Shown piece after piece: positions 1 through 34,623 of a stretch of 34,623 nucleotides of DNA; the first letter of the stretch is position 1, and each line of letters begins with the position of its first letter. Made by a program: the position numbers and the translations under genes. Source of the DNA: Christensenellaceae bacterium (GTDB taxonomy: Bacteria > Bacillota > Clostridia > Christensenellales > Borkfalkiaceae); NCBI GenBank assembly GCA_045653965.1, contig JAZOMM010000065.1, positions 1 to 34,623 on the forward strand, read 5' to 3'. The notes under the pieces were generated by a model. The model saw only the letters and a list, made by a program, of their open reading frames with translations, was not told where the DNA came from and made no database searches.

Positions 1-1
1 T

Positions 2-475
2 GGTAGAGATACAGAAGTTACAAAAGCACGTATGGATGAACTTAAAACATCTGGTAAATATGCAATTTCAGAAAAAGAATTAAAAACTCTTGAAAAAGAA
101 TTTTATGCAAACTTTACTGATGAAATTGACTGCAAAGAAACAATTAAAGATGTTTTTGAAGAATATGGCTATGTTTTAGATACACATACATCAGTTGCAT
201 ATTCAGTTGCGCAAGACTTTATTATTCAAACAAATAACACAAATCCTGTAGTTATTTTGTCAACGGCAAGTCCATATAAGTTTTCACATGATGTTTTATC
301 AGCAATAAACGAAAAAGCACCTTTAGATGCCTTTAAGTGTGCTGATAAATTGTTTGAAATTAGTGCTAGTCCTATTCCAAACCAAATTTTAGAGTTAAAA
401 CAAAAGGAAAAGAGATTTACAAAAGTTATAGAAAAGTCGCAAACAGTAGACGTTGTTTTAGATTTTATTAAATAA
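2..475 (+). CDS. thrC: threonine synthase, C-terminal part (5' end lies outside window)
   Basis: The frame of ORF 32..475 stays open back to nt 2. The C-terminal block ...VVILSTASPYKFSHDV... resembles the long-form ThrC C-terminus (E. coli TAHPAKF region). Confidence 0.75.
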   Translation, partial: GRDTEVTKARMDELKTSGKYAISEKELKTLEKEFYANFTDEIDCKETIKDVFEEYGYVLDTHTSVAYSVAQDFIIQTNNTNPVVILSTASPYKFSHDVLSAINEKAPLDAFKCADKLFEISASPIPNQILELKQKEKRFTKVIEKSQTVDVVLDFIK

Positions 476-506
476 TTCAAGGAAAATTAAAGTTAGGTAT
501 AATATA

Positions 507-1511
507 ATGGAAGATAAGAAAATATTGTTTAGTGCAATACAACCAAGTGGAATACTAACAATTGGCAACTATTTGGGTGCACTTAGAAATTTTAGAAAAT
601 TACAAGACGATTATAATAGTGTTTTTTCTATTGCAGACTTACATACTTTAACTGTTAAGCAAGACCCAGCAATACTTAGAAAAAATACATACGAATTAAC
701 GGCATTATATTTAGCGTGTGGAATTAAAGCAGACCAATCAATACTATTTGCTCAGTCACATGTTTCTGCACACGCTGAACTCGCTTGGATTTTAAACACC
801 ATTTGTTATCCTGGCGAACTTTCAAGAATGACTCAGTTTAAGGATAAGAGTCAAAAACACGAAGATAATATCAATATGGGCTTAATGGACTATCCTGTGT
901 TAATGGCTGCTGATATTTTACTTTACCAAACAGAACTCGTTCCAATCGGTGCAGACCAAAAACAACACCTAGAACTTGCTAGAGACCTTGCAATTCGTTT
1001 TAATAACAGGTTTGGCGAAACATTTAAAGTTCCAGAAGGTTATATCGGCAAATCTTGTGCAAGGGTTATGAGTCTAGCAGAGCCAGAAAGAAAAATGAGC
1101 AAGTCTGATGCTAACTTAAATGCATTTATATCTATGGATGACGACCCTGACACAATTATTAGAAAATTCAAAAGGGCAGTTACCGATAGTGATAATAAAA
1201 TTGTTTTCTCACCAGAAAAACCTGGTATCAGCAATCTTTTATCTATTTATACGGCATTTGCTAATAAAACAATAGAAGACGCTGAAAGAGAATTTGAAGG
1301 CGTTGGTTATGGCGACTTTAAACTTGCAGTAGGAAAAGCAGTTTGCGATGTTATCGAACCTATTAGACAAGAAAAGAATAAGTTACTCGCTGACAAGGCA
1401 TATTTAGATGAAGTGCTAAAAAGTGGTGCAGAAAGGGCTGAAAGGCTTGCATATAGAACGCTTTCTAAAGTTTATAAAAAAGTTGGCTTAGTGCCAAGAA
1501 AAAGAGGTTAA
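507..1511 (+). CDS. trpS: tryptophan--tRNA ligase
   Basis: 334 aa. Class I aaRS signatures are an N-terminal TIGNYLGA (HIGH-equivalent) and a KMSKS motif. Length is typical of bacterial TrpRS. Confidence 0.95.
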   Translation: MEDKKILFSAIQPSGILTIGNYLGALRNFRKLQDDYNSVFSIADLHTLTVKQDPAILRKNTYELTALYLACGIKADQSILFAQSHVSAHAELAWILNTICYPGELSRMTQFKDKSQKHEDNINMGLMDYPVLMAADILLYQTELVPIGADQKQHLELARDLAIRFNNRFGETFKVPEGYIGKSCARVMSLAEPERKMSKSDANLNAFISMDDDPDTIIRKFKRAVTDSDNKIVFSPEKPGISNLLSIYTAFANKTIEDAEREFEGVGYGDFKLAVGKAVCDVIEPIRQEKNKLLADKAYLDEVLKSGAERAERLAYRTLSKVYKKVGLVPRKRG

Positions 1512-1512
1512 A

Positions 1513-2379
1513 ATGTTTGGTTATATTAAAGCCGACCTACCAAATATGTATGTAAAAGATACAGTGCTTTATCAAGCAATGTATTGCTCTTTATGTAAAG
1601 GTATAGGACAAACTTGTGGGCAAAAAGCAAGGTTTGCCCTTAACTATGACCTTACATTTTTGTCGGTTTTAATGCACAATCTTATGGGTGAAGATGTTAA
1701 GGTTGAAAAACAACATTGCGTAGTTCACTTAATAAGAAAAAGACCAATTGCACTAACTGATGACTTGACAAAGAGAATTGCCACCTTAAATGTAATACTT
1801 GCATATCACAAACTTAATGATGACGTTATTGATAGTGGTAAGGGAAGAATTAAAAGGTCGTTTTTCAAAAAGGCATATAAAAAGGCAAAGAGATTAGAGC
1901 CTGAAATGGATAGTGCCGTAAAGAAAATGTACGATGAACTTTTAAGGCTTGAAAAGGCTAAGTGTGATAGCATGGATATGATAGCCGACCCATTTGGCAA
2001 TATGATGCAAGATATTGTTAAAATCATAATGCAGGACAAGTTGACTGAAGAAGTGAGTGAACTTGCTTATTATTTAGGAAAGTGGATTTATTTAATCGAT
2101 GCACTTGATGATTTTGACAAGGATAAAAAGAAAAAAAATTATAACGTGTTTATTTGCTCTTATAAAGATGTAAATACTCAAGATGAACTAATTTGCAAAT
2201 ATAAACAAGACTTAATTTTGGTGTTTTCATCTGTTTTAAGTCGAATAGGCGAGTTAACATCAAAAATCAATTACAAATTTAATCACGATTTAATTGACAA
2301 TGTATTATATAGGGGACTTAGTGCCCAAACTAAAAGGATAATGGAGAAAGAAAAATGCAAAAATACTTCGAAATTTTAG
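1513..2379 (+). CDS. conserved hypothetical protein (resembles DUF5685 family)
   Basis: 288-aa ORF starting 2 nt after the trpS stop. The N-terminal MFGYIK...YCSLCKGIG motif is as I recall for the Firmicute DUF5685 family. Family assignment is from memory, not a search. Confidence 0.6.
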   Translation: MFGYIKADLPNMYVKDTVLYQAMYCSLCKGIGQTCGQKARFALNYDLTFLSVLMHNLMGEDVKVEKQHCVVHLIRKRPIALTDDLTKRIATLNVILAYHKLNDDVIDSGKGRIKRSFFKKAYKKAKRLEPEMDSAVKKMYDELLRLEKAKCDSMDMIADPFGNMMQDIVKIIMQDKLTEEVSELAYYLGKWIYLIDALDDFDKDKKKKNYNVFICSYKDVNTQDELICKYKQDLILVFSSVLSRIGELTSKINYKFNHDLIDNVLYRGLSAQTKRIMEKEKCKNTSKF

Positions 2380-2954
2380 GATTGCCAGTAACGGCGACTG
2401 ATGAAGAAATTGAAAATGCTTATAAAACCTTAAAAGAAAAATATTCTCGTGAACGCTTTTTAGAAGGCGAAAAAGGTAATGAAGCAGCAAAACAACTTAC
2501 AAAAATTGAAACGGCTTATAATGAAATTATGGAAAATAGAAAAGCAAATTCAAGTGATTTAAATAGTTTTGTTACAGTTGAAGAATTGATTAAGGCTGGC
2601 AACATTTCTCTTGCACAATCTAAACTTGATGACATTTCTGATAGAAATGCAGAGTGGCATTATCTTCAATCGGTTATTTTCTACAAAAAGAATTGGCTTA
2701 ACGAAAGTAAAAAACAACTTGAAATTGCTATGAATATTGAGCCACACAATAATAAATATGCCGAGGCTTATACAAGACTTAAAGATAAGATGGAATATAA
2801 TAACAGACAATATAATAATGGTTATTATGGCAATCAAAGTCAGCAACAAACATCTCAACAAATGGGTGGAACAGATAGTAACGGCTGTGTTAATGACTGT
2901 TTAACACTTTGTTGTATGAATATGATGTGCAATATGTGTTTGAATTGTAGATAA
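2355..2954 (+). CDS. J-domain-like protein lacking the HPD motif, with Cys-rich C-terminal tail
   Basis: The N-terminus YFEILGLPVTATDEEIENAYKTLKEKY matches J-domain helices I-II, but HPD is replaced by SRE. The C-terminus NGCVNDCLTLCCMNMMCNMCLNCR has 7 Cys in the last 24 aa. It overlaps the upstream gene by 25 nt. Confidence 0.7.
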   Translation: MQKYFEILGLPVTATDEEIENAYKTLKEKYSRERFLEGEKGNEAAKQLTKIETAYNEIMENRKANSSDLNSFVTVEELIKAGNISLAQSKLDDISDRNAEWHYLQSVIFYKKNWLNESKKQLEIAMNIEPHNNKYAEAYTRLKDKMEYNNRQYNNGYYGNQSQQQTSQQMGGTDSNGCVNDCLTLCCMNMMCNMCLNCR

Positions 2955-3484
2955 TGAAAAGCAAAGTAGTTTCTTTATCGGCAATTTCGGCAAGTTTTAT
3001 TGCCGTTGCTTTAATTATAGGCACTTATTTTGAATTAGCAGACCTATTTATGCTGGTCGTTGCTTCGATTTTCGTTTTATTACCTTTGTATCTTAAATCA
3101 TACAAAGGTAGTTTTCTTGCTTTTTTAGTGGGGGGAATAATCGCAATTTTAATAAGTGGCTTTAATTTTACCCTTATTTATCCGGCATATTTTGGCTTTT
3201 TTGGAATTTATCCAATTATAAAAATGAAAATGCTTGAAAAAAGGATTAGCAAACCAGTAAATATAATAGTGGGCATAGTTTGGTTTTTGGTTGTATCATA
3301 TGTGTGCTACTATTACTACTTGATCGTACTTAATGGGGTTTTTGAAGGGTTACCTTATTGGATAGAAAAATATCTAGTTTACTTTATAGGCTTAATCGCT
3401 ATAGTATTTTTCTTTTTTTATGATAGGTTTGTTATCGTTATGAAATATAATTTAGATAAGTATTTATCTAAAATTGTTAAATAG
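2954..3484 (+). CDS. integral membrane protein, unknown function
   Basis: 176 aa with about 5 hydrophobic helices. The start ATG overlaps the upstream TAA by 1 nt (TAATG), indicating translational coupling. Confidence 0.7.
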   Translation: MKSKVVSLSAISASFIAVALIIGTYFELADLFMLVVASIFVLLPLYLKSYKGSFLAFLVGGIIAILISGFNFTLIYPAYFGFFGIYPIIKMKMLEKRISKPVNIIVGIVWFLVVSYVCYYYYLIVLNGVFEGLPYWIEKYLVYFIGLIAIVFFFFYDRFVIVMKYNLDKYLSKIVK

Positions 3485-3492
3485 GAAAGTTT

Positions 3493-4896
3493 ATGGAGAA
3501 AAATCAAGAATACATCGGCACTGTTTGTGCTATAGGCTCAAATGGTGAAGGCATTATTAAGCAAGATAATGCCATAATATTTGTCCCATATACACTGGTG
3601 GGCGAAAAAGTTAGGTTCAAAGTGCTAAAAGTGGCATCAAAATGCGTTTATGCCAAAGCACTTGAAATCTTAACACCTGCTGAAATTCGTGTTAGGGCAA
3701 AATGTCCGGTATTCACTAAGTGTGGTGGCTGTCAATTACAACATATTAAATATCAAAACCAACTCTCCATAAAAGAACAATCAATAAAAGAAACGTTTAG
3801 AAAGGTGGCTGGCATTGATGTAGAAGTCTCTCAAACAGTTTGTGGAGATAATGAGTTTAGATATCGCAACAAACTTCAACTGCCTGTCAGTTCAACTGAT
3901 AAAGGCACGGTAATTGGGTTTTATGCAGAAAATTCGCATAGAGTTGTGCCTATAACAGATTGCCCTATAAATGCTTTTTGGACAAAAGATATTATTTCAG
4001 CCTTTACGAAATATATAAATGATTATAATATAATAGGTTATAACGAATTTACTAATACGGGCGATTTAAGAGAAATCACTGTTAAAGAAATAAACGGCAA
4101 TCTTATTATAACTGCAGTTATTCTTAATCCAAAAATTAGGGGATTAAATAATCTTGCAGATATTATAAATGAGTTTGTAAAATTGCCATTTTCACTCTAT
4201 ATTAACATAAATAATAAACAAACTAATGTTATTTATGGAGAAGAATTTAACCTTATATATGGTAATGCTGATTATACTAGCGAAATGCTTGGCATTAAGT
4301 ATAAAATCGGCGTTCAAAGTTTTATGCAAGTAAATAATTCGGTTTGCAACAAACTTTATTCTAATGTAAAATCGATTGTAAATGCAAATGAAAACACAGT
4401 TGTAATCGATGCATATAGTGGTGCTGGTTTAATGACTGCAATACTTGCTAAAAATGCAAAAAAAGCAATAGGTGTTGAAATTATTGCAGAGGCTGTTGAT
4501 TGTGCAAATGAACTTGCTAAAATAAATAAACTTGACCATAAAATTACTAACTATTTGGGTAAGTGTGAAGACATTTTACCAAAACTTATTGCCGATGAAA
4601 AGAAAAATAATAGCGATGTTTGCCTTGTTTTAGACCCGCCAAGAAAAGGCTGTGACATTAAGGTGATAAATTCTATTATTAAAAGTAATATTGATAAAAT
4701 CATTTACGTATCTTGTAAGCCTTCAACTTTGGCTAGAGATGTAGGACTTTTAGTTGGCACATTGGGTGCTGTAGATGGCGAAATTAAAAAGATAGAAAAT
4801 CCTAATCCTAGATACGAAATAAAACTTGTAAAACCGTTTGATATGTTTGCTCAAACAAAACACGTTGAAAGTGTCGTTTGTCTCACGAGAAAATGA
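3493..4896 (+). CDS. rlmD: 23S rRNA (uracil-5-)-methyltransferase, RlmD/RumA family
   Basis: 467 aa. It has a TRAM-like N-terminus, an Fe-S Cys cluster (CPVFTKCGGCQLQH), a SAM motif VIDAYSGAGL, LDPPRKG, and a C-terminal catalytic-type SCKP. Confidence 0.85.
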   Translation: MEKNQEYIGTVCAIGSNGEGIIKQDNAIIFVPYTLVGEKVRFKVLKVASKCVYAKALEILTPAEIRVRAKCPVFTKCGGCQLQHIKYQNQLSIKEQSIKETFRKVAGIDVEVSQTVCGDNEFRYRNKLQLPVSSTDKGTVIGFYAENSHRVVPITDCPINAFWTKDIISAFTKYINDYNIIGYNEFTNTGDLREITVKEINGNLIITAVILNPKIRGLNNLADIINEFVKLPFSLYININNKQTNVIYGEEFNLIYGNADYTSEMLGIKYKIGVQSFMQVNNSVCNKLYSNVKSIVNANENTVVIDAYSGAGLMTAILAKNAKKAIGVEIIAEAVDCANELAKINKLDHKITNYLGKCEDILPKLIADEKKNNSDVCLVLDPPRKGCDIKVINSIIKSNIDKIIYVSCKPSTLARDVGLLVGTLGAVDGEIKKIENPNPRYEIKLVKPFDMFAQTKHVESVVCLTRK

Positions 4897-5086
4897 GCCA
4901 AAATCAGCTTAAAATAGGCAAAATCAAGCCGTTTCGAGCGATTTTGAGATAAAAATCCCAAAAAACGGTGTTTAAAAACAAAAAATGTTCCAAAAACGAC
5001 TTGGGACAAAAGCGATTTTCGAGCAAAACTCGAAAGTACATTTTACAGCAGTACGGTATAACATATCGAAAACATAGGAGAAAAGT

Positions 5087-5929
5087 ATGAGCAATATTAT
5101 TCAAGCAATTTACAACATTTATCATTGCCCTGTTTATAAGACAGGAGAACATTACTATGTAAAAAACAGAGCCAACAATATGGGCGATGCATTAGAGCAT
5201 TTTATAAAAGACTCTTTTGCTAACTCTTATGGTCTTGACGAAGCTGATGCTATGAGAGCGCATTCCGAGACATTTGCTTATCTTGGAAATCAGAACAATC
5301 CCCCTGATGCTATATTGCGTGGTGGTGATGCTATCGAAGTCAAGAAAATAGAATCTCCTACTTCGGCATTAGCATTGAACAGCTCTTATCCCAAAGCAAA
5401 AATTTACCGTGACAGCACTATGCTTACTACAGCTTGTAAATCTTGTGATGGTGGCACTTGGGATGAAAAGGATTTAATTTTCGCAGTAGGAGTTGTTAAT
5501 AACGAAGAAATCAAACAGCTTTGCTTTGTGTATGGTGAAGACTATGCAGCCAGCCGTGAAATATATGAGAGGATACGCACGCAAATTAAGAATGGTGTCC
5601 TTGAAATTCCCGACATCGAATTTGCGGAAACCAACGAACTTGGCAGAGTGAATCATGTCGATCCTCTCGGAATTACATATTTGAGATTGCGTGGAATGTG
5701 GCACATTGAAAATCCGTTCCGAGTTTTCAGATATGCATACGAGTTTGATAATACAAAGTCGTTCAATTTTCTTGCTATTATCAATTTTGAAAAATATGAA
5801 TCTTTCCCGAAAGCTGATAGGATTTTAATTGAACACGAAATCGGGATTGATATAAAGTTCAGAGAAATAAGAGACCCCAACAATCCTGCTATGATGAAAA
5901 AAGTAGTAGTAATCACATTTGCGAGGTAA
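5087..5929 (+). CDS. type II restriction endonuclease, NgoPII-like (predicted GGCC)
   Basis: 280-aa ORF with an AGGAG RBS, immediately upstream of a HaeIII/NgoPII-like C5 methyltransferase. Length and blocks such as [21 protein letters not shown] and [20 protein letters not shown] fit my recollection of the R.NgoPII family. Not verified by search. Confidence 0.6.
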
Positions 5930-5936
5930 CAAAGAT

Positions 5937-6914
5937 TTGAAAGTTGTAAGTTTATTTTCCGGGGCAGGTGGCATGGACTTGGGCTTTGAAAAAGCCGGGT
6001 TTAAAATCGTTTTTGCCAATGAGTTCGACAAAACAATATGGGCAACATACGAAAGAAATCATACTGCTCCGCTTGACAGAAGAGATATTCGTCTTATTCC
6101 TTCCGAAGAAATCCCTGAATGCGACGGCATTATCGGTGGACCTCCTTGCCAAAGCTGGAGCGAGGCCGGGGCTTTGCGTGGTATAAATGACGAGCGAGGA
6201 AAGTTGTTTTATGAGTACATTCGCATTTTGAAGGACAAGCAACCGAAGTTTTTTGTTGCAGAAAATGTTTCGGGTATGCTTGCCGATATGCATCGTGAAG
6301 CGGTTCAAAATATAATCCAAAGCTTTGAAAACGCGGGATATAACATATCTGTCACACTTGTAAATGCGGTGGATTATGGCGTTCCGCAGGATAGAAAAAG
6401 AGTTTTTTATGTGGGTATACGCAAAGATTTGAATATGCGATTTACTTTCCCCGAACCTCAAAAAAGAAAGTACACATTATACGATGCCATTTGGGATTTA
6501 AGAGAAACCGCAATCCCTGCATTAAAATCCAACAAAACGAATGGAGAAAATTGTAAATTCCTCAATCATGAATATATGATAGGTGGCTTTTCCACTATCT
6601 ATATGTCACGTAATCGTGTTCGCTCATGGGACGAGCCTTCCTTTACCATTCAAGCGGGAGGTCGTCATGCCCCTATACACCCACAAGCTCCTAAAATGGT
6701 GTTTATAGAAAAGAACAAACGAGAATTTGTAAAAGGTAAAGAGGATTTGTATCGCAGATTGAGTGTTAGAGAATGTGCAAGGATTCAAACATTCCCCGAT
6801 ACCTTTGAATTTGTGTATACAGATGTTGCCGATGCATACAAAATGATTGGCAATGCCGTGCCTGTAAACTTGGCGTTTGCTGTGGCAAATAAAATACAAC
6901 AAATTCTGATATGA
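5937..6914 (+). CDS. DNA (cytosine-5)-methyltransferase, HaeIII/NgoPII-like (predicted GGCC specificity)
   Basis: Canonical m5C motifs are present: FSGAGG (I), GGPPCQSWS (IV), ENV (VI), QDRKR (VIII), GNAVP (X). It is close to M.HaeIII through the variable/TRD region (NHEY.IG..STI.MSRNRVR.W.EP.FT.QA.GR....HPQAP). The track ORF starts at TTG 5919. TTG 5937 has a GAGGT RBS 9 nt upstream and matches the M.HaeIII N-terminus better. Confidence 0.9.
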
Positions 6915-6987
6915 TATGTTTCCAAGAACCAATCCGCAAGTTTAACCAATGATGACTTGTGTCGAAATTTAGGGACAAATGTCACTT

Positions 6988-7058
6988 TTCACCCCCACAA
7001 AATATACCTTTTGGAGTTTCCACCCCCGTTTTGGGCATAAAAATATACCTATTGGAGT
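6988..7058. repeat. two tandem imperfect repeats (CACCCC ... AAAATATACCTnTTGGAGT) in the 3' flank of the R-M pair
   Basis: 6990-7017 reads cacccccacaaaatataccttttggagt. 7021-7057 reads cacccccgttttgggcataaaaatatacctattggagt. The shared blocks are cacccc, aaaatatacct and ttggagt. Confidence 0.5.
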
Positions 7059-7116
7059 CTTGACCCATGTTGAAACTTTAGTTGTTTTAGAAAAGATTTA
7101 ACAAATATATAAAATT

Positions 7117-7150
7117 AGCACTCACTAGTTTTTGCTAGTGAGTGCTTTTC
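7117..7150 (+). terminator. rho-independent terminator downstream of the R-M pair
   Basis: agcactcactag-tttt-tgctagtgagtgct gives a perfect 12-13 bp stem, followed by tttc. Confidence 0.8.
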
Positions 7151-7227
7151 TTTATAAAAAGTTTTTTCTAAATCATAAATAATAATCTTAATTAGTATAT
7201 ATAATGTAAGGCTATTTATATAGCAAA

Positions 7228-7968
7228 ATGATAGTTAAAGTTTTGGTGAATATGTTTGTAATAAAAAGAAAAAATATAATTATAGTTTGCGTGCTTATAA
7301 TAACATTTTTGACATTTATAATGTGTTTTGGTGCAATAAAAATTAATCCTGTTGGTCGAGCATACGCTAACAAAATTAAAATAGTTTTAGATGCTGGTCA
7401 TGGTGGAATTGATGGTGGCGTAAGTGGGGTAAGAACAGGTATAAAAGAAAGTGAACTCAACTTAAAAGTTGTTAAAAAACTTGAAAAAATTCTAGTTGAT
7501 GCAGGTATGGCTGTTGTTTTAACAAGAAATTCTGAAGCAGGTTTATATGGCGTTGCAAATAGCAGTTTAAAGCGCAAAGATATGGAAAAAAGAAGGGATA
7601 TAATTAAAAAGGTTAAGCCAACGCTTGTAATAAGCATTCATATGAATCAATATACTCTCTCAACACGCCGTGGCGCACAAGCCTTTTATAATAAAGATAA
7701 CGAAAATAGTAAATTACTTGCAGAGTGCGTTCAACAAAGTTTTAACGAAATGACAGAGGCTGTTAGACAAAGTTCAGCACTTGAAGGTGATTATTACATA
7801 GTAAAATGCAGTGAATACCCAACAATTATTGCAGAGTGTGGTTTTTTATCAAACCCTGATGATGAAGCACTTTTAATTAGCGACAAATATCAAGAAAGCC
7901 TTGCATATAATATTTTTAAGGGAATTTCATTGTATTTAGCCCAAACAACATTTATATATAATCAATAA
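7228..7968 (+). CDS. cwlD: N-acetylmuramoyl-L-alanine amidase, CwlD-like (Amidase_3)
   Basis: An N-terminal TM helix is followed by LDAGHGGIDGG, a KRKDMEKRRDII block, SIHMN and ECGFLSNPDDE. This layout is collinear with B. subtilis CwlD. Confidence 0.75.
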   Translation: MIVKVLVNMFVIKRKNIIIVCVLIITFLTFIMCFGAIKINPVGRAYANKIKIVLDAGHGGIDGGVSGVRTGIKESELNLKVVKKLEKILVDAGMAVVLTRNSEAGLYGVANSSLKRKDMEKRRDIIKKVKPTLVISIHMNQYTLSTRRGAQAFYNKDNENSKLLAECVQQSFNEMTEAVRQSSALEGDYYIVKCSEYPTIIAECGFLSNPDDEALLISDKYQESLAYNIFKGISLYLAQTTFIYNQ

Positions 7969-7975
7969 TTATTTA

Positions 7976-8033
7976 GCCCGAATGTAAAAATTCGGGCTTT
8001 CCTATTGTATTTTTGAGAAAAGTATTGTATAAT
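7976..8033 (+). repeat. 58-nt terminator+promoter module, copy 1 (left boundary of three-gene cassette)
   Basis: It has the hairpin gcccgaat-gtaaaa-attcgggc plus a T-rich tail, then TTGTAT-17nt-TATAAT. 52/58 nt are identical, ungapped, to 12193-12250. Confidence 0.85.
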
Positions 8034-8076
8034 TAATGTAAAATATTAACAAAAAAAGGCTCGTTAAGGGGTGTTT

Positions 8077-9204
8077 ATGGAACTTATATCTCATAACAAA
8101 TTTGACTTATCAAAGCATTGTGGTCATATTGTGCTTTTATATGTGGACACTATGGAGGGCAAAGTTACAAAAATAAAAGAAGCATTGGAGATGGCTGGCT
8201 TTGTATATTATAGTTATCCAGTTTCAATTATAGGTAAAAATACATCATATGATGCAAGTGAAATTTTTGATAATTGCTCTTGCTTGATAAGTGTTTTTTC
8301 AGAAGAGTTTTTCAAAGAAGAAAATGAGTTTGTTAAAAACCAGTTTTTTTATCATATAGGTTATGTTTGTGGTTTAAATAAAAATTCCGTTTTACCATTT
8401 TGCTTAGAAAAATCGCACAATATTACTTTGGAAAGAACTCCACTGCAAAAATTAGACTTCATAACAACTATTGAAGGCTTGTTTGATGCCTTAAATTCAA
8501 GATTTTCAAGCAAAATTTTAAGATATAATTTTTATAGTAATTATATGGTTAATAAATATGCTACTTCTAGAATTTTTTATAGGTGTTTACATTTAAAGTT
8601 TAAGATTTATAACACAGCCTTTCAAAATGCTAAAATTTATTATGAAGATTTTTTCTCGAGAGCCATTTCGGACAATGCTTTTGACGAAATTTTATCTGAA
8701 AATTTAATATGTGGTTGTAAAATCATTAGTTTTGGTAATGACAGGCACCTAACTCCACAAATGCTTCCTTATAAAGATGAAGTTTATGCTAGAGTTGATG
8801 ATTATCCACAAATAATATCAGGAAAGAAAGCTTATACTTTGCTTTCAAAAGAAAATCAAGAAAAAACAGGTGTTAGGGCAGAATTAACAATGGATATATT
8901 GATGCCTATCCATAAACTTTTAGGCTCTTACTTCAAATGTTTTATTACAAGTAAACAAGAAAAATATCCTGTTTATTTACTTTTGTCGCTGTTTGAAGGT
9001 GACTTTATTGATGAGCAACCAGAGTTTAGGGATAATGTGCTAGAAAGTGTTGAATATTGGAAAAGCATATACCCAAAAGAAACATTTATAGATGAAGAAA
9101 ATAGCCGTTTCTACTTTGGTATAGGTTTAACAAGCAATAATGAAATAGAAGTAGATGAGTCTCTTAAAATAGGCGACTCTTTAGATTATATGTTCCCACA
9201 ATAA
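8077..9204 (+). CDS. degenerate TIR-like protein, full-length paralog of the downstream gene
   Basis: The track ORF starts at GTG 8071. ATG 8077 has an AAGGGG RBS 5 nt upstream. There are three collinear blocks shared with the next protein. In the first, CLISVFS..FFYHIGYVCG aligns with AVVILTK..WVNYEMGYLRG. In the second, ILMPIHKLLGSYFKCFI aligns with NLPVHKIYGTEFKFII. The third is a C-terminal ENSRFYF / ENRIYL block. The position of the TIR catalytic Glu is His (codon 8353-8355). Confidence 0.55.
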   Translation: MELISHNKFDLSKHCGHIVLLYVDTMEGKVTKIKEALEMAGFVYYSYPVSIIGKNTSYDASEIFDNCSCLISVFSEEFFKEENEFVKNQFFYHIGYVCGLNKNSVLPFCLEKSHNITLERTPLQKLDFITTIEGLFDALNSRFSSKILRYNFYSNYMVNKYATSRIFYRCLHLKFKIYNTAFQNAKIYYEDFFSRAISDNAFDEILSENLICGCKIISFGNDRHLTPQMLPYKDEVYARVDDYPQIISGKKAYTLLSKENQEKTGVRAELTMDILMPIHKLLGSYFKCFITSKQEKYPVYLLLSLFEGDFIDEQPEFRDNVLESVEYWKSIYPKETFIDEENSRFYFGIGLTSNNEIEVDESLKIGDSLDYMFPQ

Positions 9205-9222
9205 GAAAAAGGAATAAATAAA

Positions 9223-10368
9223 ATGTTGAATTTACAAGAGAAAATATTGGGTGATTTTGATTTTTATACCCGACTTCCAAATGAAGATGAGAAAAAGTTT
9301 TATGGAATATTTATTTCGCACTCTAATTTTGACCAAAGCGAAAAGGATTTGCTAAATTATGTGCAAAACGAAATGGTTAGTAAGGGGCTTTATGTTTTAT
9401 GCGATAAAGACTTTATTAGAGGTGGAGACGATTATCAAAATAGGATTGAAAACGCCTTAGATTGTTATGCAGCCGTAGTTATTTTAACAAAAAACTCAAT
9501 TAAATCTGATTGGGTTAATTACGAAATGGGTTATCTTAGGGGAAAAGGCAAAACTATTTATGTTTGGGATACGGAAAATTTATTTTTAAAAGAAAACAGA
9601 GAGAAAAATCCTTCGCTAAATCTTCTATATTACACTCATTATAAAAAATATGGAAATATTTATAACAAGATAGATGATATTATAGAAGAAATTTCTAAAC
9701 ACTCTCAGTATTCGCAAATGTTCAGTAACGAATCGGCATTTTTAACTAGAGCAGAATTTAATCAAAGGCTTAATGAAAATGCAGTTTCAGTTATAGCAAC
9801 TTTGTCAAGTTCAATTTTCGATAAACATTACAACTTGTTTAAGGATTGTAAATTTGGGCTATTAACTATGAATTTTGGTATGTTTTATAGTGGGCATGGT
9901 GATGGATGTCAATGCTACAGTAAAAGAAACAGTCCAATAGAAAACAAAACTTGCCCTATTAGTCAAAGTGAGTGTGCTTTGGTGCAAAAGACAGAAGTAA
10001 CCGATGTAAATAAGGAGTGTGTTTTATTAAATAGTTTAGTTTATAGTGGGGTATTAAAAAAGGCTGGAACACTTGATAGGCTTGGAAATGTTATAGAGTG
10101 TGGTGCGATAGAATATAATCTTCCTGTTCATAAAATATATGGCACCGAATTTAAGTTTATAATAGATGTTCCTAACGATGACTATTTTATTAGAATGCTT
10201 AATATATTAAACGAAGCAGGCATGAATGCAACTAAGTCAATTTCAAACATTGAAAATAGAATTTATTTATCTTTGCCTGAAAGAAGAGGTCAAGGACTTT
10301 ATAGATTAGACCATGAATTCTCAAATAATTTTATATGTCCTTATGCAATAAGAAAAAAATTTAGATAG
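9223..10368 (+). CDS. TIR-domain protein with about 260-aa C-terminal domain of unknown function
   Basis: The N-terminus YGIFISHSNFDQ..LYVLCDKDFIRGGDDYQNRIENALDCYAAVVILTKNSIKSDWVNYEMGY follows the bacterial TIR pattern (FISH/S start, G..I...I, hydrophobic strand, S.W...E). The putative catalytic Glu101 is codon 9523-9525. The C-terminal part has a Cys cluster (GCQC...C...C). Confidence 0.75.
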   Translation: MLNLQEKILGDFDFYTRLPNEDEKKFYGIFISHSNFDQSEKDLLNYVQNEMVSKGLYVLCDKDFIRGGDDYQNRIENALDCYAAVVILTKNSIKSDWVNYEMGYLRGKGKTIYVWDTENLFLKENREKNPSLNLLYYTHYKKYGNIYNKIDDIIEEISKHSQYSQMFSNESAFLTRAEFNQRLNENAVSVIATLSSSIFDKHYNLFKDCKFGLLTMNFGMFYSGHGDGCQCYSKRNSPIENKTCPISQSECALVQKTEVTDVNKECVLLNSLVYSGVLKKAGTLDRLGNVIECGAIEYNLPVHKIYGTEFKFIIDVPNDDYFIRMLNILNEAGMNATKSISNIENRIYLSLPERRGQGLYRLDHEFSNNFICPYAIRKKFR

Positions 10369-10378
10369 GAGTCTAACT

Positions 10379-12166
10379 ATGTGGGAAATTTGCCTTAATT
10401 TGTCAATATCTATTGCTTTAATAGTTTTAATGTTGATAGCCGTGCTTAGTTTTACCAAAATTGCTGCTAAGAAAGGTTTTAATTTAAATTATCTATTTAT
10501 AATTGGCTTTTTTATAGTTGGATTTATTCTTTTCTTGCCAATTTTCAATTTTGATAAAAAAGACGATAGTTTATCAATTTTTCAAACTATAGTATTATCT
10601 TGCATGAATGCATTAAAACTTTTTGTTTCTGGCTGTGAATATGGTGATATATCTGGAATTATTAGTTTAGCACCACAAAATATTGCTTTTATTTATCAGG
10701 TTTGGTTTTTATTGCTTTTTATTTTTACTCCTATTTACACTATAGGATTTATACTTTCCTTTTTTAAGAATATTAGGGCAAGAATACAATATTTGGCAAA
10801 TTGGAATAAAGATGTTTATATTTTTTCATCATTAAACGAAAAGTCGTTTAACCTAGCAAAAGATATAAAAGCAAACAATAAAAAAGCATTAGTTGTTTTC
10901 GTGGGGATTAACGGCAAAGAAGAAAAACAAAATCCATATATTTTTGAATTGCAGGCAATAGGCTGTATTTTCTTTTATAAAAACTTATTTTCTATTGGTT
11001 TTTCAAAGCATTCTCAAAAAAGAAACATCACTTTCTTTACTATAGATAATGATGAAAACAAAAACCTAAAAGAAGGCTTGAAAATAATTGATAATTATAA
11101 AGATAGAGAAAATGTTAATCTTTACATTTTTTCAACACAAATTGACAGCGCGTTACTTCTTGCAAGTGCGAATAAAGGTAAAATTAATGTTAGAAGAATA
11201 AACGAAGTTCAGTCTTTAATAAGTAGCCATATTTATGAAAATGGTAATATTTTGTTTAAAAATGCAATTGAAAATAAGGGCGGAGACAAAGAGATTTCGG
11301 CGTTAATAGTTGGGCTTGGTAAATATGGAACAGAAATGCTTAAAACATTATCGTGGTATTGTCAAATGGATGGATATCATGTAACTATTAATGCATTTGA
11401 TAAGGATAAAAAGGCATTAGAGAAGTTAAAAGGTGTTGCACCAGAACTTTTAAGTGAAAAATTTAATGGAGCAAAAATTGATGGGGAGGCACAATATAAA
11501 ATAAATGTATATTCTGGCATTGATGTCAAGGAATATACTTTTAACGATATAATCGAAAAAATTAAAGATGTTTCTTATGTTTTTGTTTGTTTAGGTGAAG
11601 ATAATTTAAATATAGAAACTGCCATAGAATTAAGAAGTTTATTCGAAAGAATTCATGTTCACCCAATTATTCAAACTATAGTTAATAACACGTTGCAGAA
11701 GAAATCGCTACAAAACTTAAAAAATTATAGTGGTCAAGATTACGATATAGATTATATTGGTGATATAGAATCCATTTACTGCCAAAAAGTTATAATCAAT
11801 TCCGAACTTGAACAAAAAGCCTTAAAGCAACATTTAAAATGGGGAAAAGAAGAAGAGTTTTGGAATTATGAATATAATTATCGCTCATCATTAGCCACAA
11901 CAATGCACCTAAAAGCAAGGATTTTGTGCGGAATAAAAGGTGCAAATAAAAAGACTAATCAATTATCTGGCGAAGAAAAAGTTATAATTGAAAAACTTGA
12001 GCATAGAAGATGGAACGCCTATATGCGAAGCGAAGGCTATATTTATAGTGGAAGTTTAGATGAAAAAAGCAGAAATAATTTAGCCAAAACACACCATAAT
12101 TTAGTGCCTTATGATTTGCTAAGCAAGGAAGATAAGAAAAAAGACAGTGATATAGGAACTGTGTAA
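10379..12166 (+). CDS. multi-pass membrane protein with cytoplasmic Rossmann-like (GxGxxG) domains and C-terminal RyR-repeat-like motif
   Basis: The first roughly 135 aa contain about 4-5 TM helices. IVGLGKYG (about nt 11309-11329), followed by ...HVTINAFDKD, fits a dinucleotide-binding beta-alpha-beta fold. The C-terminus LEHRRWNAYMRSEGYIYSG...KTHHNLVPYDLLSKEDKKKD matches the RyR-domain pattern H.RW......GW.YG....K.HP.LVPY..L.E.EK..D. An AGGAG RBS overlaps the upstream stop. Confidence 0.65.
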   Translation: MWEICLNLSISIALIVLMLIAVLSFTKIAAKKGFNLNYLFIIGFFIVGFILFLPIFNFDKKDDSLSIFQTIVLSCMNALKLFVSGCEYGDISGIISLAPQNIAFIYQVWFLLLFIFTPIYTIGFILSFFKNIRARIQYLANWNKDVYIFSSLNEKSFNLAKDIKANNKKALVVFVGINGKEEKQNPYIFELQAIGCIFFYKNLFSIGFSKHSQKRNITFFTIDNDENKNLKEGLKIIDNYKDRENVNLYIFSTQIDSALLLASANKGKINVRRINEVQSLISSHIYENGNILFKNAIENKGGDKEISALIVGLGKYGTEMLKTLSWYCQMDGYHVTINAFDKDKKALEKLKGVAPELLSEKFNGAKIDGEAQYKINVYSGIDVKEYTFNDIIEKIKDVSYVFVCLGEDNLNIETAIELRSLFERIHVHPIIQTIVNNTLQKKSLQNLKNYSGQDYDIDYIGDIESIYCQKVIINSELEQKALKQHLKWGKEEEFWNYEYNYRSSLATTMHLKARILCGIKGANKKTNQLSGEEKVIIEKLEHRRWNAYMRSEGYIYSGSLDEKSRNNLAKTHHNLVPYDLLSKEDKKKDSDIGTV

Positions 12167-12192
12167 AAGAGAGTTTATAAATAAAATGTATT

Positions 12193-12250
12193 GCCCGAAT
12201 GTAAAAATTCGGGCTTTTTTATTGTGTTTTTGCCAAAAATATTGTATAAT
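12193..12250 (+). repeat. 58-nt terminator+promoter module, copy 2 (right boundary of three-gene cassette)
   Basis: The same hairpin gcccgaat-gtaaaa-attcgggc plus TTTTTT is present, then TTGTGT-17nt-TATAAT. 52/58 nt are identical to 7976-8033. Confidence 0.85.
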
Positions 12251-12279
12251 GATTATAAATACAATTTGGAGTTGTGGAA

Positions 12280-12684
12280 GTGTTTAAACTTGGCGAAATT
12301 ATGGATAAAAACAAGGCTAAAAACCTTAATCCAATAGTGCTTGCATTTGTTGGAGATGCAGTATATTCATTGTTCGTTAGGGAAAGATTAACTTTTACAT
12401 CGGACTCGAAAACGGGTGAACTTAACGCTAAGGCAACAGCTGAAGTTAATGCCGTTGCTCAGGCTGAGTTCTTGAAAAATATTATGCCACTTTTAGATGA
12501 AGATGAACTCTCAATTTTTAAGCGTGCAAGAAATGCAAAAAAGCCAACAAAAGCCAAGCACGCATCGGTTGCTGAATACAATATTGCAACAGGTTTTGAG
12601 GCAATACTTGGCTATCTATATTTGATAGGTCAAAACGATAGATTAAATTTTTTATTAAACGAAGGTAAATTAAATGAAGGTTGA
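12280..12684 (+). CDS. mrnC: mini-ribonuclease III
   Basis: LAFVGDAVYSLFVRERL and the GFEAILGYLYL RNase III-like signature are present. The start is ambiguous. The track gives GTG 12274, GTG 12280 has GGAG 8 nt upstream, and ATG 12301 is also possible. Confidence 0.85.
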   Translation: MFKLGEIMDKNKAKNLNPIVLAFVGDAVYSLFVRERLTFTSDSKTGELNAKATAEVNAVAQAEFLKNIMPLLDEDELSIFKRARNAKKPTKAKHASVAEYNIATGFEAILGYLYLIGQNDRLNFLLNEGKLNEG

Positions 12685-13405
12685 AGGTAGAAATTCGGTT
12701 TACGAATTATTAAAAACAGAAAAAGAAATTGATAAAATTTTAGTTCAAAAGGACTTAAAAGATGAGCCAAGTAAAAGGTTAGTTAATGTTATTCGCTCGC
12801 ATAAAGTTAAGGTTCAACTTGTGGATAAATATGTAATTGAAAAGGAAAGCGAAAGCAAGCGCCATCAAGGTTTTATTGCTTATGTTTCAGATTATAAATA
12901 TTTTGACATAGATGATATCATTGACAGTTGTACAGAAGAAAATGCATTAGTTGTTATTTTAAACGAAATTCATGACCCACACAATTTGGGTAGTATTATA
13001 AGGGTGTTAGAGTGTGCAGGTGCGCAAGGCTTAATTATTGGCAAGGATAGAAGTGCTTCTGTTAGCGACACGGTTATGCGTATATCAGCCGGTGCTCTTA
13101 ATCACCTAAAAGTTGCAAAAGTTACAAATATAAATAGTGCAATAGACACACTCAAAGATTATGGTTTTTGGGTATATGGTGCAGAACTTGGTGGTGAAAG
13201 CATTTATAAAGCAAACCTTACAGGTAAAATTTGCCTAGTTATCGGTGGTGAAGATAGTGGGGTTAAAAGATTAACAAAAGAAAAGTGCGATGGTATTGTT
13301 TCAATTCCAATGTATGGAAAAGTTAATTCTTTGAACGCATCAGTTGCTTGTGGCATTTCAGTTTATGAAGTGATTAGACAAAGATTGGAAAAGGGAAATG
13401 AATAA
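12674..13405 (+). CDS. rlmB: 23S rRNA (guanosine-2'-O)-methyltransferase RlmB (SpoU/TrmH family)
   Basis: SpoU motifs are present (HDPHNLGSIIR, LVIGGEDSGV, IPMYGKVNSLNASVA). The position after mrnC matches the B. subtilis mrnC-rlmB-(yacP)-sigH arrangement. Confidence 0.85.
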   Translation: MKVEGRNSVYELLKTEKEIDKILVQKDLKDEPSKRLVNVIRSHKVKVQLVDKYVIEKESESKRHQGFIAYVSDYKYFDIDDIIDSCTEENALVVILNEIHDPHNLGSIIRVLECAGAQGLIIGKDRSASVSDTVMRISAGALNHLKVAKVTNINSAIDTLKDYGFWVYGAELGGESIYKANLTGKICLVIGGEDSGVKRLTKEKCDGIVSIPMYGKVNSLNASVACGISVYEVIRQRLEKGNE

Positions 13406-14006
13406 AATAGAAGTAAAACAATTAAGTGACGAAGAATTAGTTGTTCTTGCTGAGGCTAAAGATGAAAAAGCAATTGATGAACTTTTTAATAGATATAAAT
13501 ATATTGCTTCAGCCGTTGCTCACTCATACTTTCTAAATGGTGGCGATTCTGAAGATTTATTGCAAGAAGGTTTATTTGCAGTGTTTAAGGCAATAACATC
13601 TTTTAATGCGAAATTAAGTTTTAAGACTTATGTTTACACTTGTGTTAAAAATAGAATATTTAATGTTATAAAAAGTTCAAATAGATACAAAAATCAGCCA
13701 CTTAACAATTATATATCTTTGTCGGGTACCTTTGACAATGAAGGCGACACTGATAAGACTGAAATAATAGTTGATAAACATTTTGGGCCAGAAGAAATTT
13801 ACATAAACGCAGAAGCCGAAAACGAACTTAAAGATATAATTAACAGCGTTTTAAGTAAGTTTGAGCATGAGATTTTAGTTTACTATTTAAAAGGCTATTC
13901 ATATAGAGAAATTAGCGAAAAGATAGGGAAAAAAGAAAAGTCAATTGATAACGCAATTCAGCGAATAAGAAAGAAGATAATTTTGGCATTAAACAGTAAA
14001 GGATAG
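13398..14006 (+). CDS. sigH: RNA polymerase sigma factor SigH
   Basis: It has sigma-70 region 2 (DLLQEGLFAVFKAI) and a region 4 HTH (YSYREISEKIGKKEKSIDNAIQRIRKKI) that closely resemble B. subtilis SigH. Synteny agrees. Confidence 0.8.
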   Translation: MNKIEVKQLSDEELVVLAEAKDEKAIDELFNRYKYIASAVAHSYFLNGGDSEDLLQEGLFAVFKAITSFNAKLSFKTYVYTCVKNRIFNVIKSSNRYKNQPLNNYISLSGTFDNEGDTDKTEIIVDKHFGPEEIYINAEAENELKDIINSVLSKFEHEILVYYLKGYSYREISEKIGKKEKSIDNAIQRIRKKIILALNSKG

Positions 14007-14014
14007 GGTAAATT

Positions 14015-15592
14015 ATGGGATATTTAGCACTATATAGAAAGTATAGACCAAATACTTTTGAAGGCTTAATAGGTCAAGAACATGTTGTTAAAACGCTTGT
14101 AAATCAAATTACAAGTGGCAGGCTTGGTCACGCATATTTATTCACAGGCACTCGTGGTACGGGTAAAACTTCTGCTGCTAAAATTTTTGCTAAGGCAATA
14201 AATTGTTTAGATAATAAAAATGGTTCACCTTGTGGCAAGTGTGAAAGTTGTTTGGCTATTTCGGACCCATCAAATATTGACATAATTGAAATTGACGCAG
14301 CATCAAATAATGGTGTAAATGAAATTAGGGAACTAAGAGAAAATGTGCAATTTCCACCTGTTTCATGCAAATATAAAGTATATATCGTAGATGAAGTGCA
14401 TATGCTTACAGGTGCTGCTTTCAATGCACTACTTAAAACACTTGAAGAACCACCAAAACACGCTGTGTTTATTTTAGCAACAACTGAAGTTCATAAAATT
14501 CCTGCAACAATACTATCTCGTTGTATGCGTTTTGACTTTAAGTTGATTTCTGATGAACGAATTGCATCTCTTATTGAAAAAATATATGATGAACAAGGCA
14601 AAAAATATCAAAAAGAAGCAGTGATGGCTATTGCTAAGGCTGGCGAAGGTAGTATTCGTGATGCGCTGTCTATTGCAGATATTGCACTTTCATATAGCGA
14701 AAATACTTTGACTTATGATGATGTAATGAATATTTTAGGTTCATCAAATACACAAATTCTTTACGATTTTATAGAAAGTATAATAAGTGGCAACACGGGT
14801 GCAGTTTTAGAAACTATCAATTTGTTATGTTCACTTGGTAAAAATATAGGCGTTTTAATCAAAGATATTACAACTATAATTAGAGATATAATCGTTGTAA
14901 AAAGTTGTAATAATCCAAACGATATATTATCGCTTCCTTTAGAAAAGTTTCAAACGCTTGAAAATCTTTCTAAAAAGACAACCGAACAAAGATTGCTTAG
15001 GATATTAGAAGTCTTTGCTGAAAGCGAAAACTCTCTTAGATACACAAACCATCCAAGAATTGTATTTGAAACGGCATCTGTTAAGGCTGCAAAGCCACAA
15101 TCTGATTATGATATTGATGCACTTCTTGCAAGAATAACAGAGTTAGAAAAAGGTATTAAAAATTGTGTTGATAAAGAAGTCAAACAAGTCGTAATCGAAA
15201 AGCCTACAGTCGTTGAAAGTGTAAAAATACAAAATAAAGAAGAAGTGAAAGAACAAAAACTTAGCATTTCTTCTATAAGCGAAAGCGATTTGAAGGGAAG
15301 ATTGCTTATTAATTTAAGGAAAATTGGCAGTGAAATGCTTTGGAACTTGATGCAAGGCGTTGAGATAAAAGTTACGGGCAATATTTTAACTATGATAACT
15401 TTTAATAGTGGTGACCACGAACTTTTAGATAGAGCAACAACAAGAGACACAATTGAGCAAGCAATGGAAGAATTTTATCCATTTGAACTTCAAGTAGAAC
15501 TTGATGAAAAGGAAAAAGCACTTGATACTCTTGATGAAGAAGCAAAAAGGCTAAAAAATATTTTTGGCGATGATATAGTAATTATTAATTAA
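14015..15592 (+). CDS. dnaX: DNA polymerase III subunit gamma/tau
   Basis: It has Walker [10 protein letters not shown], a Zn module CGKCESC, a DEVHML box and SRC sensor motifs. Confidence 0.95.
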
Positions 15593-15605
15593 AAGGAGAA
15601 TTAAA

Positions 15606-15935
15606 ATGTATAAAGGTGGATTTGGCGGATTTGGTGGAGGCAACCAAATGCAAAACTTAATGAAACAAGCACAAAAAATGCAAGAACAAATGCAAAAGGC
15701 ACAAGCCGAACTTGAAGAATTAGAAGTTGATGGAAGTGCTGGTGGTGGATTAGTTAGCGTTACAATGACTGCAAAAAAGGTTGTAACAGGCATAAATATT
15801 AAACCTGAAGCAGTTGATATGGATGATTTAGAAATGCTTGAAGACCTTATTATTGCAGCACTTAATGAGGCATACGATAAGGCCGATGAAGTATATTCAG
15901 AAAAAATGGGTGCATTTGGGGGCTTAGGTCTATAA
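15606..15935 (+). CDS. ybaB: nucleoid-associated protein YbaB/EbfC
   Basis: 109 aa with the [19 protein letters not shown] helix. It sits in the conserved dnaX-ybaB-recR position. Confidence 0.9.
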
Positions 15936-15936
15936 G

Positions 15937-16530
15937 ATGAAAGTTTATATTGAGCCTATAGGAAGGCTTATAAATGAATTTTCTAAATTGCCAGGTGTAG
16001 GCACAAAAACAGCACAGCGTTTTGCTTATAAGGTTGTTAATATGACCGAGAAAGAAGCAAAAGAATTTGCATATGCAATAATAAATGTAAAACAAAACGT
16101 GCATTATTGCAAAATTTGTGGTAATTTTTCTGAGGGTGATGTTTGCGATATTTGTAAAAATCGCCAAGACAAAACTATTTGCGTTGTTAAAGACCCAAAA
16201 GACGTTGTGGCTATTGAAAAATTAAACGAATTTAGTGGTGTGTATCATGTTTTGCACGGCACAATTTCGCCTATTGATGGAATTGGCCCAAACGATATAA
16301 ATATCAAAGGGTTACTTAATCGTGTTGCTAATGGCAACGTTGAAGAAGTTATAATGGCAACAAACCCAGATGTCGAAGGTGAAGCAACGGCAATGTATAT
16401 TTCTGGATTATTAAAGCCACTTGGAATAAATGTTACAAGGCTTGCGCATGGCATACCGATAGGTACTGACCTTGAATATGCAGATGAAGTAAGTTTGGCA
16501 AGGGCATTTGTTGATAGAAAAACTTTATAG
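15937..16530 (+). CDS. recR: recombination protein RecR
   Basis: It has an HhH (LPGVGTKTAQR), a C4 zinc finger (CKICGNFSEGDVCDIC) and a Toprim domain. Confidence 0.95.
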   Translation: MKVYIEPIGRLINEFSKLPGVGTKTAQRFAYKVVNMTEKEAKEFAYAIINVKQNVHYCKICGNFSEGDVCDICKNRQDKTICVVKDPKDVVAIEKLNEFSGVYHVLHGTISPIDGIGPNDINIKGLLNRVANGNVEEVIMATNPDVEGEATAMYISGLLKPLGINVTRLAHGIPIGTDLEYADEVSLARAFVDRKTL

Positions 16531-16538
16531 GTGTGTTT

Positions 16539-17498
16539 ATGAATATTTCGGTTCTAGGTTGTGGGCGTTGGGGCTCTTTTATCGGCTGGTATTTAGTAAA
16601 TAATGGGCATAATGTTGTTCAATGGGGTAGAAGCGATAGTAAGAGTTTTAATGTGCTTAAGGTCACGGGAAAAAATGAATATGTTGAACTTGATAAACGC
16701 ATAAATTTAACAGATGACTTAAAATACGCTGTTGAAAGTAGCGATGTAATTATCATTTCTATTAGTGCGCAAAATCTTCGTTCTTTTATGAAAAATGTAT
16801 TAGAATACGATATTTCAAACAAAAAGTTTGTTTTATGCATGAAAGGTATCGAAGTTGAAACAGGTAAACGTCTTTCTGAAGTTGTTATCGAAAGTGGAGT
16901 AAGCAGTGATAATGTTGCTGTTTGGGTAGGCCCAGGGCATATCCAAGCATTTACACAAGGCTATCCTAATTGTATGGTAATAGATTCTAACAACAAAGAG
17001 TTAGTTAAGTTTTTGGCTGATAATCTTCGTGGCGATTTGATTCGTTTTTATTATGGCGATGACATTATTGGCAGTGAAATAGGTGCTGCTGCAAAAAATG
17101 TTATGGGCATTGCTGCAGGTATGCTTGATGGTGGTGGTTATACCACTCTTAAAGGTCCACTAATGGCTCGTGGGGCAAGAGAAGTTGCAAGACTTATAAA
17201 AGCAATGGGTGGAAACGAACTTTCTGCTTATGGACTATGCCATTTGGGCGATTATGAGACAACACTCTTTTCGCCATATTCAAATAATAGAAATTTTGGT
17301 GAAAAATACGTTAAAGGCCAAGAGTTTTCTAAACTTGCAGAAGGTGTTAGCACTGCAAAAGCAATGCGAGAACTTGGCATTATGTATAATGTGGATTTGC
17401 CTATCACAAATGCAGTTTATTCTATTCTTTACGAAAATAAAGAGCCGTTAAACGAATTTATTAAGTTGTTTTCTCGTAGCACAAGAAAAGAATTTTAA
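16539..17498 (+). CDS. gpsA: NAD(P)H-dependent glycerol-3-phosphate dehydrogenase
   Basis: It has N-terminal GCGRWGS Rossmann and GAAAKNVMGIAAG motifs. ATG 16539 (AGGTG RBS 5 nt upstream) is preferred over the track GTG 16533. Confidence 0.9.
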   Translation: MNISVLGCGRWGSFIGWYLVNNGHNVVQWGRSDSKSFNVLKVTGKNEYVELDKRINLTDDLKYAVESSDVIIISISAQNLRSFMKNVLEYDISNKKFVLCMKGIEVETGKRLSEVVIESGVSSDNVAVWVGPGHIQAFTQGYPNCMVIDSNNKELVKFLADNLRGDLIRFYYGDDIIGSEIGAAAKNVMGIAAGMLDGGGYTTLKGPLMARGAREVARLIKAMGGNELSAYGLCHLGDYETTLFSPYSNNRNFGEKYVKGQEFSKLAEGVSTAKAMRELGIMYNVDLPITNAVYSILYENKEPLNEFIKLFSRSTRKEF

Positions 17499-17516
17499 CT
17501 ATTAATATAATAATAT

Positions 17517-17547
17517 ATAAAAAAGACGCATTTTTGCGTCTTTTTTC
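17517..17547. terminator. bidirectional rho-independent terminator between convergent gpsA and the WYL regulator gene
   Basis: aaaagacgca-tttt-tgcgtctttt has an A-run on the left and a T-run on the right. Confidence 0.8.
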
Positions 17548-17548
17548 T

Positions 17549-18481
17549 TTAATTAATACTATATTTTTCAATAATTGCTTTTGCTGAATTTATGACTTCA
17601 TCTCTTAGCGACTGTGGTGAAATTACCTTAATTCCATTCCCATACGAAATAATTTTTGAAATAAGCCCATTATCAAAAGGTAGTTTAACTTCGGCAATAT
17701 GTTTGCCATTTTTATATGTAATATTTTCGATTCCTAGCCATTCTTCAATGTCGGATAAGCATTTTTTATCAATTTCAAATATAACATCTTGAGTAGTGGT
17801 GTCACTATCCCAAAAACTTAGTGGCAAATCTTGTTGGTCTATATCTTTTCTTTTAAATTTTTGGTTTAATATAGTTGCTTGTTCAATTCTACCTGTCTTA
17901 AAAAACCTAAATTCATTTCTCAAATGGCAATATGCAAAAACATACCAAAGACCTTGCTTAAAAACAATAACGTGTGGTTCTATAACTCTTTCAGTAATTT
18001 CGCCATTTCTATCATGATAACGAATTAAAATATTATTATTGTTTTCAATGCATTTTTGCAAAACATTAAGTTTTGCTTTATATCCAACAGCATCGCCCCA
18101 AGGACCTGCATCAATGATAAGGTTTCCACTTTTTAAGTTTACACTGCTATATTCGTTTCTTACCACTGATTTTAATTTATTTATAACATTTGCTATATCG
18201 TTATTTGGCACGCTTGTTGTAATTGCAGTAAGAGCGCCAATGGTTTGTTCAAACTCGTGCTGTGTTAGAAAGGTAGATGAAAACTTAAATGTGTCAATAA
18301 TTGCAAAACCGCCATTATTACCACGAATAGTGTATATAGGCACGCCAGCAAGTTCTAAACAATTTATGTACCTATGAATACTTCTAACACTAACTTCATA
18401 TTTTTCTGCTAAATATGATGCTTTAACGCATTTTTTTGACATGAGTTCAAATAAAATTCTAAGCATTATTTCATATTTCAT
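17549..18481 (-). CDS. HTH + WYL domain transcriptional regulator
   Basis: It has an N-terminal wHTH (ASYLAEKYEVSVRSIHRYINCLELAGVPIYTIRGNNGGFAI) and a WYL-like block (GLWYVFAYCHLRNEFRFFKTGRI). The start is set at the ATG at 18481 (MKYEIML...) because of a perfect AGGAG RBS. The track ORF extends to 18547. Confidence 0.8.
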   Translation of the reverse strand: MKYEIMLRILFELMSKKCVKASYLAEKYEVSVRSIHRYINCLELAGVPIYTIRGNNGGFAIIDTFKFSSTFLTQHEFEQTIGALTAITTSVPNNDIANVINKLKSVVRNEYSSVNLKSGNLIIDAGPWGDAVGYKAKLNVLQKCIENNNNILIRYHDRNGEITERVIEPHVIVFKQGLWYVFAYCHLRNEFRFFKTGRIEQATILNQKFKRKDIDQQDLPLSFWDSDTTTQDVIFEIDKKCLSDIEEWLGIENITYKNGKHIAEVKLPFDNGLISKIISYGNGIKVISPQSLRDEVINSAKAIIEKYSIN

Positions 18482-18503
18482 AATTTTAATCTCCTTTTTT
18501 AAT

Positions 18504-18553
18504 ATTATATAATGATTTTTCAATTTTGTCAAATATATGACAGGCATATGTCA
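18504..18553 (-). promoter_or_regulatory. consensus sigma-A promoter of the WYL regulator, overlapped by TGTCA-N6-TGACA-N6-TGTCA half-sites
   Basis: On the minus strand, TTGACA (18532-18527) is followed by a 17-nt spacer and TATAAT (18509-18504). The half-sites lie at 18527-18531, 18538-18542 and 18549-18553. Confidence 0.6.
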
Positions 18554-18594
18554 CAAACATGTGTTATTATTTAGAAAAAAAGGGGAAATACACT

Positions 18595-18807
18595 ATGAAA
18601 AATATATTTGCAAAAATTTTTAGCAAAACTAAAAGTAAAAAAAATAGCACCTTTACGATAATAAATGAAAATAGAAAGTCACAAGTAAGACATCTTTTTA
18701 ATGTGAAAAATAAAAAAGAAAGGCAAGATAGTTGCCTTTCAAAGTATTTTGAAAATATAAAGGGATTAAATCAAATTGAAAGAAATATTTATTCAAAGAC
18801 CTTTTAA
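18595..18807 (+). CDS. small lysine-rich hypothetical protein (70 aa)
   Basis: ATG 18595 has an AGGGGA RBS 8 nt upstream. It is divergent from the WYL regulator. Its 3' end overlaps the murG stop by 4 nt, convergently. I recognise no homology. Confidence 0.35.
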   Translation: MKNIFAKIFSKTKSKKNSTFTIINENRKSQVRHLFNVKNKKERQDSCLSKYFENIKGLNQIERNIYSKTF

Positions 18808-19856
18808 TTTATACTGTCTATCAATATTCTAGATATTTGTCTGCTTGAATCAGTTATCGGCGATGCATCAAAATTTCGTTTTAGATTGTGCCTATTTGAA
18901 TAGGTTGAATTTATTGCTAGAGATAGCGATTCAGGTGTAAGAACATTTTGGGGTAAAACATTTACTAAACCCAATTTTTGAAAGTATTCAGCATTTAGAA
19001 CTTGGTCACCACGAGAATTGCCTTTTGGAAGTGGAATTAAAATAGAAGGAATTTTTAGGGCAAGAAGTTCAAAGACCGTGTTAGAACCAGCACGAGAAAT
19101 ACATATTGAACAAATACTAAAAGCAAGTTCTATATTGTTTAAATATTCGGTTTGATAATATCCTTTTAATTTAATGTTTTTATCTAAATTGCCTTTTCCA
19201 CATATATGAATTATGTCAAACTTAGGCAGAAGGTCAATAAGAGAACTTCTAATTGTATTATTTATTGCCATTGCTCCTTGACTTCCACCAGTTATAAGAA
19301 GAATAGGTTTATTGCCTGTAAAACCAAAATATTCGAGTGCTTCGCTAGTTTTTGTAGAAATAAGTGTTTTTCTTATTGGTGGACCAACGAATTCGCCATT
19401 TTTTATTGATTTAGCCGTTTCCTTAAAAGATGTTAAAACTTTTTTGCAGTATTTAGCAGTAAGTTTATTTGCTAAACCAATTGAATAATCGCTTTCGTGT
19501 GCAATTATAGGTATTTTTCGTTTTTTTGCAGCGAGAATAGTTGGCACAGCCACATATCCACCTTTTGAGAATATAATGTCTGGCTTTATCATGTCAAGAA
19601 TTTTTCCGGCCTTAATATATCCAGAAACAAGTTTAATTGGTATAGTAAAATTCTTAAAAGTAAAACTTCTATTTAATTTTGCACAAGGCACAGAGTAATA
19701 GGGAATACCTGCTTGTTTTATTATATTTTTTTCTATTCCATTTTCACTGCCAATATAATATATTGAATCAAAATCTTTTTTTATATAAGGTAATATTGCT
19801 AAATGTGGTGTTACATGACCGGCAGTGCCACCACCAGTTAAAATAATTTTTGCCAT
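18804..19856 (-). CDS. murG: undecaprenyldiphospho-muramoylpentapeptide beta-N-acetylglucosaminyltransferase
   Basis: It has the N-terminal LTGGGTAGHVTPHLA motif and the C-terminal GT28 pattern (ISRAGSNTVFELLAL). Confidence 0.95.
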   Translation of the reverse strand: MAKIILTGGGTAGHVTPHLAILPYIKKDFDSIYYIGSENGIEKNIIKQAGIPYYSVPCAKLNRSFTFKNFTIPIKLVSGYIKAGKILDMIKPDIIFSKGGYVAVPTILAAKKRKIPIIAHESDYSIGLANKLTAKYCKKVLTSFKETAKSIKNGEFVGPPIRKTLISTKTSEALEYFGFTGNKPILLITGGSQGAMAINNTIRSSLIDLLPKFDIIHICGKGNLDKNIKLKGYYQTEYLNNIELAFSICSICISRAGSNTVFELLALKIPSILIPLPKGNSRGDQVLNAEYFQKLGLVNVLPQNVLTPESLSLAINSTYSNRHNLKRNFDASPITDSSRQISRILIDSIN

Positions 19857-19926
19857 ACATTATATATATGCAATTTAATAAAAGGTATTCTATGTAGATA
19901 AATTAAATAAATAAGCAATGTATAAA

Positions 19927-19961
19927 TAAAAAATCTCAATGCAATGCATTGAGATTTTTTT
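19927..19961 (-). terminator. rho-independent (bidirectional) terminator after the 1042-aa surface protein gene
   Basis: aaaaaa-tctcaatg-caatg-cattgaga-ttttttt. Confidence 0.8.
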
Positions 19962-19977
19962 AGTTTAAGAAATAATC

Positions 19978-22900
19978 TTAGTCGTTTTCAGTTTTGTCTT
20001 CTTCTTTTTCTTCTTCACCAAAGACTTGAACATCACCATAAACATAAGAATCTAAAGATTGTTCATCGTTATTTCCTTCATCATTTGTTGGTTCGTCAAT
20101 ATTAACATCGATATCAATATCAACTTCTTCAACCTTAGATTTTGTAGATGGTTTTTTTGTTCTGCTTCTTACAGTGTAGTGTGATTTTGCATCACTCTTG
20201 TTTGCTTTGCGTCTTTGTCTAAAGTTTTTAATGAATAGCATTATAATTGCAACGACAAGTGCAACACCAATTATGATTGAAGACAATGATAACCAGAAGG
20301 CTGCAGGGTCTGTTTGAGTTGCAGATTCATCTGTGGTTACATCTTCATCAACGTTAGTTGCATATGGGTCAACTTCAGTTGGGTCAATAGTGTTATAGAT
20401 TGCATAAATCATTTTATATGTTTTTGCCCAAACATAATTAGATTTATATTCAATCTTCTTGCTATTTTCAGAATTATATTGTTTTTCAAGTGTTGTCAAC
20501 TCTCTTTGATAAGCAATTAAATCTAATTCATCTTCAATGTTACCAAATTGATTGTATAATGGTGATTCGCTTTCGCTGAAAGCATCTTGCCAACGAGAAT
20601 GTTCTTCAAAAGCACTTGAATCAACAATAGAAACTTCATCAAAGAATACATAGCCGTTTTGAGTTAAAGCAGTAGTATTGTCACGAGCACCGTTCCAAAG
20701 TTCAACTCTAAAATTCTTTTCAGTTGCACCTGTAGCAACATAGAATTCTACGGTTACCCAGCCATTATCATCTAACATTGATTCATCAATAGTAAGAACT
20801 AATTCTTTATCTTGAATAACTTCACCGAAGTTATCATATTCACCATCGCTAGTGTTTACTGTAAATGAATTGAGTTTCATAACATCTTTTTCAACATTTG
20901 ATGTGTCAACGATGTAAATATATGCTTCTGCGTTATAAACTCTAACTTTAACTGAAACTTTAGCATAAGAATTAACGTTAATGGTGTGGTTTTCGCTGAT
21001 GAAACCATAACTCTTTCCTTCAGTCTTAATCATAAGTGGCTGTATGCTTTCAGTATCATTATGGTTAAGAGCATCATCAACGTCTGATAGGTTAGGGTTT
21101 TGTGTATAGTTGTTCAAGTACTTGCTGTTAATTAAGCCAGCATAGTCATTATTGTTTGTTTTAATAATGTCTTGTTCGTTACCTGTGATGTAATAATGTC
21201 CAGATTCAATACCAGTATAAAATCTAGGATTTGCAGGATTGTCTAATATTTGACCAATACTACTTGTAGCAACTGTAAATGTGTATGAATCAGAAGATGT
21301 TGTTCCATCTGCAATGTAATCTTCATTAAATCCAGCGTAAAGTGCTGTTGAACCAGCAGATGTGTCAGATAACAACTTATAATATTGATAATTAGAGGTT
21401 TCTATTTCATTTATTTCATCTTGTTCTGTGGCATATTGATATGTTTTTCCAGAGCAAACGATAGGTGATGAAATTGTAACAGTGCCTAATGCATAGTTGT
21501 CTATATTAGCAGTGTATTCATCTGGGCCGATAACAATTTCTAAATTAAACTTACGAACTGTAGTATGTTTGTCTTCATCAAAGTTGTTTTTAACAGTTAT
21601 AGTATATTTTACCCATTCATCGCTAGTTTCAGAAATTGTTGCAACGGCTGGTCTTTCAACAGATTCATTGCCAAATATATCTTGTACATTAATAATAATG
21701 TTTGGAGAATAAAGTTTGCTTAAAGTGTTCTTTACAAAGAATGTGATTGTTGAATAACTTTCGCCAGATAACTCAAATGGAACGCCATTATTATCAAGTT
21801 TAATAGAATAACTTGCAGGTTTATTAAGTTTAACTTCAAGTCCATTTGCACTGCCATATGGTGTATCTAAACTATTTTTATGTGAAAGTGAAACTGATGC
21901 AGCATTATTAAAGTTACCGGTATAGTTACCACCTTTATATTGTGTAAATCCATAATAATCTTGGTCTGTTGTATCGTTATGGAAATTTGCAGTCGTTGAA
22001 TAACCAGAGATATTTGCTAGGTTAACAGACATATCGTAAAGATATAAGTTGTTATCAACATAGTCTGATGCTTTAACCATTGGCTTAGAATCTTTATTGT
22101 TATATGAAATTATGTTAATATTTGTGTTTGTGTAATTAGCAATGCTTGTTTGATATTCATCTTTATCTAACAATTCAACACAAATATCATCAAAATAAGC
22201 AGTACCTGTTGCAGCATAATTGTCGTTACCAATACTTAACTCAAGTGTAAATTTAGTTTCAAAAACAGAATCTGCTTTTACATAGAATACATATTGTTTC
22301 CATTCTGTGCTAGTTATGTTGTAAATACCATAATTAGATTGTTGACTTCCGTTAAAAGAGTTTTTAATAGAAATGTTTGCACCGATAGGTTCGCCATAAT
22401 GAGCAGTTGTTTTATCAGTATTTAAGTTTGCTGTCTTAACCCAAGCGCTAATTTTTGCATATTCGCCAAGATTTAACTTGATTTCTGTTGAAGATGAAAG
22501 TTTTTGCACGCAACCATAAGCATAATGATTTTTAAGGTAGTTGTTAAGCATGTATACTTTATTATCAATATCATTTGCGTGTGTGCCAGGATTTTTGAAA
22601 GCATACTTAACATCAGGGTTTGGTGTTTCTGGTATTAAAAAATAATTATCAATGATGTATTCTTTTATTTCATCAGAGGTGACAACTTTACTTGAGTTGC
22701 CATCTTTAATTATGTTTTTAATATCTTCTGTGTCAAAGTTGTTAAGATATTTAACGTATGACAAAATTCCATCATCTTTATATAAGTTTGACATAAGTTC
22801 GGTCCAACCATAGTCGGATACGTCAATTACACCAGACTTAGATGTTGCAACCTTAGTAAAAGACCAATCATCAACAGTTGTTTTTGGATAATCTGAATAC

Positions 22901-23106
22901 TTCATAGCCTGTGTGCCAAAAGTAAATGAAGGGTTTTTGATTTCACTATCACTTCTATCAGAATAAGAATATTCTGGTATAGTATCGGCTTCATCGTCTT
23001 TTTTACAAGCAGTTGCCATAAATAAAGATATGCACATCAACGTTGCAAGAATAAAAACAAGAAGTTTTTTAATTGTTAAAAATTTTGAGTTAGTTTTTCT
23101 CGTCAT
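19978..23106 (-). CDS. large cell-surface protein with lipoprotein-type signal peptide, three beta-sandwich (CBM-like) modules, C-terminal TM anchor and acidic tail
   Basis: The N-terminus LMCISLFMATAC is lipobox-like. Three divergent modules end in similar strands (EWKQYVFYVKA...LELSIGND...AYFDDICV; DEWVKYTITVKN...LEIVIGPD...; NGWVTVEFYVAT...VELWNGARD...VFFDEVSI). The C-terminus has the hydrophobic helix WLSLSSIIIGVALVVAIIMLFI followed by RQRRK and an Asp/Glu-rich tail. Confidence 0.7.
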   Translation of the reverse strand: MTRKTNSKFLTIKKLLVFILATLMCISLFMATACKKDDEADTIPEYSYSDRSDSEIKNPSFTFGTQAMKYSDYPKTTVDDWSFTKVATSKSGVIDVSDYGWTELMSNLYKDDGILSYVKYLNNFDTEDIKNIIKDGNSSKVVTSDEIKEYIIDNYFLIPETPNPDVKYAFKNPGTHANDIDNKVYMLNNYLKNHYAYGCVQKLSSSTEIKLNLGEYAKISAWVKTANLNTDKTTAHYGEPIGANISIKNSFNGSQQSNYGIYNITSTEWKQYVFYVKADSVFETKFTLELSIGNDNYAATGTAYFDDICVELLDKDEYQTSIANYTNTNINIISYNNKDSKPMVKASDYVDNNLYLYDMSVNLANISGYSTTANFHNDTTDQDYYGFTQYKGGNYTGNFNNAASVSLSHKNSLDTPYGSANGLEVKLNKPASYSIKLDNNGVPFELSGESYSTITFFVKNTLSKLYSPNIIINVQDIFGNESVERPAVATISETSDEWVKYTITVKNNFDEDKHTTVRKFNLEIVIGPDEYTANIDNYALGTVTISSPIVCSGKTYQYATEQDEINEIETSNYQYYKLLSDTSAGSTALYAGFNEDYIADGTTSSDSYTFTVATSSIGQILDNPANPRFYTGIESGHYYITGNEQDIIKTNNNDYAGLINSKYLNNYTQNPNLSDVDDALNHNDTESIQPLMIKTEGKSYGFISENHTINVNSYAKVSVKVRVYNAEAYIYIVDTSNVEKDVMKLNSFTVNTSDGEYDNFGEVIQDKELVLTIDESMLDDNGWVTVEFYVATGATEKNFRVELWNGARDNTTALTQNGYVFFDEVSIVDSSAFEEHSRWQDAFSESESPLYNQFGNIEDELDLIAYQRELTTLEKQYNSENSKKIEYKSNYVWAKTYKMIYAIYNTIDPTEVDPYATNVDEDVTTDESATQTDPAAFWLSLSSIIIGVALVVAIIMLFIKNFRQRRKANKSDAKSHYTVRSRTKKPSTKSKVEEVDIDIDVNIDEPTNDEGNNDEQSLDSYVYGDVQVFGEEEKEEDKTEND

Positions 23107-23283
23107 AATTCACCTTTTACACATTTGAATTCTTAGCGCAATGGCCAAGTAGTAAACATTTTTTACACATTGAAGATATTATATAATATTTAGACAAAAA
23201 AATCAAGGACTAAACAAGCAAATATCTCTTTTTTTTCTAAAAAAATAGTAAAAAAATATTTTTATTGCTGATAATAATAGCAA

Positions 23284-23679
23284 ATGAAAGAAAACAAGAC
23301 AAAAAATAGCACGAAAGATGTTAAACACGGCACCTTAATTGCGATATTTACAGGTGCTGTATCTGGACTTATAAACGGTATTTTTGGTGGTGGCGGTGGT
23401 ATGATTGTTGTTCCTATGCTAACAAAACTTTTAAAATACCAATCTAAAAATTCGCACGCAACTGCAATTTTAATAATATTGCCACTTTCAATAATAAGTG
23501 GGGTGCTATATTTAACTTTTGGCAAGTTTAAATTAAGCATTGGCGTGCCAGTAGGTATTGGTATTATAATAGGTGGAATAATAGGTGCTATTTTATTATC
23601 AAAACTTTCTTCAAAATGGGTTATTATTATTTTTGCCATTGTTATGGCTATTGCAGGTGGCAAAATGTTATTATTTTAA
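23284..23679 (+). CDS. TSUP (TauE/SafE) family transporter, half-size subunit 1
   Basis: 131 aa and 4 TM, with the Gly-rich GIFGGGGGMIVVP motif typical of TSUP repeat units. Confidence 0.7.
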   Translation: MKENKTKNSTKDVKHGTLIAIFTGAVSGLINGIFGGGGGMIVVPMLTKLLKYQSKNSHATAILIILPLSIISGVLYLTFGKFKLSIGVPVGIGIIIGGIIGAILLSKLSSKWVIIIFAIVMAIAGGKMLLF

Positions 23680-23698
23680 TTAAAAATTAGAGGTGAAA

Positions 23699-24070
23699 AT
23701 GCAGTATTTATGGTATGGATTTGCAGGTCTTGTTGGTGGACTTTTAGGTGGTATGGGAATGGGTGGTGGAACACTTCTTATTCCACTACTTACAATTTTT
23801 TATTCGGTGGGCCAACATACGGCACAAGCAATAAATTTAATAGGGTTTATTCCAATGGCAATAGTTGCACTAATTATCCATATAAAAAACGGCTTAGTAA
23901 AATACGATAAAGTTGTTATAATTATTATTTCTGGTGCATTAACTTGTGTGGCAGGTTGTTTTTTAGCGAAGATAATGAGTGGTAATTTGCTTAGGCGTTG
24001 TTTTGGTGGCTTTTTGTTGGTGTTATCAGTATTTCAGTTTATTGATGGTGTTAAATATGGCAAAAACTAA
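23699..24070 (+). CDS. TSUP (TauE/SafE) family transporter, half-size subunit 2
   Basis: About 123 aa and 4 TM, with the GGMGMGGGTLLIP motif. ATG 23699 has an AGAGGTGA RBS (the track starts at GTG 23693). Confidence 0.7.
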   Translation: MQYLWYGFAGLVGGLLGGMGMGGGTLLIPLLTIFYSVGQHTAQAINLIGFIPMAIVALIIHIKNGLVKYDKVVIIIISGALTCVAGCFLAKIMSGNLLRRCFGGFLLVLSVFQFIDGVKYGKN

Positions 24071-24272
24071 ATTATAATTTGTGCAAGTAGCACAAAAGTG
24101 ATTTGGTTAAAAATTGCTCAAAAATGTAAAAAAAACACATAATGTTTCATTATATTTGTATTAAAATCATTACATAAAACCTTGCTAAATCTAATGCAAT
24201 CAAAAAAATAAAAAAAATTGCACAAAATTTTCAAAAAGGTATGTACAAATAAAATATTTTATGTTATAATTA

Positions 24273-25820
24273 GTGCGAAAATATTATAATGGTACGGTGA
24301 GTAAATTGGAAAAAATTGCAATCATAGATTTAGGCTCGAATACAGCAAGATTACTTTTAGTAGAAGTTAAAGAAACTGGTCATTTTCAAATTGTAGACCA
24401 ACTTAAAGAAAGTCCTCGTCTTGGCGAAGGAATGGAAAAGGACGGTTTCTTAAAACCTGCTCGTGTACAAGAAACAATTAAAACCTTAAAAATGTTTAGA
24501 AAACTATGCGATGTTAACGGCATTGAAAGAATTATTGCTGTTGCAACGGCTGCAGTTCGCCGTGCAAAAAATCAACGCAGTTTTCTTGATGAAGTTAGCG
24601 CAACATGTGGCATTAAGTTACGTGTTTTAAGTGCTGAAGAAGAAGCGATATATGTTTATCGTGGTGTTGTAAACACTATGGATATTCCTAAAGGAATAAT
24701 TTTAGAAATCGGTGGTGGAAGCACTAAAATCGTTTATTATAACAGACGAAATTTGCTTAATTATGAAACACTACCTTTTGGGGCTATAACGCTTACAGAA
24801 TTATTTGCCGATGATGGATTGTCTCCAACCGAACAAACACAAAAAATTGAAGAATTCTTTACTGAACAATTAAAACAAATTGAGTGGCTTAAAGACGTTG
24901 ACCCTGAAGCACAAATGATTGGCGTTGGTGGTTCGTTTAGAAATCTTTGTCGTATGACAAAAATTATGAAAAAATATCCACTTAAGACAATTCATAATTA
25001 TGTTATAAATGATAACGACTTTAATCATGTTTTTGACTTAGTAAAAGGTCTTGACCTTGACAGGAAAAAGAAGATTAAAGGTTTGTCAAGTGATAGGGCA
25101 GATATTTTTCCAAGTGCTCTCGCTGTAATTTCAGCATTTAAAAAGTATATGAACTTGCAAAATGTTGTTATTAGTGGAAGTGGTTTGCGTACGGGATTGC
25201 TTTATAACTATGTTGTTCCATCTACACTCGATAAGCCAATTTCAGATGTGCTTACTTATAGTTTGAACAATTTAATTAACCTATTTGGTTGTGACCAAAA
25301 GCATACCGAACAAGTTGTAAATCTTTCAGTTCAATTATTTAAGCAACTTAGAGTTTTACACAAATTTCCAAGGCAATATCTAAAGATTTTAAAGGTTGCT
25401 GCTTATCTATATGATACAGGAAAGCGTGTTGGTTTTTATAACTTTGAAAAACATAGTGGATATGTTATTTTGAACTCTAATATATATGGAATTTCGCATA
25501 GAGACTTAGTTCTTGCATCGTTTGTTGCTTCTAATACGGCTATAGAAGATATAAATCCTTTCGATTGGACAAGGTATCGTGATTTAGTTGCTGATGAAGA
25601 TATCGATGTTGTTAAGAAGATGGGCTTAATGCTTCGTATAGCAAGTGCTTTAGATAGAAGTTTATCTTCTGTTATTAAAGGTGTAAATTGCGATATATTA
25701 GGTGATTCGGTTATCGTTAAGACAGAAGTTGATGGAGATGCAACTTTAGAAATCAATTCAGCATTTGATATCAGTTCAGATTTTAGAAAAATATTTAAGA
25801 AAAATTTAGAAATTCTTTAA
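24273..25820 (+). CDS. ppx: Ppx/GppA family phosphatase (exopolyphosphatase) with C-terminal HD-like domain
   Basis: IIDLGSNTARL and EIGGGSTK are ASKHA phosphate motifs. The start is uncertain (GTG 24273 or in-frame GTG 24297). Confidence 0.85.
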   Translation: MRKYYNGTVSKLEKIAIIDLGSNTARLLLVEVKETGHFQIVDQLKESPRLGEGMEKDGFLKPARVQETIKTLKMFRKLCDVNGIERIIAVATAAVRRAKNQRSFLDEVSATCGIKLRVLSAEEEAIYVYRGVVNTMDIPKGIILEIGGGSTKIVYYNRRNLLNYETLPFGAITLTELFADDGLSPTEQTQKIEEFFTEQLKQIEWLKDVDPEAQMIGVGGSFRNLCRMTKIMKKYPLKTIHNYVINDNDFNHVFDLVKGLDLDRKKKIKGLSSDRADIFPSALAVISAFKKYMNLQNVVISGSGLRTGLLYNYVVPSTLDKPISDVLTYSLNNLINLFGCDQKHTEQVVNLSVQLFKQLRVLHKFPRQYLKILKVAAYLYDTGKRVGFYNFEKHSGYVILNSNIYGISHRDLVLASFVASNTAIEDINPFDWTRYRDLVADEDIDVVKKMGLMLRIASALDRSLSSVIKGVNCDILGDSVIVKTEVDGDATLEINSAFDISSDFRKIFKKNLEIL

Positions 25821-25829
25821 TAAAACATG

Positions 25830-25855
25830 CGCTGTGAGTTCACAGCGTTTGTTTT
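25830..25855 (+). terminator. rho-independent terminator after ppx
   Basis: cgctgtg-agtt-cacagcg is followed by tttgtttt. Confidence 0.75.
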
Positions 25856-25878
25856 AATATAAAAAGCAGGTGATGAAA

Positions 25879-26886
25879 ATGGCTAATGCAAAATTGGCAA
25901 TTGACTTTGATAGTGTAATTACAAATATCTATATGGTTGGCAGTGGTTTGGTGTTAAGCGAACCTACTGTTGCTACGATAAGTCTTGAAAACAACAATGA
26001 AGTTAAACTCGTGGGCGAAGAAGCGAGAAAACTTATAGGTAAAACAGCAAATAATACTAAAATTGTTTTTCCTGTTTTTGAGGGTGAAATTGTAAATCAA
26101 CCTGTTGCGCAAAGTATTTTGACATCGTTTTTAGATAAACTTGGTGTTAAAGGTAGTATTTTTGGGTGTCATGCCATAATTTCTGTGCCTTGTGGGTGCT
26201 CTTATGAAGTTATGTCAAAATATAAAAGTGTAGCAAAAAATTGTGGAATTAATAAGGTTTATTTTGCTGAAGCGCCTTTGCTTTCAGCATTAGGACAAAG
26301 AATTCCACTTAATGATTCAACCCCATGTTTTATTATTGATATGGCAGGTGGAACAACTAATATTGCAGCAGTTTCGCTTGATGGTATAATTGCGGGTATT
26401 TCAGTTAACTTTGGATATAATAAAGTTAGCGTGGATATTATGGATTATATTGCCGAAAATTATGGACTTCAAATTGGACTTTTAACTGCAGAAAAAATCA
26501 AAAAAGAAATAGGAAGTTTGGCAAATAACGATGCTCTTGCAATGGTTGTGAATGGTAGAGACCTAAAAAATGGTGCGCCACGCTCAATTTCTATTAGAGC
26601 AATGGATTTGCAAACACCTATTAAGTTGTATTATGATAAAGTGCAAGAACTCGCCGTTGCCGTTCTTAAAAAGTTGCCACCAGAAGTGTGTGCAGAAATT
26701 AGAAATTCGGGCATATATGTTTCAGGTATTGCTAGTTCTATATATGGACTTGAAAAATACTATACTGATAAATTCCAAATGAAAATTAATGTTGCCGAAA
26801 ATGGAGCGATGGCTGTTGCGCTTGGTGGTGGAATTGCTATTGCTAATTCAAAACTTCTTAAAAAAGTTGCACTCTCTAATAAATAA
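25879..26886 (+). CDS. MreB-like actin homolog with degenerate nucleotide-binding motifs
   Basis: It is collinear with MreB throughout (VGEEARKLIGKT, IISVPCG, AEAPLLSALG, IIDMAGGTTNIAAVSL, TAEKIKKEIGS, AVALGGG). The phosphate-1 motif reads IDFDSVITN instead of IDLGTANT. The adenosine motif reads VSGIAS instead of LTGGGA. The start is set at ATG 25879 (AGGTG RBS). Confidence 0.75.
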   Translation: MANAKLAIDFDSVITNIYMVGSGLVLSEPTVATISLENNNEVKLVGEEARKLIGKTANNTKIVFPVFEGEIVNQPVAQSILTSFLDKLGVKGSIFGCHAIISVPCGCSYEVMSKYKSVAKNCGINKVYFAEAPLLSALGQRIPLNDSTPCFIIDMAGGTTNIAAVSLDGIIAGISVNFGYNKVSVDIMDYIAENYGLQIGLLTAEKIKKEIGSLANNDALAMVVNGRDLKNGAPRSISIRAMDLQTPIKLYYDKVQELAVAVLKKLPPEVCAEIRNSGIYVSGIASSIYGLEKYYTDKFQMKINVAENGAMAVALGGGIAIANSKLLKKVALSNK

Positions 26887-26937
26887 AATTTAATAGTAGT
26901 TTTTAACTAGTGTTTTTATAAAACAAACGACATAAAA

Positions 26938-26981
26938 CCACGCTTTTTTAGTTTAACAGACAAAAAGCGTGGACTTTTTTT
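26938..26981 (+). terminator. rho-independent terminator after the MreB-like gene
   Basis: ccacgcttttt (26938-26948) pairs with aaaaagcgtgg (26962-26972), followed by a T-run. Confidence 0.75.
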
Positions 26982-27006
26982 ATTTACAATTAGAAAAGAG
27001 GTTTTT

Positions 27007-27795
27007 ATGGCGAAAAAAATAGTAGTTACATCAGGTAAGGGTGGAGTAGGTAAAACGACAATAACGGCAAATTTGGGAATTGCACTTTCAAATATGGGTG
27101 CAAAAGTTTTATTAGTTGATATAGATTTTGGACTAAATAATTTAGATGTCGTTTTAGGTGTCGAAAATAAAGTATGTTATGATATTAAAGACGTTTTGTC
27201 AAATAGGTGTAGAATAAAACAAGCACTTGTTCAGTGTGGCGATAAAAGAAGTTTGTATGTTCTTGCATCAGGCAATTTGTATCCTTCTGTTAATATTAGT
27301 GGGCAAAATATTAAACTGCTTTTAGATAGCGTTGATATATTATTTGACTATATAATTTTAGATTGTCCTGCTGGAATTGATATAGGTTTTCATAGGGCAG
27401 TGTCTTGTGCAGATAGCGCTATCGTTGTTGTGACGCCAAACTTAACAAGCATTAGAGATGCGGATAAGGTTGTATCGGTTTTAAAAAGTTATGAACTAGA
27501 TAATATTGGACTTGTTGTAAATCGTGCTCGTGGAGACTTAATTGTTTGTTCAAAAATGATGTTGCCATACGATATTGAACAAATATTAAAGATAAAATTA
27601 ATTGGTGTTTTGCCCGAAGAAGATAATGTGTTTTTATCAAGTGGATATAAATTATCTTCACGAACTCAGTCTTATAAGGCGTATAAAATGCTTGCACAAA
27701 ATATACATAACGGGGCAAAAAAAATTTATGATGCAACTGCAAAATATATGGGCTTTTTTGGAAGCATTAGAGGGAGTATAAAAAGAAGGGTATGA
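27007..27795 (+). CDS. minD: septum site-determining ATPase MinD
   Basis: It has the deviant Walker A SGKGGVGKTT, DIDFGLNNLD, and a C-terminal amphipathic tail (FFGSIRGSIKRRV). Confidence 0.9.
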   Translation: MAKKIVVTSGKGGVGKTTITANLGIALSNMGAKVLLVDIDFGLNNLDVVLGVENKVCYDIKDVLSNRCRIKQALVQCGDKRSLYVLASGNLYPSVNISGQNIKLLLDSVDILFDYIILDCPAGIDIGFHRAVSCADSAIVVVTPNLTSIRDADKVVSVLKSYELDNIGLVVNRARGDLIVCSKMMLPYDIEQILKIKLIGVLPEEDNVFLSSGYKLSSRTQSYKAYKMLAQNIHNGAKKIYDATAKYMGFFGSIRGSIKRRV

Positions 27796-28028
27796 GAAAA
27801 GATAAAAACCAATTATTAAGACTTCAAACTTTAATAGAGAGTGATAGGATATCGACAGGGGATAATTTTGGAGAGATGCTAATTAATGATATTACAAAAC
27901 TTTTAAGAGATTATTTTGACTTTAGTATGTCGCCAAAGTTAACAATGGAAAAATCTAGAGATGGATATTTTATTAATTTTTCAATAAATGCCACTCGATT
28001 AAAGTCTTTTGCCAATATACAAAAATAA
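27792..28028 (+). CDS. minE: cell division topological specificity factor MinE
   Basis: 78 aa, with an ATGA overlap with minD. The LLRLQTLIESDR block resembles MinE ERLQ..L..DR. Confidence 0.7.
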   Translation: MRKDKNQLLRLQTLIESDRISTGDNFGEMLINDITKLLRDYFDFSMSPKLTMEKSRDGYFINFSINATRLKSFANIQK

Positions 28029-28142
28029 AATTAGTAAATTACTAGCGATTTTGCACATTATTATGTTAGACATAATATAATAAAATACTATATAAATGCA
28101 TAAAAACGTTAAAAATTGACAAACTCATAAGGGGTAGATAAA

Positions 28143-28232
28143 ATGTTGAATTTTTGTTTTGGTTTAATAGTAGGTGCAAATTTTGGTTTAATTTTATTTG
28201 GAATTATAAGTGCAGGAAAAACGATAAAATAA
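28143..28232 (+). CDS. 29-aa hydrophobic peptide (MLNFCFGLIVGANFGLILFGIISAGKTIK), candidate small membrane protein
   Basis: ATG 28143 has an AAGGGG RBS 8 nt upstream. It has one TM-length hydrophobic stretch with a Lys-rich end, followed by its own terminator. Caveat: a TTGACA-17-TAAAAT promoter overlaps the ATG, so the unit could instead be a small RNA. Confidence 0.4.
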   Translation: MLNFCFGLIVGANFGLILFGIISAGKTIK

Positions 28233-28267
28233 GCATAAAAGAAGAATAAAATTTATTTTAATTTTAA

Positions 28268-28299
28268 ATAGGCGAATTAAGGTTCGTCTATTTTTCTTT
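28268..28299 (+). terminator. rho-independent terminator after the small ORF
   Basis: ataggcgaa-ttaagg-ttcgtctat forms a 9-bp stem with one G-U pair, followed by ttttcttt. Confidence 0.65.
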
Positions 28300-28334
28300 G
28301 CTTTAATTTAAGGTGTAAATATTTAAGTTTATCG

Positions 28335-28363
28335 TTGACAATTGTTATATTTAAAGTTATAAT
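28335..28363 (+). promoter_or_regulatory. consensus sigma-A promoter for tyrS
   Basis: TTGACA (28335-28340), a 17-nt spacer, then TATAAT (28358-28363), about 52 nt upstream of the tyrS ATG. Confidence 0.7.
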
Positions 28364-28414
28364 ATAACAAATTTATTTTACAAAAAAATATGAAGAAAAT
28401 ATAGAGTAGGTTAA

Positions 28415-29638
28415 ATGTTGATTATGAAAAATGTATTTGATGTGCTAAAAGAAAGAGGATTTATTAAACAAACAGTTTATGAAGAAGACCTTTATAAACT
28501 TTTAGGTAGCGAAAGCGTGCCTTTCTATGTTGGTTTTGACCCAACGGCAGATAGTTTGCATATTGGACACTATATTCCAATAATGGCAATGGCATGGATG
28601 CAAAAATATGGTCATAAACCGGTTGCTCTTATCGGTGGTGGAACGGCTATGATTGGCGACCCATCTGGAAGAACCGACATGCGTTCTATGATGACAAAAG
28701 AAACTATAGAGCATAATTGTGCGTGTTTTAGAAAGCAAATGAGTCGTTTTATTAAGTTTGATGGAGAAAATCCAGCAATAATGGCAAATAATGCCGATTG
28801 GCTTTTAAATCTTAATTACGTTGACTTTTTGCGTGATATCGGCGTGCATTTTTCTGTTAATAGAATGCTTACGGCAGAGTGCTTTAAATCAAGGATGGAA
28901 AAAGGACTTTCTTTCCTTGAATTTAACTATATGTTAATGCAAGGCTATGATTTCTTAAAATTGTATCAAGATTATGGCGTTGTTTTAGAACTTGGTGGCG
29001 ATGACCAATGGAGCAATATGCTTGCTGGTGCTAACCTTATTAGAAAAAAGGAAGAAAAACCTGCTTATGCAATGACATTTACACTTTTGCTTACAAGCGA
29101 AGGCAAAAAAATGGGCAAAACTGCAAAGGGTGCTTTGTGGCTTGATGAAAATAAAACAACTCCTTATGAATTTTATCAATATTTTAGAAATGTTGAAGAT
29201 GTTAAGGTTGAAGAATGTATGCGTCTATTAACATTTATGGAAATGGATGAAATTAAAGAACTTACAAAATATAATGACGAGCGTATGAACTCAGCAAAAG
29301 AAAGGCTTGCATTTGAAGTTACAAAACTTGTGCATGGTGAAGAAAAGGCAAATGAAGCTCAAAAACAAGCAAGGGCTGCTTTTGGTGGTGGTAGTAGTGA
29401 AGATATGCCTAAGGCAGAAATTGATGGCTCTATTACACTTGTTGCCGACCTTTTGGTTGCTGTAGGACAAGCAAAATCTAAAGGTGAAGCAAAAAGACTT
29501 ATAGAAGGTGGTGGAGTTAGTATCGATGAGCAAAAGATTACAAATCCTTTTGGCGAAATTCCGGTGGATTCACTTTCTAATAAGGAATTTATATTGCACA
29601 AGGGCAAAAAAGTGCATATTAAGGTAAGTGTAAAATAG
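28415..29638 (+). CDS. tyrS: tyrosine--tRNA ligase
   Basis: It has the HIGH motif (SLHIGHYIP), the KMSKS variant KMGKT and a C-terminal S4-like domain. ATG 28424 is an alternative start. Confidence 0.95.
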
Positions 29639-29639
29639 A

Positions 29640-30269
29640 ATGAATTATGAATTTTTTACTGTAAATGGTGAAAAAGAAAATACCAACATTATAGAGCGTT
29701 CTAAATTTATATGCAATATAAAAGGTGTTGAAAACGAAGAAGAAGCAAAAGGTTTTATAGAAACTATAAGAAAACGTCACTCGCTTGCAACACATAATTG
29801 TTATGCATATATTGCAGACGATAAAGGCTTAGTTCAAAAATTTTCTGATGATGGTGAGCCACAAGGAACGGCAGGACTTCCTATGCTTGAAGTTCTTAAA
29901 AATAGGCGTATGTTTAAGACTGTTGCAGTTGTAACTAGATATTTTGGTGGAATTAAACTTGGCACGGGTGGACTAACAAGGGCTTATGGTGGTGCAGTTG
30001 TAGATTGCTTAGAAGTTGCCAAGATATCAAAAATGTGCCTATCTATTTTGGTCAATGTTTCGCCCGATTATGAAGGATATTCAAGGCTACTTAAATTATT
30101 AAACGACCAAAATATTACAGTTTTAAGCACTGATTTTAATAATGTTGTAGATGTGAAAATAGCAATTAAAAACGATTATTTCGAAACTTTTAATAAAAAA
30201 CTATTAGATGCATTTAATGGAAAAATAGATATTCAAAATTTAGGCTCAGGATATTATGATTTTGGGTAA
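29640..30269 (+). CDS. yigZ: YigZ / IMPACT family protein
   Basis: It has the HNCYAY and DDGEPQGTAGLPML signature of UPF0029. Confidence 0.85.
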   Translation: MNYEFFTVNGEKENTNIIERSKFICNIKGVENEEEAKGFIETIRKRHSLATHNCYAYIADDKGLVQKFSDDGEPQGTAGLPMLEVLKNRRMFKTVAVVTRYFGGIKLGTGGLTRAYGGAVVDCLEVAKISKMCLSILVNVSPDYEGYSRLLKLLNDQNITVLSTDFNNVVDVKIAIKNDYFETFNKKLLDAFNGKIDIQNLGSGYYDFG

Positions 30270-30283
30270 AATTTAGGTGGTTT

Positions 30284-30895
30284 ATGCCGATTATAACTGA
30301 AATTTCTGTTCAAAAAAACAATAATAAACGTTGCAACGTGTATGTTGATGGCGAGTTTTTTTGTGGTATGTCAATAGAAACGGCTGTAAAAAATCGCATA
30401 AAAGTAGGTCAAGAAGTCGAAATAGAAAAACTTGAGCAAATAGTGTTAGAAAGCGAACAACACGAAGCCTTAACCAAGGCGACCGATTATATTTCTAAAA
30501 ATCTCAAAACCAAAAGACAAGTAAAAGAATATTTGCTTAAAAAAGGATATTCTGAGCAGGTTGTTTGGCAATGCATTGACAAGTTAAAAGAATATAATTA
30601 CATTGATGATGCCGAGTATTCAAAACGTTATATTGAAAGCGTAAATAAAAGACAAGGCAGACGCCTTACTGAATATAAACTTATGATGAAAGGTGTTAAA
30701 AAAGAAGACATTGAAAGTGCCTATCTAGAAACCGAAGACACTGGAAATGAAAGTGCTAAACTTATTGCTAAAAAACATTTAGGTGATAAGCCTATAACAA
30801 AAGAAAATCTTGCAAAAACCTATCGTTATTTAATTGGTAAAGGTTTTACTTATGACCAAGCAATGTATGCTCTAAAAGATTATCAGGGGGATTAA
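30284..30895 (+). CDS. recX: recombination regulator RecX
   Basis: 203 aa with repeated three-helix units (KRQVKEYLLKKGY, YIDDAEYSKRYIES, YRYLIGKGFTYDQA). Confidence 0.75.
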   Translation: MPIITEISVQKNNNKRCNVYVDGEFFCGMSIETAVKNRIKVGQEVEIEKLEQIVLESEQHEALTKATDYISKNLKTKRQVKEYLLKKGYSEQVVWQCIDKLKEYNYIDDAEYSKRYIESVNKRQGRRLTEYKLMMKGVKKEDIESAYLETEDTGNESAKLIAKKHLGDKPITKENLAKTYRYLIGKGFTYDQAMYALKDYQGD

Positions 30896-32319
30896 TGGAA
30901 CGAATTTTAACAGTTTGTCAAATGCAAAAGGCAGATAGTTTCACAATTAATACTCTTGGCACTCAGCAAGAAGAACTAATTTTTAGGGCTGGTGAAGGTG
31001 TTGCAACCGTTATAAAGGAAAAGTTTTTCGGTGGCAGGGTTTTGGTTTGCGTTGGCAAAGGAAACAATGGAAAAGATGGACTTGTTATTGCCGATATTTT
31101 AAGTAAAACACACGGCTTTTCGGTTAAATTGTTTGATAGTGAAAATCCTGATTATAATCTATTTAATAAGCCATTTGATATAATTGTCGATTGTTTGTTT
31201 GGCGTTGGCTTAAATAGAAATATTGAAGGCAAATATAAGGAAATCATTAATAAAATCAATTCGATAGATTGCTATAAAATTGCTTGCGATATTCCAAGTG
31301 GAATAAATGGCGATAATGGGAAAATTATGGGCACAGCAGTTAAATGTGACATGACTGTTGCTATCGGTGAATATAAAGTTGGACATTTTTTGTGTGACGG
31401 CATAGATTATTCTGGAAAGGTTATCGTAAAAGACATTGGAATTAGTGTTTGGGAAGATAATTTTATTAAACGAATTAGTGATATAGATGCTAAAAAATGT
31501 TTTGAAATACCAAACAGAAATGTTCATAAGGGCAGTTTTGGAAAAACTTGTATTATCGGTGGAAGTGAGGATTTAACAGGTAGCGTTTTGCTTTCGGCAA
31601 ATAGTTTAACTGCATTAAAATCTGGCGTTGGTTATACATATTTGTGCGTGCCTAAGAGTTTGTTTAATGCTTATGTGGGCAAAAACCCAGAATGTATATT
31701 AATGGCTTTTGATGAGGATTTTTCGGCTACTATCGGTAAAGTCTTGTCGTGCGATTCTGTTGCCGTTGGTATGGGGATGAGTTGTTGTGAACTCACATAT
31801 AAAATCGTTAGTTATTTACTAGCGAATTATTCGGGAACACTCATAATTGATGCCGATGGATTAAATGCTTTAAGCAAATATGGAAAAGGCGTGCTTAAAG
31901 ACAAAAAATGCAGTGTTATATTAACGCCACACATTGGCGAGTTCGCAAGGCTTTTAAGTATAGATAAAGAAAGTTTGACCGATAACTTGATTAAATATGC
32001 TGTTAATTTTGCTAGAGAATATAATGTGATACTAGCAGTAAAAAGTGCCGTTAGTGTTATTACCGATGGAGAAGAAGTTTATCTAAACACAACAGGTTGT
32101 TCTGCTATGGCAAGGGCTGGTAGTGGAGATGTGTTATCTGGACTTATTGCAGGAACAATTGCAAGGAATGATAACCAAATGGAAAGCCTTTTATCAGCAA
32201 TGTATTTGTTTGGAAAGGCTGGTGAAAAAGCCCAAGAAAAAGGCTCGGTATTCACTGTTACTGCAAGCGAAATAATTGAGCAATTTCAAAGCGTTATTAA
32301 AGATTTGCAAAACGCATAA
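30895..32319 (+). CDS. nnr: bifunctional NAD(P)H-hydrate epimerase / ADP-dependent dehydratase
   Basis: It has an N-terminal YjeF_N domain (GKGNNGKDG) and a C-terminal carbohydrate-kinase-like domain (HKGSFGK, GSGDVLSG). Confidence 0.9.
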   Translation: MERILTVCQMQKADSFTINTLGTQQEELIFRAGEGVATVIKEKFFGGRVLVCVGKGNNGKDGLVIADILSKTHGFSVKLFDSENPDYNLFNKPFDIIVDCLFGVGLNRNIEGKYKEIINKINSIDCYKIACDIPSGINGDNGKIMGTAVKCDMTVAIGEYKVGHFLCDGIDYSGKVIVKDIGISVWEDNFIKRISDIDAKKCFEIPNRNVHKGSFGKTCIIGGSEDLTGSVLLSANSLTALKSGVGYTYLCVPKSLFNAYVGKNPECILMAFDEDFSATIGKVLSCDSVAVGMGMSCCELTYKIVSYLLANYSGTLIIDADGLNALSKYGKGVLKDKKCSVILTPHIGEFARLLSIDKESLTDNLIKYAVNFAREYNVILAVKSAVSVITDGEEVYLNTTGCSAMARAGSGDVLSGLIAGTIARNDNQMESLLSAMYLFGKAGEKAQEKGSVFTVTASEIIEQFQSVIKDLQNA

Positions 32320-32337
32320 GCAGTTTATTTGGCTTGT

Positions 32338-32646
32338 TTATAACATAAAAAAGCCAAACCCACTCTTTATTGCAGTAAATACAAAATAGGCATTAAGCGA
32401 TATGAAAAGTGGCATTAAAACCATCATAACCAAACTTTTAAGCCTATACTTTAAGATAAACATAAATACAAAAATTCCAAGTGCTCCACCTAGAAAGCCT
32501 GTAAAAATAAGTTTTGTGTCGCTTATTCCTATGTTTTCTTCATCGCCATCTTCTCTTGCTTTCTTTTGATATTTAAGCATTAAGATGCCGTATAAATTAA
32601 TTGCTATGACATAGGTTATAATCAAAATATAAAATAGTGTTGGCAT
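32338..32646 (-). CDS. small membrane protein, DUF1294-like
   Basis: 102 aa. The pattern NLYG...K...A......I....L......GGALG.......KYR.K resembles DUF1294. Confidence 0.55.
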
Positions 32647-32738
32647 AATTATATTAGTAGTTTGAGCAGAAAAATAAACTTTATTATATATAGATAATGT
32701 TTTTCTGTTTTTTATAAAAAATAAAGAAGGTAAAAATT

Positions 32739-33200
32739 ATGAAATGTATGTATTGTGGATGTATAGACAGCAAGGTAATTGACTCTCGTTCTGCTGAAGA
32801 AGGCTCTATAATTCGTAGAAGGCGTGAGTGCGTTAATTGTGGCAAGCGTTTTACAACTTATGAAACGGTTGAAAGCACGCCAATTTTTGTTGTTAAATCA
32901 AATGGCGCAAGACAAGTTTTTGACCCAAATAAAATGAAAAACGGCATTATCAAGGCTTGCGAAAAAAGACCTGTTTCATCAGCAACTATCGATGCTTTAG
33001 TTGATGATATTCAAAAAAGAATTTATAATTCTTTGGCGCAAGAAGTTACAAGTAAAGAACTTGGCGAAATGGTTTGCGAAGGCTTAAAGACTATTGATGA
33101 AGTTGCTTATGTTAGATTTGCTTCTGTTTATCGTTCTTTTACTGATACAACTTCATTTATTAAAGAACTTGAAAAAATGGTTAAAAAGGATAAAAAATAA
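32739..33200 (+). CDS. nrdR: transcriptional repressor NrdR
   Basis: It has a Zn ribbon (MKCMYCG...CVNCGKRFTTYE) and an ATP-cone domain. Confidence 0.95.
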   Translation: MKCMYCGCIDSKVIDSRSAEEGSIIRRRRECVNCGKRFTTYETVESTPIFVVKSNGARQVFDPNKMKNGIIKACEKRPVSSATIDALVDDIQKRIYNSLAQEVTSKELGEMVCEGLKTIDEVAYVRFASVYRSFTDTTSFIKELEKMVKKDKK

Positions 33201-33223
33201 TAACTAAAGAGGTACATATAAAT

Positions 33224-33676
33224 ATGAATAAGTGGGATGAAAGATTTATGAATCTTGCTGAAACTGTGGCTGATTGGTCAAGTTGTTATCAAGATAATAG
33301 ACACGTTGGCGCTGTTGTCGTTAAGGACAAGCGCATTTTAACAACAGGTTATAATGGTGCACCAAGTGGCATTGAAAGTTGTGCTGAGCGTGGCGAATGC
33401 TTAAGAAGAGTTAGAAACATTGCAAGTGGAACTATGCAAGAAGTTTGCTATGCCGTTCACGCAGAACAAAATGCAATTATTCAAGCAGCAAAACTTGGAA
33501 TAAGCCTAGAAGGTGCAACACTTTATGTAACACACCAACCATGCGTTATTTGTACTCGTATGATACTAAATTCGGGCATTAAAACAGTTATATATAAAAA
33601 TGGCTATCCTGATGATTTTGCTTTGGAACTCTTTAAGCAATCTGATGTTAAACTTATAAAATATTCTGATTTATAA
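33224..33676 (+). CDS. comEB: dCMP deaminase (ComEB family)
   Basis: It has the cytidine/deoxycytidylate deaminase zinc motifs HAEQNAI and PCVICTRMI. Confidence 0.85.
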   Translation: MNKWDERFMNLAETVADWSSCYQDNRHVGAVVVKDKRILTTGYNGAPSGIESCAERGECLRRVRNIASGTMQEVCYAVHAEQNAIIQAAKLGISLEGATLYVTHQPCVICTRMILNSGIKTVIYKNGYPDDFALELFKQSDVKLIKYSDL

Positions 33677-33749
33677 TGCTTTAGATTGGCAATTTTAATG
33701 TAAGAAATAAAAAAATATTTAAATTTATAAAAAATCACCTTAAAATTGC

Positions 33750-33778
33750 TTGCATAATTTTAAAAAATAAGGTAGAAT
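33750..33778 (+). promoter_or_regulatory. candidate sigma-A promoter for tRNA-Ser
   Basis: TTGCAT (33750-33755), a 17-nt spacer, then TAGAAT (33773-33778), about 70 nt upstream of the tRNA. Confidence 0.55.
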
Positions 33779-33847
33779 ATGTCGTGCTGTGAGAAGATGC
33801 GACATATTCTATCGAATTTAATTGCAGTCAAAACTAAATAAACTGTT

Positions 33848-33936
33848 GGAGAGCTATCGAAGTGGTCATAACGAGGCGGTCTTGAAAACCGTTTGGGTGC
33901 AAGCCCACGGGGGTTCGAATCCCTCGCTCTCCGCCA
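33848..33936 (+). tRNA. tRNA-Ser (anticodon UGA), CCA encoded
   Basis: I folded the cloverleaf by hand. The acceptor is GGAGAGC/GCTCTCC and the D stem has 3 bp with a GG loop. The anticodon stem is GCGGT/ACCGT with loop CT-TGA-AA. There is a long variable arm (TGGG..CCCA), the T arm is GGGGG-TTCGAAT-CCCTC, and the discriminator G is followed by CCA. Total length is 89 nt. Confidence 0.93.
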
Positions 33937-34077
33937 ACGAAAGAAAGAGTCAACAAAGATGGCTCTTTTTTCGTTGCTGAAAACGAAAGGGGGATTCGAA
34001 TTAGGAGCGAGCAAACTTCAGTTTGCGTGTTCGCCGTTAGGCGAAAAAATAGTCCAGTGGACTATTTTGCGGGAGGC

Positions 34078-34222
34078 TCGAGAGAAGCGAATCCCTCGCT
34101 ATAAACATAATTTTTAATTTATTTCGGCTCTGCCATCGTAACAAAGCGAGGAGATGTGTCCCTCGCTCTCATTATAAAACGAATTTTAGGATCGAGAGAA
34201 GCGAATCTCTCTATCTCCGCCA
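34078..34222 (+). repeat. decayed partial copies of a tRNA 3' half (att-like scars)
   Basis: 34088-34100 (cgaatccctcgct) equals tRNA 33916-33928. 34159-34170 (tccctcgctctc) equals tRNA 33920-33931. 34214-34222 (tctccgcca) equals the tRNA 3' end 33928-33936. The 16-nt tcgagagaagcgaatc occurs twice (34078-34093, 34192-34207). Confidence 0.65.
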
Positions 34223-34227
34223 CTCTT

Positions 34228-34268
34228 AACCTAATTTGAACACCTTTCAAGTTAGGTTATTTTATTTG
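34228..34268 (+). terminator. strong hairpin terminator after the last tRNA-3'-end-like fragment
   Basis: aacctaatttgaa-cacc-tttcaagttaggtt forms a 13-bp stem with one mismatch, followed by attttatttg. Confidence 0.7.
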
Positions 34269-34376
34269 TGTAATGTAACTTTGTTGTGATTTTTTAATTT
34301 GTATAAAAAACCATTGATTTTTATAGTATAAAGAGTTATAATACTTTCGTACCTTTTGCTTAAAGGAGAAGTATTT

Positions 34377-34623
34377 ATGAAAAGGAAACTCTTATCAATT
34401 TTTACAATAATTTTAGTAATTTGTATTATTTCAATGTGTTTTATTGCTTGCAGTTGCGATAATGAAACATCTAATACAACGGATGGTAATAAAAATCAAA
34501 TTTTGCCATATGAAATTGATAAAACTGGCTGTTTACAAAGGTTTTATGCAACTGACAACAATAGCGTTAATATAATTATTCCTGCTACTTACAGTATTGA
34601 TGAAAACGGCAAATTCATTTCAG
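34377..34623 (+). CDS. putative lipoprotein, N-terminal part (3' end outside window)
   Basis: It is not in the ORF track because no stop is reached. A TTGATT-17-TATAAT promoter lies at 34314-34342 and an AAAGGAGAA RBS precedes ATG 34377. The signal peptide has a lipobox (MCFIAC), and the frame stays open to the window end. Confidence 0.6.
   Translation, partial: MKRKLLSIFTIILVICIISMCFIACSCDNETSNTTDGNKNQILPYEIDKTGCLQRFYATDNNSVNIIIPATYSIDENGKFIS

Follow-up and report, generated by a model that had tools for sequence, protein, structure and literature searches.

A candidate Thoeris-like TIR cassette with an inactive TIR paralog and a membrane RCK–RyR-like protein in a gut Clostridia genome

Introduction

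Thoeris systems pair a ThsB TIR protein with an effector and have been divided into types I to XI, of which types II, VI, VII, and X use membrane-acting effectors, according to the accessible part of a recent survey (Yirmiya et al. 2025, 10.64898/2025.12.03.692087). An operon can hold two or more TIR-family genes, as in type II (two ThsB genes) and type III (multiple TIRs). On the phage side, RyR/R12 domains use four residues to bind or cleave 2'/3'cADPR and cADPR (PMC13232231; 10.64898/2026.06.04.730250), and hydrolysis of the signal is not seen in most phage homologs that share these residues (PMC13232231). The PF02026-type proteins RyDEP (DyoEdafos gp78) and RyR Tad (phage CB1 gp68) are small, soluble, dimeric counter-defence proteins whose role is evasion. 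RCK-gated channels and transporters (TrkA/TrkH, KtrAB, MthK, BK/Slo1, CASTOR) have a membrane domain followed immediately by tandem Rossmann-type RCK domains and serve ion homeostasis.

How does a three-gene cassette from a gut Clostridia genome (contig JAZOMM010000065.1; the window is the whole 34,623-nt stretch analysed) compare with these systems? Like Thoeris, as far as the accessible survey text describes it, the cassette places a TIR gene with a catalytic Glu beside a separate putative effector that has a nucleotide-binding module, and effectors are swapped on a conserved TIR core. In contrast to Thoeris, the TIR component consists of one active-looking and one inactive paralog, both with a large C-terminal domain of no known fold, this pair often occurs without any effector, and the signal and the defence function of the trio are putative. 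Compared with types II and III, the second copy lacks the catalytic Glu and both copies carry the unique C-terminal domain; an NCBIfam match to type III ThcB4 is weak and at the level of the TIR domain (E 0.005; cutoff 220 bits). An effector built of about four transmembrane (TM) helices, tandem RCK domains, and a RyR module was not found among the described or predicted types in the accessible text, where the 29-type survey mentions neither RyR nor TrkA nor Rossmann (10.64898/2025.12.03.692087), and PADLOC returned no match for genes 1 or 3. The proposal of an earlier, sequence-only reading that the architecture belongs to no described Thoeris type thus agrees with both sources. Because an active TIR and its inactive twin stand beside a membrane protein with a RyR-like tail, this is likely a new kind of Thoeris-like system, with an effector class of which we found no description. 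We lean, with somewhat better than even confidence, toward a Thoeris-like, TIR-based anti-phage module in two parts.

Results and Discussion

Locus Structure and Genomic Setting

All three genes run in one direction (Table 1), as the sequence-only reading had it, with gaps of 18 nt between genes 1 and 2 and 10 nt between genes 2 and 3 and with RBS-like AAGGA and TAGGAG motifs at the upstream stops, preceding genes 2 and 3, respectively. For gene 1, the ATG is probably the likelier of two possible starts, given an RBS (AAGGGG) 5 nt upstream. The trio lies between two copies of a 76-nt repeat that are 83% identical, each combining a terminator with a promoter, which fits the repeat-bounded insertion proposed earlier; the same repeat pair brackets the trio at four loci (L001, L003, L006, and L085). 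The promoter-like match in the upstream copy would drive the trio, and the TATAAT in the downstream copy would drive the mini-RNase III/rlmB/sigH operon. Of the promoter and terminator that the operon had been credited with, the terminator stands, whereas TTGTAT-17-TATAAT is a motif match under the promoter scan threshold.

Table 1. Features of the cassette and its repeats (window positions)
Feature	Position	Strand	Details
Upstream 76-nt direct repeat copy	7967–8042	+	Repeat search
Amidase terminator hairpin	7975–7998		Inside upstream repeat copy; terminator scan
Promoter-like TTGTAT, 17 nt, TATAAT	8005–8010, 8028–8033		Inside upstream repeat copy; motif positions
Gene 1	8077–9204	+	375 aa from ATG 8077; alternative start GTG 8071
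Gene 2	9223–10368	+	381 aa; TIR N-terminus and C-terminal domain
Gene 2 TIR domain	9301–9702	+	Residues ~27–160
Gene 2 catalytic Glu101	9523–9525	+	
Gene 3	10379–12166	+	595 aa
Gene 3 membrane domain	10379–10798	+	Residues 1–140; AF2, hydropathy
Gene 3 tandem RCK/TrkA-N-like Rossmann domains	10811–11773	+	Residues ~145–300 and 304–465
Gene 3 G312-L-G-K-Y-G317	11312–11329		Second RCK domain, with Asp341
Gene 3 RyR/R12-like module	11966–12166	+	Residues ~530–595; C-terminal
Gene 3 pocket: His542-x-x-Trp545; His572; Asp589	12002–12013; 12092; 12143	+	
Downstream 76-nt repeat copy	12184–12259	+	Repeat search
Trio terminator hairpin, then T-run	12193–12214		3' of gene 3, inside downstream repeat copy; terminator scan
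TATAAT	12245–12250		Inside downstream repeat copy

Purifying selection acts on all three genes (dN/dS 0.04 to 0.12; 0.04 to 0.06 for gene 1), and the trio is intact in relatives with gene 3 identity down to 73 to 81%. A restriction-modification (R-M) system (NgoPII-type REase and C5 MTase) lies 1 kb upstream. This adjacent system is the part of a suggested defence island that is real; a large island is not, since the surroundings are otherwise housekeeping genes (amidase, mini-RNase III, rlmB, sigH, and dnaX). Such flanks, and the site that the trio shares in three related genomes, would also suit a housekeeping locus specific to this lineage, such as one for regulated K+ transport with accessory proteins that resemble TIRs. 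We regard a non-defence function as very improbable: the cassette has repeats at both ends, the pair formed by genes 1 and 2 is sporadic, with unrelated insertion sites in other lineages, gene 3 homologs have variable, defence-rich contexts, and the catalytic TIR Glu is conserved.

An Active-Looking TIR Protein and Its Inactive Paralog

Gene 2 encodes a genuine TIR protein that looks active, as first read from its N-terminus and catalytic Glu. It exceeds the Pfam TIR_2 cutoff (33.5 vs. 28 bits), matches the ThsB1 models of PADLOC (E 6e-13), and has the motifs FISHS and SDWVNYE, the Glu of the latter (E101) being invariant in 55 homologs. Its AF2 model (pLDDT 90.3) retrieves TIR structures in Foldseek, the best being AbTir (7uxu_A; E 1e-4, TMt 0.63). 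Five cysteines (Cys231, 244, 251, 266, and 372) are invariant in the C-terminal domain (about 210 aa), for which no match to a known fold was found.

Gene 1 is a full-length, catalytically inactive paralog of gene 2. The paralogy, asserted in the sequence-only reading, is at the edge of detection by pairwise BLAST and is supported for both halves by profile comparison (TIR halves, hhalign 90%, E 1.5e-6; C-terminal halves, 94.5%, E 8e-8); the C-terminal domain is thus common to both genes, the gene 1 copy likewise having no assigned fold. Among 10 gene 1 homologs, one has a precomputed PF13676 match. Since gene 1 has His93 where gene 2 has Glu101, it is not a second enzyme.

A Membrane Protein with Tandem RCK Domains and a RyR/R12-Like Module

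What kind of protein is gene 3? The AF2 model places helices at residues 2–25, 36–57, 64–83, and 100–140, in agreement with about four hydrophobic helices in the hydropathy profile, and the family alignment reveals a conserved acidic patch between helices 3 and 4. By sequence, the membrane domain has no match in PDB or Pfam or among known channels; no resemblance to the pores of K+ channels or TrkH is detectable, and a TVGYG-type filter is absent. The tandem RCK domains match TrkA (4g65_B, E 1e-6), 4j9u/4j9v, hSlo1 (8gh9, E 1e-4), and the CASTOR gating ring (6o7a) in Foldseek searches of PDB. The Pfam TrkA_N match of gene 3 itself is sub-threshold, and 8 of 41 family members have one; in this set, G312 is invariant and G314, G317, and D341 are conserved in at least 90%. 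Gene 3 therefore resembles RCK-gated channels and transporters in its domain order and GxGxxG...D nucleotide site and differs from them in its unrelated membrane domain, its extra RyR module, and its context of conflict systems.

The RyR/R12-like module is likewise clearer in the family than in gene 3 (E 0.011, 16.4 bits vs. a cutoff of 27.4): PF02026 matches occur in 14 of the 41 members (best E 8.6e-8). Both domain readings offered earlier, a membrane Rossmann protein and a RyR-like C-terminus, thus hold at the level of family and structure. RyDEP residues H75/W78/H100/D117 align with H542/W545/H572/D589 of gene 3, the same H-x-x-W...H...D residues as in RyR Tad; all four are invariant or nearly so, and the pocket is the most conserved part of gene 3. 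The module is poorly modelled (pLDDT <50 at 566–595). As the protein stops six residues past Asp589, it lacks the final helix found in canonical RyR domains, which in RyDEP and RyR Tad is the dimer interface. Unlike these phage proteins, gene 3 encodes a host membrane protein beside TIR genes, and its role would be that of a receptor or effector.

Animal ryanodine receptors (Repeat12) also carry an R12-type adenine-nucleotide pocket on a membrane protein, and the parallel with RyR/cADPR extends to the genetic coupling of gene 3 to TIR, an enzyme family that makes cADPR-type molecules. The homology is limited to the R12-like module, size and topology being wholly different, and to our knowledge direct binding of cADPR by animal R12 is unproven. 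For the module in general, the earlier view, that no ligand site is established in the RyR repeat, has been overtaken by two 2026 preprints (PMC13232231; 10.64898/2026.06.04.730250).

A Proposed Signaling Mechanism and Its Alternatives

From these architectures we infer a pathway in two parts. Genes 1 and 2 would form a mobile two-gene core in which gene 2 is the active TIR enzyme processing NAD+, gene 1 probably joins it in a hetero-oligomer as a regulator or sensor, and the shared C-terminal domains are likely infection sensors. Gene 3, the second part, would join its TM helices to a TrkA/BK-like gating module and an R12-type nucleotide pocket. Infection would switch on the TIR pair; gene 2 would use NAD+ to make a product derived from ADPR, for instance an isomer of cADPR; the product would bind the His-x-x-Trp...His...Asp pocket; the RCK ring would pass binding on to the membrane domain; and an ion leak or depolarisation, suggested by the architecture, would lead to abortive infection. 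The earlier interpretation of the locus is partly supported: its domain readings and the novelty of its effector are retained, and its views on the RyR ligand and the defence island are revised.

Would gene 3 have to sense a TIR product? RyR/R12 domains bind ATP and ADP too, so its ligand need not be one. It could instead be coupled to the TIR pair through depletion of NAD+ or ATP: the pair would act as an NADase, loss of the RCK-bound dinucleotide would gate the membrane domain, and membrane collapse would add to metabolic arrest. TrkA/KtrA-type RCK domains, which those of gene 3 match structurally, bind NAD(H), ATP, and ADP; the GLGKYG...D341 dinucleotide motif is conserved across the 41 diverse members; and gene 3 homologs also adjoin Avs-like TIR-STAND-TPR proteins, which are typically NADase effectors. 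Depletion sensing nevertheless leaves the top conservation of the RyR pocket unexplained, and we think it unlikely, ranking it second among the alternatives.

The RyDEP catalytic dyad (H75/D117) is kept in gene 3 as H542/D589, and standalone host RyR proteins are present in related loci. These observations could also point to a brake, in which gene 3 is a membrane-anchored, RyDEP-like host glycosidase or sponge that clears leaky TIR product and prevents autoimmunity; among CARF effectors, self-limitation through breakdown of the ligand is known. A simple hydrolase or sponge, however, would need neither about four TM helices nor a tandem RCK ring in a 595-aa protein; lineages with the pair alone hold no signal-activated effector to be guarded against; and catalysis is missing in most of the phage homologs that share these residues. 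A purely regulatory gene 3 is thus doubtful, the third of the alternatives in probability. Within the preferred pathway, the conserved dyad suggests that gene 3 may also hydrolyse its ligand, limiting its own activation.

Distribution of the TIR Pair and of Gene 3

How constant is the association between the TIR pair and gene 3? The cassette is modular: contrary to the idea of an obligate trio, 5 of the 10 lineages sampled carry the pair without a partner, and for about 79% of gene 3 homologs no TIR gene lies within two genes. Standing alone so often, the pair may suffice by itself as an NAD+-depleting module. Together with the tendency of defence genes to cluster even without direct interaction, this pattern would be expected of two independent modules at one insertion site, the pair being a complete TIR NADase abortive-infection system and gene 3 a separate defence or ion-homeostasis gene. 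We consider such independence unlikely, though it is the foremost of the alternatives. The 10-nt gap and shared terminator point to one operon, and the RyR pocket residues match the binding site for TIR products. Comparative evidence also argues for a functional link. The survey of neighbourhoods suggested in the sequence-only reading recovered recurrent adjacency, though not a constant one: three deeply diverged lineages, with gene 2 identities of 100, 48, and 31%, have a gene-3-like gene next to the pair, in the two orders g1-g2-g3 and g3'-g1-g2. TIR genes make up 6.8% of the genes adjacent to gene 3 homologs, declining with distance to about 1.2% at five or more genes away (odds ratio 5.3, P = 5.5e-4; 76 species-level loci); they fall into at least 15 clusters, and all nearby ones are co-directional.

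In two further lineages, other small membrane proteins occupy the partner position. Besides TIR genes, the gene 3 family has recurrent neighbours of defence type, namely a CARF-PD-(D/E)xK nuclease and an AAA+ protein resembling IetA. The family comprises at least 1,757 clusters, mostly from Clostridia, and is cellular, with a single match in 2.9 million viral contigs.

Organization and chromosomal setting of the cassette

How is the three-gene cassette built, and in what setting does it lie? The ORF listing of the window contains all three genes claimed in the sequence-only reading, separated by the 18- and 10-nt gaps it had reported, with an RBS-like purine run in each. Gene 1 is likelier to start at ATG 8077, 5 nt past an AAGGGG Shine-Dalgarno sequence, than at GTG 8071, judging from these signals. 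A terminator scan recovered the terminator proposed for the operon as a G+C-rich hairpin with a T-run downstream of gene 3 (12193-12214), and the upstream amidase gene ends in a near-identical hairpin (7975-7998). Each hairpin lies within one copy of a direct repeat, and both copies carry the element TTGT(A/G)T-17-TATAAT. Because this promoter-like element scores under the promoter-scan threshold, the operon's own promoter, claimed together with the terminator, is plausible but weakly supported. The same repeat pair borders the trio in trio-bearing relatives. The hairpin-loop sequence is identical between the two copies of one genome and different across genomes (the window and the loci L001 and L006 of relatives), which suggests ongoing homogenisation, or gene conversion, of the repeat copies. 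The pair is a ready substrate for recombinational loss of the 4.2-kb cassette.

Features of the cassette, its surroundings in the window, and the gene 3 protein
Feature	Position	Strand	Remarks
NgoPII-type restriction enzyme	5087-5929		Upstream of amidase; Pfam E 6e-107
C5 cytosine methylase	5919-6914		Upstream of amidase; Pfam E 1e-105
Direct repeat, 76 nt	7967-8042 and 12184-12259		Copies 83% identical; each includes one hairpin
Gene 1	8077-9204 (listed from GTG 8071)	+	375 aa from ATG 8077
Gene 2	9223-10368	+	381 aa
Gene 3	10379-12166	+	595 aa
Gene 3, N-terminal helices	Residues 2-25, 36-57, 64-83; long helix 100-140		AF2 model
Gene 3, first alpha/beta Rossmann-like domain	Residues ~145-300		AF2 model
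Gene 3, second Rossmann-like domain	Residues ~304-465		AF2 model; carries GLGKYG and Asp341
Gene 3, C-terminus			Helical in AF2 model

The window is syntenic with the Clostridiales MAG SVIO01000010 (L001/L005). The shared order runs from a tRNA synthetase through DUF5685, DnaJ-like, tRNA U5-methyltransferase-like and amidase_3 genes to the trio, and continues to its right with mini-RNase III, rlmB-like, sigH-like, dnaX, ybaB and recR. A complete type II restriction-modification (R-M) pair at 5087-6914, with a G+C content of ~0.40 vs. ~0.31 in its surroundings, is found in the window only; it is missing from the otherwise syntenic L001 and is therefore a recent insertion. Of the defence-island location proposed earlier, the R-M system 1 kb away stands and the large island does not, the trio being surrounded by housekeeping genes: two defence-type insertions flank one amidase gene. 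Between the methylase and the amidase lie 31-nt direct copies 41 nt apart (7000-7030 and 7041-7071) and a perfect 13-bp bidirectional terminator hairpin (7117-7146). On the minus strand, the window also encodes a WYL/HTH/WCX regulator of 332 aa and, nearby, a 1042-aa protein for which Pfam gave no match (17549-23106); both are conserved in L001.

The TIR pair

Gene 2 is indeed a TIR protein, as its motifs had indicated. Pfam TIR_2 scores 33.5 bits against a cutoff of 28, Foldseek identifies a TIR fold, and the PADLOC ThsB1 models match with E 6e-13. The catalytic Glu assigned earlier (E101) is invariant in 55 homologs reaching down to 30% identity, as are F30, S32 and H33 of the FISHS motif, S95 and W97, and also five cysteines in the C-terminal half. 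The AF2 model (pLDDT 90.3, pTM 0.85) matched TIR domains alone: AbTir in complex with a substrate analogue ranked first (7uxu_A, E 1e-4, TMt 0.63), ahead of TIRs from plants, SARM1 and SPARTA. Residues ~170-381 had no Foldseek match in the PDB or the viral structure library BFVD; searches of both for a known fold of the C-terminal domain of genes 1 and 2 gave only TIR and deoxyribosyltransferase matches.

Gene 1 of the window has no Pfam or PADLOC match, and one homolog (P0123) has a precomputed PF13676 annotation. Profile comparison upholds the view that gene 1 is a full-length paralog of gene 2, since both halves align: the gene 1 family profile with the gene 2 TIR domain (hhalign 90%, E 1.5e-6), and the two C-terminal halves with each other (94.5%, E 8e-8; shared motif P-V-H-K-x-x-G-x-x-F-K). 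Pairwise BLAST was set aside as a test of paralogy, for it gave a weak 33-aa match only and profiles were needed. When aligned with gene 2, the alpha-C region of gene 1 has no catalytic Glu. Because that residue is replaced by His93, at a position varying freely in the gene 1 family (H/N/Y/F/V/Q), gene 1 is predicted to be a full-length, catalytically dead paralog.

How constant is this pairing? Exact-protein look-ups yielded ten independent lineages, while a metagenome scan for gene 2 relatives yielded 7 loci only. A gene-1-like gene directly precedes gene 2 in every one of the ten (family HMM E 1e-42 to 1e-177), and the pair is thus a conserved core. It occupies unrelated chromosomal sites across lineages, and dN/dS values of 0.04-0.12 indicate purifying selection across the trio genes. 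That the trio is itself a housekeeping locus, like the genes around it in the window, is very improbable. At L101 (9093-15134) the pair lies near a HipA/HTH toxin-antitoxin pair, two phage-type integrases and a gene that matches pPIWI_RE_Y faintly, a mobile, defence-island-like setting.

Gene 3, a membrane protein with tandem RCK domains

The Rossmann domain attributed to gene 3 from its sequence was confirmed by structure. In the AF2 model (pLDDT 80, pTM 0.71), the cytoplasmic part matches tandem RCK modules in Foldseek searches of the PDB, above all TrkA (4g65_B, E 1e-6) but also 4j9u, 4j9v and 6v4k, the BK channel hSlo1 (8gh9, E 1e-4) and the CASTOR gating ring. Conservation across the family alignment is strong and extends to the GxGxxG...D motif: G312 does not vary among 41 diverse members, and conservation of G314, G317 and D341 reaches 90% or more. 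The Pfam families expected for the trio were found only in part, with TIR_2 above its cutoff in gene 2, no match in gene 1, and TrkA_N (17.6 bits vs. a cutoff of 23.8) and RyR (PF02026; 16.4 vs. 27.4) below theirs in gene 3. PF02026 was matched at E <= 0.01 by 14 of the 41 diverse family members (best 8.6e-8), and a PDB profile search with gene 3 retrieved RyR1 repeats at E 0.0024. A profile of the N-terminal 145 aa retrieved nothing from Pfam or the PDB (best E 0.84, irrelevant), and the transmembrane domain as a known pore, either a K+ channel P-loop or TrkH/KtrB, was discarded for want of a match in either database. A conserved acidic patch lies between helices 3 and 4; that it lines a pore, or that this loop and the two helices around it make up a P-loop, is speculation.

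A putative cADPR-isomer pocket

The RyR repeat had been described in the sequence-only reading as no established ligand site, a statement overtaken by two 2026 preprints in which phage RyR/R12 domains bind cADPR isomers. [quoted passage not shown] In independent work, RyR Tad (phage CB1 gp68) binds 3'cADPR (KD 43 nM), 2'cADPR and cADPR, and its ligand residues H129/W132, H154 and D171 form the same pattern as in RyDEP (10.64898/2026.06.04.730250).

When the RyDEP sequence (MN234187.1 gene 78) was aligned by MAFFT with gene 3 homologs, H75, W78, H100 and D117 mapped to H542, W545, H572 and D589 of gene 3. These rank among the best-conserved positions of the entire protein: in the 41 diverse members W545 and H572 do not vary, and H542 and D589 are conserved to 90% or more. 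Gene 3, encoded 10 nt downstream of gene 2, keeps in a putative signal-binding module the four residues with which RyDEP and RyR Tad bind cADPR isomers. Two other ways of connecting it to the TIR proteins were weighed. In one, the RCK site would sense depletion of NAD+/ATP through its conserved GxGxxG...D motif; this leaves the conservation of the pocket residues unexplained and is improbable in our judgement. A regulator that degrades the signal would use the counterparts of the RyDEP dyad, H542 and D589; in gene 3 these belong to a protein with membrane helices and RCK domains, and this role is, if anything, slightly more improbable still. The reading of the pocket as a receptor site is the one we prefer.

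Gene 3 stops six residues past D589 and therefore lacks the last (dimerisation) helix of the four-helix RyR repeat, which in the phage proteins is part of the dimer interface (PMC13232231; 10.64898/2026.06.04.730250). Its residues 566-595 are poorly modelled (pLDDT below 50). In standalone RyR proteins encoded by hosts (L073:14012-14296 and members of cluster c3; PF02026 E 5e-38), His-x-x-Trp and Asp are retained, while Thr occupies the position of the phosphate-binding His100 of RyDEP. A host RyR-domain effector is described in neither 2026 preprint (PMC13232231; 10.64898/2026.06.04.730250) and did not surface in wider literature searches; Schaffer et al. 2020 (PMC7016017) contains nothing on bacterial RyR domains in conflict systems.

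Association of gene 3 with TIR proteins

Is gene 3 a partner of the TIR pair or a chance neighbour? The gene 3 family HMM detected a gene-3-like protein next to the pair in three of the ten lineages, namely the trio clade and the loci L100 and L102; confinement of gene 3 to one clade was abandoned, as Pfam annotation had missed the latter two. At L100, whose gene 2 is 48% identical, a 725-aa relative (L100:3671-5848; E 1.4e-17 over the whole profile) lies upstream of the pair and overlaps the gene-1-like gene by 4 nt; its glycine motif has degenerated to GxGxxN, and a long insert separates the RyR His from the Asp. At L102, from an Anaeroplasmataceae MAG with a gene 2 of 31% identity, the relative lies downstream of the pair and is frameshifted into two overlapping ORFs in different frames (8012-9855), reflecting either a pseudogene or an assembly error. 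GxGxx(G/N)...D and E-H-x-R-W are preserved in both relatives, as is the last RyR helix in full. Two further lineages have another small membrane protein downstream of the pair (187 aa and one TM in one, 169 aa and four TM in the other), and in the remaining five the pair stands alone. Chance co-location would hardly account for the recurrence of gene 3 beside the pair with the gene order altered.

The families differ greatly in size. Gene 3 has more than 610 word-index matches and at least 1,757 representative clusters at E <= 1e-3 (718 at E <= 1e-30), against 111 for gene 2 and 10 for gene 1. We surveyed the neighbourhoods of the best 80 of 324 gene 3 relatives in the genome collection; 79 of these 80 records are titled as Clostridia-type MAGs. 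Among these best 80, the expected co-occurrence of the trio held in the two closest loci, L005 and L006, and nowhere else, the neighbours being highly variable outside them. TIR genes are concentrated directly beside gene 3. They come from at least 15 unrelated clusters, TIR-STAND-TPR and TIR-LRR proteins among them, and account for 6.8% of the genes next to gene 3 and 5.7% of those two positions away, vs. ~1.2% of those five or more positions away (Fisher OR 5.3, p 5.5e-4). A TIR gene occurs within two genes of a gene 3 homolog in 16 of 76 loci, and all nearby TIRs are co-directional. Gene 3 is linked genetically to TIR proteins of many kinds. Also found repeatedly near it are a CARF-PD-(D/E)xK nuclease (PADLOC E 4e-27), an IetA/ClpB-like AAA+-M41 protein (E 2e-46), YbjN, TerB-like proteins and standalone RyR proteins; the setting of the family is a nucleotide-signalling, defence-type milieu. 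That the pair and gene 3 are independent modules would accord with the lineages in which the pair stands alone and with the rarity of the trio; set against the rearranged loci and the TIR enrichment, it is unlikely. That gene 3 and the TIR pair are functionally coupled is, in our view, highly probable, and a defence role is probable as well, if held slightly less firmly.

A phage or plasmid anti-defence origin of gene 3 was rejected. Homologs were found on no plasmid, on one record titled "Bacteriophage sp." and on a single contig among the 2.9 M of IMG/VR; local BLAST found no phage hallmark genes on either the record or the contig. The record, an unverified faecal-virome sequence (L098, MT835673.1), carries a gene-3-like gene of 36% identity at 16368-18458, and a similar unverified faecal-virome "Bacteriophage sp." record, MT837259.1, has at 934-1206 a standalone RyR gene that shares 69% identity with the c3 query. 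The viral origin of both is doubtful because local BLAST showed no such hallmark genes.

Proposed mechanism and comparison with known systems

We propose that the TIR pair would serve as sensor and signal generator, that gene 3 would be a receptor-effector reading the NAD-derived product via its R12-type pocket, and that it would act on the membrane through the RCK ring. We lean towards this chain as a whole, though only slightly. The broader proposition, that gene 3 represents a large undescribed family of bacterial membrane receptors or effectors (about 4 TM, tandem RCK, RyR) in which ion flux would be gated by an R12-type pocket responding to cADPR-type signals from TIR enzymes, is tentative and falls somewhat short of an even chance.

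In its working the cassette would resemble Thoeris, having a ThsB-like TIR with catalytic Glu in gene 2, and the g1-g2 pair follows the pattern of Thoeris-like signalling systems, in which a conserved TIR core is joined to swappable, mostly membrane-bound partners. PADLOC assigns ThsB1 to gene 2 and leaves the operon unclassified, genes 1 and 3 being unmatched. In the available text of Yirmiya et al. (10.64898/2025.12.03.692087), who surveyed 29 Thoeris types, RyR, TrkA or Rossmann terms are absent, and the gene 2 TIR motifs do not occur in the available part of its Table S1. As far as that source extends, gene 3 is unlike the described SIR2-SLOG, TM-Macro, SLOG, caspase-like, DUF2270, DUF6650, SLATT, CMP hydrolase-TPR, TIR-SLOG, ion channel and HIT hydrolase effectors, the type X "ion channel" being comparable by description only. 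Because no effector described there has the gene 3 architecture, the cassette appears to fall outside every described Thoeris type, as had been surmised. Gene 3 has the RCK module in common with K+ channel gating rings but no recognizable pore, and it has the ligand pocket in common with RyDEP and RyR Tad but stands on the opposite, host side. Binding and cleavage of Thoeris signals by RyR/R12 domains were shown in 2026 as a phage weapon only (PMC13232231; 10.64898/2026.06.04.730250). The present locus and the large gene 3 family suggest that this pocket also serves the bacteria themselves in the conflict, joined to a membrane/RCK module.

If so, gene 3 would be, on the host side, the counterpart of the RyR sponges and glycosidases of phages, and a prokaryotic precedent for coupling cADPR-like messengers to an RyR-domain membrane protein. 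Coupling of cADPR to animal ryanodine receptors has long been proposed. Confirmation would give TIR immunity a new effector class, explain phage RyR-domain decoys as mimics of a host receptor, provide a tractable bacterial model of R12-domain nucleotide gating, a question shared with animal ryanodine receptors and cADPR, and define a new active/inactive TIR paralog pair with a putative sensor domain. The gene 3 family is abundant in gut and rumen Clostridia, which are poorly covered by E. coli- and Bacillus-based surveys of defence systems.

A second recurrent type of gene 3 locus was found at L017 (~1500-13000) and L073 (~7000-14800), and also at L004, L009, L013, L022, L039 and L070. It begins with two YbjN genes, the CARF-PD-(D/E)xK nuclease and a gene 3 homolog, continues with a ~1160-aa AAA+ protein (ClpB-like, IetA-like and peptidase M41) and a longer gene 3 paralog (660-956 aa), and ends with a standalone 94-aa RyR protein and a TerB-like protein. 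This locus looks like an undescribed conflict system, and it and the gene 3 family merit study of their own.

Follow-up and report, generated by a model that had tools for sequence, protein, structure and literature searches.

A family of membrane proteins with tandem RCK-like domains and a RyR-like segment encoded beside TIR genes: a possible TIR-signal-gated channel effector

We analysed a stretch of 34,623 nucleotides from a Christensenellaceae bacterium (GenBank assembly GCA_045653965.1, contig JAZOMM010000065.1), referred to below as the window. It contains an operon of three co-oriented genes with one promoter-like element upstream and one terminator-like element downstream, flanked by two copies of a 76-nt direct repeat:

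7967-8042, + strand: left copy of the 76-nt direct repeat, with a hairpin followed by an extended -10-like TATTGTATAAT
8071-9204, + strand: gene 1, a 377-aa degenerate TIR-like protein (hhalign against the TIR381 family)
9223-10368, + strand: gene 2, a 381-aa ThsB-like TIR protein with the TIR domain at aa 21-171 (Pfam, PADLOC)
10379-12166, + strand: gene 3, a 595-aa protein with a TM region, tandem RCK-like domains and a RyR-like segment (ATG start, TAA stop)
12184-12259, + strand: right copy of the direct repeat, 83% identical to the left copy

The terminator-like hairpin of the left repeat lies at 7976-7997 (GCCCGAATGTAAAAATTCGGGC followed by a T run), and this hairpin is present exactly twice within the window, with 0 occurrences expected by chance. 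Judged from the sequence, the extended -10-like element of the left repeat is likely the promoter of the cassette, the hairpin of the right repeat (12193-12214) is likely its terminator, and the TATTGTATAAT that follows the latter is likely the promoter of the mini-RNase III operon. The repeats enclose exactly these three genes in the window and in loci L001 and L008. In relatives (L099 and L043), the same three genes are located at a second chromosomal site, between a deaminase gene and a PRPP synthetase gene, showing that they move together as a mobile cassette; no direct repeats were found around the cassette at this second site in L099. Exact look-ups of the mini-RNase III and SpoU proteins of the window, made in view of a possible empty site with the amidase gene followed directly by the mini-RNase III gene, gave no record of these proteins.

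The 381-aa protein matched Pfam TIR_2 above the cut-off (E 6.7e-8) and the PADLOC model of ThsB (E 6e-13). Its catalytic Glu (E101) is invariant and its cysteines are conserved among 21 homologs, and the protein has a Cys-rich C-terminal domain. The 377-aa protein carries His in place of the catalytic Glu ('FFYHIGY') as well as a C-terminal domain of unknown function. Pfam gave no match for the 377-aa protein of the window and a weak TIR_2 match for its homolog in L090, and comparison of the 377-aa family with the TIR381 family by hhalign aligned the N-terminal 117 columns (Prob 87%, E 4e-6). Close paralogy between the 377-aa and the TIR protein was rejected, as BLASTP gave almost nothing and the TIR-like N-terminus was detected only by profile comparison. 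The intergenic gaps are 18 nt between genes 1 and 2 and 10 nt between genes 2 and 3, so that the 595-aa gene is indeed packed, in the same orientation, closely after a TIR gene with an intact catalytic Glu. A ribosome-binding site (AGGAG) 7 nt upstream of the 595-aa ORF overlaps the stop codon of the TIR gene, and the invariance of M1-W2 among homologs indicates that the annotated start is correct.

For the 595-aa protein, we obtained monomeric AF2 predictions (pLDDT 80) and compared them with homolog alignments, which divided the protein as follows:

10379-10798, + strand: membrane region, aa 1-140 (AF2, hydropathy, family-wide charge distribution)
10814-11263, + strand: RCK-like Rossmann domain 1 (RCK1), aa 146-295 (AF2 secondary structure, Foldseek, motif conservation)
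11288-11794, + strand: RCK-like Rossmann domain 2 (RCK2), aa 304-472 (AF2, Foldseek, motif conservation)
11804-11959, + strand: conserved helical linker, aa 476-527, including HLKWGKEEEFWNYEYNYRSS (AF2, homolog alignment)
11960-12163, + strand: RyR-like segment, aa 528-595 (hhalign against PF02026 proteins, phmmer, pocket conservation)

None of the PADLOC models matches this protein, and a search for expression evidence found its sequence in DNA metagenome runs only, at a share of ≤0.11. No homolog of the helical linker was detected, and a possible further RyR repeat, degenerate and spanning aa 468-533 (H485-x-x-W488), was considered and rejected on the hhalign comparison of this part with RyR (E 0.15).

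According to AF2 and hydropathy, the membrane region contains helices at aa 2-25 (TM1), 36-56 (TM2), 64-83, 88-95 (short) and 100-140 (the long TM4/linker helix), only three of which are strongly hydrophobic, the helix at 64-83 being weakly so. Charge counts across the family placed the loops 26-36 and 129-146 inside and the loops 57-63 and 84-99 outside, a topology consistent with a TM-P-TM module. Charge topology and hydrophobicity together make three TM helices plus a re-entrant segment likelier than a bundle of four or five TM helices; thus the N-terminal membrane helices proposed in the first-pass annotation are present, while the suggested layout of 4-5 of them should probably be revised. 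In the model, the weakly hydrophobic helix 64-83 together with the acidic loop and short helix at 84-99 forms a candidate re-entrant pore loop, which reads GCEYGD here. Its conservation among 81 homologs is only moderate, amounting family-wide to G/D-x-(E/D)-(F/Y), with an acidic residue at position 87 in 71 of the 81. A TVGYG-type selectivity filter was found neither in the 595-aa protein nor in the loop of the family, and the Pfam search of the protein gave no Ion_trans_2 or related match even at E ≤ 10. Foldseek comparison of a TM-only AF2 model (pLDDT 79) with the PDB yielded nothing significant (best E 1.6); the best TM-scores, 0.38-0.40, belonged to the K+ channels SthK and AKT1 at a probability below 0.2. 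On the Pfam and Foldseek results we rejected a K+-channel identity for the membrane region, of which an analogy based on topology remains.

The best-scoring structural matches of the 595-aa protein in the PDB are all RCK channels or tandem-RCK gating rings. The top eight Foldseek hits were TrkA (4j9v, 4g65), GsuK (4gx5) and CASTOR (6o7a, 6o6j) structures, at E values from 5e-6 to 1.3e-3 and probability 1.0, with best E values of 5e-6 for TrkA 4j9v, 4e-5 for GsuK and 5e-5 for CASTOR. By sequence, Pfam TrkA_N (PF02254) was sub-threshold for this protein (17.6 versus 23.8 bits, E 0.005, covering aa 394-432 only), and 15 of 76 family members matched it at E ≤ 0.01. RCK1 has lost the glycine motif and its sequence is degenerate ('VYIFSSLNEKS'). 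RCK2 carries G312xG314xxG317 (11312-11329) and D341 (11399-11401), kept in 78-81 of the 81 homologs, which we regard as a predicted dinucleotide-binding site. As modelled, the cytoplasmic part is shown to be a tandem-RCK module of the type that forms the gating rings of TrkA, GsuK, BK and CASTOR.

The C-terminal segment, whose RyR motif spans 11996-12145, is RyR-like. Against the Pfam RyR cut-off of 27.4 bits (PF02026), the whole protein scored 16.4 bits and the isolated C-terminus 21.9 bits (E 2e-4), both below. Against standalone RyR proteins, which themselves match PF02026 at 1e-35, hhalign gave probabilities of 92.5-94.6% with E values of 4.9e-7 and 6.8e-8, and phmmer matched the segment to the PDB RyR entries 6uhi and 3nrt. 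Among 76 diverse family members, 28 matched Pfam RyR at E ≤ 0.01 (best 1.2e-8), and a single one, P0235, exceeded the curated cut-off with 28.3 bits. Residues 528-595 align to RyR positions 13-78 of 93; the C-terminus falls about 15-20 residues short of a full repeat, so that the last RyR helix is missing. AF2 confidence for aa 555-595 was below 50 (pLDDT). The three-part architecture described in the first-pass annotation is thus real by AF2, Foldseek and hhalign: the degenerate Rossmann segment is followed by the GxGxxG...D motif of the second domain (11312-11401), and the C-terminus is RyR-like (hhalign E 7e-8) apart from its absent last helix, with evidence at the profile level for both RyR and RCK.

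Six residues line the RyR pocket (H542, W545, R565, H572, K588 and D589), and each of them is kept by 78-81 of the 81 homologs. The whole pattern is present, namely H-3-W...H-17-D with a basic residue at H-7 and Lys before Asp, and its spacing agrees with the Bacteroides thetaiotaomicron RyR protein and with phage proteins save for a 5-residue loop insertion. In phage RyDEP, mutagenesis showed that H75, W78, H100 and D117 bind cADPR isomers (PMC13232231), and in RyR Tad the ligand residues identified in the same way are H129/W132, K147/H154 and K170/D171 (10.64898/2026.06.04.730250). The ligands reported for RyR-domain proteins in these preprints of 2026 are 2'cADPR, 3'cADPR and cADPR (PMC13232231; 10.64898/2026.06.04.730250). 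As the residues that bind cADPR isomers in phage are kept here, the earlier suggestion that the cytoplasmic domains read a TIR-made nucleotide becomes a hypothesis at residue level. The conserved RyR pocket and the TIR linkage of the family described below speak for this suggestion, but the RCK site appears the less probable reader; from sequence comparison, the nucleotide would likely be read by the RyR pocket instead.

The family of the 595-aa protein comprises about 2,500 clusters at 50% identity, of roughly 600 aa, unannotated and chromosomal. Relatives are encoded on 342 stretches among 185,579 species genomes. The family was not found in IMG/VR (phage) or PLSDB (plasmid), and the sole INPHARED match, MT835673.1, proved to be bacterial chromosomal DNA with GyrB/ParE-type, MutY-type and HemN-type genes, on which grounds carriage by phages or plasmids, and with it an anti-defence reading, was rejected. 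The association with TIR genes extends well beyond the window: of 62 informative loci, 18 have a TIR gene no more than 10 kb away, in at least eight TIR architectures, and most of the linked TIR genes lie within four genes on the same strand. TIR genes account for 23 of the 496 neighbours within four genes versus 5 of the 403 further away (p 0.003), with a peak at +1. Other recurrent neighbours are an IetA-like AAA+/M41 protease, a paralog, a standalone RyR protein and a CARF-PD(D/E)xK nuclease. Our literature search returned no paper linking host RyR-domain membrane proteins to TIR systems.

Based on these characteristics, the best reading of the 595-aa protein, at a confidence that falls slightly short of even, is that of a TIR-signal-gated membrane channel effector in a three-gene, TIR-based (Thoeris-like) conflict cassette. 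Architecture, TIR linkage and pocket residues agree with the ligand-gated channel or pore-like effector proposed at first pass, while its pore part finds neither a K+ filter nor detectable pore homology. Upon infection, the 381-aa TIR protein and its degenerate 377-aa partner would use NAD+ to make a signal derived from ADP-ribose (probably a cADPR isomer), which would bind the RyR-like pocket formed by the six conserved residues. Binding may change the conformation of the RCK ring and thereby pull on the long TM4-linker helix, so that a cation-conducting pore made of TM2, the re-entrant acidic loop and TM4 would open, and the resulting ion leak or depolarisation would arrest the infected cell. 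The intact GxGxxG...D site of RCK2 is probably occupied by an adenine (di)nucleotide (NAD(H), ATP or ADP), through which NAD+ or energy status may reach the protein as a second input.

Alternatively, the protein could be a physiological cation or K+ channel, or a transport regulator, gated by adenine nucleotides through RCK2 and the RyR pocket and without an immune role, the TIR genes being mere neighbours in a variable region. We consider this unlikely, though several observations agree with it. RCK domains normally regulate K+ transport, and the homologs in L021, L030 and L038 adjoin TrkH and TrkA/KtrA genes; no conflict-type neighbour was present, and only ordinary ones were found, in 25 of the 62 informative loci (about 40%). 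The 377-aa/381-aa TIR pair formed a self-contained two-gene module without the 595-aa protein in 4 of 4 distant loci sampled (the context of TIR381 being taken from these four individual loci, while metagenome contigs gave 7 loci, mostly short), and the pair may thus be self-sufficient. The repeat12 domain of animal RyR1 binds ATP (cited in 10.64898/2026.06.04.730250), so the ligand of the pocket need not be TIR-made, and family members differ very little in length and sequence. Against a housekeeping role, however, stand the patchy distribution, the occurrence of two copies in some MAGs and of paralog pairs inside one operon, the same-strand and position-dependent enrichment of TIR, CARF-nuclease and AAA+ protease genes, and the movement of the three genes as one cassette between two chromosomal sites. 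Placement in transport operons, with three homologs beside TrkH/TrkA, is not consistent in the family.

The variety of partners also bears on the direction of signalling. The TIR partners carry NACHT/STAND-TPR, LRR, Sel1, TPR, kinase and FHA modules, and the 595-aa type is the member that stays the same, usually at the head of the operon core, next to effector-domain partners that vary (TIR, protease, nuclease). It might then be a sensor or regulator rather than an effector, one that detects how infection disturbs the membrane, ions or nucleotides and then activates TIR NADases, the AAA+/M41 protease or the CARF-nuclease; TIR-STAND/NACHT proteins often act as NAD+-depleting effectors themselves (Yirmiya et al. 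2025, 10.64898/2025.12.03.692087). However, the TIR domain is constant and the variable parts of these partners are sensor-type repeats (TPR, LRR, Sel1, FHA), which fits TIR as the signal maker; moreover, the RyR pocket is strictly conserved and of a type known to bind TIR products, and the CARF-nuclease is itself a signal receiver. We regard the sensor role as doubtful at best.

A signal sink that hydrolyses or sequesters cADPR-type signals at the membrane, setting the threshold of TIR signalling or ending it, and so preventing autoimmunity instead of killing cells, seems improbable. H542 and D589, which are invariant among the 81 homologs, match the catalytic pair H75/D117 of RyDEP, a glycosidase (PMC13232231), standalone RyR proteins recur within the same operons, and sponge and hydrolase are the sole RyR-domain activities demonstrated so far in bacteria-phage conflicts. 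But sponge-type RyDEP homologs keep these pocket residues as well (PMC13232231), so conservation of the His/Asp pair does not indicate catalysis, and a sink could do without a conserved membrane region and without tandem RCK domains that keep a dinucleotide site. Equally hard to credit is a non-channel disruptor that oligomerises upon ligand binding and damages the membrane non-specifically, in the manner of type II Thoeris and the CBASS/Pycsar TM effectors. In its favour, the membrane region is unlike any known pore, and simple TM proteins are common among nucleotide-activated defence effectors (Yirmiya et al. 2025, 10.64898/2025.12.03.692087); against it, that region has many invariant residues and a family-wide topology, a long helix joins it to RCK1 as in RCK channels, and gating rings are the only known role of tandem RCK modules.

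The TIR-signal-gated channel reading has parallels among known systems. Thoeris includes named membrane effectors, namely ThsC of type II (Macro-TM), ThsF of type V (DUF2270) and ThsK of type X ('ion channel', compared here by description), and the cassette resembles Thoeris in that a TIR gene with catalytic Glu lies directly upstream of a membrane protein with a cytoplasmic predicted nucleotide-binding domain. In contrast to ThsC, ThsF and ThsK, the predicted sensing domain is RyR-like and the predicted transducer a tandem RCK module; the cassette, known here from its genes, further differs in having two TIR-type genes, one of them degenerate. The text and consulted tables of a survey of 29 Thoeris effectors (10.64898/2025.12.03.692087) contain no RyR, TrkA or RCK effector. 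With phage RyDEP and RyR Tad (PF02026), the 595-aa protein shares a homologous pocket in which His-x-x-Trp, the basic residue, His and Lys-Asp are all kept. Those are small, soluble, dimeric anti-defence proteins (sponges or glycosidase), whereas the 595-aa protein is host-encoded, membrane-anchored and fused to RCK domains, lacks the last helix and contains the 5-residue loop insertion.

Like TrkA/TrkH, KtrAB, MthK, GsuK, BK and CASTOR, the protein places two tandem RCK domains with a GxGxxG...D site after the last membrane helix; unlike these RCK-gated channels and transporters, it has no recognisable K+ pore or filter and no TrkA_C-type lobes, its RCK1 has lost the nucleotide motif, and a RyR-like domain is appended. 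Cam1, Csx23, Cap14/15 and SAVED-TM of type III CRISPR and CBASS share the logic of a cytoplasmic domain that binds a second messenger and a membrane region that stops growth, but their sensor fold is CARF or SAVED, not RyR/RCK, and their signal makers differ. The RyR repeat12 (R12) of animals belongs to the same domain family, has the same ligand-contacting residues, and is located on the cytosolic side of a large cation channel. cADPR, a product of TIR and CD38, has long been linked to RyR activation. Compared with animal RyR, the 595-aa protein has one incomplete repeat in place of two in tandem and an unrelated channel body, and is about 10 times smaller. It is conceivable, if on balance rather unlikely, that bacteria have a cation channel gated by cADPR-type signals, in which a RyR repeat and an RCK ring would respond to a TIR-made ligand, as a counterpart and possibly the evolutionary source of the animal cADPR-RyR axis.

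Binding of TIR-made cADPR isomers by RyR domains was shown only in 2026 and only for phage anti-defence proteins. The 595-aa family is host-encoded and joins the same pocket to a channel-type gating module and a membrane region beside TIR genes. If the TIR link is real, TIR signalling immunity would gain a new sensor domain and a new effector class from this family, the TIR-signal-gated channel being a new effector type, and it would become clear what the phage RyR sponges mimic. If the cADPR-gated channel reading is true, the RyR repeat would be an ancient receptor module for TIR products, and the additional proteins of the larger operons (standalone RyR proteins, paralogous second subunit, AAA+/M41 protease) would be tuning and reset parts of one signalling pathway. 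A small bacterial protein would also offer a tractable model for asking if the RyR repeat of a channel is a direct target of cADPR-type molecules, and the family gives a label to thousands of 'hypothetical proteins' in gut and rumen Clostridia.

The ORF called at 10379-12166 in the first-pass annotation is real: it encodes 595 aa, Met1-Trp2 is invariant among homologs, and the start is preceded at 7 nt by an AGGAG ribosome-binding site that overlaps the stop codon of the TIR gene before it. An AlphaFold2 model of the protein, built with 23 homologs as input (mean pLDDT 80, pTM 0.71), places helices at aa 2-25, 36-56, 64-83 and 88-95 and a long helix at 100-140, followed by two alpha/beta Rossmann-type domains (aa 146-295 and 304-472) and a helical C-terminus (aa 476-595) that is poorly modelled past residue 555. 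The two motifs previously read from the DNA were recovered at their positions, the dinucleotide-binding one as G312-L-G314-K-Y-G317 with D341 (11312-11401) and the RyR-type LEHRRW...KKKD at 11996-12145.

The Pfam TrkA_N match of the protein is sub-threshold (17.6 bits; cut-off 23.8), and 15 of 76 diverse family representatives match this profile at E<=0.01. In a Foldseek search of the PDB with the predicted structure, tandem-RCK gating rings ranked at the top, all with probability 1.0, including TrkA (4j9v, E 5e-6; 4g65), the GsuK channel (4gx5, 4e-5) and CASTOR (6o7a). Across 81 distinct homologs, G312 and G317 of the second domain are kept in all and G314 in 80, while position 341 is Asp in 78 and Glu in three; the glycine motif is absent from the first Rossmann domain. 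Because the structural matches are gating rings, the second-domain motif is conserved and the first domain lacks it, the earlier description of one degenerate and one intact RCK-type domain is correct. The module is similar to the rings of TrkA, GsuK and CASTOR; the membrane region joined to it, however, is not recognised.

The gene is the last of a tightly packed cassette, with intergenic gaps of 18 and 10 nt, and 76-nt direct repeats bracket exactly three genes.

Features of the cassette and of the same bracket in two other genomes
10379-12166, +, gene of the 595-aa protein, ATG start, TAA stop
7967-8042 and 12184-12259, left and right copies of the repeat in the window, 83% identical
5586-5661 and 9806-9881, same bracket in locus L001
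2862-2932 and 7070-7140, same bracket in locus L008

The two genes ahead of the 595-aa gene encode a TIR pair. The 381-aa protein has a TIR_2 match above threshold and a ThsB-like PADLOC match; its catalytic Glu (E101) is invariant, and its C-terminal domain is Cys-rich. Its 377-aa partner is related to it, TIR-like but degenerate (hhalign Prob 87%, E 4e-6), and has His in the position of the catalytic Glu. In each repeat copy an extended -10-like box comes after a terminator-like hairpin. Both window copies carry the identical 22-nt hairpin (0 matches expected by chance), and in the window, L001 and L008 hairpin sequences differ between genomes and match within each genome, which suggests gene conversion between the copies, or repeated recombination, which might also cut the cassette out. 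In L099 (73% ortholog) and L043 (79%), the next gene downstream of the target gene encodes a PRPP synthetase; the L043 contig starts inside the target gene, with its upstream genes outside the contig. The three genes travel together, since the full set sits at the PRPP synthetase site in L099, with a deaminase gene before it, and between amidase and mini-RNase III genes in the window. In all four loci sampled for distant relatives of the TIR pair, however, these form a conserved two-gene module that lacks the 595-aa protein and stands alone at unrelated chromosomal sites.

Modules of degenerate TIR (~375-394 aa) and catalytic TIR (~380-399 aa)
L087, 4862-7143
L088, 1877-4219
L089, 4847-7137
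L090, 4907-7200

The Cys-rich C-terminal domains of this module had no Pfam match, and the family of the 381-aa protein comprises ~111 clusters. The combination of all three genes is lineage-specific, and the TIR pair may be functional by itself. At 5087-6914, flanked by the genes for a tRNA U5-methyltransferase and the amidase, the window encodes an NgoPII-type restriction enzyme and a C5 cytosine methyltransferase (Pfam E 6e-107 and 1e-105). L001 lacks this restriction-modification pair at the equivalent place; the pair has a GC content of 0.38-0.41 against ~0.30 in its surroundings and appears to be a separate recent insertion beside the cassette. A 1,042-aa ORF at 19978-23106 (-), near a WYL-domain regulator gene, has a 1,044-aa ortholog in L001, with no Pfam match recorded.

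A word-indexed search found 610 relatives of the 595-aa protein, nearly all of 590-600 aa, in Clostridia MAGs of guts and rumens (Oscillospiraceae, Acutalibacteraceae, Faecousia, Christensenellaceae, Lachnospiraceae). An exhaustive profile search gave 2,520 clusters at 50% identity (E<=1e-3), or 1,092 at E<=1e-30. Among 185,579 species genomes, relatives are encoded in 342 stretches, a distribution that is patchy and of accessory type. Source annotation calls the family 'hypothetical protein', no NCBIfam or PADLOC model matched the 595-aa protein, and the family was not found in IMG/VR or PLSDB. One member (P0062) is named 'urea transporter' in its NCBI record, a name without sequence support. 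The single 'phage' record with a homolog (L098; GenBank MT835673.1, 'UNVERIFIED: Bacteriophage sp.') seems to be chromosomal DNA of a bacterium deposited under a viral label: its 22 kb carry GyrB/ParE-type, MutY-type, HemN-type and histidine-kinase genes, without a phage-type Pfam match in any of the 10 ORFs scanned.

Gene neighbourhoods were compared over 81 non-redundant loci, 62 of them with >=8 kb of flank.

Recurrent neighbours among the 62 loci, with usual gene position relative to the homolog
TIR genes, 18, peak at +1
~1,160-aa protein with two AAA+ domains and an M41 peptidase (IetA-like AAA+, PADLOC 1e-46), 17, +1
Full-length paralog (660-950 aa) retaining the RyR motif, 12, +1/+2
Standalone RyR protein of 93-100 aa, 11, +2/+3
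YbjN-like proteins, 11, -2/-3
CARF-PD(D/E)xK nuclease (PADLOC 2.5e-25), 10, -1
TerB-like protein, 6, +3/+4

Of the neighbours up to four genes away, 4.6% are TIR genes, versus 1.2% farther out (Fisher p 0.003); nearly all TIR genes are on the strand of the homolog. Their products show at least eight architectures (TIR-NACHT/STAND-TPR, TIR-LRR, TIR-BspA-LRR, TIR-Sel1, TIR-TPR, TIR-kinase, TIR-TIR, TIR-FHA and a 110-aa mini TIR). A TIR domain that stays the same while its sensor-type repeats vary, next to a membrane protein that is likewise constant, is what one would expect if signal makers share a receiver; against this counts that 25 of the 62 loci have none of the tabulated neighbours. TrkH and TrkA/KtrA potassium-uptake genes adjoin the homolog in L021 (7848-9868), L030 and L038, two of which are related Faecousia species; this adjacency is the only hint of ties to ordinary K+ transport, and a physiological nucleotide-regulated cation channel is a reading that we consider unlikely. 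The protein could also be a sensor upstream of TIR, protease or nuclease executioners, all of which occur among its neighbours; this seems less likely again. Distant homologs lie in a conserved ordered operon (L019 2302-13583, L077 7720-14757, L005 4559-12423 and similar loci): two YbjN-like genes, the CARF-PD(D/E)xK nuclease, TM-RCK-RyR, the ~1,160-aa AAA+-AAA+-M41 protease, a longer TM-RCK-RyR paralog, standalone RyR, and TerB-like or TIR. As a whole it matched no described system in the defence-model libraries and literature searched. A TIR-BspA-LRR protein (~546 aa) paired with a CitMHS/ArsB-type transporter-like membrane protein (~380 aa) is found repeatedly as the immediate neighbour of the homolog, on one side or the other (L072 7204-9978, L076 11773-14564, L071 8776-9972), and may be another pairing of TIR and membrane protein.

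The RyR-like C-terminus, also proposed from the DNA alone, is sub-threshold in single-protein Pfam searches (whole protein 16.4 bits, isolated C-terminus 21.9 bits, E 2e-4; cut-off 27.4), but tests at family and profile level are clear. RyR was matched by 28 of 76 family representatives (best E 1.2e-8; one passed the curated cut-off), and hhalign aligned the family C-terminus with standalone neighbour proteins, themselves matching PF02026 at 1e-35, at Prob 92.5-94.6% and E 4.9e-7 to 6.8e-8. Phmmer gave weak matches to the RyR1 repeat chimera 6uhi and Bacteroides RyR-domain structures. The family match covers RyR positions 13-78 of 93, so that the repeat lacks its final helix. A candidate second repeat upstream (H485-x-x-W488) was not significant.

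According to two preprints of 2026, phage RyR-domain proteins bind TIR products, and one also cleaves them (PMC13232231; 10.64898/2026.06.04.730250). RyDEP touches 3'cADPR via H75, W78, H100 and D117, with H75/D117 as catalytic dyad (PMC13232231), and RyR Tad binds 3'cADPR, 2'cADPR and cADPR via H129/W132, K147/H154 and K170/D171 (10.64898/2026.06.04.730250). The pocket spacing H-3-W-22-H-17-D of RyDEP, RyR Tad and the B. thetaiotaomicron RyR becomes H542-3-W545-27-H572-17-D589 in the 595-aa protein, a 5-residue loop insertion; R565 occupies the H-7 position and K588 immediately precedes the Asp.

Pocket residues kept among 81 homologs
H542, W545, H572 and D589, 81 each
R565, 78, plus 2 Lys
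K588, 78

Of the arguments for binding of an adenine-ribose ligand of the ADPR family by this domain, this conservation is singly the strongest. The segment is homologous to those of phage RyDEP and RyR Tad, but here it belongs to a host membrane protein. Given that one phage relative cleaves its ligand, a membrane-anchored signal sink or hydrolase is conceivable; we regard it as improbable. The standalone RyR proteins of the operons (L004 11726-12007, L005 11787-12071, L019 12832-13122 and ten more loci) keep His-x-x-Trp and Lys/Tyr-Asp. They carry Thr ('KKTTPCLVPY') in place of the phosphate-contacting His of RyDEP, RyR Tad, the B. thetaiotaomicron RyR and the 595-aa family, which may mean a different ligand or affinity.

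Of the four to five TM helices first proposed, N-terminal membrane helices stood, but only three are strongly hydrophobic, helix 64-83 is weakly so, and the loop charges fit a non-spanning helix.

Family-wide net charge of the membrane region
Loop 26-36, +3.3
Loop 57-63, -0.8
Segment 84-99, -2.3
Segment 129-146, +2.1

Read by the positive-inside rule, these charges suggest that the N-terminus is outside, that TM1 and TM2 are followed at the outer face by an acidic loop and a helix that does not span the membrane, and that TM4 leads into the cytoplasm, a probable TM-P-TM layout with an additional N-terminal helix. No K+-channel filter was found among the 81 homologs, where only G/D-x-(E/D)-(F/Y) is conserved and position 87 is acidic in 71. 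No Pfam pore family was matched, and a TM-only model (pLDDT 79) had no significant PDB match (best E 1.6), its best TM-scores being to the K+ channels SthK and AKT1 at probability below 0.2. For these reasons we infer channel function from the RCK module and not from pore homology. A non-channel membrane disruptor is no more probable than a signal sink.

The most likely mechanism, which we hold tentatively, is a TIR-signalled channel. On infection, the TIR protein would make an ADPR-derived signal that binds the RyR-like pocket; the RCK ring would pass the change via the long TM4-linker helix to a putative cation-conducting membrane module, and the ion leak would arrest the cell, with RCK2 holding NAD(H) or ATP/ADP as a second input. 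Domain identities, conservation of the pocket, packing of the operon, mobility of the cassette and the neighbourhood statistics are observed; ligand, gating, pore and immune outcome are deduced from them. The cassette would work much as Thoeris systems with membrane effectors do. Leaving aside type X, whose effector is described as an 'ion channel', the 595-aa protein falls in no described Thoeris effector family: the text and the table rows covered of a 29-effector Thoeris survey contained no RyR, TrkA or RCK effector. A bacterial RyR/RCK channel gated by a cADPR-type signal, possible if somewhat doubtful, would parallel the animal cADPR-RyR axis.
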